DNA of 64,000 nucleotides from Nemertoderma westbladi. Its lineage: Eukaryota > Animalia > Xenacoelomorpha. The stretch lies in the NCBI GenBank assembly GCA_032718475.1, contig JAUCBJ010002727.1, forward strand, positions 1 to 64,000. Direction: 5' to 3'. Positions 1 through 64,000 of the stretch are shown here, one piece after another; within the stretch, counting starts at the first letter, position 1, and every line of letters starts with the position of its first letter. Under the pieces are notes generated by a model. The model did no database searches and was not told the origin of the DNA. It saw only the letters and a list, made by a program, of their open reading frames with translations. The translations under genes and the position numbers were made by a program.

Positions 1-276
1 AAAGAGAGTATATAACAACAGTTCATTACGATAGGGAGTAACTCATATCAATCACGTATCTGAACCCTAACTAACTAACTAACCATTTATATAATAAATC
101 GAGTTTATATATCTGTTATACTTTTAGTACTAAACTTCGCAATATTTACTTGGTCAGTCAGTTACCTTACCGGTATAGAATTATTAACTCTTTGATTAGT
201 TTCTACGTAAAAGTTATAATATATTAAACCAATAAATAATATCCGATGAAAATAGGAAACCTAATCCAATTTTTAC

Positions 277-454
277 TTATTCCGAATTACAAAATACATC
301 GATGGACTTTTGGGGAATTCCATCTGATATGAAATCGTGTTACTTGGCGTAATAAATAGTAATTATCAATGGTTCAGTTCCGGCCAACGGTGGACCATAA
401 ATAAGATAGAATTCTTATAACAACAACCTCCACTTACCTCAACTGAAGTACAAA
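277..454 (-). CDS. Possible downstream small exons (438-454, 17 nt; 277-323, 47 nt) of the ninein-like gene
   Basis: ttatag|TTTGTACTTCAGTTGAG|gtaagt and atcag|ATGGAA...AATAA|gtaaaa. Phases are compatible with exon 1188-1314 (VCTSVE, MEFPKSPSMYFVIRN). Splice signals only. Confidence 0.3.
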
Positions 455-667
455 CTATAACAATAACGGTACACTAAGTGTGAGACATTTTATGGGAAGG
501 GGGAAGGGGTGGAGGGGGAGTGTATATTGAAGCAAATACTTCTCGTTATATTCTAACCAAAACAATAAACGATAGTCAATAGCACCTGGTCACAGTTTAA
601 TTTTTGCTCTTAATTAGAACCCCCCACTTCTGCTAGGAGTATGACCACAACAACTGCACTCACAACA

Positions 668-1204
668 CAACACAATAACTTACCATAATTATACTCAACA
701 CAATAACTTACCATAATTATACTCAACACAATAACTTACCATAATTATACTCAACACAATAACTTACCATAATTATACTCAACACAATAACTTACCATAA
801 TTATACTCAACACAATAACTTACCATAATTATACTCAACACAATAACTTACCATAATTATACTCAACACAATAACTTACCATAATTATACTCAACACAAT
901 AACTTACCATAATTATACTCAACACAATAACTTACCATAATTATACTCAACACAATAACTTACCATAATTATACTCAACACAATAACTTACCATAATTAT
1001 ACTCAACACAATAACTTACCATAATTATACTCAACACAATAACTTACCATAATTATACTCAACACAATAACTTACCATAATTATACTCAACACAATAACT
1101 TACCATAATTATACTCAACACAATAACTTACCATAATTATACTCAACACAATAACTTACCATAATTATACTCAACACAATAACTTACCATAATTATACTC
1201 AACA
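668..1204. repeat. 28-bp tandem repeat, about 19 near-perfect copies (actcaacacaataacttaccataattat)
   Basis: Direct periodicity of 28 nt. The minus strand of each unit contains ATG|GTAAGT. Confidence 0.97.
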
Positions 1205-1314
1205 GTATAACTGGAGTTACTTTTGTTGTCAACAGAATCAACAAATTCTAAATCTTCATTCAGGGACTCGGATAAGACTCCAACAAAGTCCCTTTTAAAG
1301 TCGTCAAAATTAAT
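1188..1314 (-). CDS. Ninein-like protein, coding exon 2
   Basis: Acceptor atgcag|ATT; translates INFDDFKRDFVGVLSESLNE..., resembling the ninein segment VHFDQFKEALILILS. Phase 0 joins exon 1; donor G|GTAAGT lies in the first repeat unit. Confidence 0.7.
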
Positions 1315-1806
1315 CTGCATAGAGGTAATAATAATATCATTACATGTAATATGCAGTAAAACTAACTACAATCCAACTACCGACCGAGTACAACAACAAC
1401 CGAGGTCTACAACAATCCATCGACTACAGTTTAGTAAACTATGTAACCTCAAACCTGCATATTTGTGTATTTGAGTTTCGTTTATTGTTTATTGAAAGCC
1501 CGGAGTTAGTACTAGCAGTTCAGGGTATAGAGTTCTGATTATCATTACGAGTACTTTTATGTTCAGAATATATTTTCTTGTCCGCTGAAATCACTCATTA
1601 TGTCCGCAGATTTTTACTTTCTTAATTCTTATTTGTTGTAATTATTAAAACACCACAACCAATTGATTGTTACTTGAATGCTTACAGAACAGGTTTTATG
1701 TCTGTCTATTATTTTTAAACCTCCCGCCAACATCACCAACTCCTAAACTTGAAATTAACAGTCTTTAATGGCATAATTGTTGGCATTAAAAAGCACCTAA
1801 TTCTAG

Positions 1807-2163
1807 CGCTATATGATTGGTAGGCCCTTTGTCTGACCAATCAGTGACTCCTTGAAATTAGGATGCTTTAACGCCTCCTCGCTATATGATTGGTAGGCCC
1901 TTTGTCTGACCAATCAGTGACTCCTTGAAATTAGGATGTTTTAACGCCTCCTCGCTATATGATTGGTAGGCCCTTTGTCTAACCAGTCAGTGACTCCTTG
2001 AAATTAGGATGTTTTAACGCCTCCTCGCTATATGATTGGTAGGCCCTTTGTCTGACCAATCAGTGACTCCTTGAAATTAGGATGTTTTAACGCCTCCTCG
2101 CTATATGATTGGTAGGCCCTTTGTCTAACCAATCAGTGACTGCTTGGAATTAGGATGTCTTAA
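1807..2163. repeat. 73-bp tandem repeat, about 5 copies, intronic; each unit has an inverted CCAAT pair (tgattggt...accaatca)
   Basis: Units start at 1807, 1880, 1953, 2026 and 2099. Confidence 0.95.
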
Positions 2164-2686
2164 CCCTACTTGAAGGTTGATAGCGAAGTCACACTGATAT
2201 CGTAAATATCGTGCCGTTTTTATCCAAAGAGACCGCACGGCAAAGAGGTTGCAACAAGAAAGGATATATACAAATTCACATAAAATCTTGCCGCTGTAAA
2301 GTGCTCCTTTCCCTCAAATGGTAAGGTTATCGTTATTATTGTTTTTGTTTGGAGATTGTTTCGCTACAGTCATATGGAAATCGACTATCTGTCAACATCC
2401 AGAAATTATGAGGCATAGCGAAATCTATCTCATAGTCCAGATATCATCAAATTGTGAATGTTTTACTACAAGCATTGTAAAAGAAACTATCTGGCACTTT
2501 GAATGTTTTGGCACAGACATGGTGAAACCAACACTCTGACAGTCAAAGATATCACCAGTCTGGCGATTTGAAGAAATACGTAAATAAAGACATTCAGCGG
2601 AAAACAAGTAATTATGCAAACTTCTTAAAAAAATGCGAACAAAAAAAGTCAAAAGAACGGACATAAAAATAACTACTATTTCCCAC

Positions 2687-2866
2687 CTCCTTTTTTCCAT
2701 TACCAAGCATTCGCTTTAACATTTTTCTGGTGTGCTTTCCAATGGATAAGGTATTACACACGTCAATGATGCCCTCTTTGTTCAGCCTTTCGCGGTTGCT
2801 ATGGCAACAGGCAACGAAGACCTGTCGCAGTTGGGCAACGTATACATCCTCATCCATAGAATCCAT
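2687..2866 (-). CDS. Ninein/NINL-like EF-hand protein, first coding exon
   Basis: MDSMDEDVYVAQLRQVFVACCHSNRERLNKEGIIDVCNTLSI resembles the ninein N-terminus (LKELF..D....L.QEEL.DLC..L.L). 60 codons to donor GAG|GTGGGA; acceptor at 2917 and an in-frame stop upstream of the ATG. Confidence 0.72.
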
Positions 2867-3092
2867 AGGTGGGTGGCTGTTGATAAACTCCAGATCGGCT
2901 TATCTAAATGTTATTCCTGAATAATTATAAGAATACAATCAATTCCCGGTCCTAATTTGTTGGAATAAAATACAATTCATTTAACTCTTGGACAAGTAGG
3001 CTACATTGTAAGTAATACAACCCATTATTTACTTGGATTGAATGAGTAGAATGCAACTAATCAATAATTATCTACTTGGGCTGAGTAAGTAA

Positions 3093-6000
3093 AGTACCAT
3101 CCAAAGATTTGGTGTCCTCAGCAGTTAGAGCCCAGCATGGACTCCCATAGAGGAGTACTGGAACTACTGCTGCTCTAAATAATCGGACCTTTGGATGGGC
3201 TCTATGGTCCCACGACCTTTACGGAACCATTCTGTTTTTCACGTAGCAGTCTCTCAATGGGATCCTTTAATATAATTCTATTGTATAGCTTTGCAGCAAT
3301 CGAGATTAATGAGATTCCTCGAAAAAAACCATAGAGTGCTAGTTGCCCTTCTTGGGAACTGGCACCAACTTATTTGTTTTCATTTCTTGTGGGAATCTTG
3401 TTGTTCTTTATATGTCTACTATGTTGGGATAGATGAGCTTTAAACACTCAGGTATTTTAAAGACCTCAGGGGGGGGGGACACCATCTACTCCACTGGCAC
3501 GATTGGTCTTAATGCTTTTTGCAGCAGCCTTCACTTCTGCAAATTAGATATCGCCAATGGGAATATCTGGCTGTACAGACTCGGACACGTTCTTCTACAA
3601 AGTTATCCGGTACAATAATACCCTGGTTGTACAGACTCGGACACGTTCCACTACAAAGTTATCCGGTACAATAATACCCTGGTTCTGGTTGTACAGACTC
3701 GGACACGTTCTTCTACAAAGTTATCCGGTACAATAATACCCTGGTTGTACAGACTCGGACACGTTCTTCTACAAAGTTATCCGGTACAATAATACCCTGG
3801 TTGTAGAGACTCGGACACGTTCTTCTACAAAGTTATCCGGTACAATAATACCCTGGTTGTACAGACTCAGACACGTTCTTCTACAAAGTTATCCGGTACA
3901 ATAATACCCTGGTTGTAGAGACTCGGACACGTTCTTCTACAAAGTTATCCGGTACAATAATACCCTGGTTGTACAGACTCGGACACGTTCTTCTACAAAG
4001 TTATCTGGTACAATAATACCCTGGTTGTACAGACTCGGACACGTTCTTCTACAAAGTTATCTGGTACAACCCTGGTTGTACAGACTCGGACACGTTCTTC
4101 TACAAAGTTATCCGGTACAATAATACCCTGGTTGTACAGACTCGGACACGTTCTTCTACAAAGTTATCCGGTACAATAATACCCTGGTTGTACAGACTCG
4201 GACACGTTCTTCTACAAAGTTATCCGGTACAATAATACCCTGGTTGTACAGACTCGGACACGTTCTTCTACAAAGTTATCCGGTACAATAATACCCTGGT
4301 TGTAGAGACTCGGACACGTTCTTCTACAAAGTTATCGTTACAATAATACCCTGGTTGTACAGACTCGGACACGTTCTTATACAAAGTTATCCGGTACAAT
4401 AATACCCTGGTTGTAGAGACTCGGACACGTTCTTCTACAAAGTTATACGGTACAATAATACCCTGGTTGTACAGACTCGGACACGTTCTTCTACAAAGTT
4501 ATCCGGTACAATAATACCCTGGTTGTACAGACTCGGACACGTTCTTCTACAAAGTTATCCGGTACAATAATACCCTGGTTGTACAGACTCGGACACGTTC
4601 TTCTACAAAGTTATCCGGTACAATAATACCCTGGTTGTACAGACTCAGACACGTTCTTCTACAAAGTTATCCGGTACAATAATACCCTGGTTGTACAGAC
4701 TCGGACACGTTCTTCTACAAAGTTATCCGGTACAACCCTGGTTGTACAGACTCGGACACGTTCTTCTACAAAGTTATCCGGTACAATAATACCCTGGTTG
4801 TACAGACTCGGACACGTTCTTCTACAAAGTTATCCGGTACAATAATACCCTGGTTGTACAGACTCGGACACGTTCTTCTACAAAGTTATCCGGTACAATA
4901 ATACCCTGGTTGTACAGACTCGGACACGTTCTTCTACAAAGTTATCCGGTACAATAATACCCTGGTTGTACAGACTCGGACACGTTCTTCTACAAAGTTA
5001 TCCGGTACAATAATACCCTGGTTGTACAGACTCGGACACGTTCTTCTACAAAGTTATCCGGTACAATAATACCCTGGTTGTAGAGACTCGGACACGTTCT
5101 TCTACAAAGTTATCCATTACAATAATACCCTGGTTGTACAGACTCGGACACGTTCTTCTACAAAGTTATCCGGTACAATAATACACTGGTTGTACAGACT
5201 CGGACATGTTCTTCTACAAAGTTATCCGGTACAATAATACCCTGGTTGTACAGACTCGGACACATTCTTCTACAAAGTTATCCGGTACAATAATACCCTG
5301 GTTGTAGAGACTCGGACACGTTCTTCTACAAAGTTATCCGGTACAATAATACCCTGGTTGTACAGACTCGGACACGTTCTTCTACAAAGTTATCCGGTAC
5401 AATAATACCCTGGTTGTACAGACTCGGACACGTTCTTCTACAAAGTTATCCGGTACAATAATACCCTGGTTGTACAGACTCGGACACGTTCTTCTACAAA
5501 GTTATCCGGTACAATAATACCCTGGTTGTACAGACTCGGACACGTTCTTCTACAAAGTTATCCGGTACAATAATACCCTGGTTGTACAGACTCGGACACG
5601 TTCTTCTACAAAGTTATCCAGTACAATAATACCCTGGTTGTACAGACTCGGACACGTTCTTCTACAAAGTTATCCGTTACAATAATACCCTGGTTGTACA
5701 GACTCGGAAACGTTCTTCTACAAAGTTATCCGTTACAATAATACCCTGGTTGTACAGACTCGGACACGTTCTTCTACAAAGTTATCCGGTACAATAATAC
5801 CCTGGTTGTACAGACTCGGAAACGTTCTTCTACAAAGTTATCCGTTACAATAATACCCTGGTTGTACAGACTCGGACACGTTCTTCTACAAAGTTATCCG
5901 GTACAATAATACCCTGGTTGTACAGACTCGGACACGTTCTTCTACAAAGTTATCCAGTACAATAATACCCTGGTTGTACAGACTCGGACACGTTCTTCTA

Positions 6001-6125
6001 CGAAGTTATCCGGTACAATAATACCCTGGTTGTACAGACTCGGACACGTTCTTCTACAAAGTTATCCGTTACAATAATACCCTATCATTAATGAGGAGCC
6101 GTGACCTACTATAGAGTAGTGTAGT
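3093..6125 (-). mobile_element. Degenerate RTE-like LINE ORF2 fragment with an internal deletion and an embedded satellite
   Basis: Minus strand reads EVKAAAKSIKTNRASGVDGVP.., VPVPKKG, RGISLISIAAKLYNRIIL and KVRLFRAAVVPVLLYGSPCWALT. Nucleotide match to the LINE at 10840-11840. Confidence 0.88.
3570..6083. repeat. 56-bp satellite, about 45 copies
   Basis: Unit ggttgtacagactcggacacgttcttctacaaagttatccggtacaataataccct. Confidence 0.98.
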
Positions 6126-6269
6126 GAGAAACAAAGACTGCAATTCGGTGGCTAGAAGGATTGAGTAAATATAATGCTATCTATTAGATACTTGGATTAA
6201 GTGAGTAGAATACAACAAATTATCTACAATACATTACGACGTACTTGGATTAGTTGGATTGAGTAAGTG

Positions 6270-6822
6270 GAATAGGGTTGGTGCGCGAAAATATTGTTGG
6301 ACTAGAAACAATCGAATAAGGGGTAACAAGGTGCCCTGAATCGAGTGGCAGGGTGTGTATTTTGTAAAAAAAAAAAAACACAAGGAATCGGTCTAAATGG
6401 CAGGTTTAAGTAAGCCCGGGAACCCAATTTTGAAAATCGGCTGTGATTGGCTGCTACATATTTGACGTCATTATGCAGTGCTCTGATAATTTTTTATATT
6501 GGTTTATATGGGGGGTGATTTTAGATCCATTAAAATACACATTTAATCTCAATCATTTCACACGTGGCTTATATCAATTGAAAGCGGAGAGTCTTGCGCG
6601 ACTTTTGACACCACAATTAATTAAATTCATGGTGAAGAACATGTAGCTGCCAATCACAGCCGATTTTCAAAATTGGCCTCCCGCGCTTATTTAAACCCGC
6701 CATTTCGACCGTTTCCATGTGTTTCTACAAAAACCACACTCTGCCACTCTATTCAGGGCACCTTCTTACCCCTTATTCAATTGTTTCTAGCCGAACAATT
6801 TTTTCGAGCACCAAATCTATTC
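6270..6822. mobile_element. MITE / foldback element with ~190-bp imperfect terminal inverted repeats
   Basis: 6270-6460 is the reverse complement of 6640-6822 (e.g. aattttgaaaatcggctgtgattggc.gctaca / tgtagc.gccaatcacagccgattttcaaaatt). No credible ORF. Confidence 0.85.
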
Positions 6823-7099
6823 AAATCAATTATTACTTAATTATTTATATACACAGTGCGGTGTGTACTTTTAGGCCTACAGCACTGTAAATCACGGGCT
6901 ACTTACTTGGATTCTATAAATAACCACCATAATATGTTCTTTTCCGCCTCAAAGGACCCACATTTATCTTGTGCTGTAGGCTGTAGCAGCAAATAAATAT
7001 ATAAATAATAATAATATAATAAATAATATAAACAGAAACTGCGTGTACAAGGACAAACGTAATTGTGTGATTATTAAGGATATCGCATTATTTGAAACC

Positions 7100-9672
7100 A
7101 CAAAAGTTGTATAAGGATACTGAGGTACAATCTCAGTTAGCAATGTGTAAAAGTTGTATAAGGATAATGAGGTACAATCTCAGTTAGCAATGTAAATGTT
7201 GTATAAGCATAATGAGGTACAATCTCAGTTAGCAATGTAAAAGTTGTATAAGGATAATGAGGTACAATCTCAGTTAGCAATGTAAAAGTTGTATAAGCAT
7301 AATGAGGTAGAATCTCAGTTAGCAATGAGGTACAATCTCAGTTAGCAATGTAAAAGTTGTATAAGGATACTGAGGTACAATCTCAGTTAGCAATGTAAAA
7401 GTTGTATAAGGATAATGAGGTACAATCTCAGTTAGCAATGTAAAAGTTGTATAAGCATACTGAGGTACAATCTCAGTTAGCAATGAGGTACAATCTCAGT
7501 TAGCAATGCAAAAGTTGTATAAGCATACTGAGGTACAATCTCAGTTAGCAATGTAAAAGTTGTATAAGGATAATGAGGTACTATCTCAGTTAGCAATGCA
7601 AAAGTTGTATAAGCATAATGAGGTACAATCTCAGTTAGCAATGTAAAAGTTGTATAAGGATAATGAGGTACAATCTCAGTTAGCAATGCAAACGTTGTAT
7701 AAGCATAATGAGGTACAATCTCAGTTAGCAATGTAAAAGTTGTATAAGGATAATGAGGTACAATCTCAGTTAGCAATGCGAAAGTTGTATAAGCATACTG
7801 AGGTACAATCTCAGTTAGCAATGTAAAAGTTGTATAAGCATACTGAGGTACAATCTCAGTTAGCAATGAGGTACAATCTCAGTTAGCAATGCAAAAGTTG
7901 TATAAGGATAATGAGGTACAATCTCAGTTAGCAATGAGGTAAAATCTCAGTTAGCAATGTAAAAGTTGTATAAGCATAATGAGGTACAATCTCAGTTGGC
8001 AATGTAAAAGTTGTATAAGGATAATGAGGTACAATCTCAGTTAGCAATGTAAAAGTTGTATAAGGGTAATGAGGTACAATCTCAGTTAGCAATGAGGTAC
8101 AATCTCAGTTAGCAATGTAAAAGTTGTATAAGCATAATGAGGTACAATTTCAGTTAGCAATGTAAAAGTTGTATAAGCATAATGAGATAGAATCTCAGTT
8201 AGCAATGAGGTACAATCTCAGTTAGCAATGTAAAAGTTGTATAAGGATACTGAGGTACAATCTCAGTTAGCAATGTAAAAGTTGTATAAGGATAATGAGG
8301 TACAATCTCAGTTAGCAATGTAAAAGTTGTATAAGCATACTGAGGTACAATCTCAGTTAGCAATGAGGTACAATCTCAGTTAGCAATGTAAAAGTTGTAT
8401 AAGGATAATGAGGTACAATCTCAGTTAGCAATGTAAAAGTTGTATATGGATAATGAGGTACAATCTCAGTTAGCAATGCGAAAGTTGTATAAGCATACTG
8501 AGGTACAATCTCAGTTAGCAATGTAAAAGTTGTATAAGGATAATGAGGTACAATCTCAGTTAGCAATGCAAAAGTTGTATAAGCATAATGAGGTACAATC
8601 TCAGTTAGCAATGTAAAAGTTGTATAAGGACACTGAGGTACAATCTCAGTTAGCAATGAGGTACAATCTCAGTTAGCAATGCAAAAGTTGTATAAGCATA
8701 CTGAGGTACAATCTCAGTTAGCAATGTAAAAGTTGTATAAGGATAATGAGGTACAATCCAGTTAGCAATGCGAAAGTTTATAAGCATACTGATGTACAAT
8801 CTCAGTTAGCAATGTAAAAGTTGTATAAGGATAATGAGGTACAATCTCAGTTAGCAATGTAAAAGTTGTATAAGGATATTGAGGTACAATCTCAGTTAGC
8901 AATGTAAAAGTTGTATAAGGATAATGAGGTACAATCTCAGTTAGCAATGAGGTACAATCTCAGTTAGCAATGCAAAAGTTGTATAAGCATACTGAGGTAC
9001 AATCTCAGTTAGCAATGTAAAAGTTGTATAAGGATAATGAGGTACAATCTCAGTTAGCAATGCGAAAGTTATATAAGCATACTGAGGTACAATCTCAGTT
9101 AGCAATGTAAAATTTGTATAAGGATAATGAGGTACAATCTCAGTTAGCAATGTAAAAGTTGTATAAGGATAATGAGGTACAATCTCAGTTAGCAATGAGG
9201 TACAATCTCAGTTAGCAATGCAAAAGTTGTATAAGCATACTGAGGTGCAATCTCAGTTAGCAATGTAAAAGTTGTATAAGGATAATGAGGTACAATCTCA
9301 GTTAGCAATGTAAGAGTTGTATAAGCATACTGAGGTACAATCTCAGTTAGCAATGTAAAAGTTGTATAAGGATAATGAGGTACAATCTCAGTTAGCAATG
9401 AGGTACAATCTCAGTTAGCAATGTATAAGTTGTATAAGCACACTGAGGTGTAATCTCAGTTAGCAATGTAAAAGTTGTATAAGGATAATGAGGTACAATC
9501 TCAGTTAGCAATGAGGTACAATCTCAGTTAGCAATGCAAAAGTTGTATAAGCATACTGAGGTACAATCTCAGTTAGCAATGTAAAAGTTGTATAAGGATA
9601 ATGAGGTACAATCTCACTTAGCAATGCAAAAGTTGTATAAGCATACTGAGGTGTAGTCTCAGTTAGCAATGT
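7100..9672. repeat. 45-bp satellite with interspersed 23-bp truncated units
   Basis: Unit aaaagttgtataag(g/c)ata(a/c)tgaggtacaatctcagttagcaatgt; short unit gaggtacaatctcagttagcaat. Confidence 0.98.
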
Positions 9673-10839
9673 CACCGGTTATTGATCTCACAAATGGAGT
9701 TTTGTTCGCAACCAATATTAACAATAATGGAACTGCAGCAAATAGGAGGCGATTCCAATATCGTTAACAATGTCGTGTACCTAATGTAGTAATGGAAAGA
9801 TAAGCCAGGAAGCTATGCTATAATCCGTACAACGTTAGGATATACTGTAGAGCAGCTGACTTACTGGTTGTTATTATTCATGGCTTACATCACTAGCCTA
9901 GCCTACACGTTGTATACAAACAATGATACAAACCGGTGTAAGGTAAATTCACATTAGGTCCCTTACCGTATTATCATATCCTGGAATATACTATACATAC
10001 AACAGTAGTAGTGTCTATTTAATTCTGGTACCTGGACCACCACCCCTCCACCCAATGTGTCTTCAAATCTTAATGAGATTACTTGAAAATGGAAAGAGAG
10101 ATAGTTTCACTTTCAACCCACTCCTTACTGGATGAGTCAGAATTTTTATTTTCGCTTTCATACTTTAGCATAAGCGTTTAAAAAAAGTGTCTCAGGCGAT
10201 ATACACCAAAGTTACTGTTAATATTCTATTGGCATTGGGTTTGTTTTTACTGTATAACAAATAGGGGTATGTAACACAATCTGAATTTCGTTGAGTCTTA
10301 GCTGAGATATGGGCGTAAGAAAGTTGCATGTTGTTTAATCTGAGTGAGGCTATTTTATTATATTTAATAATATCCTTACCCATATGGGGACCATTTTGTT
10401 TTTATGTATGAAAATATCTGCGTAAAAGTGATACACACAGTTAGTGTTACCCATAAATATTATGAAATCAAGAAATCGTTGTATTTATTGAATACTCTCT
10501 CAGACGCAAAACCATGCAACCTGCAAACGCTAATATCTCTATACCCCAAAATCGGGATTACCTTGGGTTTGGAGTACAAGGGCCCACCTTATTCCTTTGA
10601 GGAAAAAAGTTATAAAAAAAATATGCTTTATTTCAGGTGGAATTTCTTAAATTTTATTGCATGTGTTGAAAGAGCATCGAAGCAGAGAAAGTTTGCCAAA
10701 ATCCATTCACACACTAAAAAGTTATTAAAACTTTAGTGTCTGCGAGACGTATTCCAAAACGGAACTCAACATTCAATATAAGGTTTACGTCGATGAGATG
10801 CATAAGTTATTGGTATTGATCGATAAGTTACTTTATAGA

Positions 10840-12147
10840 AGTAAAGGTGTCTGCGTCTGTACTCCCAGATATTCCCATTGGCGATATGTTGCAAAGCTAT
10901 ACAATAGAATTATATTAAATCGCATCAGGGATCCTATTGAGAGACTGCTCCGTGGAAATCAGAATGGGTTCCGTAAAGGTCGTGGGACCACGTAGTCAAT
11001 TTTGGCACTTAGAAGGATAATTGAAGAGTTATCAAAAAAGAAACACAGGCATCTGGCTGTTATCTTTGTTGACTTCTTCAAGGCCTTTGATTCAGTCTCT
11101 CGCTCACGTATGTTCAGCATACTTTCAATATATGGGATTCCTGATGAAATTATTGCAGCAATCAGATCAGTATACGGGGGTTCGACAACATTTGTGTCTA
11201 CTGTTGACGTTGACACAGAACCATTTGGAGTGTTATGGGGCGTCCTCCAGGGAGACACACTTGCACCATTCTTGTTCATAATTGTAGTTGACTATGTTCT
11301 ACGCATGTCCTTAGATCATCATAATGATTGTAGTTGACTATGTTCTACGCATGTCCTTAGATCATCATAATGATGATGCGGTGATGATAACTCCACCTAC
11401 TGGCTCCAGAAGTCGAGGAAATCCTGCCAAGTACCTAACTGATCTAGACTTTGCTGATGACTTAGGAGTACTCTCAGAATCACTAGAGGGAGTCCAACGG
11501 CTCCTCAGTTTATTAGAACAGACTGCTTCTAGTGTTGGTATTTTTAACTCCAAAAAGACCAACATTTTGACAGTTAACTTTGAAAGTTCTCAGCAAGTCT
11601 CTGACCGGAAGAGCATAAGCTCAAAGGATGGCATGCTTGAGCCTGTGGACGACTTCTGTTAGCTGGGATAATGAATCCGGAAGTCAGGTGAGGACCTTCC
11701 AATACGTTGGGGAAAGGCATGGGCTGCTTGAATAGGCTTTCCAGGATTTTGAAGTCACCGAGAATTAATCGGAAACTTCAGCGGTTACTCCTCTATTGGA
11801 GTCCATTCTGGGCTCTAACTGCCAAATCTCTGGATGGAACAAGAATGCTACGCCGGGTTCATTGTGTCAAGTACAATGCACACATCTCCAACCAGACACT
11901 ATATAACATTGGAGGTGTCTCATTGGTTCCCCCAAGCTTGACACTAGAACAAAATCGCCTCCGGTTTGCAGGACATTGCTTTCGCCGTGAGGACCAGTGC
12001 CACATGGAGTGAATAAGCATGGTGGACACCCATGACTTTCTTGAGACGCATCTTAAATGACACTGGCCTTGCGGATGATCTAGCAAATGTCATGGGTGAT
12101 AGGGAGATCTGCGGCGCAATTTTGTCGACAAGCCGGCACAGCATTAT
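10840..12147 (+). mobile_element. 5'-truncated, degenerate RTE-like LINE (reverse transcriptase pseudogene)
   Basis: QNGFRKGRGT, FVDFFKAFDSV, GVLQGDTLAPFLF, LDFADD and RLRFAGHC motifs, broken by stops, frameshifts and a 46-bp tandem duplication at 11281-11372. Confidence 0.93.
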
Positions 12148-12149
12148 TT

Positions 12150-12409
12150 ATATATATGTAATATATATATAATGCAGCTGCAATACAGCTTGTCGATCCT
12201 AGTAGTAAAGTAGTGTTTCATTGATAACAGTCATAACTATTTCAATAAATGAATTGGAGTTGAGCTGTTAATGCAACTGTAATTAAAGGTGTAATATTAT
12301 GGTTTTGTTCAGAAATGGAAAAATTGAGGAATGGCGTCACCGGGGGTTGAACCAGTACGTTTCAACCTGAGGCATCATCAGTAACGCTAACCAGTTCAGC
12401 CACTTGTCC
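12150..12409 (-). mobile_element. tRNA-derived SINE (or pseudo-tRNA head with tail)
   Basis: Minus strand has A box TGGCTGAACTGG and B box GGTTCAACCCC ending in ...CGCCA; the acceptor stem pairs poorly. The 3' end (12150-12210) recurs at about 45200-45262 next to a (TA)n tail. Confidence 0.6.
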
Positions 12410-12505
12410 CTGACATTCACTCTCCCACATAATCCACTTCTATTGAACAGGCAGTCTTAAGTTGCATCCTATCTCTAACTAACGATCTATAACTATTTTA
12501 ATTAT

Positions 12506-13112
12506 TGTGACGGGATCCAGGAGTTGGCTTATGAATGCCGACCGGTGTGTTGTTTGGGCTATACGCGTCGCCGCGTCTGTAGGCTGCTGAAAGGCTTGTG
12601 GTGTCTGAACGTTAAGGCCGTTGGAATAACTGAGTTTTAGTGTCGGTCGTTATAATGTCTGGACGTAATAATAGCACAATCAGAATATAATAGCACGCGG
12701 TAGTGACGACGGTTAAAAACCGTTCCAGTCTCACAACTCTACAGATACCAACTGAATCAGAATCCACAAGTACAACGGTTATATTGCTAACACATATTAG
12801 TTACTCCTACTGTTCTAAGTGGCCTGGCCAATGGATGCGTTCCAATCACCTGTTTTCCTCTCCCATCATTGGCTTGCCTAATTAATCTCCATCTCGCCAC
12901 TCCCTGTTGCCACTGTCCCCACGTGCTAGCCCCTTTGTCCCCTTGAGATGGTTTAAGACCTCTCAACTCTGCTCCTGGCTGGCAGTGTGCGTTGCACAGT
13001 AGGTGTTATTAGGTGACATTATATTAGTAATGTCACCTTCCCAACTATAATTGGTAAAAAGCCACTTTGCCCATTTTCCGCTGGGTAGTGCATGGAATTA
13101 AATCCGCTTACA
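12506..13112 (-). mobile_element. Solo LTR (607 bp), related to the LTR of the adjacent BEL element
   Basis: TG...CA termini, TSD ATTAT on both sides, shared terminus tgtgacgggatc and similar layout to LTR 13311-13875. Confidence 0.85.
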
Positions 13113-14344
13113 ATTATTAGCCTAGGCTACATCTTGAAAGTCCGATGGACACCGACTTTATTTACTTACTAATTTACATTTTCCGTTTGTGCGCCACTCA
13201 AAATGCCACACCTCCTTCATTTTTAACCAAATTTTTTGAAATTTTCAGACAATGGTCTATAAATGTTTACCAATAAAACTGCTAGACAGAATTTTTAAAT
13301 TTTGTGTGCATGTGACGGGATCTACGGATCCCGGTTTATCCGTTGGGTTTTCTATCCACGCGTCCCCGCCGTGTGTGAAAGGTAAAAGAGTTCTGATGTT
13401 CGGTAATATGTATAAAGGTATAATAGTCTGATATAGCACAGTATAGTATGACACGGTTACCGGTAGATACAGAGATAAGTATGATGGCGGTAGCGGACGG
13501 TGACAGAAGTCCCCGTTCCACCCTACTGATCTGACTGAGTAAACTAAACTGAATAGGGAAGCACCAACAGGTAATATACTGATATATGTACTGCACAGTT
13601 GGCCATACTACTGTACCTAATCGATGCTGTCCCCCCATTGGCTAATATCCCACTTCTCGCCCTTTCACCTTCCCTGGTGTGTTTCCCGTTGCCCCTGTTG
13701 TTCTCTCTCTGTTAGGGGTTTGACCCCTGACCCTTATTGTGTGTGTCTCCTTTGGGGCCTATTGTCCCCGTTTACTGGGCTGACACGAGGTTGATTGGTA
13801 ATCAACCTCGTGCTCCCAATATTGCTTAACGGCTTACTTTGTGGGTTCATGTTAGCGGAATTGGATAAGCTAACACTCCCCCCCATGCTATCTTCCCGGT
13901 GAGAAGATAGCATCCAACTAAAGTGCGCTACAATTCTGCTGGATCCCGATCTATTATCGGGTGTGGGGTGGGTCTATTTTTTCGGAGTCGGCTTTCCAGG
14001 CCGCTCCCTATGGGTATGATGTCACTACCCTCTGGCGTCTCGTGTCGGGCCGATCGTGCGCTTCTCTCACACAATTTTTGTTTCCCCAACACTCTCACCA
14101 CTCTAACTCCGCTCTCTGACTCAACTCGCTCTTACCCTCTCCCCACACCTGGATCGCACTCTTCCCTCTCGCCAACAGCTCCTCTCACTATCTCCTCTCT
14201 ACTCTCTGCCACTCTCTAAGGCCCTAATCTCTAATGCTATCCCTGTGCTATCATACTATCTACCTTATCTAACTTACTAACTCTAACTATCTAACTCTAC
14301 TAACTACTAACTCTCTGCTAAGTCTACTAACTCTTACCAACTCT

Positions 14345-15050
14345 TCTACTACGTGGCGCTTAGGGTGCCCACAACCCTCTGCTACTACCTCCATCTACGT
14401 GGCGCTTGCGGTGCCCACAACCACTCTACTACTAACTCTAACTAAAACCCTCTATCTACGTGGCGCTTGTGGTGCCCACAACCATTCTACTACTACTTCT
14501 ACTCTGCTACTATCTTTCTAACTCTACTACCTGGCACCCTATGTGCCTGTCTACCCTACTACTCTACTCTCTGGCACCCTATGTGCCCTCTCTACTACCT
14601 CTAACACTCTAACTCTACTACCTGGCACCCTATGTGCCCTCTCTACTACTCTACTCTCTGGCACCCTATGTGCCCGTCTTTACTACTCTACTCTATCTAC
14701 ATCTCCACCTCAACTAATACCTCTATCTACGTGGCGCTTGCGGTGCCCACAACCACTCTCTGCTACTACTTTCTACGTGGCGCTTCCGGTGCCCACAACC
14801 CCTCTCTTACTACTTTCTACGTGGCGCTTCCGGTGCCCACAACCCCCCTACTACTACTCCTTTCTACGTGGCGCTTCCGGTGCCCACGACCCCCCTACTA
14901 CTCGTGGCATGACAATATGCCACACTCCCTTACCCCGCCGCCTTCTCACCTACTCTCCTTCTACGTGGCGCTTACGGTGCCCACAACCCCACTACTACTA
15001 CTCGTGGCATGACAATATGCCACACTCCCTTGCCCCGCCGCCTTCTAACT
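14345..15050 (-). repeat. Array of 14 short GC-rich hairpin motifs (3 types) separated by variable low-complexity spacers in the 3' UTR of element 1
   Basis: 8x cgtggcgctt...gtgcccac, 4x tggcaccctatgtgcc, 2x gtggcatgacaatatgccac. Confidence 0.85.
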
Positions 15051-15213
15051 CTACTCTCCTATCTTCTAACTACTTCTTACTTCTACTAACTATTATTTTA
15101 ATTATTTAATTATTTATTAATATTTATTTAAATTAAATAATTATTTTTGTGGGAAGGGCGTCTCGCCCTCATTCCCACCCCCCTCAGTCCAAAATATTGG
15201 ACGACTAAACCTC

Positions 15214-18200
15214 TTAACTAGGGCGATTCTTCCAACAGACACTCTCCCACTGCTGCTCTTGTAGGTCCTGTAGGATTCGCCGCACTCTCTTCGCCAATTC
15301 CATCTCACCAGGAATTGGTTCTCCCTCTTCTGCCACCCTGAAATCGAGTCTCTCCGCCGCCTTCTTAACTAGCTCATCTCCTGGCATCAAAATGCCACCT
15401 CCCTCCTTGTTGTCTCCCGCCGGCAGAATGAATAACAAGTGAAAGAACAGGCAGAACAGAAGGTACAATAGTAGTCCTATCCCTTTCCATCCTGCCTTCC
15501 TTCTCGACTTCCCCCTTGTCGGTATGCCTCCAAACCGGACCAGCGTCTCTTCCGGACACTCCTCTAGACACTCCTTCCGACACTCCTCCAGGCACTCCCC
15601 CGGAGTGTTGTCCTCCGGACACCTCGCCGTCCGCTCCGCTCCATCTCCATACCGATGCTTGCTGGGAAACCTACTCTCCTCTGCCCACTTTATTACTGTC
15701 ACCTCCCTATCTGGATCTACTATCTCCTGTTTCTCCTCTTCGTCCTCTGCGCCTGCGGTGCCTGGTAACATGCACCCTGATGTCTCTGTCACACTGCATG
15801 GGATCTTAGTTTTAACTGGGCCGCTAAGCATCCATCCGAACGGCATGAGGATCGCCGTCGGGTCCCGCTACCTGTCTTCGCCGAAGACCGTCTTCGTTCT
15901 CTCGTGGGCCGTCGGGCAGTCCATCCCTACTATAATGGACACCTTCCTAACGTCCACCTTTGGTATTGAGAAATCGATACCGTCCAGGAATCTATATTGT
16001 TCGACCTCAATGTTGGTTGGTCGCCTGGCGTTGATGTTTATCGATTCTATGACGTGGATGGGGTCGATCGTCGCCCCATAGTCGTATCCCGGTGCAATCG
16101 CTGCTATCCTGCACCGCCCCGCCCTCGTCTCCAGGACCTCATCTTTACTCGAGACGGTAGTCACCGCCATTCTATTCGGCCTTGTCTTTAGCCCTATCTC
16201 TTCGGCCACCCAGTTCTCCACCAGCGTGAAGGCTGCTCCGCTGTCGACCAGCATTAATGTCGTTACTGATCGACCGCCCTCTCCTGATATCTTTACTGGT
16301 ACTACCCCGAGTAGTACTTTTCTCTTCTTCTTCTCTTCTGTCGTGCTTGTGGCCATTGCCTGGCCTCCAGTCTCGGACTCTCTAACTGCTGTTTCTCTAC
16401 ACTCTCCGGACCTGTGTCCTTCTACCACGCATCGATGACATAGTCCGTTCGCGTCTGTGTAGGCTATACGATCTTGTTTGGGCAACGCTTGCCAGTGCTT
16501 ACAACTCCTGGTCTTATGTGTTCCATCCCGATGTAATTGACATTCGAATCCTGGATCATAGCGTTCCCTGTATAGTCCCTCACGTATCGCGCCTAGGTTC
16601 ATATGTACCGATTTAGTGTTTTGGTTGTCTGTATTCGGCCTACTGGGTACATTGGGATTATGTTTATTTATGGTGTTATTTTCTTTCTGTCCCCGCCACG
16701 GTGTGGCCCTGCTACCAGCTAACTGTGGACTAGCAGTCCCCTGTGTGGCCGCATGTGGTAGTGATTGTCCTACTCTCGGGAGTGGATCTGCAGGATCGTG
16801 TTCGGGTTTATGGCTTGTCCCCAAACTATCCTCGCTATAGACTGGGTCTGTTATTAATTCGGCTTCATAGTTGAGGAAGCTCGACATTTCTTCTAGGCCC
16901 GGTTCCGCACCTTTCTTCTCACGTGTGGAGAAAGCGATTTTCCTCCACTTCCTTCGTAACCAGACCGGCAGTGCCTGCGCTATCGTGGTGATGTTGTTAG
17001 ACGCGTTGAGTTCGTATGGTGCGTCTAGCGTCTTTAACACGATTAACGCCTTCTCGACCTTGTTTGCAAAGGTCCTTATGCTAACGGGATTGTCCTGTAG
17101 GCCATCCGATGTTATGCCTCTCAGGGTTTGCCGGATGATCTTGGCCGGGTGCCCGTATTCCCTATCTAGCGCCCGCCATGCTGTCGTGAAGCCGCCCTCG
17201 ATGCCCTGGTATTGCCTCACGATGTCGTATGCTGGGCCTCCTGTATATACTTGCAGATATTTTAGGCACTCCGCCTGCGTCAAGTTCTTACTTAATATTT
17301 CGTTACTATACATACGCTGAAACTGTAGGTATTCTTCCGGCCTACTCCCATCGAATTTAAATGGTTCCACGGGTGGTAACTCGATCCTAGTTTTTAATGC
17401 ATCGATCAATGTGGCCATTCCCATCGCTTGCGCTTCTAATGGGTTCGATGGATGTTGTATAGTTTCTCCTGTTGGGTGCGGTCCGTCCGTCCTATCTGTT
17501 GTTGTCCTTTGCGTCGGATATATCATTGGGGGTAACGGCCCCCTCCATATTTCCGTGTCGCATGATCTGTTCTCGTCCAAGGGGTTTGATGTTCTCGCTC
17601 CTATTGGGGTATATTGTTGATATTGTGATGGGGGAATGTCACCCTGTCCCCCCCCCACCGGTATGTTTAGTACTGGGGTTGATGTTAATATATTGGGGCC
17701 CATACATCTATCCGCAATAATTCCCCCCTCCCCTGGATATATGTAATGTCCTTGTGTATTATAGTCATGCTGCTGTACCGGTACCGATATAGGCCTATCT
17801 GCTTCTTGCCTGCCTACCGGTATGTACTCCGCGACTTCCGGGTTTAATCCCGTCGTCCGCGCTACCCTATCGCCTACTCTATCTCTCCCAGCATGGCCTA
17901 TAATAGTATGTGCAGTAAGGCCTACAGTATGTCCTGCAGTCTGCATGTGCCCTTCCGAACCGAAGTTTATTCTTCGCGAATCTCGAATCTCCCTGCGACT
18001 ACCGTACTCTCGATCGGCAGCTATATCCCGTCGGGAAGTTTCCCCTCGATCCCCTCTCCTGTTCTCGTCTTCGTATCGGTACGTCCTGTACCCCTCTCTT
18101 GGCGTGCGGTGCGTTTCTCCGGGGCGACGGCAATCTCCCGAAGTTCGACCCCACTGACTCCCTACCTCCATCTCTACTATCGACGGCTCGCTATCCGTCC

Positions 18201-19818
18201 TCGCTCTCCGGTTGCTCCTAGCAACGACTCTTCTATTATCTTCCTTTCTTCTCTCTTCGACCTCTCGGTTAAACTCTGCTAATCTTCTTCTATCTTCGAC
18301 CTCTCTATTATACTCTACTAATCTTCTCCTATCTTCGACCTCTCTATTAAACTCTACTAATCTTCTCTCTTCTGACTGGGCTCGACGTTCCGTCGCCCGC
18401 CCTCTCGCGACGTCAACCTGTCTCTCTCTGCTCGATCGCACGCCGCTGGGGATACTCGCAATCCCCCTATTACTCTCCGTCGCCGGGTGTTGCGGTTTAC
18501 CTGATTCGGCCCGCGCATTATCCGCCGACGCCTGTGGGACACTCCCTGCCCCGGGATTATTTAAGTTAGAATTATTATTATTTTCAAAATTTAAATTGCT
18601 ATTCGAATTATTTGAATTATTTTGATTATTCTGAATATTTGAATTAATATTATTATTTGAATTTAAACTTAAATTACTACTACCGGGTAAAATATTTCCT
18701 GTAATAAAGGGATTAGGGTTATTTACTACGGTACTATTAATACCAATATTTCCTAACGCACTACTACTACTCCCCCCGCCCGTACGGTTGCTGTACGTAC
18801 TGTACGTGTACCGCACGCTCTGTTCTCTTGCCTCACGCTCTTCGCGTTCACTCTCTTGCTCCTTCCTTCCCCTCAGTCGCCACTCTAATTCTTCCATTTT
18901 TAATTTATATGCCATGCGTTCACTCTCTCGCACCAGTCTTTCTTTTGCGGATGATGTAGCAGACTTATCGGTTGCGACGGACTCCCGCCGCCCCTCCGTC
19001 CTACTAACTTTCCCCCGCTCTCCGGGATTCTCGCTGACCAACGAGACCGAATCATCGGAGCTAACCTCGGATTCGCCCTCGTGCGGTCCCGCCCAACCCA
19101 CTAACTTAACTTCCCTGGCATCGACTAAGTATGGCCCTATGTACACTACACCAGGCCCCATACCCCTACATTCCCATAGCCCAAACAGTTCGAAGGCAAC
19201 CCCTCTCGCTCTCTCCCTGGCTAGTTCTCCCTGCCCAGAACGCACTAGGTAATCAAAGTATCTGTTCGACTCACCTAGTCGTCTCCTCAACTTCACCTGG
19301 TCTATCTCAGCCCCTCCTCTAGCTTCCTTCAGTTGTTCCCGGGTCGCGGCGTAGGCTCGTCGGAGCCGGACGACCCCGACGTCCTCGTCGTCGACATCTC
19401 CTCTCTCCCTCCGGGTTCGGCGTCGTACCGTCGGCTCCACCGTTGCCGTTCCGGTGGGCCGTCCGTCGCCCTCGGCCTCTCGCTGGCCGGCGACATCGGC
19501 ACATCGACTGCCATTGTGTGTCGACTCGTCTTCCTCTCCTCCCGACTCGTCTCCTCTACTCGACTCGCTCTCTCGCTGTAGACGACCCCCCACATCTTGG
19601 TTCGCCGGGTTGCTCGTTGGCGTGGCGTCAACCTGCGTCGACGTGGTCGGCGTAGCATCGACCGGCGTCGTGGGTTCGTATCGTCTCGCCGTGGCCTCGC
19701 GGATCGTTAGATCGTCGTCCGGGGTCCGCGGCGGTGTCGTTCCTCTCTCTCGACTCATCTTCGTCTTTAGTGGCTGGCAGCAACAGTCTGTCAGGGCAGT
19801 TGGATCTAGTTCTATCAC
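15214..19818 (-). pseudogene. BEL/Pao Gag-protease polyprotein with one in-frame TAG at 15868-15870
   Basis: DUF1759-type Gag core (FDGSRPEEY...LKYLQVYTGGPA...AWRALDREYG), zinc knuckle CHRCVVEGHRSGEC, protease LVDSGA; the frame continues past the stop into PTAILMPFGWMLSGP. Confidence 0.9.
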
Positions 19819-20509
19819 TGTCAGACTGTTAGGGCAGCTGCTAGGATTTTATCACTGTCAGGGCAGCTGGGCGGATCTGATTCTGTCACTGTGACGGGAT
19901 CTACGGATCCCGGTTTATCCGTTGGGTTTTCTATCCACGCGTCCCCGCCGTGTGTGAAAGGTAAAAGAGTTCTGATGTTCGGTAATATGTATAAAGGTAT
20001 AATAGTCTGATATAGCACAGTATAGTATGACACGGTTACCGGTAGATACAGAGATAAGTATGATGGCGGTAGCGGACGGTGACAGAAGTCCCCGTTCCAC
20101 CCTACTGATCTGACTGAGTAAACTAAACTGAATAGGGAAGCACCAACAGGTAATATACTGATATATGTACTGCACAGTTGGCCATACTACTGTACCTAAT
20201 CGATGCTGTCCCCCCATTGGCTAATATCCCACTTCTCGCCCTTTCACCTTCCCTGGTGTGTTTCCCGTTGCCCCTGTTGTTCTCTCTCTGTTAGGGGTTT
20301 GGCCCCTGACCCTTATTGTGTGTGTCTCCTTTGGGGCCTATTGTCCCCGTTTACTGGGCTGACACGAGGTTGATTGGTAATCAACCTCGTGCTCCCAATA
20401 TTGCTTAACGGCTTACTTTGTGGGTTCATGTTAGCGGAATTGGATAAGCTAACAGTGCAAATTGTGTTTTAGTCCGATAATTTGAAATCTGATCAAAATT
20501 TCAAAACTC

Positions 20510-23212
20510 TGCCTAGAAGTTTTATTGTTCAATATGTCTAGAAGTTTTATTGGTCAATATGTCTAGAAGTTTTATTTGTCAATATGTGTAGAAGTTTTAT
20601 TGGTCAATATGTCTAGAAGTTTTATTGGTCAATATGTCTAGAAGTTTTATTTGTCAATATGTCTAGAAGTTTTATTGGTCAATATGTCTTAGAGAAGTTT
20701 TATTGGTCAATATGTCTAGAAGTTTTATTGTTCAATATGTCTAGAAGTTTTATTGGTCAATATATCTAGAAGGTTTATTGGTCAATATGTCTAGAAGTTT
20801 TATTGGTCAATATGTCTAGAAGTTTTATTGGTCAATATATCTAGAAGTTTTATTGGTCAATATGTCTTAGAAGTTGTATTGGTCAATATGTCTAGAAGTT
20901 TTATTGGTCAATATGTCTTAGAAGTTGTATTGGTCAATATGTCTAGAAGTTTTATTGGTCAATATGTCTTAGAAGTTGTATTGGTCAATATGTCTAGAAG
21001 TTTTATTGGTCAATATGTCTTAGAAGTTGTATTGGTCAATATGTCTAGAAGTTTTATTGGTCAATATGTCTAGAAGTTTTATTGGTCAATATATCTAGAA
21101 GTTTTATTGGTCAATATGTCTAGAAGTTTTATTGGTCAATATGTCTTAGAAGTTGTATTGGTCAATATGTCTAGAAGTTTTATTGGTCAATATGTCTTAG
21201 AAGTTGTATTGGTCAATATGTCTAGAAGTTTTATTGGTCAATATGTCTAGAAGTTTTATTGGTCAATATATCTAGAAGTTTTATTGGTATATGTCTAGAA
21301 GTTTTATTGGTCAATATGTCTAGAAGTTTTATTGGTCAATATGTCTAGAAGTTTTATTGGTCAATATATCTAGAAGTTTTATTGGTCAATATGTCTAGAA
21401 GTTTTATTGGTCAATATGTCTAGAAGTTTTATTGGTCAATATATCTAGAAGTTTTATTGGTCAATATGTCTAGAAGTTTTATTGGTCAATATGTCTTAGA
21501 AGTTGTATTGGTCAATATGTCTAGAAGTTTTATTGGTCAATATGTCTTAGAAGTTGTATTGGTCAATATGTCTAGAAGTTTTATTGGTCAATATGTCTTA
21601 GAAGTTGTATTGGTCAATATGTCTAGAAGTTTTATTGGTCAATATGTCTAGAAGTTTTATTGGTCAATATATCTAGAAGTTTTATTGGTCAATATGTCTA
21701 GAAGTTTTATTGGTCAATATGTCTTAGAAGTTGTATTGGTCAATATGTCTAGAAGTTTTATTGGTCAATATGTCTTAGAAGTTGTATTGGTCAATATGTC
21801 TAGAAGTTTTATTGGTCAATATGTCTAGAAGTTTTATTGGTCAATATATCTAGAAGTTTTATTGGTCAATATGTCTAGAAGTTTTATTGGTCAATATATC
21901 TAGAAGTTTTATTGGTCAATATGTCTAGAAGTTTTATTGGTCAATATGTCTTAGAAGTTGTATTGGTCAATATGTCTAGAAATTTTATTGGTCAATATGT
22001 CTAGAAGTTTTATTGGTCAATATATCTAGAAGTTTTATTGGTCAATATGTCTAGAAGTTTTATTGGTCAATATGTCTTAGAAGTTGTATTGGTCAATATG
22101 TCTAGAAGTTTTATTGGTCAATATGTCTTAGAAGTTGTATTGGTCAATATGTCTAGAAGTTTTATTGGTCAATATGTCTTAGAAGTTGTATTGGTCAATA
22201 TGTCTAGAAGTTTTATTGGTCAATATGTCTAGAAGTTTTATTGGTCAATATATCTAGAAGTTTTATTGGTCAATATGTCTAGAAGTTTTATTGGTCAATA
22301 TATCTAGAAGTTTTATTGGTCAATATGTCTAGAAGTTTTATTGGTCAATATGTCTTAGAAGTTGTATTGGTCAATATGTCTAGAAGTTTTATTGGTCAAT
22401 ATGTCTAGAAGTTTTATTGGTCAATATATCTAGAAGTTTTATTGGTCAATATGTCTTAGAAGTTTTATTGGTCAATATGTCTTAGAAGTTTTATTGGTCA
22501 ATATGTCTAGAAGTTTTATTGGTCAATATGTCTTAGTTGTATTGGTTAATATGTCTAGAAGTTTTATTGGTCAATATGTCTAGAAGTTTTATTGGTCAAT
22601 ATATCTAGAAGTTTTATTGGTCAATATGTCTAGAAGTTTTATTGGTCAATATATCTAGAAGTTTTATTGGTCAATATATCTAGAAGTTTTATTGGAAGTA
22701 TGTGCAATTTCAACAATTTGATACCCTTAATAACCCACCCTTAAATTAACTCTGCCTAGAAGTTTTATTGGTCAATATATCTAGAAGTTTTATTGGAAGT
22801 ATGTGCAATTTCAACAATTTGATACCCTTAATAACCCACCCTTAAATTAACTCTGCCTAGAAGTTTTATTGGTCAATATATCTAGAAGTTTTATTGGAAG
22901 TATGTGCAATTTCAACAATTTGATACCCTTAATAACCCACCCTTAAATTAACTCTGCCTAGAAGTTTTATTGGTCAATATGTCTAGAAGTTTTATTGGTC
23001 AATATGTCTAGAAGTTTTATTGGAAGTATGTGCAATTTCAACAATTTGATACCCTTAATAACCCACCCTTAAATTAACTCTGCCTAGAAGTTTTATTGGT
23101 CAATATGTCTAGAAGTTTTATTGGTCAATATATCTAGAAGTTTTATTGGAAGTATGTGCAATTTCAACAATTTGATACAGACAAAACCCTTAATAACCCA
23201 CCCTTAAATTAA
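20510..23212. repeat. 25/26-bp satellite (tct(t)agaagtt(t/g)tattggtcaatat(g/a)) ending in four higher-order units of ~105-130 bp
   Basis: Direct periodicity; 25+26 dimers give the spurious 17-aa repeat ORFs. Confidence 0.97.
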
Positions 23213-24100
23213 TAAACATTCCAGACCATTAAGTTATTTAATTTAACATCATCAGCAGTTGAAGAGTACGCAGTAATTGGAATCGTTGTAATTATGGAAG
23301 CAAAAGCAATATAGTAAAATACTACAGTTCGATTTATTATGTAACACAAAACTCGAAATAGTAATACTTATACTATTTATACTACAAAACAAACAATGGG
23401 CCTACTAATTTGAATATTTATGCTAAATTTTAATTTTCTTCAAAATTATGGACAGTAGACTATTCTTTACGGAACATATTGCTACTTACGATTTGTTAAT
23501 TAATTACAGATTAATTTTTAATCTTGCCGTAAATATATATGATATTTTCGCGGCCTCTATGTTCTTTACGATGGTCGGGTAGCTATCGGGAAACAAGAAT
23601 AACTTTGAGAAAATAGTTTGTATAGAACTGATTTTGGCTTCAGAACTGATTTTGGCTTCAGAACAACCCATTTTAATGATTTAATGACGAACACAAATGT
23701 GCCATGATCTCAATACCACAATAATGCAGTAAGGGCCCTTTTTCTGGACACTGACACATAACCGGATGGACACAAAGACACTACAGAACGAATCAATGCA
23801 AGCACGATGGTGCGAATTGGAGTATATTATGTTCCGTATAGGTTTTCAGATTTTTTTTTATTTGAAACTTTAGTAGGCCAACACTCCGATGTTGTTATGG
23901 CCTCTAATTTGTATACTTTATATATATAAGCCGAAAGCTCACCTGGCTACTATAACAAATTTCCCAACAACAAAAAAAAACGCAAAATATTGTATACAAC
24001 AGAATCCTAGAATAAATAACGTTACCTACTGCAGTAGGGAGTAATGACGTCATACTATTACACGATGTGGGTGCCATACCTAATGTATAACTGCTATAAA

Positions 24101-24994
24101 CTAAACGACTTCCGTATCAATGTAAACCAACGGAACACTCCTGTATCCCAAATACTGCTCCCTATCCCTGAGGTACTCCTCCTGCTCCTTATTACCTTTA
24201 TCCTCTACAGCGAGTTTCATGGCGAGTTTCCGAGTCACTTTAACCAAAGTCCTGAAATCGTGAGGAGGAAAGCAAACATGGACTCCGATCAAATCGACCA
24301 ACTTCATGTAGGAGTGGATGTTGGTTCGGCGGATGTTACCGAGTTCCTTCCTGCGTTTATCCACCAGTTCCTGCAGTCTTGCTTTTCCCATCTTATCTTT
24401 ATGATTCCTAGCAACGTGTTCTATTAGGTTGTGAATCTGTACAGTTAGTCTACCGACACGGACCTCAGACGAGGTCTTATCGTCTCGATGGAAACGCAAA
24501 CAGTCCAACATGGCCCGATGTCGGGCCTCCTTAACGTTATCGGGGTTCTTTAGCGTCGACTGGATGTAGCGCAGTAGATCGGGATTCCGACGGATTACCG
24601 ACTCTAGGTGTTGGAATCTCTCCGGAAGTTTCTGCTCTATAGTATCTCTATCTATCGCCTGTATCAACGGACCTGTTTCCGCCGTTAGATCCTCACGTTT
24701 TGGATGGAAACTCTTCTTGTATTCCTCCCAATCCGCCGGTAACCGTTTATACGCGCTAACTGGCAGATATGACGGAACCTTTCGGGATTCCTCCCCCGAT
24801 ATTTTTAAATTGTCCACTTTAAATTTAGCGATTTTCGGCATCTCCGCCCGCTTTGTTTTGTCTGTACCGGTGAGGTCGTCGTCTTTATATTTTGTACTGT
24901 AATAAACCATCGATAGACCAGTAACAGTAAAGCGGCAACGGTTTCTTCGAGTTTGGAGTAATCCACATCGGAAACTCTTCGCAGCGACAAACAT
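24101..24994 (-). CDS. MRPS15: Mitochondrial ribosomal protein uS15m, single-ORF gene
   Basis: S15 motif DKTSSEVRVGRLTVQIHNLIEHVARNHKDK...LQELVDKRRKEL and an Arg-rich N-terminus resembling a transit peptide; 297 aa. Confidence 0.9.
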   Translation of the reverse strand: MFVAAKSFRCGLLQTRRNRCRFTVTGLSMVYYSTKYKDDDLTGTDKTKRAEMPKIAKFKVDNLKISGEESRKVPSYLPVSAYKRLPADWEEYKKSFHPKREDLTAETGPLIQAIDRDTIEQKLPERFQHLESVIRRNPDLLRYIQSTLKNPDNVKEARHRAMLDCLRFHRDDKTSSEVRVGRLTVQIHNLIEHVARNHKDKMGKARLQELVDKRRKELGNIRRTNIHSYMKLVDLIGVHVCFPPHDFRTLVKVTRKLAMKLAVEDKGNKEQEEYLRDREQYLGYRSVPLVYIDTEVV

Positions 24995-25621
24995 TTCAAA
25001 TTATATTACATTTATTTTGTCTAATATACTGCTCTACATGTTTACAGCACTGCTACACTGCAGTATCGGATCAGATAGTGGCACAGTGGGTCAAATTCAG
25101 TAACGAGAACTTTTCATTTATCATGTAAATGTAAATATTCGGTACATTGTACATGTACATTATAAAACCACATAGGGCAGTAGGGTATATCATTTGCGTA
25201 GAGGTATAGGGTATAGCCTATATACATAACGCCTACCTGTAGGCTGTAGGATGGTGCAAAATAAAATAAAATGTATATGATCATGCAGGCAGTTAGCAAA
25301 GGAGCATGTTAAGGAGGCCCGGTTCAGTAGTGAGTAAAGGAAAGGGATCACATAATTATTTTGGGTAAATTTATTGTTGTACTCTGTGTGGCCTCAGTGG
25401 CGTGCCGAGGGTTTTATGCGCCCAGGGGCGGGGGCAAGTACAACAAATATTCGCCCCACCCCCCCCCCCCCCCCCCCCTAAAAAAAAACTTCATAATGTT
25501 AGTTTAAATAAATAAGCGTGCAAACTATTTTATATTTGTTACATAATTAACGTTTTACTTTTATTTCTAATTAAATAGACTAAAATGAGACGATATTAAC
25601 TTAAATTACAATTTTTAAATC

Positions 25622-25860
25622 CTCCTCCTACAGAGGCTCCTCATTGCCATTCAGATCGGCAATGCCGCTTCGATCTTAGGATCGATTAGGTCCACGGACG
25701 AGGGTCTGTTGGACCTCGTCTCCTAGGCTCCTCCACTTGCGTTCCCCGCTCCCCCTATCCCATCTCCCCTCCCCCTTATAACTCTTATTCCCCCGCCCCC
25801 TTTGTAATTTGTCTCTATTCTGAGATGCTTTCTATAATTTGTGCTTCATTATTGTAGTAT
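25622..25860 (+). mobile_element. 3' end of a CRE-like (RLE) non-LTR retrotransposon
   Basis: Reads LLQRLLIAIQIGNAASILGS...*, matching the C-terminal QRLS.A.QRGNA..ILG motif of CRE-clade elements, followed by a pyrimidine-rich 3' UTR. Confidence 0.55.
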
Positions 25861-25920
25861 TTCTATTTGTTTGTAATAATTAACTTTTGCAATTAATTAT
25901 ATAATTTTTAAATCGAGGCA

Positions 25921-26498
25921 CTTTATTTACCGAGCGTCAGCGACAGCGAGGTTAGTAATTGGTCGAGAGAATATTGAAAAAAAATTGTTCTATGTTTTTT
26001 TCCTATGTTATTTACCTAATTTTATTCTTAAATTGGAACTTTTTTGTTGCTCAATTCTTTAATAAAATAATCCTTAATAACGATATAGTTGCAATAACTT
26101 TTAGGTGTGTGAATGGATTTGGCTCAAATTACTTACAAACCTTTTCTACTTCGATGCTCTTAAAACACATGTAATAAAATTTATGAAATTCGAGTTTCCT
26201 ACAAAAATATTTTATTTTACTTGTTTCGCCGGGAAAAAAGTAAAATCAATGCAATCCTATGGGTTACTAATTGTCCCAAGGGGAAAAAAATTTTGGGATA
26301 TATTATATTCGAGCGAAAAAGTTACAATTTATGAATAAAATTAACATTAAAATATTTCGTTAAAATTGTAATGAATTTCAAACTAAATGTTATCTTCAGA
26401 AGGAATTTTTTTAGTAGCGAGTTATAAATGTTACAATTAATAAAAGACACTTCCATGTCATTAAAACACCTCGACCACAACTTGCACAACTAGCCATT
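25921..26498 (+). mobile_element. Possible Helentron-associated (DINE-1/HINE-like) non-autonomous element
   Basis: T-rich ends, short subterminal inverted match cgaggt/acctcg, and core gaatggatttggctcaaatt. Pattern resemblance only. Confidence 0.35.
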
Positions 26499-26502
26499 TA
26501 TA

Positions 26503-26914
26503 AACGATAATTAATGTTTATGCAATAGGTAGGCCTAATTATAAAACTAACGATAATTAATGTTTATGCAATAGGTAGGCCTAATTATAAAACTAACGAT
26601 AATTAATGTTTATGCAATAGGTAGGCCTAATTATAAAACTAACGATAATTAATGTTTATGCAATAGGTAGGCCTAATTATAAAACTAACGATAATTAATG
26701 TTTATGCAATAGGTAGGCCTAATTATAAAACTAACGATAATTAATGTTTATGCAATAGGTAGGCCTAATTATAAAACTAACGATAATTAATGTTTATGCA
26801 ATAGGTAGGCCTAATTATAAAACTAATGATAATTAATGTTTATGCAATAGGTAGGCCTAATTATAAAACTAATGATAATTAATGTTTATGCAATAGGTAG
26901 GCCTAATTATAAAA
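26503..26914. repeat. 46-bp tandem repeat, about 9 copies
   Basis: Unit aacgataattaatgtttatgcaataggtaggcctaattataaaact. Confidence 0.97.
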
Positions 26915-27411
26915 TGTGTTAAAACATTTAAATGGTCGAAAAATAATGTTCCGATAACTTAACGTTAATTTATTGTTTCATATCGGTAAGTCGCATCCAA
27001 TTCTTAAATATATCAAAAATTACCCGATATATTAAGGAAACTGCTGATGCCAAAAACTTATACAATTACACAACAACAATTGCATTGCATAATGAAATTG
27101 GGCTTAGTGTATTTATTTTAGGTGTAATGGACTGATTTGTTTTAGTTCAAAAACCACAATAGTTGATGATATAACCAGTCAATTTTTGGGTGCGAGTGTT
27201 TTTTGAGTTCGACGAATTAGATGGGCGAGTTACATTTCTCTGCTTAGCGTTTAGTAAAGAAGTTGTTTGAATAACCTTCCTATATTACATATTGAGCGAT
27301 ATTATTATTATTATAAATAATTATTAAATTAACTCATCATACTGTCATATATTTCACAAATAACTTTCATTAAGTCACCTCATTGCTCACAATGTCAATA
27401 CTCCAATGTAA

Positions 27412-29127
27412 TTAAGTATATTTAGGATAATCCGGACTCACGCTACATATCATAGCGGCGAGAGCGTCAACGGAATGGGAATCGGCGCTGGAGTCCGACA
27501 TGAAACAATCTTCGTCGCGAGAGGAATGTGAGCGACGCGGAGTATCCGAAGAGAGATCCCAATCGTGGAGAAATCCGGGGGAATTAAACTGAGCGGGACG
27601 CCGTCGGAATATCGGGTAGATAAACTCGGAACCGGATTCCGGGAGAGTGTAGGAGTCGTATGGGAAGAAGGACAGCATATCGACGACAGAGTTGTAAACA
27701 CTGTCGTTTATCGGAGAGGTATCAGTCAGTCGTTTATTTGATTCGATAATCGCGTGGCAGAAAACGATCTGGTAGATTCGGGTGACATTCGCGAAAGCCT
27801 CGACTAGGCTGGGGTTGAGAACGCGGAGAGGGTTGAGTTTACAGTCTATAAGTCGTGAGATACGGAGACCCTGGCAGAATGTTCGGTTGCTCGGGGATTC
27901 GAGGAGTTCTCTGTGTCGGTAGATTACCACATAGAACACGGCTTGGCAAAGCCCATAGAAGGCGGCGTGGGTCACAGGGTCACAGTTGCTACAGACAACG
28001 GCGTCGAGGTATTTGTGCAGCCAGTTAGTGGCCACGGTAAGGGCGTCCTTAACGAGAGTAGACGGGAGGAACTCGGCTCGAGCTAATAAACCGCCGAGGT
28101 ATCCGCTGCACGTCAATCTGAGGTTCCTACTGTTCGATACGTTCTGGAACTCGCTCAACAGACTGTCTACAAACAGTTCCGCCAAGTTCCTATGGAAACT
28201 AGACAAGTAGAACCAAACAAACTGTATGTGGCTCAGGTTGTGTGCGGTTAGGATTTTAGCTTCGAAAGTAACCCGTAGAGCGTCGTAGAGTTTGCGACAA
28301 TTTATTGGCACAACTTGGCCCTCGCGGTTCAATAACCGCTTCTTTATGTAACAGAAAATAAGGGCTATTAGTTTATCCTGGGTTACCAAGTTCCCGGTAC
28401 GTTTGGACGTGTCACCCGTATTCGGGTTGTAAGGTTCAATATCGATATCCATCTGGAATTGGACAGATTCTAAATTATCCGAAGGGTTGAAAGAAAACTC
28501 ACTTGTGGAAAAAGGAGGCGATTTCTTTATTGGAACTCGATTTTCCATAACTAAACATTTATCGATGATGAGGTCTATAATATCGTTCTCTCGATGGGGT
28601 AAATACGTCATTATTCGAATTAAGTTCGAAGCGTAACAAACTTGAGTAGCAGTGGGGCGATTCATGAAAGGATACATTGTTTTAATTAGGCGATATAAAG
28701 TCTGCTCAGATGCTGGAGATGTTTCCACGATCAAACCGATTGTTTCGTGTATAATATCCAACGATGCTTCCAGACAACTGTTTATGTCTACCGATAAACA
28801 CGAAAAATAACCAACCAACTTTTTAATACACATTTCGCAGCGCCCGGTTTCACTTAATAGTTTTAAAAAGTTTTGAAACGCGGCGACAACGTTCTGTTCG
28901 TACTTCGTCCATTCAACAGATAAAACCGCCGGTATTATCTTGTCATAATTAGGATGGGAAATGTTTTCGGAAAGGGCCAATATAATAGTGTTTAATTGGC
29001 AGCCTGTTAAGCCTTCTTCTCTGAGGATATTAACCAATTTCTTTAAAGCAACGTCTGAACCAGTTTTCATAGTTTCAATCATGCTAAGAATTTCGGCAGC
29101 AGTATTATCGGTATCCGTCGCCATCAT
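27412..29127 (-). CDS. RRN3: RNA polymerase I transcription initiation factor RRN3/TIF-IA, single-ORF gene
   Basis: Motifs HIQFVWFY, YLGGLLARA, HAAFYGLCQAVFYVVIYRH, LNPLRVLNPSLVEAFA and FFPYDSYTL; 571 aa. Confidence 0.95.
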   Translation of the reverse strand: MMATDTDNTAAEILSMIETMKTGSDVALKKLVNILREEGLTGCQLNTIILALSENISHPNYDKIIPAVLSVEWTKYEQNVVAAFQNFLKLLSETGRCEMCIKKLVGYFSCLSVDINSCLEASLDIIHETIGLIVETSPASEQTLYRLIKTMYPFMNRPTATQVCYASNLIRIMTYLPHRENDIIDLIIDKCLVMENRVPIKKSPPFSTSEFSFNPSDNLESVQFQMDIDIEPYNPNTGDTSKRTGNLVTQDKLIALIFCYIKKRLLNREGQVVPINCRKLYDALRVTFEAKILTAHNLSHIQFVWFYLSSFHRNLAELFVDSLLSEFQNVSNSRNLRLTCSGYLGGLLARAEFLPSTLVKDALTVATNWLHKYLDAVVCSNCDPVTHAAFYGLCQAVFYVVIYRHRELLESPSNRTFCQGLRISRLIDCKLNPLRVLNPSLVEAFANVTRIYQIVFCHAIIESNKRLTDTSPINDSVYNSVVDMLSFFPYDSYTLPESGSEFIYPIFRRRPAQFNSPGFLHDWDLSSDTPRRSHSSRDEDCFMSDSSADSHSVDALAAMICSVSPDYPKYT

Positions 29128-30942
29128 CTATTGCAGCTTAATATAAGAACATACCGTAAACATAAAGTGGTAACGGAACGCAGTACCGGTAGACTAATGT
29201 TATAGAAAATATAAAAACAAACTATAATGTTCAACATGTAACCCTGGCAACATGGTTTGCGCTTGGCCTAATTCCGTAAATCCTGTATAGGTCTATAATA
29301 TCTATCTGTCAATAAACTGATAAAGGCCAACAACACATGTGGATTAACGTGTTTCAGGGCCTCCACCTGCACTGTACCGGTACTGTATGTAGTTGTACAG
29401 AAGTACTGGTGCAGTGTTCTGTAACCTGCTCCTTTCCCTCAATTGGTAAAGTGGCCGTTTATTGTTTTGGTTATAAAAGCCTGCCTCTGTCAGTCTGTAA
29501 CCTGCTCCTTTCCCTTAATTGGTTTATGAGGCCTCCAGTATTACTGTATTATGTCTGTATGTGGAGGCCCCCAAACACGTTAATCCCAATAGGCCTACAT
29601 GGGCTACATGCATGGTGATGGTGGTATTATGGTTGGTACACGTGCAGTTGATACGTCGAACTCGAACTGTACGCGCTTTTGAAGACCTTTAGCAGTTTAA
29701 CCTGCCAAAATTTATATGTCTTTTGATTTATAAATATACTTTAGAAGATGACAAATATTTAATACCAATAAACAAAACATTAGCAGAAGCCAGCCTAGTG
29801 CGCGTCCATTCACCCGCTGGATAATCCCGGGAGGCTGGATTCTGTCGGCTTAGATTATTATTGCAGTGAAGCTTACGGTATTGTATTATTCGATTGATCG
29901 TTAATAATTAATTTCTGACTAATATTATTCACTTTCGGGAAATATTAACAGTTCCTTTTAGGACGTGGCGCTCTATCTAAGTAAACAGAGATATGACTTA
30001 TACTAATCACAACGGTAAGTCGGTAAGGCTTATGATTCACGTATGAGGCGCATTCTTTAGGAAATGCTTAGTTATCAGCCACAATCATGCACACCACCGG
30101 TAACGCACAATACTGCTCACTAATTTGCCGACCGTCAATGAATTTTATCATATATAAAGAGAATAGCAACGGACTCATGTAGGGCTTATCAAATAGCATT
30201 AAATTCAATACACACCACAATAATATAAGTCGCAATCGCTATATATATAACCCGCCTCTCTAACCTGTAGTGTATCAAGAAAATTGGGAAATTTGGGTTC
30301 TTTATAAATGTTCTCCAAATAATATTCAATCCACTGATATAAGATATGACAACAGTAAAACATTAAGACGGTAGGTTAAGATATGATATGCACTGATATG
30401 GACCGATATGTGAGTTGTTATGAACCGATAACAGTCATACGCTCTATAATCTTAAGCCTACTAATGTTTCTTTCTAGAGCCGTTGTTTCTGGCTTAGACA
30501 GCAATAACAACAAAGTATCAGTAAAAAACTGTAAGACTGAACAATCCCAGTATGATCGGCTCAAAGCTCCACATCGACAGAGAGAATCGCTCTGATTGGC
30601 TGAAGCCAAACAAAGAACCATGCGTCCAATGGCTGTTTCCATTTAAGCAACCAGCTGCTAGATGTCGTAATCTGAATCATCACGGCTAAGCTGTGTAAAA
30701 GTATTTGCCGTATTGCGGGTTTTTTGCCTTACCATGTCCGCTAAAACACGTATATAGCAGAATGACTTTTATGTCCGTTAAAACACCTGTAACGGTACCT
30801 TGAGGGCGAGGGGAATATATATACAGTTAGAGAACCTTTTTAGAGTATTCCAGCGCCTGGGGGGAAACTGGATTGCGAAGCAAAGGGGCCAGTTATATCC
30901 CACAGAAGCTTTTACACCGCTCCCAGAAAATGGGATTTGAGT

Positions 30943-31887
30943 CTATAAAATATACGAAATCACAGTTTCTAATATACGTAAATACTCTAAACAGTTAATC
31001 TTTCTTGCGCGGACGGCGTTTACGCAGTTTTTTAAAGCTAGCCAGAGTCTTTTCTCTTTGGGGCGAGCCACTTTACAAGGAGTGCTATAACTCCTGGGTG
31101 AAGGGTGCAATATGATTGCATCAGAGGGTGTAGGATCATGGTCGGTGTATCCGCCAGTCGAAGTGCCGGGTTGATTGACATCAACGTCGGGGGAGAGGGG
31201 TCTAACGGCCTTGAGAGCGCGTTTTAGGATGGCCGCTCTTACGGGTCCTTTACGAGTGGTCTGAACGAGAGCCGTGGGTGGACCATAGGCAGTTAGAAAC
31301 CTCCGGGGTTTAATGGTCCTTTCCAACTCGCGTTCGCGGGCTCGGTATTCGTAAGGCCGTCGATATACTTCCTGTAACTCGGGGTGTGAGTTAACAAACA
31401 AGTCTCCATAGTCCGGATCCTGACGGATATAATTGATTAAGTTATAGGAATGAAGGTCGCTAGGATTAACACTCCTGAGAAATTTGCGTACTAATTTGGT
31501 TGAAATACATTCTCCGACGCGCTTCAGTAGTTCGTAACTCGATATGCGTGATTTCTGTTCGACAGAAGCGAATAGATAAGGATGGAACGCATAAATTCCT
31601 TCGTAAGCGCGTCCAGGATAATAACGATGGCACGAATCACAATGTAAATCAGCGTTCGCTTCCCAAGCTCTGATGTAACGTAGTGTGATCATTTCATCTA
31701 CGCTTTCCAAATCGTGATTAAAAGGGCAATCGAAACTGGCGTGTCCCTTTAGTTGACAATGGTGACATTGAGTCATAAATTGAGGGCAAACCGCAAAAAC
31801 GTGCAAATTATTAAATCTGCAATACGCGCAATAAATTTCCATCGCCGGTTGTTCGTGGAAATAGGAACAGCGGACGTTTGTGTCCAT
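30943..31887 (-). CDS. Accessory ORF-B (CCHC zinc-knuckle protein) of element 2, N-terminally deleted
   Basis: Clear homologue of 59637-61355; homology extends upstream to about 32075; the stop lies just before the PPT. Confidence 0.8.
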   Translation of the reverse strand: MDTNVRCSYFHEQPAMEIYCAYCRFNNLHVFAVCPQFMTQCHHCQLKGHASFDCPFNHDLESVDEMITLRYIRAWEANADLHCDSCHRYYPGRAYEGIYAFHPYLFASVEQKSRISSYELLKRVGECISTKLVRKFLRSVNPSDLHSYNLINYIRQDPDYGDLFVNSHPELQEVYRRPYEYRARERELERTIKPRRFLTAYGPPTALVQTTRKGPVRAAILKRALKAVRPLSPDVDVNQPGTSTGGYTDHDPTPSDAIILHPSPRSYSTPCKVARPKEKRLWLALKNCVNAVRARKINCLEYLRILETVISYIL

Positions 31888-32043
31888 GGGCGTAACATGG
31901 TCTCTCGATGCGCATAACCGACAACGTTGCCGAGAAACATAGTTGTCATGGCGATAATCGTACGCAGTGAGACACTGTGGACCTTGATACCATTCTAGGA
32001 TGTAATCGTTGTCGCTGTTCCGAGCGCGATAGGCTGAATCTCC

Positions 32044-32442
32044 TCAGATTCTAGGCATATTGGTTCGTCTTCCCAGTCTGTTACGAATATAATTTTCGTG
32101 ATCTATTCTCGATTTATCGTTACGACGCCGCTGGGTATGATATTTAAATAGAACCATTTCCCTTTCGGTGTCTACATCGTCCGTATCATGTAAATCGATA
32201 GGATGGCCGGTAGTTAGGAGGTCCATATACGTATTATTACGATGCGTATAGCGAGCGGTGGATTTTCGATAGTCCAATTCACGCGCAAGTTGCTCTTGGG
32301 ACATCGGCGGTTCGATATAACGACCATCGTCCTCCGTAATGGTTGGATCGGCTTCACCGCGTATTAAGCTATCCACAAATGCTTGCAAAGGTAGAGTATA
32401 TCGCTCCCTAATACCAAGATCATCTTCTATCAACTCCGTCAT
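32044..32442 (-). CDS. Accessory ORF-A of element 2, unknown function, C-terminus cut by a deletion
   Basis: Nearly identical protein to 58452-58892 (MTELIEDDLGIRERYTLPLQAFVDSL...). Confidence 0.75.
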   Translation of the reverse strand: MTELIEDDLGIRERYTLPLQAFVDSLIRGEADPTITEDDGRYIEPPMSQEQLARELDYRKSTARYTHRNNTYMDLLTTGHPIDLHDTDDVDTEREMVLFKYHTQRRRNDKSRIDHENYIRNRLGRRTNMPRI

Positions 32443-34068
32443 ATCTGCTATCTGAGTTTATAAATATCAAATGAGTTTATATTTAGGCGAGCGGGCGTCG
32501 CTGCCTACTTCTCTTTGCCCCCGGACAGTGGGATTCTCAGCGCCGATGTACCGTCGTCGCGGTGTTTACGCCAACATGTAGCAACATCACGACAACGATA
32601 ACCGGCACAAGTCACTCCACTGTCCGTCCCAAAGGCTTGAATCCACTTTAGGTTCTTTCTATAGGAGAGTTGGGCTACTTTCACAATTGCGACTAGCTAC
32701 TGTAAACACACCTTAGCAGTAACATTCACCTATAAACGCACAAATTCCACACAACTGTCACCAATTGTACACATACAGGCCATTTGTCCGTTAGTCAGTG
32801 CCTTCCAGAATGTCACGTTATTACTGTGTATCCTTGGATACTAACAGTGTGCTATATTCTCTATGCGATGCAATGGGACAAGCTTTCTGTTGTTCTTTTA
32901 ACTTATTTCTAATTCTAGCGTGGGTGTTGCTATGGTGACATTATGGAATGCTAGCGGTAGAATTAGGGTAATTCTCATGCATACAGATCTGGGATGCTAT
33001 TTAATAATAATTCTTTAATTGTCAATATTCTCTTTATGCATGATTTTATTAATTTTATCGGCTATTGACTATATGTTGGAGATTCTCGCACTCTAATACA
33101 GTCAATAGGATGAATCTCCGCTCCCATGATCTATTAATTAATGGAATTTTGGGAATATTATAAATTGTACAAAATGACAATTTATGAAATTCATTTTAAA
33201 ATATGAATTTAAATTTATTCCCGTGAATTTTATTATTTGATGTTAAAATTGACACAATTTGATTCCAGAGCAGGTCTGGGGACATAGGATCCTTAATTCT
33301 ATGAAATTTGTCTTTTAAGAGTATCGGTAAGTGCTACAATACCTTAATTGACTAGAAATTTAAAGGATCTGAATTTTACAGATTTTACTAAATATTAAAT
33401 TAATATTTAAGATGGGCACCGATTTATTCCAGAGCTTGTCTGGGGACGTTAACCACTGATTCTAGAATTTGCCTTTCAAGTATATCGGTGGGTGCCACGA
33501 TATCTTAATCGACTAGAATTACAGATGGTCAAAAAGTTTAACAGATTTATTTGCGTTTTACGCTACTGTTATATGGACATCACGCTACTATATGTATTAT
33601 TTAATATAAGGTAGAAGAGCAATATCGCACGAAGCAATGTCAGTGTGAAGAGGCAAGTCGTTTCCAAGGTCTACCCAGAGCTTGGTTTAGCCGAGACACG
33701 AGGATCTGAATTTTGCATTCCTAATACTCTGCCTACCAATAATACTTGAATATAGTAGTGGCTTTATTGTACTTTAATAAGTACGGACATTTCATCTTAC
33801 TGTAGTCACGTATTTATAATATGATACGGACAGTAAGGAAAGAGAAAAAATAATTATTTCTCGCCGTCGCACTAAATATATTATAAGTAATTACGTACGT
33901 AATAAACACTAATATATTGCACTAATCTACTAAATAATCACTAAAATAACATTCTACTAAATAAAATTAAAGAAAACGATTATAATAAAATTACATAATA
34001 ATACATACATAAATATAAAATAAAAACAAATATAAAATGATATAGTCACACGCCCACTCCATATGTTA

Positions 34069-37000
34069 TTACGTTATAGAGTCCCTAGATATTTGTTGGA
34101 TTAGGGAAGTGGTCGTAGGAAGAGTATCTTGCCTTCCATAGTTTCCGGACAGTTTTCGGTCTCTTTCCAGTAAACATAAACGACCAGCTGGGCGATTGAG
34201 TTGTTGTGTTACTTTCTCCGCTCCCTTGGCCTGTCTAATCTCCACCGGGGTAAGATGAGGAGGCCATTCTTCTTCTTCTTTACTTAAGAAGTCGGATCCA
34301 CCTAACCAGCCTGGAGTATCTATTAGTTCTTGAGGAGTTGCTCCTCTGGAAACGATGTCGGCTGGATTAATCGTCCCAAGGCAATGTCTCCATTGATCTA
34401 TATTGGAGTTAATATCGTCATTATCTGAGGAGTATGGTGTTCCCTCAGTTGGATCGTCTACATCACTGCTCTCCACTTCCCATTCCTTTACTTGGTATAC
34501 CTGTTGTTGAGGTAATCTCTCTTTGAGAGTTCTACGGGAAGGGCCAGTGAAGTACCAACCTACTCTAGTTCTTACCGCATAGGTTTGCAGTGGCTGCGGT
34601 TGAGCAGGCCGTTTCTCCAATGTCTCGAGCGCCTCATGCGCGTTTTGGCCGATGAGTATTTGCACTCCAGGATAATCTGTTTGGAATCGAGGTACCTTAA
34701 GATGTTGGATGCTCTCATCTTCGTCCCAATTATATAGGTCTGCTTGAGTAGTAGCGAAGTTCTTTATAGCCACCATTTTTACCGACCTGATACCTTGTGA
34801 TCCTGATTTATCCTGGGGAGTGGACAACACACCTACATAGTAATCTGCCGCTAGGGTAGATTTCCAAACCTGCATGATTCCTGACATATTCAACTTAGTT
34901 CGGAATTTGGGTTGTCCAGCAAAGATGTCCTCGGCTAGTTCTTGATCGATGAATGTTCCTGTACTGCCGGAGTCAAGGAGGGCATTCACTATGTAACTTT
35001 TGTTAGGACCCTGAACTCTTACCTGCACTACAGGAAATTCTCTGATTCCTACGTTGGAAGTTGAAGGTTTCCAGGATGGTTGTCTGTCAAAGTTAGTTGG
35101 GGAGAACTCATTGTCGGTGTCCTTTTCGTAAGTAAGTGCTCGATACACTGCGGTATTTATTAGGTAACAGGATTCGTTGGCGTCGGAGAATTCGTCCGTA
35201 TAGAATCCTTCCCACTCAGAACTTTGGTCAGTGTCGTTCACATCACTGAATTGGACATGTGATTTGGGCTCACTTACCTGACTCGGGCTGTTTCGTTCGA
35301 ATTCCGTGTGCAACAAGCTATGATGTTCCGCGCCGCACTTAGCACACCTTGCGTCAGAGTAACAGGTTCGCCGCTGGTGTCCGCGTCTGAGACAGTTATA
35401 GCATAACCGCTTATCCCACATGACTTCACGTCTGTCTACCAGGGATTTCTTTAGGAATTCCGCACACGCACTCAAACGGTGGGGCCCATCGCACAGCGCA
35501 CATTTTGGTTTAATGTTACTCACTTTACCTTGGGTAACGTTATGCACTCTCGTTCTTTCTTCGGGCTTTCTTCCGTGTACTCTGTTAGGAGACTGAGGAG
35601 GAGTCTTAGCAACCTGTTCTCTCCTGTCATGGGTTCGAGCTTTAGATTTACTTACGTCCTTTGAGGTCTTGTTAACATAGTAAAATTTCTCGGTGTCTTT
35701 CCCGCTGTCTTCTTCTTCAGAAGCTTGGCTTTCGCCGTCATCAGTATAACACACCGGTGTTACTCTTCTCCTAGAAACGGGTTTCTCACTTACCTTATTT
35801 TCCGATGTTTTCTCCCTGGACTGTTTTATAAGTTGTAGTTTTACTTCACCGTCTAAGAAGGACATAAGATCAGCCATGGTAGGTCCCCGTCTTTGTTGCT
35901 CATTCATATACAATACCTTCTTGTCCCAGCGTGTACTGTACATACTCCACCCTTTGGTAAAGTAGAGACAATGGCTCCAATAACCATGGAACTCTGGTAT
36001 TCATGAGACTTACCTAACCAATCCAATTGTCTGCAGATCTCCTGGATCTCATCGGAAAACTCTATGATCCCGCTACTAAGGAACTTTCGGGGGGCTACTA
36101 ATTTCGCATACAAATACTTAGCTATGTTATCCTTATTACCATACCTGATGTTTAATGTATCCCAGACTTGTCTTAATCCATCTGGATGTCCAATAAACTT
36201 TAACGCCATTAACTTGGGAGGTCCTTCCAAACATTTGATGAGGAATCTCAGTTTCTCTCCGTTAGATAGTACAGAGTTCTGTATGCTATCTTTGTAATAT
36301 TCGTTGAAAGGTAACCATTTCATCTCATCTCCATTGAATTTGACGATCTCTCCCACTTTGACCGCTTGGCGGGCTTCTGTTCTAGCCATCTGACGCGTAA
36401 AGCTTTCTTGGGCCATCGTGTTATTTAATATCGAATTATCGGTATATAAAGTTCTCGGATCATTATCAGGTCTATAGGGAATATCATTAATAACAGGTCT
36501 ATAATCACCCTTAATAGGGTTTGCTATAGGAGTTTCAACTTCACTAGCAGTATAGATGCGTGTAGGCTCCACACCTTGCGCATGTAATACTTCAGACCTA
36601 ACAGGTTGACACAATGTTACAGGGGGTATTGGTATGCCCTTTTGTATATTGACTAATTTGTCGCGTTCTAGCGCGATACTTTGCTGCACCTTTTGCAACT
36701 CTAACCTACTTTCCCTTACTGTTCCCTTGAGCTGCTGGACAGTCTCTTCCATTTCCCGGACCTGCTGAGAGGAGCACAAACAGTGTTCCCTCAGCTGCTC
36801 GAGCAGGAGACCCATCTCCCGTCGTCCCTCAGCTACCCACTCAACCGCCGAAGCGGGAGTCGCCAACGTAGTAGCGGGCGAGCGAGAGACGACGGGCGAT
36901 AAATTCTTGATATCTCGCTCGGCGTCCAGGACGGGTTCGGACTCGGGAACAGTCCTACTGGGCACAGGTAGTTTAGTACTGTACAAAGGGAATTTATAGG

Positions 37001-37271
37001 CAGGTTCTGGGAGTACAGGTGTCTCTATCTTTCTTTCCGCTTCTACTGTTGCCATTGCCTCTGCCGCCTTTCTTTCCGCTTCTGCTGTTGCCATTGTCTC
37101 TGCCACCTTTCTTTCCGCTTCTGCTGTTGCCATTGCCTCTGCCACCTTTCTTTTCGCCTTTGATGTTGCCATTGCCTCTGCCATCTTCCTTTCAAGACCC
37201 TGTCCAAGTCTAAGACTCATTCTAACACCTTCCAAAAGACTATCTGACAGTGCCCGTTTTGTGTCAGACAT
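34069..37271 (-). pseudogene. Gag-protease plus remnants of RNase H and integrase (element 2)
   Basis: Gag core, CCHC knuckles, LLDSGS protease. A 5-bp duplication (gtaca) frameshifts near 35935; RT and most of RNase H/integrase are deleted. Confidence 0.9.
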
Positions 37272-40200
37272 GTTTGTTTGTACAGTTGAATGCCTACTGC
37301 TATATTACAGTTAAAGCAAGTCTAGTAATTCAGTATCACTGTTAGCCTAGTAATTAATTACCGATACTGCTACTCAGTGTAGCGTGAAATATATATAATA
37401 TATTAGAATACCGGTATGCTTATAGTATATATATAAGTATTATTACAGACTAGATTTGTCACAGAGTACCGGTATATAATTTTAGCGCAAATATATATAA
37501 ATATATAATAGGCCTATCGTGAATACCGGTATGCAGCTTACACTTATAGTATATATAAGTATAATTATGGACTAGAATTAATTACAGAGTACCGGTATGA
37601 TTTCAGCTCAAATTTATAGAAATAAATATAATAAGCCTATGGTAAATACTGGTATGTCAATTATTTTAGAATAATTGAATTTCTGAATATTTTAGGGTTA
37701 CTTGGTTACTTTAACTTACTTTATTACCGTTATTTAAGCAGTAATCCAACTGATATTGAGACCTAGTTGTTGTATGGCAGGCCTACTATTTATAAATCGT
37801 TTGAGTTGATTTATAATATTTATATACCCGTTTAAAATGGGTTTTGTCAATATTTGAAATAAATGTTATTATTTCTGGGGGGAGTCACTACACAGAAGCT
37901 GTGCGCTCTCAGTGAAGTGCTATTTATTGGACACTAAAAACTGATAATTCTAATTTACCTAAGTTACTTAATACTACAAATTACATACAATTCGGGGTGA
38001 GATTACAATCTCTAAATAAACACAACAAAAATATTACGTACGAATTTTTAGGGTAATTTTACAGGAAGTCTACAAACCAGTCTAACAAAGGGTTAGATTT
38101 CTGGTTATTACAACTGACAGGGTACTACGGTATTTGAAATAATAAGTAGTAGTAAATATATTGCACTGTCCAGATAGGAAAATACCACCGCCTGACGACC
38201 TATAACCGTATCGCTATAGGTACTACGTTATGTATTACGGAGTGTTCCTACCTGTTAATTACAGCGGACTACCAGATCCAGCGTGCCTATTAACCACTTT
38301 ACAACACAAATATACTGCCTACACACTAATTACCTCGGAAAGCACTGTACACTAAACCCTAAATTAGATACAAGTACTGGTACAACAAATAATCAGTAGT
38401 TAAATATACTTGAACAGTTAAAAGAACCACGGCATCTGCTGGAGTGACTGGAGCACAAAGTCACCAGTCTTTACCTACGCCTAGCAGCCCGTGTAGTACC
38501 GGGGTTAATTTAACTATAACGGTATGTGTAACAAACACAATTACTGTAGGAATAAACTTGGGGACATGAATGTTGCGAATAATCGCATAAACTCTGAATA
38601 ATAAATATTACGCTACCCGTACAGAATACTCAAACAAAATACAGACCAAATGCTGGCAGACTACCACCAAGCCTAAATAAACTACTGTATGTGCAGATTC
38701 CAAAACGGTTAGTTAGTATGCGTTCTAACACGGTAGTACGACTTATTCTTTAAGAGGGGATTGACCTTACAGTTATGACTGCCCCAACTTACTAACTGGC
38801 ACTTTATCAGACAAACTCTACACAAGCAGCAATCTCTTCAGACCTAATAATAGCTAGACAACAATCTAGCCTACAAAATATCTGAGTAATAACTATTACG
38901 GTACCTGAACAGACCACACAAACAAACACAGGCCAAAACACTGGCAGAATACTGTCAAGCCTAAATAAACTACAGTATGTGCAGATTCCAAAATTGTTAG
39001 TTAGTATGCGTTCTAACACGGTAGTACGACTTATTCTTTAAGAGGGGATTGACCTTACAGCGATGGCTGCCCCAACTTACTAACTGGCACTCTATCGGAC
39101 AAACCCTACACACGCAGTAATCTCTCCAAACCCAACAACAATCCGACAACAGTCCGGCCTACAGTTATCCGAACAATCTGAGCAGACTTACACGTCTTCA
39201 GCTCAATATTAACTTACTAGGAAATAAAACTGACAGAAATAAGTAAACTATACAAAGGAATGAGGGGTGATCAATCCCTATTCCCCTGGCAGCCTACAAT
39301 ATACTATAGATCACAATCGAAATAATACTAATGTACTTCTGTACTTATACTGGAAGTACCGGTTAGAACAGTTGGGCCTACAGACCTACAGAAGTACCGG
39401 TTCTGATAGTTGGACCTACGGACCTACAGCAGTACCGGTTCTGGCAGTTGGGCCTACTGACCTACAGAAGTACCGGTTCAGGTTTACTGGTTGACCGGTA
39501 CTTTCAACTTTATTGCTTACTGCAATAAAGTCAATGACTGTTATTGTACGCGCTTTTGAAGACCTTTAGCAGTTTAACCTGCCAAAATTTATATGTCTTT
39601 TGATTTATAAATATACTTTAGAAGATGACAAATATTTAATACCAATAAACAAAACATTAGCAGAAGCCAGCCTAGTGCGCGTCCATTCACCCGCTGGATA
39701 ATCCCGGGAGGCTGGATTCTGTCGGCTTAGATTATTATTGCAGTGAAGCTTACGGTATTGTATTATTCGATTGATCGTTAATAATTAATTTCTGACTAAT
39801 ATTATTCACTTTCGGGAAATATTAACAGTTCCTTTTAGGACGTGGCGCTCTATCTAAGTAAACAGAGATATGACTTATACTAATCACAACGGTAAGTCGG
39901 TAAGGCTTATGATTCACGTATGAGGCGCATTCTTTAGGAAATGCTTAGTTATCAGCCACAATCATGCACACCACCGGTAACGCACAATACTGCTCACTAA
40001 TTTGCCGACCGTCAATGAATTTTATCATATATAAAGAGAATAGCAACGGACTCATGTAGGGCTTATCAAATAGCATTAAATTCAATACACACCACAATAA
40101 TATAAGTCGCAATCGCTATATATATAACCCGCCTCTCTAACCTGTAGTGTATCAAGAAAATTGGGAAATTTGGGTTCTTTATAAATGTTCTCCAAATAAT

Positions 40201-41701
40201 ATTCAATCCACTGATATAAGATATGACAACAGTAAAACATTAAGACGGTAGGTTAAGATATGATATGCACTGATATGGACCGATATGTGAGTTGTTATGA
40301 ACCGATAACAGTCATACGCTCTATAATCTTAAGCCTACTAATGTTTCTTTCTAGAGCCGTTGTTTCTGGCTTAGACAGCAATAACAACAAAGTATCAGTA
40401 AAAAACTGTAAGACTGAACAATCCCAGTATGATCGGCTCAAAGCTCCACATCGACAGAGAGAATCGCTCTGATTGGCTGAAGCCAAACAAAGAACCATGC
40501 GTCCAATGGCTGTTTCCATTTAAGCAACCAGCTGCTAGATGTCGTAATCTGAATCATCACGGCTAAGCTGTGTAAAAGTATTTGCCGTATTGCGGGTTTT
40601 TTGCCTTACCATGTCCGCTAAAACACGTATATAGCAGAATGACTTTTATGTCCGTTAAAACACCTGTAACGGTACCTTGAGGGCGAGGGGAATATATATA
40701 CAGTTAGGGAACCTTTTTAGAGTATTCCAGCGCCTGGGGGGAAACTGGATTGCGAAGCAAAGGGGCCAGTTATATCCCACAGAAGCTTTTACACGAACTA
40801 CAAATAAACAGTGGTTGGTAGGCCTACACGTGCAGTTGATACGTCGAAATCGAACTACAAATAAACACATACAGACATAGTTTTCCTGTTTTCCTATTGA
40901 TGATGATTATTTAATATACCGGCAACCGGTACACCCCCATCTGCCCATTGACACCCCCTGAACCAAGCAGGGTTCAGGGTAGTCTTCAGTTTTATCGCGT
41001 TCGATGGTGGATAGTCTAGAGTCTCGACAGTTCGACACTTGAGGTCGAACTTGTCTGCACCCACCTGCACATCAGGCTGCAGCTGCAACCTGTCTTGCTG
41101 CTATGTACTGTACTCGTACCACGTACTGCTGTACTGCTGTAAAGTTAAAGACTGAAACAAGGTAGCAGTACAGCAGTAGGGCTGTTTACATAATCTCGTT
41201 TGAATTTCCCTCCCATTCATTGGCGGTTGTATCCCCACCTCACTCTTACATGAAATTGAGAAGACAACGTAAAGTAAAAGTAAAAGTAAATTTTCTTCGG
41301 CGACTTATTTTCAGTGCGGTCCCCCCCAGAACTATACTCCCCAGAGCAAACTCCAGTACTCATTTAGCTACCACTTAAGGCAGAGAAGCGCCATGGCTGG
41401 TCCCTTTTACCCATTGGTTTATTCTCGGCTCTCAGAACGGAGAATGCCATGAATTATCGGGTCGAGAATTGCGTGTTCTATTGGGACGGCGCCGCGAAGT
41501 TTGGTGGATCCTGAGTTCCTGACAATATATTAAATATCATTAAACACCATTTTCCGTTCTAGTTTCAGAGTTTAAGTACAACGAACATTGCAGTGCCTTG
41601 CTTATCATTTAATTTACCTGCGTGTAATACGCTAATAAACTAATACACCCTAATAGGCCCTACTGCCTAATGCTGTAAAACTAATTCAACAGGACAGCAG
41701 G

Positions 41702-42487
41702 ATGCAAACGCAGAAATTAATCCAACATATTGTCCAATGGCTGTCAGATTATTTGACCAGGTCGGGTCAAAAAGGTTTCGCAGTCGGTGTCTCAGGGGGT
41801 ATAGACTCCGCAGTTACGTCATCATTGTGTGCGAGAACCGGTAAACCAGTCTACTGTCTGGAGATGCCAATACACCAAGCTCCGGACCAGGTATCCCGGG
41901 CAACCAACCACGTAGACGCGCTGCAGAAGAAACATTCTAACGTACAACGAATAAAAGTCGATCTAACCGAAACTTTCGATAACTTCTGTAAAGCCTTTAG
42001 CGTCGATAAAACGGCGATAAACGCCGGTATCGCATTGGCTAACTCCCAATCGCGACTACGTATGACGACGTTGTACTGCGCGGCAGGAATGCATCAACTA
42101 TTAGTGGCGGGAACCGGGAATAAAGTGGAGGATTTCGGCGTCGGATTCTTTACTAAGTACGGCGACGGCGGGGTGGATTTATCCCCTATAGCAGATTTAA
42201 TGAAGAGCGAGGTTTACGAGTTGGGGACGGCGTTGGGAGTTAGCGAGGCGATTCTGTCGGCTGTTCCAACCGACGGGTTGTGGGAGGACAACAGATCGGA
42301 TGAGGACCAGATAGGGGCCTCCTACCCCGAGTTGGAATGGGCCATGAGGAACCATGAACTCCTGGCCGACGCGGATATAAGTGACAGACAGCGGGTTGTT
42401 ATGGCGATATTTAGGCGTCACAATGCCGCCGCCCAACATAAGATGAATCCAATACCGGTTTGCGAGATTCCGCCGGAACTGAAGTGA
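41702..42487 (+). CDS. nadE: NH3-dependent NAD+ synthetase, bacterial single-domain type
   Basis: GVSGGIDSAV P-loop, ANSQSRLRM, GTGNKVEDFGVGFFTKYGDGGVDLSPIADLMKSEV, PTDGL, DEDQIGASY and QHKMNPIPVC; 261 aa with no nitrilase/glutaminase domain. Confidence 0.96.
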   Translation: MQTQKLIQHIVQWLSDYLTRSGQKGFAVGVSGGIDSAVTSSLCARTGKPVYCLEMPIHQAPDQVSRATNHVDALQKKHSNVQRIKVDLTETFDNFCKAFSVDKTAINAGIALANSQSRLRMTTLYCAAGMHQLLVAGTGNKVEDFGVGFFTKYGDGGVDLSPIADLMKSEVYELGTALGVSEAILSAVPTDGLWEDNRSDEDQIGASYPELEWAMRNHELLADADISDRQRVVMAIFRRHNAAAQHKMNPIPVCEIPPELK

Positions 42488-42849
42488 TAGTTGGTTCTTA
42501 ATATGCTAAATGGGTTAATATAATATGCTAAATGGGTTAATATAAGCTCTACGAGCTAATAGAAACTCAATGTTCTAATACTGTATAAGCTAAATGCTAC
42601 AGTATAAACTAAAAAAGCAACTTCCAAATTTCCAATCACCCCCAATAACCTAAAAGGTTTTCTTTGTGACTTCCAATCTACTGTACAGAATGGAATACAA
42701 GTTGTGGACCCTTCGCGCATCACGGAAGCCTATAAAAGAAAGTGTACTAATCTCTATTAGATATACGAAAACCGTCATTCCCCAAATATTAAATGAGTGA
42801 TGCTTTGAGTTTTTGTTAAACTGGTTGTAAAAACAGAGGTCCATTTCAG

Positions 42850-43300
42850 TTTGCCCTTACACGCTTTAACTGTCATTTGTAAACCTACACAGTAGGGCTA
42901 TTTAAGTTAAGTATGACATTTTTTGTTTTACAATACTCGTCTCCTTCATTAGCCTCGTTGCGCTCGTCATGTTTGGTTTCAAAATATTTTTCCTAAACGG
43001 AGACTGACGAACTTTATAACTATGTAACTTTTCAAAAATGTGAGAGTACGGCAGATGGATACTCGTATCCATTGCAAAACTCATTGCGTTCGTTCTCTAC
43101 AACCTGGTCACCAAATATACCTTACAACATATACCGGTATCATACCTTTCCAAAGAACATGTGTACCAAATTTGGTTAGATTTCATCGAGGATTGGCTGA
43201 GTTATTAACGTTTAAAAACACGGACCTACAGAACGACAGACACAAAGATCGAGATAGTGGTACCCGTACGCTAAGCTCGTGGCTCGCCCCACTATAGTAA
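42850..43300 (-). mobile_element. Possible DINE-1/HINE-like element
   Basis: Block tgtgtaccaaatttggttagatttcatcgagg...tgagttat followed by acggac/acagac microsatellite-like units. Boundaries uncertain. Confidence 0.35.
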
Positions 43301-43732
43301 CAACTAAATGTAAATAACTATTACAATAACTATTGATTCTAGTTTATTAGAAACTGCGGTGCAATCAAGGCGTTACGCTATCATTATAAATACAATGTGT
43401 ATGAAAGCATCGGTTCAGATATTTGTTAATCATGTTCATTTAATACTGGAATATTATATTTAGTTAGGTTAGGTTGATGACCATATTTTAGTGTGTTATT
43501 AGTTTGGAATGTTTGTCTTTACGAATAAAAGTGGCGGTGAAAAATACAATTTTATTTAAAAGTAATAATTATGTGATAAACACAAATTTAATTCCCATGG
43601 CTCACTTAGTCGCATAAATCAAAAGGCTACCGAGCCTGTAATTTATTACACAAATTAACATCAATCATTGGCGCTACTAGTTTTCATCTTGTTTGAATAC
43701 GTTATTTTTGACAATGAAACAGATTCCATCCG

Positions 43733-44923
43733 CTGTCCCCGCCATCCCCTGTCTGCTGTTTGTCCAGCTGCATCCATCGCATTCCCTGTCTGCTGTTTGT
43801 CCAGCTGCATCCCTCGCCATCCCCTGTCTGCTGTTTTTCCAGCTGCATCCTTCGGCATCCCCTGTCTGCTGTTTGTCCAGCTGCATCCATCGGCATCCCC
43901 TGTCTGCTGTTTGTCCAGCTGCATCCCTCGCCATCCCGTGTCTGCTGTTCGTCCAGCTGCATCCCTCGCCATCCCCTGTCTACTGTTTGCTCAGCTGCAT
44001 CCATCGCATTCCCTGTCTGCTGTTTGTCCTGCTGCATCCCTCACCATCCCCTGTCTGCTGTTTGTCCAGCTGCATCCATCGCCACCCCCATTCTGCTGTT
44101 TGTCCAGCTGCATCCATCGCCAACCCCTGTATGCTGTTTGTCCAGCTGCATCCCTCGCCATCCCCGGTCTAATGTTTGCTCAGCTGCATCCATCGCATTT
44201 CCTGTCTGCTGTTTGTCCTGCTGCATCCCTCACCATCCCCTGTCTGCTGTTTGTCCAGCTGCATCCATCGCCACCCCCATTCTGCTGTTTTTCCAGCTGC
44301 ATCCTTCGGCATCCCCTGTCTGCTGTTTGCCCAGCTGCATCCATCGGCATCCCCTGTCTGCTGTTTGTCCAGCTGCATCCCTCGCCATCCCGTGTCTGCT
44401 GTTCGTCCAGCTGCATCCCTCGCCGTCCCCTGTCTACTGTTTGCTCAGCCGCATCCATCGCATTCCCTGTCTGCTGTTTGTCCTGCTGCATCCCTCACCA
44501 CCCCCTGTCTGCTGTTTGTCCAGCTGCATCCATCGCCACCCCCATTCTGCTGTTTGTCCAGCTGCATCCATCGGCAACCCCTGTATGCTGTTTGTCCAGC
44601 TGCATCCCTCGCCATCCCGTGTCTGCTGTTCGTCCAGCTGCATCCCTCGCCATCCCCTGTCTACTGTTTGTCCAGCCTCATCCATCGGCATCCCTTGTCT
44701 TCTGTTTGCCCAGCTGCATCCCTCGGCATCCCCTGTCTGCTGTTTGCCCAGCTGTATCCATCGGCATCCCCTGTCTGCTGTTTGCCCAGCTGCATTCCTC
44801 GCATCCCCTGTCTGCTGTTTGTCCAGCTGCATCCATGGGCATTCCCTGTCTGCTGTTTGCCCAGCTTCATCCTTCGGCCCCCTGAGTGCTGTTTGCCCAG
44901 CTGCATTCAACGGCATCCCCTGT
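43733..44923. repeat. 37-38-bp GC-rich minisatellite, about 31 copies
   Basis: Unit catcccctgtctgctgtttgtccagctgcatcc(a/c)tcg(c/g). Confidence 0.96.
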
Positions 44924-47900
44924 CATTCCTTTAACTCATTCAATAGAAAAGAATCAACAACATTATTATCATTCCTTTTACATTATTTTCACTGCAAATT
45001 TTGCTTATTGAATTCGTACAATGTAAATTTATACCTATGCATCTGTAATGAAACTTTGTTCATTAATATAGGTTGAACCGTGTTATGGTACATACATACT
45101 CTTACAACCTTGGTTATTACCTTTCAACTTTCAATCACCCCCCCCCCCCCCCTCCCCGCATATTACAAACCCCATACAGTCTGGGTACACAGCATTCTTA
45201 ATATGTAATATATATATATAATGCAGCTGCAATGCAGCATGCCGATCCTAGTAGTAGTAGGGTACTGGCAATGTAATTCAACCTGAATTAAGAAACAATA
45301 AGAGATCACCAGTTGTGATAAGGAACTCAGTGCTGAGACCGTTTGGGAATACACCACTTAAAAACCCCATGCGATATCGGCACTCATTCACTTATTGATT
45401 TTCTTTTCTATATACATTTATGTTTAATCAATTACATCAACGATCCTTGTACCAATATGGTGTGCAACTGAGAGTTTGTAACTGAGAGTCTGTTTACTTT
45501 GGTAGAATAATTGTGTAAAGGCTTTTGCGTAATTAGCCGGTTATTTTCCCCGTAAAGTACTCTGTAGTTGGTTTAACCGGCATAAAAGGCCGTGTCCTTA
45601 CTGTATTGTTGTTTTAGAGGACATAAAAGCCATTTCTTCTGTATGTGTACTTTAGCGGACATGATTAGCAATTCTATGACGCAATAAGCCGGATCCTCTT
45701 GAAACAGTGTAGATACCATGACGACGGCTAACAGCTGATATTGCCACGTAGAACATCCCTTTGTTCTTTGTTCTCTCTTTGTCCGGTCGACCAATCAGAG
45801 CGTTTTTTTGTCTCTGTGTTGGAGATGGTATATAGAAACTAGGGAAGTGAGTCAGTATTGCGACTTACATTAAGTGGTTTGAAGTGAATCTAATGCTATT
45901 TTATAGGCCCTACACGTATTGTCTGTTGTTCTCCTTATATGTGACTAAAATTAGTGAAGGTCGGCAGATTAGTGTGCAGTATTGTGCAGTATTGTGTATG
46001 ATTGTGATTGATAACGAAGCATCTCCTAAAGAATGCGCCATATACGTGAATCTATAGCCATCCCGTTGCGTCTGGTTTAAGTCATAACTCTGTTTATATA
46101 TTTAGAGCGCCACGTCCTAAAGGAACTGTTAATATTTCCCGAAAGTGAATAATATTGTCAGAGATTATATATCAAGATCAGTCGAATAATACAGTAGGTC
46201 TATCCCGCAATACGATTAGGCTTCCGAATCCAGTCTCCCGGGTATATCCAGCGGGTGAATGATCGCGCATAGACTGGTTTCGGCTAATGTAGTGTATCAA
46301 ATATTTGTCGTAGGCTAAAGACTATCTATTATCTAGAAGACATCCTAATTTGGCAGGTTAAACTGCTAAAGGTCTGAAAGCGCGAACAATAACGGATATA
46401 TCGTCTAATTGCAGGGTAGGCAATAAATACAGTTTAATATTGTTCTGGTAAGAACAATAACGAATAAAGCTTCTGTATTGCAGTAGGCAATAAAGCTGAA
46501 GTACCGGCATCCGGTACCCAGTAGGCCTGACTACCTAACCACCCGGACCGGTACCTACGGCAGTACAGGTACAGCAGTATTATTCGATTTTGATTATTAT
46601 ATACCAGTAGGTCTTAATAATTAATCGGGGATGCCTGGTTTTTATTGGGATTTTACTTAGGCCTATTTCTGTCAGTTTTATTTATTTGTAGGCCAATATT
46701 GAGCAGAAGGCGTGTAAGCCTGCTCAGATTGTACAGATAATTTGTAGGCTGGACTGTTGTCTAACTGTTGTTAAGTCTGAACGGATTACAGTGCATGTAG
46801 AGCATCTGTCCGATAAAGTGCTAGTTAGGAACGTAGGGGCTTCAAATGCTGTGAGGTAAACCCCCTTTGAAAGAATAAGTCATACTACTAGGTTAGAACG
46901 CATACTAACTAATCATTTCGGAGTCTGCATATACTGTGGTTTATTTAGGCTTGATAGTAGTCTGCCATCGTTTGGTCTGTACGTTGTTTGTGTAGTCTAT
47001 ACAGGTAGCGTATAATTCTTATTTAGATAATTTGTAGGCTGGATAGTTGTCTGGCTGTTGTTAGGTCGCTGAGGAAATTTCGGTGTGTGTAGAGTGTATG
47101 TCCGATAAAGTGCCAGTTGGGAACGTAGGGGCTTCCAGTGCTGTGAGGTAAACCCCCTCTGAAAGAATAAGTCGTACTACTAGGTTAGAACGCATACTAA
47201 CTAACCATTTCGGAGTCTGCATATACCGTGGTTTGTTTAGGCTTGATAGTAGTCTGTCAGTATTTGGTCTGCATTTTGTTTGAGTAGTCTGTACGCGTAG
47301 CGTAATATTTATTATTCAGAGTTTATGCGATTATTCGCAACATTCATTCCCCAAGTTTGTTCCTACAGTAATTGTGCTTGTTATACATACCGTTACAGTT
47401 AAACTAACTCCGGTACTACATCAGGGCTGCTCGGCGTAGGTAAAGACTGGAGATTTTGTGCTTTGGTCACTCCGGCAGATACCGTGGTTCTTTTAGCTGT
47501 TCAAGTATTTTTAACTACTGATTATTTGTTGTACAAGTACTTGTACCTAATTTAGGGTTTAGTGTACAGTGCTTTCCGAAGGCAATTAGTGTGTAGGCAG
47601 TATATTTGTGTTGTAAAGTGGTTAATAGGCACGTTGGTTCTGGTAGACCGCGGTAATTAACTTCTGGGTAGGAACACTCCGTGATACATAACGTAGTACT
47701 TATAGCGATACGGCTATAAGTCGTCAGACGGTGGTATTTTCCTATCTGGACAACGCAGTATATTTACTACTACTTATTATTTTCAAATACCGTAGTACTC
47801 TGTCCGTTGTAATAACCAGATATTCTAACCCTTTGTTAGGCTGGTTAGTAGACTTCTTGTAAAATTACCCTAAAAATTCGTATTTGTGTATTTGTATTTT

Positions 47901-48652
47901 TTTTTGTGTTTATTTAGAGATTGTAATCTCAACCCGAATTGTATGTAATTTGTAGTATTAAGTAACTTAGGCAAATTAGAATTATTTGTTTTAGTGTCCA
48001 ACAAGTAGCACTCCACTGAGAGCGCACAGCTCCTGTGTAGTGACTCCCCCAGAAATAATAACATTTATTTCAAATATTGACAAAACCCATTAAACGGGTA
48101 TATATATATTATAAATCAACTCAAACAATTTATAAATAGTAGGCCTGCCATACAACAATTAGGCCTAAATATCAGTTGGACTACTGCTTAAATAACGGTA
48201 ATAAAGTAAGTTAAAGTAACCAAGTAACCCTTAAAAATTCAGAAATTCAGTTATTCTAAGAATAATTGACATACCGGTATTTACGATAGGCCTATTATAT
48301 ATTTAGAAATTTAGGCTGAAATTATACCGGTATTCTGTAATTAATTCTAGTTAATAATTATACTTATATATACTATAAGTGTAAACTGCATACCGGTATT
48401 CACGATAGGCCTATTATATATTTATATATACTTGTGCTGAAAGTACATACCGGTATTCTGTGAAAAATCTAGTCTGTGACAATACTTATATATATATACT
48501 ATAAGCATACCGGTATTCTAATATATTAAATACATATTACGCTACACTGAGTAGCAGTATCAGTAATTAATTACTAGGCTAACAGTGATACTGAATTGCT
48601 AGGCTTGCTTAAACTGTAATATAGCAGTAGGCATTCAACTGTACGAACCAAC

Positions 48653-51600
48653 ATGTCTGACACAAAGCAAAACCTGTCGGACAGTCTCCTAGATACTACC
48701 ATCTGTGACCCAGACAGGAGTGTGGAACGTGAGGGACCGAAATTCAATTCACCTCCTACTGTAAGAAAGATCATCCCTCCAGTAGTAATATCAGACCCTA
48801 GGCTGGTTCAACACCGTAGGTCTATCATAGGCACTCGAGCTCAGGTCAAGCGGGACCAAGAAGCAGCAGAACAGCAACAACCCGTGAGCCAAGAACTTAT
48901 TTCTCAACGCCCCGACCACTCCAGTAGTGAGGATACTGTAGAGCTGGCACCCGAGCACGGCGCAAAGATGACAGATGTGGTTTATTCGGACCCCCTTCTC
49001 ATCCTTCCTGCAGCCGTACTGCACTAGGTTATTGATTGCGGTGGAAGAACACCAGATCGATTGGGCGAGAAATAAGCAATCGACTAAAGATAGTTATGCG
49101 GGATACACAAGGGAAGAACTGAAGTCTATTGTCGAGTCGCAATGGAACTTCCCCGGACCCGGACTCCCGTTTGATTTATCAGAAGCTGCCTGGGAAGATA
49201 TACACAGGATGGGAGTAACCAAGGAAACCATCGATCCAGCTGTGTGGAAGAGGTCCGCAGCTGGATACGCACAGGGATTCTTCAGCTCTATGGAGCGAGT
49301 AGAAAAACAACTGTTTCAACAACCCCAAGGACCTCAAGAGCAGGGACAACTGCTTTATCAAGTTAGAGAAAGAATTCTACGAATCAGGCTAATATTATCA
49401 GCCTTTGAGGAGGCTTCTAAAAGAAGACAAGACACGTCGTTGCAAGTTGCTGTAAAGACTTGGTTTCAAAAGGTGAGTCTCCAGGTTCAAGGAACAGCTC
49501 AGTGGAAAGCTCAGCTAGATGAGCACTCAACCCATGGAGAATCAACAGACGCTACATTTTCCCAAGTGGAGAGTGAAGCGACGGCAGAGAAACCACATAA
49601 GAGGGATGCCATTGACATTTATCTGTCAGACTATCAACGTTTTTTAGGTGATGAAGAGTTGAGGAGAAGGCTGGATGGACTTAGCCCTAATAGTGAAGGA
49701 ACCCAGCGTGTGTTGGACGCCATCGATGTGGATATGAGAGCTGCGAACCAAGCTAAATTTGATGAACAACTCCGCATCACTAGAGTCCAAGAAGAACAAG
49801 TGAAGAAAAAACGTATAGAAGACAGAAAGGCAGCAGCAGTGGCAGCAGCAGTGGCAGCTGCAGAAGCAGAAAGAAAAGCGGCAGTGGCAGCGGCAGAGGC
49901 AGAGGCAGAAGCGGAAAGAAAGGCGGCAGAGGCAGAGGCAGAAGCGGAAAGAAAAGTGGCAGCGGCAGCGGCCGAAGCGGAAAGAAAGGCGGCAGTGACA
50001 GCGGCAGAGGCAGTAGCAGAAGCAGAACGGAGAGCTTCTGAAGAAACCACCCAATTAGAATTGGAAAACATTCAGGAGAATCAAGACTGCATAAATAAAC
50101 AGTTAACAGCTAGTAATATGCAGATGATGAGTCGATCTACTCCCAAAAGACAGGGATATACATCATCTCAGGAAGGCGATACCACCGAAGGCAGAGGAAA
50201 TAGATCTCGTCTAAGCAGACGTAGAAGAACATCCCACCGTCAGAAATTGCCTGATCTGCCCCCAGCTGTTAGAAGGCAACTAAATGACACAGATTTAGGT
50301 AGTACAGAACCCACAGACCAAATAATTAAAATAGAAAGACTCCCTACTATAGTAGATGAGCCTGAAATAATTAGGCCTGTTCTTGAAATCACCCCTTCGG
50401 TGATAGAGACACCTGTGCTCCCAGAACCCACCTTTAAATTCCCTTTACACAGCACCAAATTATCTGTGCCTAGAGGAACAGCCCCTGAAGCAGTGTCGGT
50501 CCTGGACTCCGAGCGAAATATAAAGGATATATCGCCCGTAGTCCCTCGTCTGCCCACTACGACGTTGGCGGATCCCGCTTCGGCGGTTGATTGGGTAGAC
50601 GAGAGACGGCGGGGGATGGACATTCTCCTCGGAGAGATGAAGGAGAATCGAGTGCGCTCCTCCCTACAGGTCCGAGAGTTAGAAGGGACTGTTCAACAGT
50701 TAAGGGGAACCGTAAAGGAAAGTAGGTTAGAGTTGCAAGAAGTGCAGCAAAGTATCGCGCTAGAACGCGATAAATTAGTAAATTTACAAAGGGGTATACC
50801 ACCACCCCCGGTAACAATGTGTCAACCTGTTAGGTCTGAAGTATCTCATGCGCAAGGTGTGGAGCCTACACGCATATATACTGCTATCGAAGTAGAAACT
50901 CCTATAGTGAACCCTATTAAGGGTAATTATAGACCTGTTGATAATGATATTCCCTATAGACCTGATCATAATCCGAGAAATTTATATACCGATAACTCGA
51001 TATTAAATAACACGATGGCCCAAGAAAGTTTTACGCGTCAAATGGCTAGAACCGAAGCCCGGCAAGCCGTAAAGGTGGGAGAGATCGTCAAGTTCAATGG
51101 AGATGAGATGAAATGGTTACCTTTTAATGAATATTACAAAGATAACATACAGAACTCTGTGTTATCTAATGGAGAGAAACTTAGATTCCTCATCGAGTGC
51201 TTGGAAGGATCTCCCAAGTTAATGGCGTTAAAGTTTATTGGACATCCAGACGGATTAAGACAAGTTTGGGATACACTAAACATCAGGTATGGTAATAGGA
51301 ATAACATAGCTAAATATTTGTATGCAAAATTAGTAGCGCCCCGAAAGTTCATTAGCAGCGGGATAATAGAGTTTTCCGATGAGATTCAGGAGATCTGTAG
51401 ACAATTAGATTGGTTAGGTAAGTCTCATGAATATCATAGTTCTATGGTTATTGGAGCCGTGGCCTCTACTTTACCGAAGGGTGGAGTAGGTACACGCTGG
51501 GATAAGAAAGTGTTGTACATGATGGAACAACAACGACGAGACCCTACCATGGCTGATCTTATGTCATTCTTAGATGGAGAAGTGAAATTACAGCTCCTAA

Positions 51601-54600
51601 AACAGTCCAGAGAGAAGACACCGGAAAACAAGGTAAGTGAGAAACCCATCTCTAGGAGAAAGGTAACACCAGTGTGTTATACAGACGATGGCGAAAGCCA
51701 GACTTCTCAAGGAGAGGATAGCGGGAAAGACACTGAAAGATCTTATTATGTCAATAAAACGCCTAAAGACCAGGTAAGTAAATTCAAGTCTCGAACCAAT
51801 GACAGGAGAGAACAGGTAAGAAAAACTCCTCCTACGTCTCCCAAGAGAATTCAGGTGAGAAAGCCCGAAGAAAGAACGAGTGTGCACAATGTTATTCAAA
51901 ATAAGGTAAGTAACATCAAACCGAAATGTGCGCTATGTGACGGGACTCACCGTTTAAATATGTGTGATGAATTCCTGAAGAAATCATTAGCGGAGAGACG
52001 GGAAGTCATGTGGGATAAGCGGTTGTGTTATAATTGCCTCAGACAAGGACACCAACGGCGAACCTGTTACTCCGACACAAGGTGTGCAAAGTGCGGTACG
52101 AAACATCATATCTTGTTGCACACTGAATTCGAGCGAAATAGTCCGAGTCAGGTAAGTGATTCCGAACTACATGTCCAATTCAGTGATGTGAACGACACTG
52201 ATCAATCTGAGATGGAAGGATTCTATACGGACGAGTTCTCCGACGAAAACGAATCCTGTTACATGATAAATACCGCAGTGTATCGAGCACTCACGTATGA
52301 AAAAGATACAGACAGCGACCTCACCCTAACTACTTCTGATCGACAACCATCTTGGAAAGCGCCATCTTCCAATGTAGGAATCCGAGAATTTCCTGTAGTA
52401 CAGGTAAGGGTCCACGGACCTAAAAGGAGTTATGTAGTGAACGCCCTCCTTGACTCCGGTAGTACAGGAACATTCATCGACAAAGAACTAGCCGAAGACA
52501 TCTTTGCTGGACAACCCAAGTTCCGAACTAAGCTAAACATGTCAGGAATTATGCAGGTTTGGAAATCTACAGTAATCGCGGATTATTATGTAGGTGCGTT
52601 GTCCACCCCCCAGGATGAACTAGGAGAACATAGTATAAGGTCAGTAAAAATGGTGGCGATAAAGAACTTCGCTACCACCCAAGTGGAACCTTATAACTGG
52701 GATGAGGACGATTTCACCCAGCAGCTGGAAATACCTAGATTCAACACCGATTACCCTGGAGTGCAAATACTCATCGGTCAAAACGCGCATGAAGCGCTCG
52801 AGACATTGGAGAAACGGCCCGCTCAACCGCAACCACTACAAGCTTATGCGGGAAGAACTAGAGTGGGTTGGTACTTTACTGGCCCTTCCCGTAGAACTCT
52901 CATGGAAAGATTACCGAAAGACCAGGTATGTCAAGTGAGAGAATGGGAAGTCGAGAGCAGTGAGTTAGACGATCCAACTGAGGGAACACCATACTCCTCA
53001 GATAATGACGATGTCCACCAACTTTTTGACGAGGAGAATGCCATCGATCTCCTTAAGGAAAACGAGACTTGGCAAAACCAAGTGAACTTATGTCAACTCC
53101 TTCTTCCATCAGAGCGAGACGACTATAACGACGAGCTTAATGACGTCATTGAACGTTATAATGCCAAGACTCGGGACGAACACGCCGTACGATTCTTTAC
53201 TCAAGAGGCTGTAGAGCCCAATTCCTATGATAAGGCCCTATCGGTAGAGGAAGAAAGAGCCAAGCAGATCCAAGAGACAACTACACGTTTTCTTAAAGAT
53301 CAAGGTAGATATGAGATCGGTCTACCTTTCCGAAAGCGAGAACCAAAGTTCGTAAACAACAGACCCTTGGCGGAGAAAAGAATTGCTCAACTACATCGAC
53401 GCCTTACGGCAAATTCTTCAGCTAAAGAAATGTATCAAACGCAGTTGAAGAAGTTTATTAGCAAGGGATATGCGGAGCTAGTACCGGAAGAAACACCTAT
53501 AACTGAGAGAACGTATTATTTAACTCACCATTACGTTCCCAAACCCGGTAAACCACATGAGGTACGAGTGGTGTTTGACGGCTCCGCCCTCTATATGGGC
53601 CAATCCCTTAATTCTGAATTGCTACCCGGACCCAACTTACTCCAATCATTGTTGGGAATACTTTTAAGATTAAGACAATATTCCATTGCTTTCGCCTCAG
53701 ATATAGAAGGCATGTTCTTACAAGTCAAAGCGCTGGATAGGGATCGAGATAGCCTACGATTTCTGTGGTGGCCTGAAGGAGACCTCAACCAGAAACCGGT
53801 GGAGTACTGGATGACCATCCAAGCTTTTGGGATAATCTCGAGCCCTTCAAACGCCTGTTCCGTGGTGCGCACCACTGCGGATGACAACCGAGACGCCTTC
53901 TCTAAAGAGGTGATTGACAACATTAAGCGGGATATATACATGGACGACAATCTAAAGTCCCTTCCATCAGTCGAAGAAGCCATCGATGTCGCTAGAGGAA
54001 CGGTAGAGTGCTTAAAAAGAGGTGGATTTCGATTAACTAAATTCACCAGCAACTCCCGTGAGTTTCTGGAGTCGATCCCGGTAGAAGATCGAGGAGCGAA
54101 AGATCTGGATCTAATAAAAGATGATCTCCCAGAAACTAAGACCCTTGGTTTGAAATGGGACGCAGAATGAGATATCCTGTTTTTCCAACTAAAACAACGA
54201 GATAATCCAGTTCGGACTAAGCGGATTTGTTTAAGTATACTGAGCACTTATTTCGATCCATTGGGATTTATTAGCCCAGTTATATTGATTGCTCGGAGTT
54301 TAGTACAACAAATGTGGCTTGAAAACCACTCATGGGACGATCCACTTAAGGGAGAATTGTTAAAGAAGTGGATGAAATGGGAAGATTCTCTACCAGCCAT
54401 CGAGAACTTTATAATTTCCCGTTCATATTTTGGTCATGTTCTCCCTACGTATTCCTATCAACTCCATGTGTTTGGAGACGCCAGCGATATGGGAATAGGT
54501 ATAGTAGCCTACCTAAGGGTGGAAACTCCAGACGGAATCAAAGTCGCCTTGGTTACTTCTAAGGCATTGATAAACAATAAGTTGAAAGTTCCTCGAGCGG

Positions 54601-56825
54601 AGTTAAAAGCGGCTCTATACGCTACAGCCATCGGCCGGAATGTAACAGAACAGATCGACTATCCACTGGAGAAAACTGTTTATTGGACCGACGCTTTACT
54701 CGTGTTGGAGTATATAACCAATGAAGTCTGTCAGTTCAGCGTCTTCGTTACCAACAGAGTAGCCATTATACTCAGTCGCACAACGATGGATCAATGGAGA
54801 CATTGCCCCAGAACGATTAATCCAGCAGACATCGCCTCCAGGGGAGCAACTCCACAAGAACTGGTAGATACTCCAGACTGGCTAGGTGGACCCGACTTCC
54901 TCTACAAAGAAGAAGAAGAATGGCCTCCTCATCTTACTACAGCAGAGATTAGACAGGCCAAGGGAGCGGAGAAAGTCAAACCTAAAACTCGGGCGAGTAA
55001 ATCGAAGTTATTCAAACCCATGGTAGATCTGTCTGTACTACATATTTCCAGAGACGACGCTTTGGATCAGAAACCCACAGGCACCAATAAACTTGTTGTG
55101 GAAATCCGTGAGAAGGATTGGAAATCTGGAATACCAGACGTCTCGCAAGGACTCTCACCTCTTCTGCAGAGAGCGATACATCACTACAGTTCCTGGAATC
55201 GGCTCTGTAAGGCCGTTACATATTTAAAGAGATGTTTTCACCATCACTACTCCGGGATGAAGACCAAAGGTGATACCGCTCCAATAACATCAGTGCAGGT
55301 CCATGTTATTAAAGATCTTCCCAAATATAAGATACCCGACAGGTTTCTGAAGGAGAAGATCAGTTATCAGGAGCATGAAGAAACCAACAAGCAGATGCTG
55401 AGACTCCTGCAATGCTATGAAGATTCCGATAAGTATTTCCTGTTGTTGAGAAATCCACAGATGCGCTTAAGGGATCGTTTCTCTAGCACAATGATAGATG
55501 GGTTGATACGTGTTGGAGGAAGATTAACGAATGCTCCATTATCCTTTGACACTAAGTTCCCCATACTCATTAGAAATCTTGAAATACAAGTCAAGATGAT
55601 TGTAGATGTTCACAGCAAACTTTATCATGCTGGTAGGGAACGAGTTCTTAGCGAAATTTGAACTCGCTATTATTTTTATAAACCCCGTAGAGCTCTGAAC
55701 CAAGTTCTTAGGAACTGTATACCCTGTAGGAAAGCATTCAGTAGGCCTTTAACACAGCGAGAGGCAGAATTACCTAGGGAACGAGTAAGCTTCTATGAAC
55801 CACCCTTTACTAATACCGGTGTAGATTTATTTGGCCCTATTGAAGTATATCGTGCTAGGACTATAGTCAAGAGATGGTGTGTAATCTTTGTTTGTATGAC
55901 TTGTAGAGCTATCCATCTCGATATGGTGAACGATTTATCTACCAACAGCTTTCTATTAAGCTTACGACGACAGATCGCTCGCTTTGGCACTAGTAACACG
56001 ATGAGATCTGATAAGGGAACTAACTTCATTGGTGCCAACAATGAAATCAAAGCTTACGTCAAAGATTGGAACCAAAGACAGGTGGACGATCAGCTACGAA
56101 TAACAGCGTCTAGCTGGACCTTCAACGCCGCCGACGCCCCTTGGTGGGGAGGAAGTTGGGAGAGATTAATAAGAAGTGTGAAGACAGCATTTCACTTTAT
56201 AGTGCCTTGCCGTGCGTATCTCACCGACGAACTTTTGCGGATGTTAATGGAGGAAATCGCCGCCTATCTCAACGAGAGACCGCTTATGCCAGTCTCATCG
56301 AGTCCCGATTCCCTGGAAGCGCTAACACCCGCGCACTTCCTACTGAAGAAACCTGTAGCCATGCTACCACAATCGGAAATCACAGACTGAGACGAATACT
56401 GCCGGCAAACTTGGCAACTCATGCAGTTGTTATCCCGTCGTTTTGCTGACCATTTCGAAAAACATTATCTGCCCACGCTACAACTTCGAACTAAGTGGTT
56501 TGCGCAGCAAGAAAACGTCAGCGCTGGAGACATGGTTCTTATTGTGGATGTAGATCTTCCACGTAAGCGGTGGCAGACAGGTCGTATCATCGAGACTCAC
56601 ATCTCGGATGACGGTTTGGTGCGATCGGTAGAACTCGTCGTCATGCGACGTAACTTCAAGAAACCGGGAATTGTCTTCGAGACGCAGCAGCTCAATCGCC
56701 CAGTTGGTCGCTTATGTTTACTGGAAAGAGACAGAGAACTCTCCGGAAACTATGGGAGGCAAGATACTCTTCCCACGACCACCTCCCTAATCCAACAAAC
56801 ATCTAGGGACTCCCCAGCTTATTAG
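48653..56825 (+). pseudogene. BEL/Pao Gag-PR-RT-RNase H-IN polyprotein with one frameshift and three in-frame TGA stops
   Basis: LLDSGS protease; RVVFDGS, DIEGMFLQV and YMDD (RT); LHVFGDAS, VPRAELKAA and NPADIASRG (RNase H); TGVDLFGP, SDKGTNF and GGSWERL (integrase). Probable extra C near 48991-48995; stops at 54168, 55659 and 56388. Confidence 0.96.
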
Positions 56826-58451
56826 CATATGGAGTGGGTGTGTGACCATATTATTTTATATTTTTATCATTTTATACTTATGTACGTATTATTATGTAAT
56901 TTTATTATAATCGTTTTATTTAATTTTATTTAGTAGCATGTTATTTTAGCGATTGTTTAGTAGATCAGTGCAATATATTCGCGTTTATTACGTAATTACT
57001 TATATTATATATTTAGTGCGACGGCGAGAAATAATTCTTTTTTCTCTTTCCTTGCTGCCCGTATTACATTACGAATACGTAACTACAGTAAGATGAAATG
57101 TCCGTACTTATTAAAGTACAATAAAGCCACTACTATATTTAAGTATTATTGGTAGGCAGAGTATTAGGAATGCAAAGTTCAGATCCTCGTGTCTCGGCTA
57201 AACCAAGCTCTGGGTAGACCTTGGAAACGACTTGCCTCTTCACACTGACATTGCTTCGTGCGATATTGCTCTCATACCGTATATTAAATAATACATATAG
57301 TAGCGTGATGTCCCTTTAACAGTAGCGTATAACGCAAAATAAATCTGTTAAACCCTTTGACCATCTGCAATTCTAGTCGATTAAGATATCGCGGCACCCA
57401 CCGATATACTTGAAAGACAAAATTCTAGAATCAGTGGTTAACGTCCCCAGACAAGTTCTGGAATAAACTGGTGCCCATCCTAAATATTAATTATTAATAT
57501 TTATAAAATCTGTCAAATTTTAGATCCTTTAAAATTCTAGTCGATTAAGATATCGTAGCACTTACCGATACTCTTAAAAAGACAAATTCCTAGAATCAAG
57601 GATCCCAGTCCCCAGACACGTTCTGGAATAAAATTGTGTCTATTTAACATTAAATAATAAAATTTACGGGAATAAATTTAAATTCATATATTTCAATGAA
57701 TTTAATAAATTGTCATTTTATGCAATTTATAACATTCCCAAAATTCCATTAATTAATAGATCATGGGAGCGGAGATTCACTCTATTAAGTGTATTTGTGT
57801 GCGAGAATCTCCAATATATAGTCAATAGCCGATAAAATTCATAAAATCATATATAGAGAGGATATTGACAATTAAAGAATTACTATTAAATAGCATCCCA
57901 GATCTGTATGCATGAGAATTACCCTAATTCTACCGCTAGCTTTCCATAATGTCACCATGGCAACAACCACGCTAGAATTAGAAGTGAGTTAAAGAACAAT
58001 AGAAGGCTTGCCCCATTGAATAGCATAGGGAATAAATAGCGCACTGCTAGTATCCAAGGATACATAATAAATACAGTGACATTCTGGAAGGTACTGACTA
58101 ACGGACAAATGGCCCGAATGCGTGCAGTTTATGGCAGTTGTGTTGAATTTGTGCGTTTGTAGGTGAATGTTACTACTAAGGTGTGTTTACAGTAGCGAGT
58201 CGCAATTGTGAAAGTAGCCCTAACTCTCCACAAAGAACCTGCAGTACATCTAAGCCTTTGGGACGGACAGTGGAGTGACTTGTGCCAGTTATCGTTGTCG
58301 TTGTGTAGCTACATCGTTGGCGAAAGCACAGCGACGACAGTACATCGGCGCTGAGGATCTTACACTGTCCGGGGGCAAAAGAGGGGTAGGCAGCGACGCC
58401 CACTAGCCTAATATATAAACTCATTATAATATTGATAAACTCATAGCAGAT

Positions 58452-58892
58452 ATGACTGAGTTGATAGAAGATGATCTTGGCATCAGGGAGCGATATACTC
58501 TACCTTTACAAGCGTTTGTCGATAGCTTGATACGCGGAGACGCTGATCCAACTACTACGGAGGATGATGGTCGTTATATCGAACCGCCAATGTCGCAGGA
58601 GCAACTTACGCGTGAATTGGATTATAGAAGGTTCACCGCTCGCTATACGCATCGTAATGGTACGTATATGGACTTCTTAACTACTGGCCATCCTATCGAT
58701 TTACACGATACAGACGATGTAGACACCGAAAGGGAAATGGTTTTATTTAAATATCATACCCAGCGGAGTTGGAACGATAAACCGAGAGTGGAACACGAGA
58801 ATTCTATTCGAAGTCGGCTCGAGGGAAAGAACATGGAAGAAGGCTTGAAAAGACAAATAGAGGAGAACCACTGGAGAAGAGACGTGGGTTAA
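58452..58892 (+). CDS. Accessory ORF-A of element 3, 146 aa, charged, unknown function
   Basis: Protein conserved with the element 2 copy with many third-position differences; acceptor-like tagcag two nt before the ATG in both copies. Confidence 0.75.
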   Translation: MTELIEDDLGIRERYTLPLQAFVDSLIRGDADPTTTEDDGRYIEPPMSQEQLTRELDYRRFTARYTHRNGTYMDFLTTGHPIDLHDTDDVDTEREMVLFKYHTQRSWNDKPRVEHENSIRSRLEGKNMEEGLKRQIEENHWRRDVG

Positions 58893-59636
58893 TGTCCAGG
58901 GTCCATAATGTGAATAGTTTTCCCCGGGGCACGGGTGCTCGCGGGCGGTCTCCTTCGGGGGGCTGTAAATTTCTCTTCCTTCATCGTTTTCCTGCAATTA
59001 TTGTGATCAGTGTCACAATTAAAAGGCAAGAACGAATGATGACGTGACGGAAAACTTGTCCATTGTGGTATCTTATGGATACTACCCTATATCTTCCCTC
59101 CTCTTTACTTCCCTTATCCCTCTATACATCGCTATTGAAAATACAACATTATTCGTCCCACCTTCTCTTCCCAACGCGCTCGGAGCTTTGGGAAACGATC
59201 GACCAATCATTGCCGTATCGTAGTATTGATTATACCACCTCTTAATAAACCTCCCATCCCTTACTGTTAATCTGGATGCTCATATTGGTGTCCGCACCTC
59301 CTATTCATGTCACACTCTGTTGATATTTATGATATCAACTTCCACCCTCTCATTGTTGATTAGAAAATCAACCACCAATGATTTCCTTAAGTCCACTACC
59401 GTGATACAAGGACTGAAAGGACACGCGGATAGTTTGTGAACAACTGGTACCATTGTGTGTCATAAATCTGGTTGTTCACCTCCCTAATCACCAGGGATAA
59501 ATTCATTTGGAGATAGTCTTCGAACGTTTGTATCCTCCTACTGAGATCGTATTTCTGAATATTTCAGAATGCGAAATAGTTTTTTCCTCTGCTCTACCAT
59601 CGCTGTCGGAGAACATATTAGGCATACAACGGGAAC

Positions 59637-61355
59637 ATGGAGAACATTCCATACCCTTTCGTTGATACTCAGCTGATTGCTCCTTGGGCAGAAGGCCGAG
59701 GTTTCTTCCGCACTATGTATGCCAATACACCCAGCGGCATTACTAAAGTACAACGAACCTCCATCGGACATCTTGCCTTTCAAGAATACGGATGGAATTT
59801 CAAGGTTGGAAATCCTATAAATTACCAACAAGTATATGGAGATCATTATTCTCGTTTATACTTTGATGGACCATTGACCGCGCCTGGCGCCGTGTATAGC
59901 TTTATGAGTGTTCCACTTCGTCCCTCCTTAGCTATATACACGATATTTGAAAACGCAGCACTTGCCGGTTGGCTAGCCGATGTGTGCAGTCGTACCATAC
60001 GCGCCCATCCATTAATACTTGGAACCAAACTCGCCAAGTTAGATGAACACAATAAATTCATCCGCTTCGAATGTTTCAGACGCTTTCTGACTCCGTTCCG
60101 TAACGTTGATAGTCAGTTCAAGGACCGCGCTCTGACCAAACTCAGCCTAAGAGACTCAGCTGCGGAGAAGCTAAACAGCGCGGGATTTGCTCTCTTCCAG
60201 GACGTTTGTATACAGAACTTACATTCATCTGTTATACAAAGACCCCGAATACCCACGGGTTATTCTGTCGTGGAGGTTCAGACAGTGGGTCCGCTTGCGG
60301 AGACAGCCGCACCTACCTCAGCTATGCAATTGGAAGACGAACCAATCTGCTTAGAGTCTGAAGCGACCCAGCCTACAGCGCCCCGGAGCAGCGATAACGA
60401 CTACGTCTTAGAGTGGTATCAAGGTCCACAATGTCTCACTGCATACGATTATCGACACGCTAACTATGTTTCTCGAAAACGTTGTCGATTATGCACATCG
60501 AGAGACCATTTCACCCCCATGGACTCAGACGTACCCTGCTCCTATTTCCACGAACAACCGATGATGGAGATATATTGTGCGTATTGCAGACTTAATAACT
60601 CTCATATTTTTGCAGTCTGCCCCCAATTTATGACTCAATGCCACCACTGTCAACTTAAAGGACATGCCAGTTATAATTGCCCCTTTAATCGCGATTTAGA
60701 GAGCGTAGATGAGATGATTACCCTACGCTACATCCGAGCTTGGGAAGCGAACGCGGATTTACATTGTGAGTCCCGCCATCGCTACTACCCTGGACGCTCT
60801 TACGAGGGAGTTTACGCGTTCCATCCTTATTTATTCGCGTCTGTGGAACAAAAAACACGCACACCGAGTTACGAACTAATGAAGCGTGTTGGTGAGTGTA
60901 TTTCCACCAAATTTGTTCGAAAATACCTTAGGAACGTCAATCCTAACGATATTACTTCATACCATTTGATCAATTACATCCGTCAAGACCCTGAGTATGG
61001 CGATTTATTTATCAACTCGCACCCTGAGTTACAGGAAGTATCTCGACGGCCCTACGAATATCGAGCCCGAGAACGCGAGCTGGAAAGAACCATTAAACCA
61101 AGGAAGTTTCTCACCACTCACGGTCCGCCTACCGCCATTGTCCAGACGACCCATCAGGGACCCGTAGGAGCTGCTGTCCTAAGACGCGCCCTAAAGGCCG
61201 TTAGACCTCGCTCCACTGAAGTTGATATCGATCAACCCAGTACCTCAACCGGCGGATACACCGATCGTAATCCTAAACCTTCTGGTGCGGTTGTGTTGCG
61301 CCCTTCACCCAGGAGTTACAGCCCTCCTAGTAAAGTGGCTCGAAAAACTGCGTAA
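59637..61355 (+). CDS. Accessory ORF-B of element 3, 572 aa, triple CCHC-type zinc-knuckle protein
   Basis: CRLC-x4-H-x9-C, CAYC-x5-H-x4-C and CHHC-x4-H-x4-C. A ~31-bp deletion near 61342 frameshifts off the C-terminus that element 2 retains (ancestral stop at about 61431). Confidence 0.82.
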   Translation: MENIPYPFVDTQLIAPWAEGRGFFRTMYANTPSGITKVQRTSIGHLAFQEYGWNFKVGNPINYQQVYGDHYSRLYFDGPLTAPGAVYSFMSVPLRPSLAIYTIFENAALAGWLADVCSRTIRAHPLILGTKLAKLDEHNKFIRFECFRRFLTPFRNVDSQFKDRALTKLSLRDSAAEKLNSAGFALFQDVCIQNLHSSVIQRPRIPTGYSVVEVQTVGPLAETAAPTSAMQLEDEPICLESEATQPTAPRSSDNDYVLEWYQGPQCLTAYDYRHANYVSRKRCRLCTSRDHFTPMDSDVPCSYFHEQPMMEIYCAYCRLNNSHIFAVCPQFMTQCHHCQLKGHASYNCPFNRDLESVDEMITLRYIRAWEANADLHCESRHRYYPGRSYEGVYAFHPYLFASVEQKTRTPSYELMKRVGECISTKFVRKYLRNVNPNDITSYHLINYIRQDPEYGDLFINSHPELQEVSRRPYEYRARERELERTIKPRKFLTTHGPPTAIVQTTHQGPVGAAVLRRALKAVRPRSTEVDIDQPSTSTGGYTDRNPKPSGAVVLRPSPRSYSPPSKVARKTA

Positions 61356-62311
61356 ACGCCGTCCTCGTAAGAAAGACTAACTGTTTAGAGTATCTTTATA
61401 TTTTAGAAACTGTGATTTGTTATATTTTATAGACTTAAATCCCATTTTCTGGGAGCGGTGTAAAGGCTTTTGCGTAATTAGCCGGTTATTTTCCCCGTAA
61501 AGTACTCTGTAGTTGGTTTAACCGGCATAAAAGGCCGTGTCCTTACTGTATTGTTGTTTTAGAGGACATAAAAGCCATTTCTTCTGTATGTGTACTTTAG
61601 CGGACATGATTAGCAATTCTATGACGCAATAAGCCGGATCCTCTTGAAACAGTGTAGATACCATGACGACGGCTAACAGCTGATATTGCCACGTAGAACA
61701 TCCCTTTGTTCTTTGTTCTCTCTTTGTCCGGTCGACCAATCAGAGCGTTTTTTTGTCTCTGTGTTGGAGATGGTATATAGAAACTAGGGAAGTGAGTCAG
61801 TATTGCGACTTACATTAAGTGGTTTGAAGTGAATCTAATGCTATTTTATAGGCCCTACACGTATTGTCTGTTGTTCTCCTTATATGTGACTAAAATTAGT
61901 GAAGGTCGGCAGATTAGTGTGCAGTATTGTGCAGTATTGTGTATGATTGTGATTGATAACGAAGCATCTCCTAAAGAATGCGCCATATACGTGAATCTAT
62001 AGCCATCCCGTTGCGTCTGGTTTAAGTCATAACTCTGTTTATATATTTAGAGCGCCACGTCCTAAAGGAACTGTTAATATTTCCCGAAAGTGAATAATAT
62101 TGTCAGAGATTATATATCAAGATCAGTCGAATAATACAGTAGGTCTATCCCGCAATACGATTAGGCTTCCGAATCCAGTCTCCCGGGTATATCCAGCGGG
62201 TGAATGATCGCGCATAGACTGGTTTCGGCTAATGTAGTGTATCAAATATTTGTCGTAGGCTAAAGACTATCTATTATCTAGAAGACATCCTAAATTTAAT
62301 TAAACAAATTG

Positions 62312-62740
62312 ATTGTTTTGGGAGAATAAGCATTTTTTTTTTGGGGGGGGGGGGCGGAATATTTATTTAATTTGGGGAAAGATGTACCTATTTGGGGGGA
62401 ATAAGTATTTATTTTCGGGGGTTAAGTATTTATTTTTGGGGATTGCGTATAAATTTTGGGGGGTTATGTATCTATTTTCGGTGATTATGTATTTGTTTTT
62501 GGAAAATTTGTATTTATTTTGGGAAAATTTGTATTTGTTTTGGGGGTTTTGTCATTTATTTTGGTGTGAAAAATGGGTTTGGGGGAGCATTTAGTTATTT
62601 TGGTGTTCAATATTTGTTTTTGGTGTTCAATATTTGTTTTTGGTGTTCAATATTTGTTTTTGGTGTTCAATATTTGTTTTTGGTGTTCAATATTTGTTTT
62701 TGGTGTTCAATAATTTATTGTTTTTGGCGTTGAAAAAATT
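62312..62740. repeat. T/G-rich low-complexity tract including a 20-bp repeat (tggtgttcaatatttgtttt, about 6 copies)
   Basis: Direct inspection; the 20-bp period spans 62598-62712. Confidence 0.9.
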
Positions 62741-62848
62741 ATTTTTGTTGTTTGAATAATTTGATATTTTTTAGTGTGACTTTTTAATTGGTAGCCATTC
62801 TTCAATAGCTTACACATCTAACGATTTATTTAAGTAAAACAACACTTG

Positions 62849-62914
62849 AGCGGTACTGCTAATCCTACTCCCTTGTAAGGGAGTAGGGTAGGGAGTGGGA
62901 TTAGCAGTACCGCT
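62849..62914. other. 66-nt hairpin with a 25-bp stem
   Basis: agcggtactgctaatcctactccct pairs with agggagtgggattagcagtaccgct (one G-U pair). Confidence 0.85.
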
Positions 62915-63238
62915 ACTTTACAAAAAAGTAGCCGTGCCGTACCACAACGCAACTACACCCCTCTTGAGCCTGTTATTATTTAGTCAATGTGTTTGCCATT
63001 AAACAATAAACTAACAACCTTCTCACCTCCCATGTACTTCTACCAACCATCTGAATAATGATTGTTACCACGTGTTTTACGATGTTACTGTTCTCATAAT
63101 TTTTGTTGTAGAATAATATCTGAATATTACCGTACTATATAAAATAGAAACAACATCATTCATTATAATAAATACAGAAGTAGGCCTAATGTCAGTCCAC
63201 ACGGTCGCGTGCAATATTTTCCGATATTCGCGTCGTAG

Positions 63239-63333
63239 TTACGTCACTTCCGCGAACCACCCCCGGAAACTGTTCATCCGTTACGGGTTGCCAAGGACTG
63301 CGACATTGCAGGGGCTCATTTCCAAAATGGCGG
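63239..63333 (+). promoter_or_regulatory. Putative IDI1 housekeeping promoter motifs (CRE-like + ETS, YY1)
   Basis: ttacgtcacttccg at 63239 and caaaatggcgg overlapping the ATG, in a CpG-rich patch. Confidence 0.45.
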
Positions 63334-64000
63334 AGGACAGCCTGCTGGCGCTCGCAGACACTAAACAAGCCGAATTGATGAAGGAACTTTGTATTCTAGT
63401 CGACGAAAACGATTCGGTCCTCGGGAAAACGACGAAACGGAACTGTCACTTAGCGGAAAACATTAGCAAAGGCATGTTGCACAGGGCGTTTAGTGTCTTC
63501 TTATTTAACAACGAAGGCCAATTATTGCTGCAGCAACGGTCTGCTAATAAGATAACATTCCCGTTGTACTGGACTAACACCTGCTGCAGTCATCCTCGGT
63601 ACAGTGCCGATGAAACGGACCACAACGGGTCCAGTAAAGGCGTCGTGTTGGCGGCACAACGACGCCTTTACGAGGAGTTGGGAGTCCATCCGTACTTGTT
63701 GCTCCCGGATCAGTTCACTCTCCTCCGTAGGATCCACTACCGGGCGATCTGCGACGACCCCCGGTGGGGCGAGCACGAGATCGATTACGTATTATTCACG
63801 GACGCGCCCGAAGTTACGCCTCCAGTGGTGGAAGCCGATCCCAATGAGGTCGAGGACTGGAGGTTCTTTACTCAGGATGAGTTGAAGGAATTTATGAGTT
63901 CCGGAGAAAAGTTCACCCCGTGGTTTAAACTTATCGCGAATAATTTTCTGCATAAATGGTGGGATGCAATGCTTGTAGGTAAACTTCATGAACACGTTTC
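63327..64000 (+). CDS. IDI1: Isopentenyl-diphosphate delta-isomerase type 1, uninterrupted, runs off the window
   Basis: Manual translation gives CILVDEND, LHRAFSVFLFN, LLLQQRSANKITFP, WTNTCCSHP, AAQRRLYEELG, WGEHEIDY and FTPWF. Missing from the ORF track because no stop falls in the window. Confidence 0.97.
   Translation, partial: MAEDSLLALADTKQAELMKELCILVDENDSVLGKTTKRNCHLAENISKGMLHRAFSVFLFNNEGQLLLQQRSANKITFPLYWTNTCCSHPRYSADETDHNGSSKGVVLAAQRRLYEELGVHPYLLLPDQFTLLRRIHYRAICDDPRWGEHEIDYVLFTDAPEVTPPVVEADPNEVEDWRFFTQDELKEFMSSGEKFTPWFKLIANNFLHKWWDAMLVGKLHEHV

What the first reader, a model, noticed from the sequence alone, without database searches (positions are those of the whole stretch)
41702..42487. 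Bacterial-type nadE apparently domesticated in an animal-like genome
Known: eukaryotes typically use a ~700-aa glutamine-dependent NAD synthetase with a nitrilase domain. Seen: this intact 261-aa single-domain enzyme (EMPIHQ, VEDFGVGFFTKYGDGGVD, HKMNPIPVCEIP) resembles, from my recollection, Bacteroidota/Flavobacteria NadE. It is flanked by eukaryotic transposons and genes, and a branch point plus acceptor (ctaat...caacag) lies 9 nt before the ATG, suggesting a 5' UTR intron or trans-splicing. Inference: horizontal transfer allowing ammonia-based NAD synthesis.
Basis: partly seen in the sequence, partly recalled or inferred. Interest (0 to 1): 0.8.

Follow-up and report, generated by a model that had tools for sequence, protein, structure and literature searches.

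The report
Bacterial NAD synthetase in animal genome
An intact NAD-synthetase gene of the short bacterial type sits between host repeats next to an ordinary eukaryotic gene in what is likely an animal genome; it was likely taken long ago from a Flavobacteria-like bacterium and is predicted to finish NAD synthesis with free ammonia instead of glutamine, a form I did not find reported for animals.

Summary
Confirmed: 41702-42487 is an intact 261-aa single-domain NadE, 60-66% identical to its 120 best hits (24 of 25 named are Bacteroidota). It keeps the ATP, Mg and NaAD-binding residues. Contamination is unlikely: three genomic-looking runs from two studies carry the gene and its non-coding flanks on one contig at single-copy depth. 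No bacterial neighbour gene is present, and its CpG content matches host genes, not bacterial orthologues. A very recent BEL/Pao retrotransposon separates it from RRN3; without it the two genes lie head-to-head, 1.44 kb apart. No nitrilase exon was found, and the glutaminase-docking tail is absent, so ammonia use is likely but unassayed. The proposed splice is not supported: the motif is there, but the one transcriptome-like run reads straight through it. The donor, the host, the age and whether NADSYN1 was lost are unresolved (no genome held). Precedents: NadE acquired by gut fungi, and a foreign nadC in bdelloids. No animal NadE turned up in my searches, and the scan had not noted it elsewhere. 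New member of a known kind; interest 0.5.

The parts
41702..42487 (+). nadE ORF, 261 aa, intronless single-domain NAD synthetase of Flavobacteriales type
41792..41809 (+). SGGIDS pyrophosphate-binding loop (residues 31-36)
   Evidence: B. subtilis S46/G48/D50/S51 in Table S4 of PMC3376133
42146..42169 (+). FFTKYGDG nicotinate/ribose-binding motif (residues 149-156)
41632..41692 (+). five CTAAT copies ending in a candidate 3' acceptor (caacag), 9 nt before the ATG; its use is not shown
   Evidence: read through unspliced in run X3
41351..42760 (.). single-copy stretch (gene plus non-coding flanks) recovered as one contig in runs X1, X2 and X4 at single-copy depth
   Evidence: tables 2 and 8
42488..43530 (+). 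likely 3' UTR region; poly(A)-signal-like hexamers at 42788 and 43524; X3 pieces cover 42460-43207 and 43277-43493
   Evidence: the end of the transcript is not shown
29668..40793 (-). 11,126-bp BEL/Pao-type LTR element, TG...CA ends, LTRs of about 1.25 kb differing at 1 base, 5-bp target duplication CGAAC (29663-29667, 40794-40798); inserted between RRN3 and nadE
27412..29127 (-). host RRN3, single exon; head-to-head with nadE, ATGs 1,443 nt apart at the empty site
24101..24994 (-). host mitochondrial-type ribosomal protein S15, single exon; used as host control

Best explanation
This is an intact single-domain nadE embedded in host DNA, likely acquired long ago by horizontal transfer from a Flavobacteriales-like bacterium into what is likely an animal, likely expressed, and predicted to make NAD+ from deamido-NAD using ATP and free ammonia. 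Shown: the ORF, family, active-site residues, single-copy integration, lack of bacterial neighbours and lack of a nitrilase domain. Inferred: as in solved NadE enzymes it would form a homodimer, adenylate the nicotinate carboxyl of NaAD (SGGIDS loop, E143 and T190 with Mg), and let NH3 displace AMP. With no N-terminal extension it is likely cytosolic. It landed head-to-head with the housekeeping gene RRN3 and likely uses that shared 1.4-kb intergenic region as its promoter. It would serve as the last step of the de novo, Preiss-Handler and nicotinamidase routes, either replacing or supplementing the glutamine-dependent NADSYN1; which of the two is untested.
For: Origin: the 120 best hits are 60-66% identical over 98-100% of the query; 24 of the 25 with an organism name are Bacteroidota. 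77 of 80 GTDB loci carry Bacteroidota titles. Best bacterial score 370 bits against 36.9 bits for the 707-aa two-domain PDB enzyme 6ofb, human by its title. IQ-TREE places it in a 96/94 clade of 48 rows with all 22 named bacterial loci. Integration: one contig 41351/2-42760 in X1, X2 and X4 at depth 20.5, 41.7 and 40.7. Listed neighbouring low-depth pieces are 47.8-58.9 in X2 and 29.3-43.3 in X4, while repeat bins reach 1e5-1e6. An X3 piece, 42460-42873, runs on past the 42760 break. All 481 tblastx hits to 80 bacterial loci overlap the ORF, so no gldB, gldC or response regulator came along. Residence: CpG o/e 1.27 against host 1.37 and 1.23 and bacterial orthologues 0.81 +/- 0.19 (0 of 80 as high); four-fold sites saturated at 25% identity. 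Function: 108 of 112 near-invariant columns are kept. The main B. subtilis Table S4 ATP, Mg and NaAD residues that I mapped are identical or matched by H. pylori/C. jejuni, except A209, which is D in the whole subfamily. The model has the NadE fold. Ammonia type: 14 residues follow K247, against 13 in B. subtilis and 38-49 in two fused enzymes. Flavobacterial NadE have no glutaminase entry in Table S3. Expression: X3 behaves unlike the genomic runs (641 contigs laid against 22,000-85,000; repeat depth about equal to gene depth) and covers the gene.
Against: No contig bridges nadE to RRN3; that link rests on the window assembly plus the depth and break-point pattern. X3 is labelled 'DNA?' by guess, so expression is inferred from depth behaviour only. 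The protein departs at 4 near-invariant columns (Q116, S117, C126, A244), where bacterial rows average 0.86 and only 3 of 120 have 4 or more. The tree contains no eukaryotic NAD synthetase, its outgroup was not one side of a branch, and the sister group is unresolved; the FastTree sister at 95 was not reproduced. The host codon model rests on two genes and beat 79 of 80 bacterial models, the best of them by small margins. A few relatives are fused to nitrilase (P0302, 50% identity), and five relatives' genomes hold unlinked nitrilase genes, so a remote partner is not excluded.
Confidence: 0.8

Rival explanations
1. Contaminant or symbiont DNA mis-joined into an animal assembly.
For: Wholly bacterial-looking and intronless; no single read or contig bridges it to a host protein gene.
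Against: Depth matches host single-copy pieces in three runs from two studies; the contig includes about 350 and 270 nt of non-coding flank and breaks at the same places in all three; no bacterial neighbour genes; host-like CpG content; host RRN3 and S15 are intronless too.
Confidence: 0.03
2. A real but recent, non-functional insertion from a symbiont (dead on arrival or decaying).
For: Four departures at near-invariant columns; no RNA evidence on record.
Against: No homologue is above 66% in any collection searched; synonymous sites are saturated while the ORF and active site are intact; the three X1 variants listed within the ORF are one silent and two missense in a variable loop; X3 covers it at a depth between those of RRN3 and S15.
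Confidence: 0.05
3. It works as the synthetase subunit of a two-part glutamine-using enzyme, with a separately encoded nitrilase or with nitrilase exons spliced on from upstream.
For: Types C and R exist (PMC3376133); a fused relative at 50% exists (P0302); a candidate acceptor lies just before the ATG.
Against: A nitrilase profile that scores P0302 at E 4e-77 finds nothing in 2,697 six-frame peptides of the window (best E 7.2); 9 upstream frames carry no nitrilase match; the extended C-terminal loop required for glutaminase docking is absent; RRN3 lies directly upstream on the other strand.
Confidence: 0.07
4. It is an NMN synthetase (amidates NaMN) like Francisella NadE, which is its top solved-structure match.
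For: 3fiu ranks first by sequence and by Foldseek, at about 30% identity.
Against: At the positions I recall as closing the adenosine pocket in the Francisella enzyme (Y27, Q133 and a nearby Arg; Sorci 2009, recalled, not read), this protein has S21, G129 and L133, like B. subtilis T36, G148 and L152; H246 and Y17 of the NaAD adenine site are kept.
Confidence: 0.04

Closest known systems
Single-domain NH3-dependent NadE (type N) of Flavobacteriales, in the gldB-gldC neighbourhood; solved relatives B. subtilis 1EE1/1NSY, H. pylori 1XNG, P. horikoshii 2E18
   Same: Length (259-265 aa in most), start and end points, fold (TM about 0.75-0.79), catalytic motifs; 60-66% identity to flavobacterial proteins.
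   Different: Sits alone in a repeat-rich eukaryotic chromosome head-to-head with RRN3; host-like CpG content; end branch 0.59 with no resolved sister.
Eukaryotic glutamine-dependent NADSYN1/Qns1 (type F; PDB 6OFB)
   Same: Same reaction product and the same core synthetase fold.
   Different: About 19% identity, no nitrilase domain, no extended C-terminal loop; type F was found in all 16 eukaryotic genomes of PMC3376133 (sections 11 and 15 read).
Horizontally acquired NadB/NadA/NadE in anaerobic gut fungi (bioRxiv 10.1101/487215; passages read)
   Same: Bacterial NH3-dependent NadE listed as an HGT gene in a eukaryote.
   Different: Fungal anaerobes in an ammonia-rich gut with a whole bacterial de novo route; here a likely animal, and only nadE is seen. 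Whether the donor group is the same was not checked.
Foreign nicotinate-nucleotide diphosphorylase (NadC) in the bdelloid Adineta ricciae (PMC3499245; passages read)
   Same: A foreign gene possibly replacing a metazoan NAD-biosynthesis enzyme in an animal.
   Different: A different step; no NAD synthetase term in its 9 supplements.

Membership tests
NAD synthetase (NadE/NADS) family | Synthetase domain above the curated cut-off | tested here: met
   PF02540 159 bits against 21; TIGR00552 172 against 63.65. Lineage-specific PRK models are below their cut-offs.
NAD synthetase (NadE/NADS) family | ATP/PPi, Mg and NaAD-binding residues | tested here: met
   S31 G33 D35 S36 N114 R118 R120 T138 E143 F149 F150 T151 K152 D155 D159 K168 P189 T190 L193 D202 H246 K247 against Table S4.
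NAD synthetase (NadE/NADS) family | NadE fold | tested here: met
   Model pLDDT 83, pTM 0.84; all listed Foldseek hits are NadE/NADS.
Type N (ammonia-only) NadE | No fused or clustered glutaminase | tested here: met
   None in the window; none on the nadE contig in 5 of 5 relatives.
Type N (ammonia-only) NadE | No extended C-terminal loop | tested here: met
   14 residues after K247 against 38 and 49 in S. avermitilis and C. hutchinsonii.
Type N (ammonia-only) NadE | No remote glutaminase partner in the genome | not testable with these tools
   No genome held.
Type N (ammonia-only) NadE | Activity with NH3 and not with glutamine | not testable with these tools
   Needs an assay.
Eukaryotic NADSYN1 (type F) | N-terminal nitrilase domain | tested here: not met
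Francisella-type NMN synthetase | Bulky residues closing the adenosine subsite (positions recalled) | tested here: not met
   S21/G129/L133 against Y27/Q133/R137 in the alignment; their role is recalled, the paper was not read.
Domesticated bacteria-to-animal HGT gene | Far closer to bacteria than to animal homologues, nested in a bacterial clade | tested here: met
   370 against 36.9 bits; clade support 96/94, but no eukaryotic rows in the tree.
Domesticated bacteria-to-animal HGT gene | Physical linkage to host DNA in independent data | tested here: met
   Single-copy depth and flanks in X1, X2, X4; X3 piece across 42760. A direct bridge to RRN3 was not seen.
Domesticated bacteria-to-animal HGT gene | Transcribed by the host | tested here: inconclusive
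   X3 behaves like a transcriptome and covers it, but its kind is only guessed.
Domesticated bacteria-to-animal HGT gene | Spliceosomal intron or spliced leader gained | tested here: inconclusive
   Motif present; the X3 contig reads through it; contigs can clip leader tips.
Domesticated bacteria-to-animal HGT gene | Orthologues in related species under purifying selection | tested here: inconclusive
   Runs of organisms B and C match neither nadE nor RRN3/S15 at 80%, so they are uninformative.

The most novel reading that the evidence does not exclude
Probability: 0.35. Interest if true: 0.72.

Novelty: new member of a known kind. Interest (0 to 1): 0.5.

Why it matters
The main survey of this family found only the fused, glutamine-using form in eukaryotes (16 genomes) and argues that glutamine matters because free ammonia is usually low in cells (PMC3376133). 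An animal keeping an intact ammonia-type enzyme gives a natural test of whether animal cells can supply enough ammonia for NAD synthesis, and of when a bacterial enzyme can displace an essential host one. The locus also shows a plausible route to expression without gaining an intron, by landing head-to-head with a housekeeping gene. A near-identical-LTR insertion in that shared region offers a natural promoter-disruption allele. Bacteria-to-animal transfer of metabolic genes is itself well known, which caps the surprise.

Tried and rejected
No whole genome is held, so NADSYN1, nicotinamidase, NAMPT and paralogues could not be searched. No RNA holder was listed; this is no evidence either way. 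X3 has no cover over the 38-bp tandem array at 43680-44747; not used as evidence. Runs X6, X7 and X8 laid at 80% gave only short repeat matches. Phage donor: the best viral contig is 57%, below cellular hits. JGI metagenomes gave 64% at best. Cluster look-ups of 20 proteins named no eukaryote. Rfam found nothing in the window. FastTree's sister group and the quick trees were set aside for the finished tree. P0294 (nitrilase plus NadE, 60%) holds only a 76-residue nitrilase piece on a 2.2-kb contig and may be a read-through artefact. An AGGA lies 7 nt before the ATG; I treat it as chance. Literature: ten searches and the supplements of PMC5490193 (3 files), PMC3499245 (9 files) and PMC4053834 (12 of 16 files) gave no animal NadE. 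HGT lists in unseen supplements or subscription journals could hold one.

Full report
Observation. The window encodes an uninterrupted 261-aa protein at 41702-42487. It scores far above the cut-offs of PF02540 and TIGR00552. The neighbours are eukaryotic: single-exon RRN3 and mitochondrial-type S15 on the minus strand, and BEL/Pao gag-pol ORFs. I did not identify the host.

Origin. The best 120 of 8,000 scored candidates are 60-66% identical over essentially the full length; 25 carry organism names, 24 of them Bacteroidota and 1 a gammaproteobacterial MAG. Of the 80 best GTDB loci (kept from 596 in a partial scan), 77 have Bacteroidota titles, 2 Paracoccaceae and 1 unclassified. Viral contigs reach 57% and metagenome contigs 64%. 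The human two-domain enzyme scores 36.9 bits against 370 for the best hit. I built a 56-row IQ-TREE from 22 of the 80 loci, 33 chosen proteins and the window protein. It lies in a 96/94 clade with all 22 named bacterial rows, on an end branch of 0.59 with no resolved sister. The outgroup was imperfect and no eukaryotic sequence was available, so the tree shows the subfamily and not the donor.

Is it really in the host genome? Five runs from three studies, all labelled organism A, hold 70-96% of its words. In X1, X2 and X4 the gene and its flanks form one contig, 41351/2-42760, at depth 20.5, 41.7 and 40.7. Other listed low-depth pieces nearby are 47.8-58.9 in X2 and 29.3-43.3 in X4, while repeat bins reach 1e5-1e6. 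X1 and X2 are one sample, and one of these runs may be the source of the assembly. The contig breaks at the same places in all three runs, beside high-depth bins, and an X3 piece (42460-42873) runs across the 3' break. Bacterial relatives sit by gldB, gldC and a response regulator; none of 481 tblastx hits falls outside the ORF. No contig bridges nadE to RRN3 directly. CpG o/e is 1.27, against 1.37 and 1.23 for the two host genes and 0.81 +/- 0.19 for 80 bacterial orthologues, none as high, including the 10 matched for GC3 (maximum 1.05). Four-fold sites are saturated at 25%. A codon model from the two host genes fits better than 79 of 80 bacterial-locus models, which is weak on its own. Together these point to long residence.

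Locus anatomy. An 11,126-bp BEL/Pao-type element spans 29668-40793, with TG...CA ends, LTRs differing at one base and a CGAAC target duplication. Subtracting it leaves the ATGs of RRN3 (minus) and nadE (plus) 1,443 nt apart, head-to-head. I infer that nadE uses this shared region as its promoter; this is untested.

Expression and splicing. Run X3, from a separate study, laid 641 contigs where the others laid 22,000-85,000, and its repeat depth is of the same order as its gene depth. It covers S15, RRN3 and nadE with long pieces at unequal depths. That is how a transcriptome behaves, but the run's kind is only guessed, so expression is likely and not shown. Its contig 41355-42247 crosses the proposed acceptor without a gap, and it is the only contig in that bin. 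No GTRAG donor lies in 41355-41701. In favour of some processing, five CTAAT copies cluster there, and four upstream ATGs would otherwise stay in the leader. Contigs can drop a short leader tip, so trans-splicing is neither shown nor excluded; a cis intron within this stretch is unsupported.

Enzyme. The protein keeps 108 of 112 columns that are at least 95% conserved in the 120 hits; the four departures are more than most bacterial rows show. One of them, Q116, is shared with the Francisella enzyme. Residues listed for ATP, Mg and NaAD binding in Table S4 of PMC3376133 (supplement read) map onto S31, G33, D35, S36, N114, R118, R120, T138, E143, F149-K152, D155, D159, K168, P189, T190, L193, D202, H246 and K247. 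The model (pLDDT 83) matches only NadE/NADS structures among the listed hits. A nitrilase profile that detects a fused relative at E 4e-77 finds nothing in the window's six frames. The paper names an extended C-terminal loop as the mark of glutamine-using forms (section 15); here only 14 residues follow the conserved lysine. Its Table S3 lists flavobacterial enzymes without a glutaminase. Five relatives have nitrilases only on other contigs. Ammonia dependence is therefore likely. The top structural hit is the Francisella NMN synthetase, but the pocket residues are of the B. subtilis kind; their role is recalled.

Mechanism committed to. A likely cytosolic homodimer adenylates NaAD and amidates it with free NH3, ending the de novo, nicotinate and nicotinamidase routes. 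Many invertebrates keep nicotinamidase (PMC3665594, abstract and passages), which releases ammonia (own knowledge); whether this host has it is unknown. Replacement of NADSYN1 cannot be tested because no genome is held.

Comparison and novelty. PMC3376133 (abstract, sections 11 and 15, passages, Tables S3 and S4 seen) found only fused enzymes in 16 eukaryotes. Bacterial NadE is listed among HGT genes of anaerobic gut fungi (10.1101/487215, passages), and a foreign nadC may replace the host enzyme in a bdelloid (PMC3499245, passages). Ten searches and three supplement sets gave no animal NadE; unseen supplements may hold one. The scan's own notes hold no animal nadE, only phage NAD operons among look-alikes. 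Verdict: a real, likely old and likely functional bacteria-to-animal transfer; a new member of a known kind; interest 0.5, rising to about 0.7 if NADSYN1 proves lost.

Noticed in passing
window 29668-40793 and about 45512-62296: Two related BEL/Pao-type elements with nearly identical LTRs (99.9%) flank nadE in opposite orientations, leaving it on a 4.7-kb island. The upstream copy lacks the RT-integrase stretch seen in the downstream one.
   Followed up: partly
window 30943-32457 (-) and 58419-61355 (+): Both elements carry extra ORFs after pol with Cys/His-rich motifs; the 366-aa and 577-aa frames had no Pfam match. A possible accessory gene of this element family.
   Followed up: partly
window 27412-29127 and 24101-24994: RRN3 and mitochondrial S15 are single-exon. 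RRN3's first ATG directly follows ...ctgcaatag, an acceptor-like AG; the X3 contig runs about 200 nt upstream and then has 40 unmatched letters.
   Followed up: partly
window 43736-44924: 38-bp tandem array of 31 copies with several long open frames on both strands; low depth in the genomic runs.
   Followed up: no
window 45220-45260 and 29418-29490: Short stretches hit by many X3 contigs with differing loose ends, likely small repeats carried in many transcripts.
   Followed up: no
L020, L050, P0078: The flavobacterial-type nadE also occurs in Paracoccaceae MAGs next to a glutathione S-transferase, in a gammaproteobacterial MAG and in hundreds of viral contigs, so this subfamily moves often.
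   Followed up: partly
P0302: A nitrilase-NadE fusion (517 aa) at 50% identity to this otherwise single-domain subfamily; possibly an independent origin of a glutamine-using form.
   Followed up: partly

Follow-up and report, generated by a model that had tools for sequence, protein, structure and literature searches.

What does the long interval downstream of pol encode in an LTR element of Nemertoderma westbladi, for which the first-pass annotation had proposed a conserved, non-env accessory module? The window analysed is a 64,000-nucleotide stretch of contig JAUCBJ010002727.1, and the element concerned (element 1, forward strand) is 16.8 kb long. Its 5' LTR (45514..46388) starts with TG and its end was set by homology to the LTR end of a second element, element 2, which reaches position 46388; the 3' LTR (61459..62306), with TG at 61459, adjoins a purine tract (61451..61458) that is identical in element 2. 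The two LTRs of element 1 share 99.88% identity across 839 bases, the terminal bases of the 3' LTR being unlike the end of the 5' LTR, and an identical 5-mer before the 5' LTR and after the 3' LTR is likely a target duplication. The gag-pol region (48653..56825, from the ORF list, translations and Pfam) is broken: the frame switches near 49.0 kb, in-frame stops occur at 54168, 55659 and 56388, and the final pol frame stops at 56825. Pfam domains DUF1759 (E 5e-11), Peptidase_A17 (E 7e-37) and DUF5641 (E 2e-21) scored above cut-off and a protease match below it; RT and integrase were recognised from the translation, and the domain order (gag, protease, RT, RNase H, integrase) is of BEL/Pao type. 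By its LTR ends, purine tract, target duplication and domain order the host element belongs to Belpaoviridae (BEL/Pao). The label "giant" given to it earlier fits when this length is set against the upper bound of 15 kb in PMC3118150 but not when set against the 20-kb internal criterion that appears in the consulted section of PMC6431247.

Two sense ORFs had been described in the 4.6 kb between pol and the purine tract, and both were recovered at 56826-61458, from just past the pol stop (56825) to the end of the purine tract (61458). ORF-A (58452..58892) codes for 146 aa of an acidic protein (pI 5.0) that contains no Cys, belongs to no known family and had no match in Pfam, PDB or viral contigs; sequence searches gave no clue to its function. 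ORF-B (59637..61355) codes for 572 aa. The module occupies the identical site, between pol and the purine tract, in element 2 (29668..40793, reverse strand), which has clear LTRs of ~1.25 kb (TG start, CA end, 1 difference between them) and a 5-base target duplication, and is internally deleted, with little of RT, RNase H and integrase left. A further 1.5-kb deletion removed the counterpart of 58811-60331 of element 1, that is, the ORF-A end, the spacer and the first ~230 ORF-B codons, so that what is left of ORF-A is its start (32442-32074) and what is left of ORF-B is a remnant (32072-~31040) without its own start. The claim that element 2 also carries both ORFs is thus correct for the start of ORF-A and the last ~335 codons of ORF-B, but neither is whole and the deletion joins them out of frame.

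Comparison of the two elements supported the purifying selection suggested by the first-pass annotation. Differences at codon positions 1, 2 and 3 numbered 10, 5 and 24 over 119 codons of ORF-A and 41, 24 and 116 over 334 codons of ORF-B, and dN/dS was far below 1 in both (0.13, bootstrap 0.06-0.28, and 0.10, 0.06-0.14, respectively), compared with 0.16 for gag-pro of the same two elements and 0.8-2.1 for the remaining two sense frames. Divergence at zerofold versus fourfold sites was 5% vs 28% in ORF-A and 9% vs 43% in ORF-B, and all 12 Cys/His ligands of the ORF-B knuckles were identical, with the codon differing between the elements for 5 of these residues. In the part of ORF-B missing from element 2, 28 of the 38 listed variants were at third positions (p 4e-7) and 34 were synonymous. 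Judged by these substitution patterns, ORF-A and ORF-B are coding and constrained like gag-pro. Furthermore, fourfold divergence was higher in ORF-B than in gag-pro (43% against 27%, p 0.001), which points to a partly separate history of the 3' part of the element, probably through recombination between subfamilies.

Neither product resembles an envelope protein. A simple hydropathy scan gave low maxima in the two ORFs (best 19-residue Kyte-Doolittle windows of 0.46 and 1.19; N-terminal maxima over 9 residues of 1.46 and 0.87), so that, as proposed, no membrane segment or signal peptide is predicted for either by this measure. Both also lack a furin-like RX[KR]R site, and searches gave no sequence match in PDB and, with E values allowed up to 1, no Pfam family of env type. 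The database searches likewise returned no conserved host gene. No termini or target duplication of the module's own were found among the window repeat families shown or in self-alignments which, together with its placement in both elements, argues against a nested element.

ORF-B consists of an N-terminal part without known family, an acidic linker, three zinc knuckles (60483-60680), a conserved helical part and a basic low-complexity tail. The triple knuckle announced earlier is present with departures from type in two repeats: the third repeat is canonical (CX2CX4HX4C), the second has a CX2CX5HX4C spacing and the first is atypical (CX2CX4HX9C). The zf-CCHC profile PF13917 matched at E 0.002, under its curated cut-off; by spacing, the repeats are CCHC zinc knuckles of the zf-CCHC clan, the second and first being variants. 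The knuckle region is weakly charged (net -1 to 0 per 50 residues). A PDB profile search with the knuckles returned CCHC proteins that bind RNA in 13 of 13 rows, all of them Lin28, Air2 or retroviral nucleocapsid/Gag. The Lin28 and Air2 matches are weak (E 0.006-0.09), and when the knuckles were searched by themselves Air2 came out best, five-residue middle loop included (E 0.08). These PDB matches covered the knuckles only, at E 0.006 or weaker, and no similarity to Air2/ZCCHC7, Lin28 or CNBP was found past them. Pfam detected no DEDDy exonuclease or SGNH hydrolase in ORF-A, ORF-B or the ORF-B N-terminal part alone. Predicted folds were of low confidence for both proteins (pLDDT 34 and 39) and carry no weight; fold searches with them gave nothing at E 0.001.

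Among 1.84 billion representatives, ORF-B had a single relative, P0001 (E 2.8e-5), which is intronless and lies on contig FAOW01000007.1 (L001). The two proteins share the triple knuckle and a downstream E..AD...R...G..F motif at ~27-30% identity, and P0001 carries this unit twice. Their alignment scored 117 against 47 +/- 9 in shuffles with Cys/His fixed (0/500 as good), and the post-knuckle part alone scored 48 against 25 +/- 5 (0/500), a match that holds for the second P0001 repeat and not for the first (191/500 shuffles as good). According to these alignments the knuckle domain of ORF-B has a real remote homolog in P0001, and the shared domain is outside the coverage of the Pfam version searched. 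The P0001 N-terminus is unlike the ORF-B N-terminus and ORF-A (90/500 and 368/500 shuffles scored equally). It had seemed by eye to be a degenerate DEDDy exonuclease, a candidate rejected after no Pfam or PDB match was obtained. 3' of P0001, a purine run precedes a ~1.1-kb sequence of TG...CA form, after which come TGG and the beginning of an acidic ORF; the last three could represent an LTR, a primer site and gag. With neither pol nor another LTR on the 3.7-kb contig, these features only hint at an LTR-element context. Shared-word searches returned nothing new with ORF-B among 5635 candidates (314-1001 aa), and only P0001 itself with its residues 295-633 among 813 candidates. A four-sequence domain profile added nothing among 109 candidates (74-282 aa), viral-contig scans with ORF-B, ORF-A and this profile confirmed no relative, and every match in an Atlas search was <0.9 and concerned generic CCHC proteins, useful as leads only.

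The stretch from pol to ORF-A (56826..58451) is noncoding and 92% identical to element 2. Only 128 of 1608 aligned bases differ (8.0%), whereas fourfold-degenerate positions in the ORFs show 27-43% divergence (Fisher p 3e-4 to 7e-24); by this comparison the stretch is under constraint. It contains a tandem ~165-nt repeat (57341..57666; units 57341-57503 and 57506-57666, 76% identical to each other), retained in element 2 at 33227-33563, each unit of which is predicted to fold into a ~80-nt hairpin plus a 5-bp hairpin; this is a candidate cis-acting RNA element. Fold z values for the four copies were -4.0, -2.7, -3.8 and -2.1. In the hairpin, 6 of 36 pairs show compensatory change on both sides and 95.8% of cells pair. 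The structure was itself derived from these four sequences (two unit types), and one control, on the number of pairs altered on both sides, did not reach significance (71/500 shuffles). No Rfam family matched the hairpin, and a model of it applied to the window and L001 recovered the four training copies plus one match at E 0.31. Signals for expressing the ORFs were also sought in both elements. A TATA-like motif and an acceptor-like AG (58412..58451), both candidates kept in element 2, lie just before the ORF-A start, and a motif scan of the 5' leader gave a candidate splice-donor-like site (48204..48211) identical in element 2, one of 5 donor-like motifs of which 4 could be aligned. The acceptor-like AGs proposed at ~58162 and 58449 are kept in both copies, but this is weak evidence because the whole stretch is 92% identical and the sites have no pyrimidine tract (7-8 pyrimidines in 15 bases). 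There are 19 ATGs between the pol stop and ORF-A, making plain scanning to ORF-A unlikely.

We read the module, with a probability of about one half, as a non-env accessory region on which purifying selection acts and which encodes a likely RNA-binding zinc-knuckle protein. RNA of the element itself would be its target, with the hairpin as the probable site, and its role would be to aid export, survival or packaging of that RNA. Under this reading the ORFs would be made from a spliced or internally started message, and the ORF-B protein would bind the unspliced RNA, presumably at the duplicated predicted hairpin just upstream of ORF-A, so helping that RNA to leave the nucleus, survive or be packaged. 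Deleted copies have retained the hairpins and lost the protein genes, which fits a cis signal served in trans by the protein. RNA binding by ORF-B is suggested by its CCHC type and by the weak Lin28/Air2 matches; this, with the constrained duplicated hairpin upstream, speaks weakly for the earlier prediction of an RNA-binding accessory factor, against which any CCHC array yields such PDB matches (best E 0.006). The hairpin in turn does not imply binding by ORF-B, since in simple retroviruses cis elements of this kind work solely through host proteins, according to the accessible passages of PMC3856414. A bolder version, which we consider unlikely, is that a Rev/RRE-like pair arose independently in Belpaoviridae, in which an undescribed triple-knuckle domain family spread across unrelated invertebrate LTR elements (the present family and the P0001 contig) would recognise the duplicated hairpin and let the unspliced genome escape retention in the nucleus or surveillance, deleted copies borrowing the protein.

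A tentative alternative, compatible with either function, is that ORF-A and ORF-B are the opposite ends of a single longer gene, which element 1 carries in interrupted form and element 2 with a deletion, in which case the natural protein is intact in neither copy of the window. It is raised by the shared frame of the two ORFs, an agreement with a 1-in-3 chance, and by the near absence elsewhere of the spacer (58893..59636), which is stop-rich in all six frames. Copies were compared through 869 contigs of mixed identity from run X1, whose RNA origin is guessed; their main joints are the genomic deletions of element 2, without GT-AG ends, so they serve for copy comparison and not for expression. 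Family contig depth was 0-3.3 over 58814-59611 against 6-36 on the flanks, and contigs of other copies diverge from element 1 at 58812 and 59632/59649, while the small number of contigs that do lie on the spacer have ends that run off. However, most copies may merely carry the element 2 deletion, holes in contigs alone prove nothing, and no contig bridges the spacer. A fast-evolving spacer is odd beside a noncoding stretch that is 92% conserved, and element 1 is broken elsewhere too, but neither inverted termini nor a clean target duplication mark the spacer edges. A search of Rfam for a ribozyme or an intron-like insert gave 4 matches at chance level across 45400-62400 and none in the spacer, its six frames yielded no Pfam family, and it had no match to other window DNA; it may be intergenic DNA that has diverged, or foreign DNA that breaks up a single gene.

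The preferred reading also has to be weighed against other functions for ORF-B. It seems improbable that ORF-B is an anti-silencing or RNA-decay-interfering factor whose Air2/Lin28-like knuckles mimic or compete with host adaptors tagging RNA for decay or for processing into small RNAs, leaving the hairpin as a separate cis signal to Gag or host proteins. The Air2 match with its five-residue loop would fit, as would the duplicated domain of P0001 behind the exonuclease-like N-terminus and the silencing role raised in the portion of PMC5408684 on rotifer DEDDy ORF3s; yet the Air2 match is weak, that N-terminus resembles neither ORF-B nor ORF-A, and there is no direct sign of a host partner. The env position of the module and the retroviral nucleocapsids among the PDB matches could mean that the module supplies another structural or chaperone protein of nucleocapsid-like type, or stands in for env in movement between cells, which we find doubtful: Gag of the same element has its own knuckles and no significant similarity to ORF-B (best E 0.05). 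Moreover, a membrane segment is required by known replacements for env like sORF2/FAST, and neither ORF has one. Juxtamembrane features of sORF2/FAST are mentioned in the excerpted PMC11952523. Finally, a captured host gene or nested element carried as passive cargo is largely refuted and very unlikely. Synonymous divergence does differ along the element, and LTR elements capture ORFs downstream of pol (PMC6431247, in the section available), but cargo would drift, whereas selection here is as strong as on gag-pro; there is no match to a conserved host family in Pfam and the protein collections searched and there are no own termini, and the module sits in the same place in two elements with LTRs only ~77% alike in their alignable part.

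Bowen and McDonald reportedly described, in 1999, an extra accessory ORF in Cer7. The belpaovirus env genes treated in the relevant part of PMC9094657 (Atlas, Cer13-like), which notes C. elegans elements with overlapping ORFs as well, belong to the same family and position and encode phlebovirus-like glycoproteins with membrane anchors, features that ORF-A and ORF-B lack. The initial premise that extra 3' ORFs are env was too narrow, as shown by non-env cases in Cer1 (PMC10309623) and rotifers (PMC5408684), both outside BEL/Pao as far as these sources were available. No zinc-knuckle ORF downstream of pol in BEL/Pao appeared in the open literature searched (main texts, without supplements or Repbase/GyDB), and a triple-knuckle non-env helper gene would be a new kind for this family. 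Export of long intron-containing genomic RNA past surveillance is known for few invertebrate LTR elements, with CERV the only trans-acting export factor in the literature searched. The knuckle protein and duplicated hairpin would offer a defined protein-RNA pair in a family whose extra ORFs are known mainly as envelopes; if ORF-B were merely a generic RNA chaperone, it would be a modest addition to the ORF3 types.

The hairpin repeat resembles the MPMV CTE, the RSV direct repeats and Rev/RRE in being noncoding, structured or duplicated, and located in the genomic RNA's 3' part, and differs in having no Rfam match; the CTE and DR act through host proteins and the RRE through a viral protein (PMC3856414, passages available). 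Air2 (ZCCHC7-like) and Lin28 have closely spaced CCHC knuckles as in ORF-B, in Air2 with the five-residue middle loop, but the likeness is weak and knuckle-only, and the post-knuckle motif in common with P0001 matched neither; P0001 itself differs in its N-terminus. The Juno and Vesta ORF3s of bdelloid rotifers, from non-BEL clades, are also non-env ORFs downstream of pol, described in the consulted text of PMC5408684 as DEDDy exonucleases or GDSL esterases with a proposed auxiliary RNA-handling role and mostly neutral variation within the rotifer genome, whereas ORF-A and ORF-B lack such domains and are under strong purifying selection between subfamilies. The precedent in the same position is CERV of the C. 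elegans Ty3/Gypsy element Cer1, a non-env ORF placed after pol and ahead of the 3' LTR, expressed from a spliced mRNA and needed for export of the genomic RNA, for which the available part of PMC10309623 describes a C4-type loop, a ring-forming domain, a GTPase-like domain and exons shared with gag. ORF-B carries three CCHC knuckles and another conserved motif and, on the reading preferred here, would be an RNA-binding accessory protein encoded by the element, comparable to CERV but differently built.

The stretch between pol and the purine tract of element 1, a BEL/Pao element, is a genuine non-env accessory region that is under selection and contains both a new domain and a candidate RNA element. 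Within it, after the pol stop and before the purine tract, are two sense ORFs: ORF-A (58452..58892; 146 aa) and ORF-B (59637..61355; 572 aa). When element 1 was compared with element 2, an internally deleted relative, by the Nei-Gojobori method, dN/dS was 0.13 for ORF-A (119 codons), 0.10 for ORF-B (334 codons) and 0.16 for gag-pro (868 codons), and it ranged from 0.8 to 2.1 in other sense frames. Divergence at zerofold vs fourfold sites agreed with these ratios (5% vs 28% in ORF-A, 9% vs 43% in ORF-B, 8% vs 27% in gag-pro), and 12/12 ligands of the three CCHC zinc knuckles of ORF-B (60483-60680) were kept in element 2. Both ORFs are coding and under purifying selection, with Cys/His ligands fixed between the copies, as the first-pass annotation had proposed. 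Its further claim that both are also present in element 2 is true only in part, because 58811-60331 of element 1 is missing there and the remnants of each ORF are joined out of frame. The view that they are not envelope genes was borne out: neither shows any hydrophobic segment, furin-like site, Pfam family at the cut-off or, in single-sequence comparison, PDB match.

The N-terminal part of ORF-B that is missing from element 2 was examined through contigs of X1, a sequencing run whose RNA nature is only guessed. These contigs were few; among the best 40 of 99 variant places, 38 fell in ORF-B, at codon positions 1/2/3 in the ratio 9/1/28, and 34 of those 38 were synonymous. Between the two elements, ORF-B and the LTR (60332-61472 vs 30903-32073) diverged more than gag-pro, with fourfold divergence of 43% in ORF-B vs 27% in gag-pro (p 0.001), which suggests that element 2 arose by recombination between two subfamilies at its deletion joint.

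Element 1 (45514-62306, +; 839 LTR bases 99.88% identical) was assigned to BEL/Pao because of its Pfam matches DUF1759, Peptidase_A17 and DUF5641. This copy is broken: the frame changes near 49.0 kb, and pol contains three in-frame stops. Element 2 (29668-40793, -; LTRs of about 1.25 kb with one difference, 5-base target duplication) has lost most of RT, RNase H and integrase. Both are recent insertions that would depend on help in trans. The 869 X1 contigs on element 1 spread over several identity classes (116 at >=99%, 228 at 95-99%, 305 at 90-95% and 220 at <90%); the family therefore has many copies. No typical primer-binding site was found beyond the LTR end of either element; instead, the LTR end itself includes a TGG motif. 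At 62294-62311, the 3' LTR of element 1 lacks the last ~37 bases present at the 5' LTR end and terminates in a different short sequence, followed by an apparent target duplication. The ~2.3-kb 5' leader (46664-48687 vs 37237-39241) is also constrained, with 10.5% divergence between elements, and contains internal tandem repeats of ~290-nt and ~120-nt units; an expanding Ala/Glu/Lys-rich repeat in Gag (49803-50060 and 36990-37193) differs in unit number between them.

Besides satellites, the window contains several LTR elements, these two among them, and eukaryotic genes that look intronless. A third BEL/Pao-like element, unrelated to them (13311-20454, -; 565-base LTRs, 99.8%) is gag-protease only and has no match to ORF-A or ORF-B. 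The apparently intronless housekeeping genes (24101-25000, 27412-29127, 41657-42487, 63327-63998) encode an S15-family ribosomal protein, RRN3, an NAD synthase that is short at about 260 aa and by that length presumably of the prokaryotic ammonia-dependent type, and an IDI-like NUDIX enzyme; they are host genes or retrocopies. Young satellite arrays (units of 28, 73, 56, 45, 25, 46 and 38 bases) occupy 525-9000, 20500-23000, 26400-27000 and 43700-44900.

A second conserved part besides the ORFs, absent from the first-pass annotation, is the noncoding stretch from pol to ORF-A, where 128/1608 bases differ between elements (8.0%), well under the fourfold sites of the adjoining ORFs (p 3e-4 for ORF-A). 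It contains a tandem ~165-nt repeat, both units of which are retained in the deleted element 2. In a fold scan of 48 windows, sense-strand z was below -3 only at 57300-57449 and 57600-57749, and two antisense windows were likewise below -3. Each element has two repeat units, and for all four a 31-pair hairpin plus a 5-pair hairpin is predicted in common. Of the 36 pairs, 6 show two-sided changes and another 5 have one side changed, in every case converting the pair to or from G-U as read on the sense strand. Among shuffles, 1/500 equalled the model in paired fraction or covariation score and 71/500 in the count of pairs changed on both sides, and slid registers were only 29-46% paired vs 96% in the model; covariation is thus suggestive, coming from four related sequences only. 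The duplicated hairpin had no Rfam match.

Exhaustive phmmer of ORF-B against 1.84 billion representatives gave a single match, P0001 (633 aa, E 2.8e-5), with which it shares a homologous domain, present twice in P0001. The alignment keeps the knuckle ligands plus E, A, D, R, G and F across the next ~50 residues. With Cys/His fixed, 0/500 shuffles reached the real score for the second P0001 repeat and 14/500 for the first, and the post-knuckle part alone was significant for the second (0/500) and not for the first (191/500). As far as the Pfam copy used goes, the knuckle and post-knuckle region is an undescribed domain. By eye, the N-terminal domain of P0001, which precedes the two knuckle-domain copies, resembles a degenerate DEDDy exonuclease. 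Its contig, FAOW01000007.1 (3685 bases), carries in order the intronless P0001 ORF (124-2025), a purine run, a TG-to-CA stretch of ~1.1 kb, TGG and the start of an acidic ORF; the downstream part (2045-3685) may comprise an LTR, a primer site and the beginning of gag, and neither pol nor a second LTR is present on it.

With 19 ATGs separating ORF-A from the pol stop, expression of the ORFs would require either internal entry or a message of their own. Elements 1 and 2 have an identical candidate donor-like site, at ~48206 in element 1, and in both a candidate acceptor-like AG, at 58449 in element 1, and a candidate TATA-like motif, at 58412, precede the ORF-A start. The main X1 joints on element 1 are genomic deletions of element 2.

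Whether the region is one gene or two turns on the spacer (58893..59636). ORF-A and ORF-B share a reading frame, and from the stop of ORF-A up to ORF-B there are 16 stops. X1 family contigs cover both flanks and almost none of 58814-59611, departing from element 1 at both spacer edges; no clean termini bounding the spacer were found, and it had no match in Pfam, in Rfam or elsewhere in the window. It may be intergenic DNA that has diverged, and we regard foreign DNA inside one longer gene as a less likely alternative.

For the ORF products we infer RNA binding, its target, splicing and function. In the reading that we prefer, at a probability of about 0.5, an element-encoded accessory protein would bind RNA and act in trans on the element's own genomic RNA, with the duplicated hairpin upstream as candidate site, and this binding would aid export, stability or packaging. 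A specifically Rev/RRE-like pairing of the knuckle protein with that hairpin is unlikely, and interference of the accessory region with host RNA decay or silencing is similarly improbable. The domain profile had matches in 13 PDB sequences with E values of 10 or less (best E 0.006), all of them Lin28, Air2 or retroviral nucleocapsid/Gag, and the knuckles alone matched Air2 at E 0.08. A second nucleocapsid-like protein, or a movement protein, is a rather doubtful candidate. Set beside the selection on both ORFs, passive cargo is very improbable.

An accessory ORF has reportedly been described for Cer7, and no knuckle-type 3' ORF in BEL/Pao was found in the literature searched, whose coverage is incomplete, with many papers outside it. 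Described belpaovirus extra ORFs, in the accessible part of one account, are phlebovirus-like envelopes (PMC9094657), and the available text of a BEL/Pao survey names only env as extra gene (PMC3118150). Non-env ORFs in the slot downstream of pol are known from the rotifer ORF3s (PMC5408684). A functional precedent for a non-env accessory protein is CERV of Cer1, which is a Gypsy protein of a different build from ORF-B (PMC10309623).
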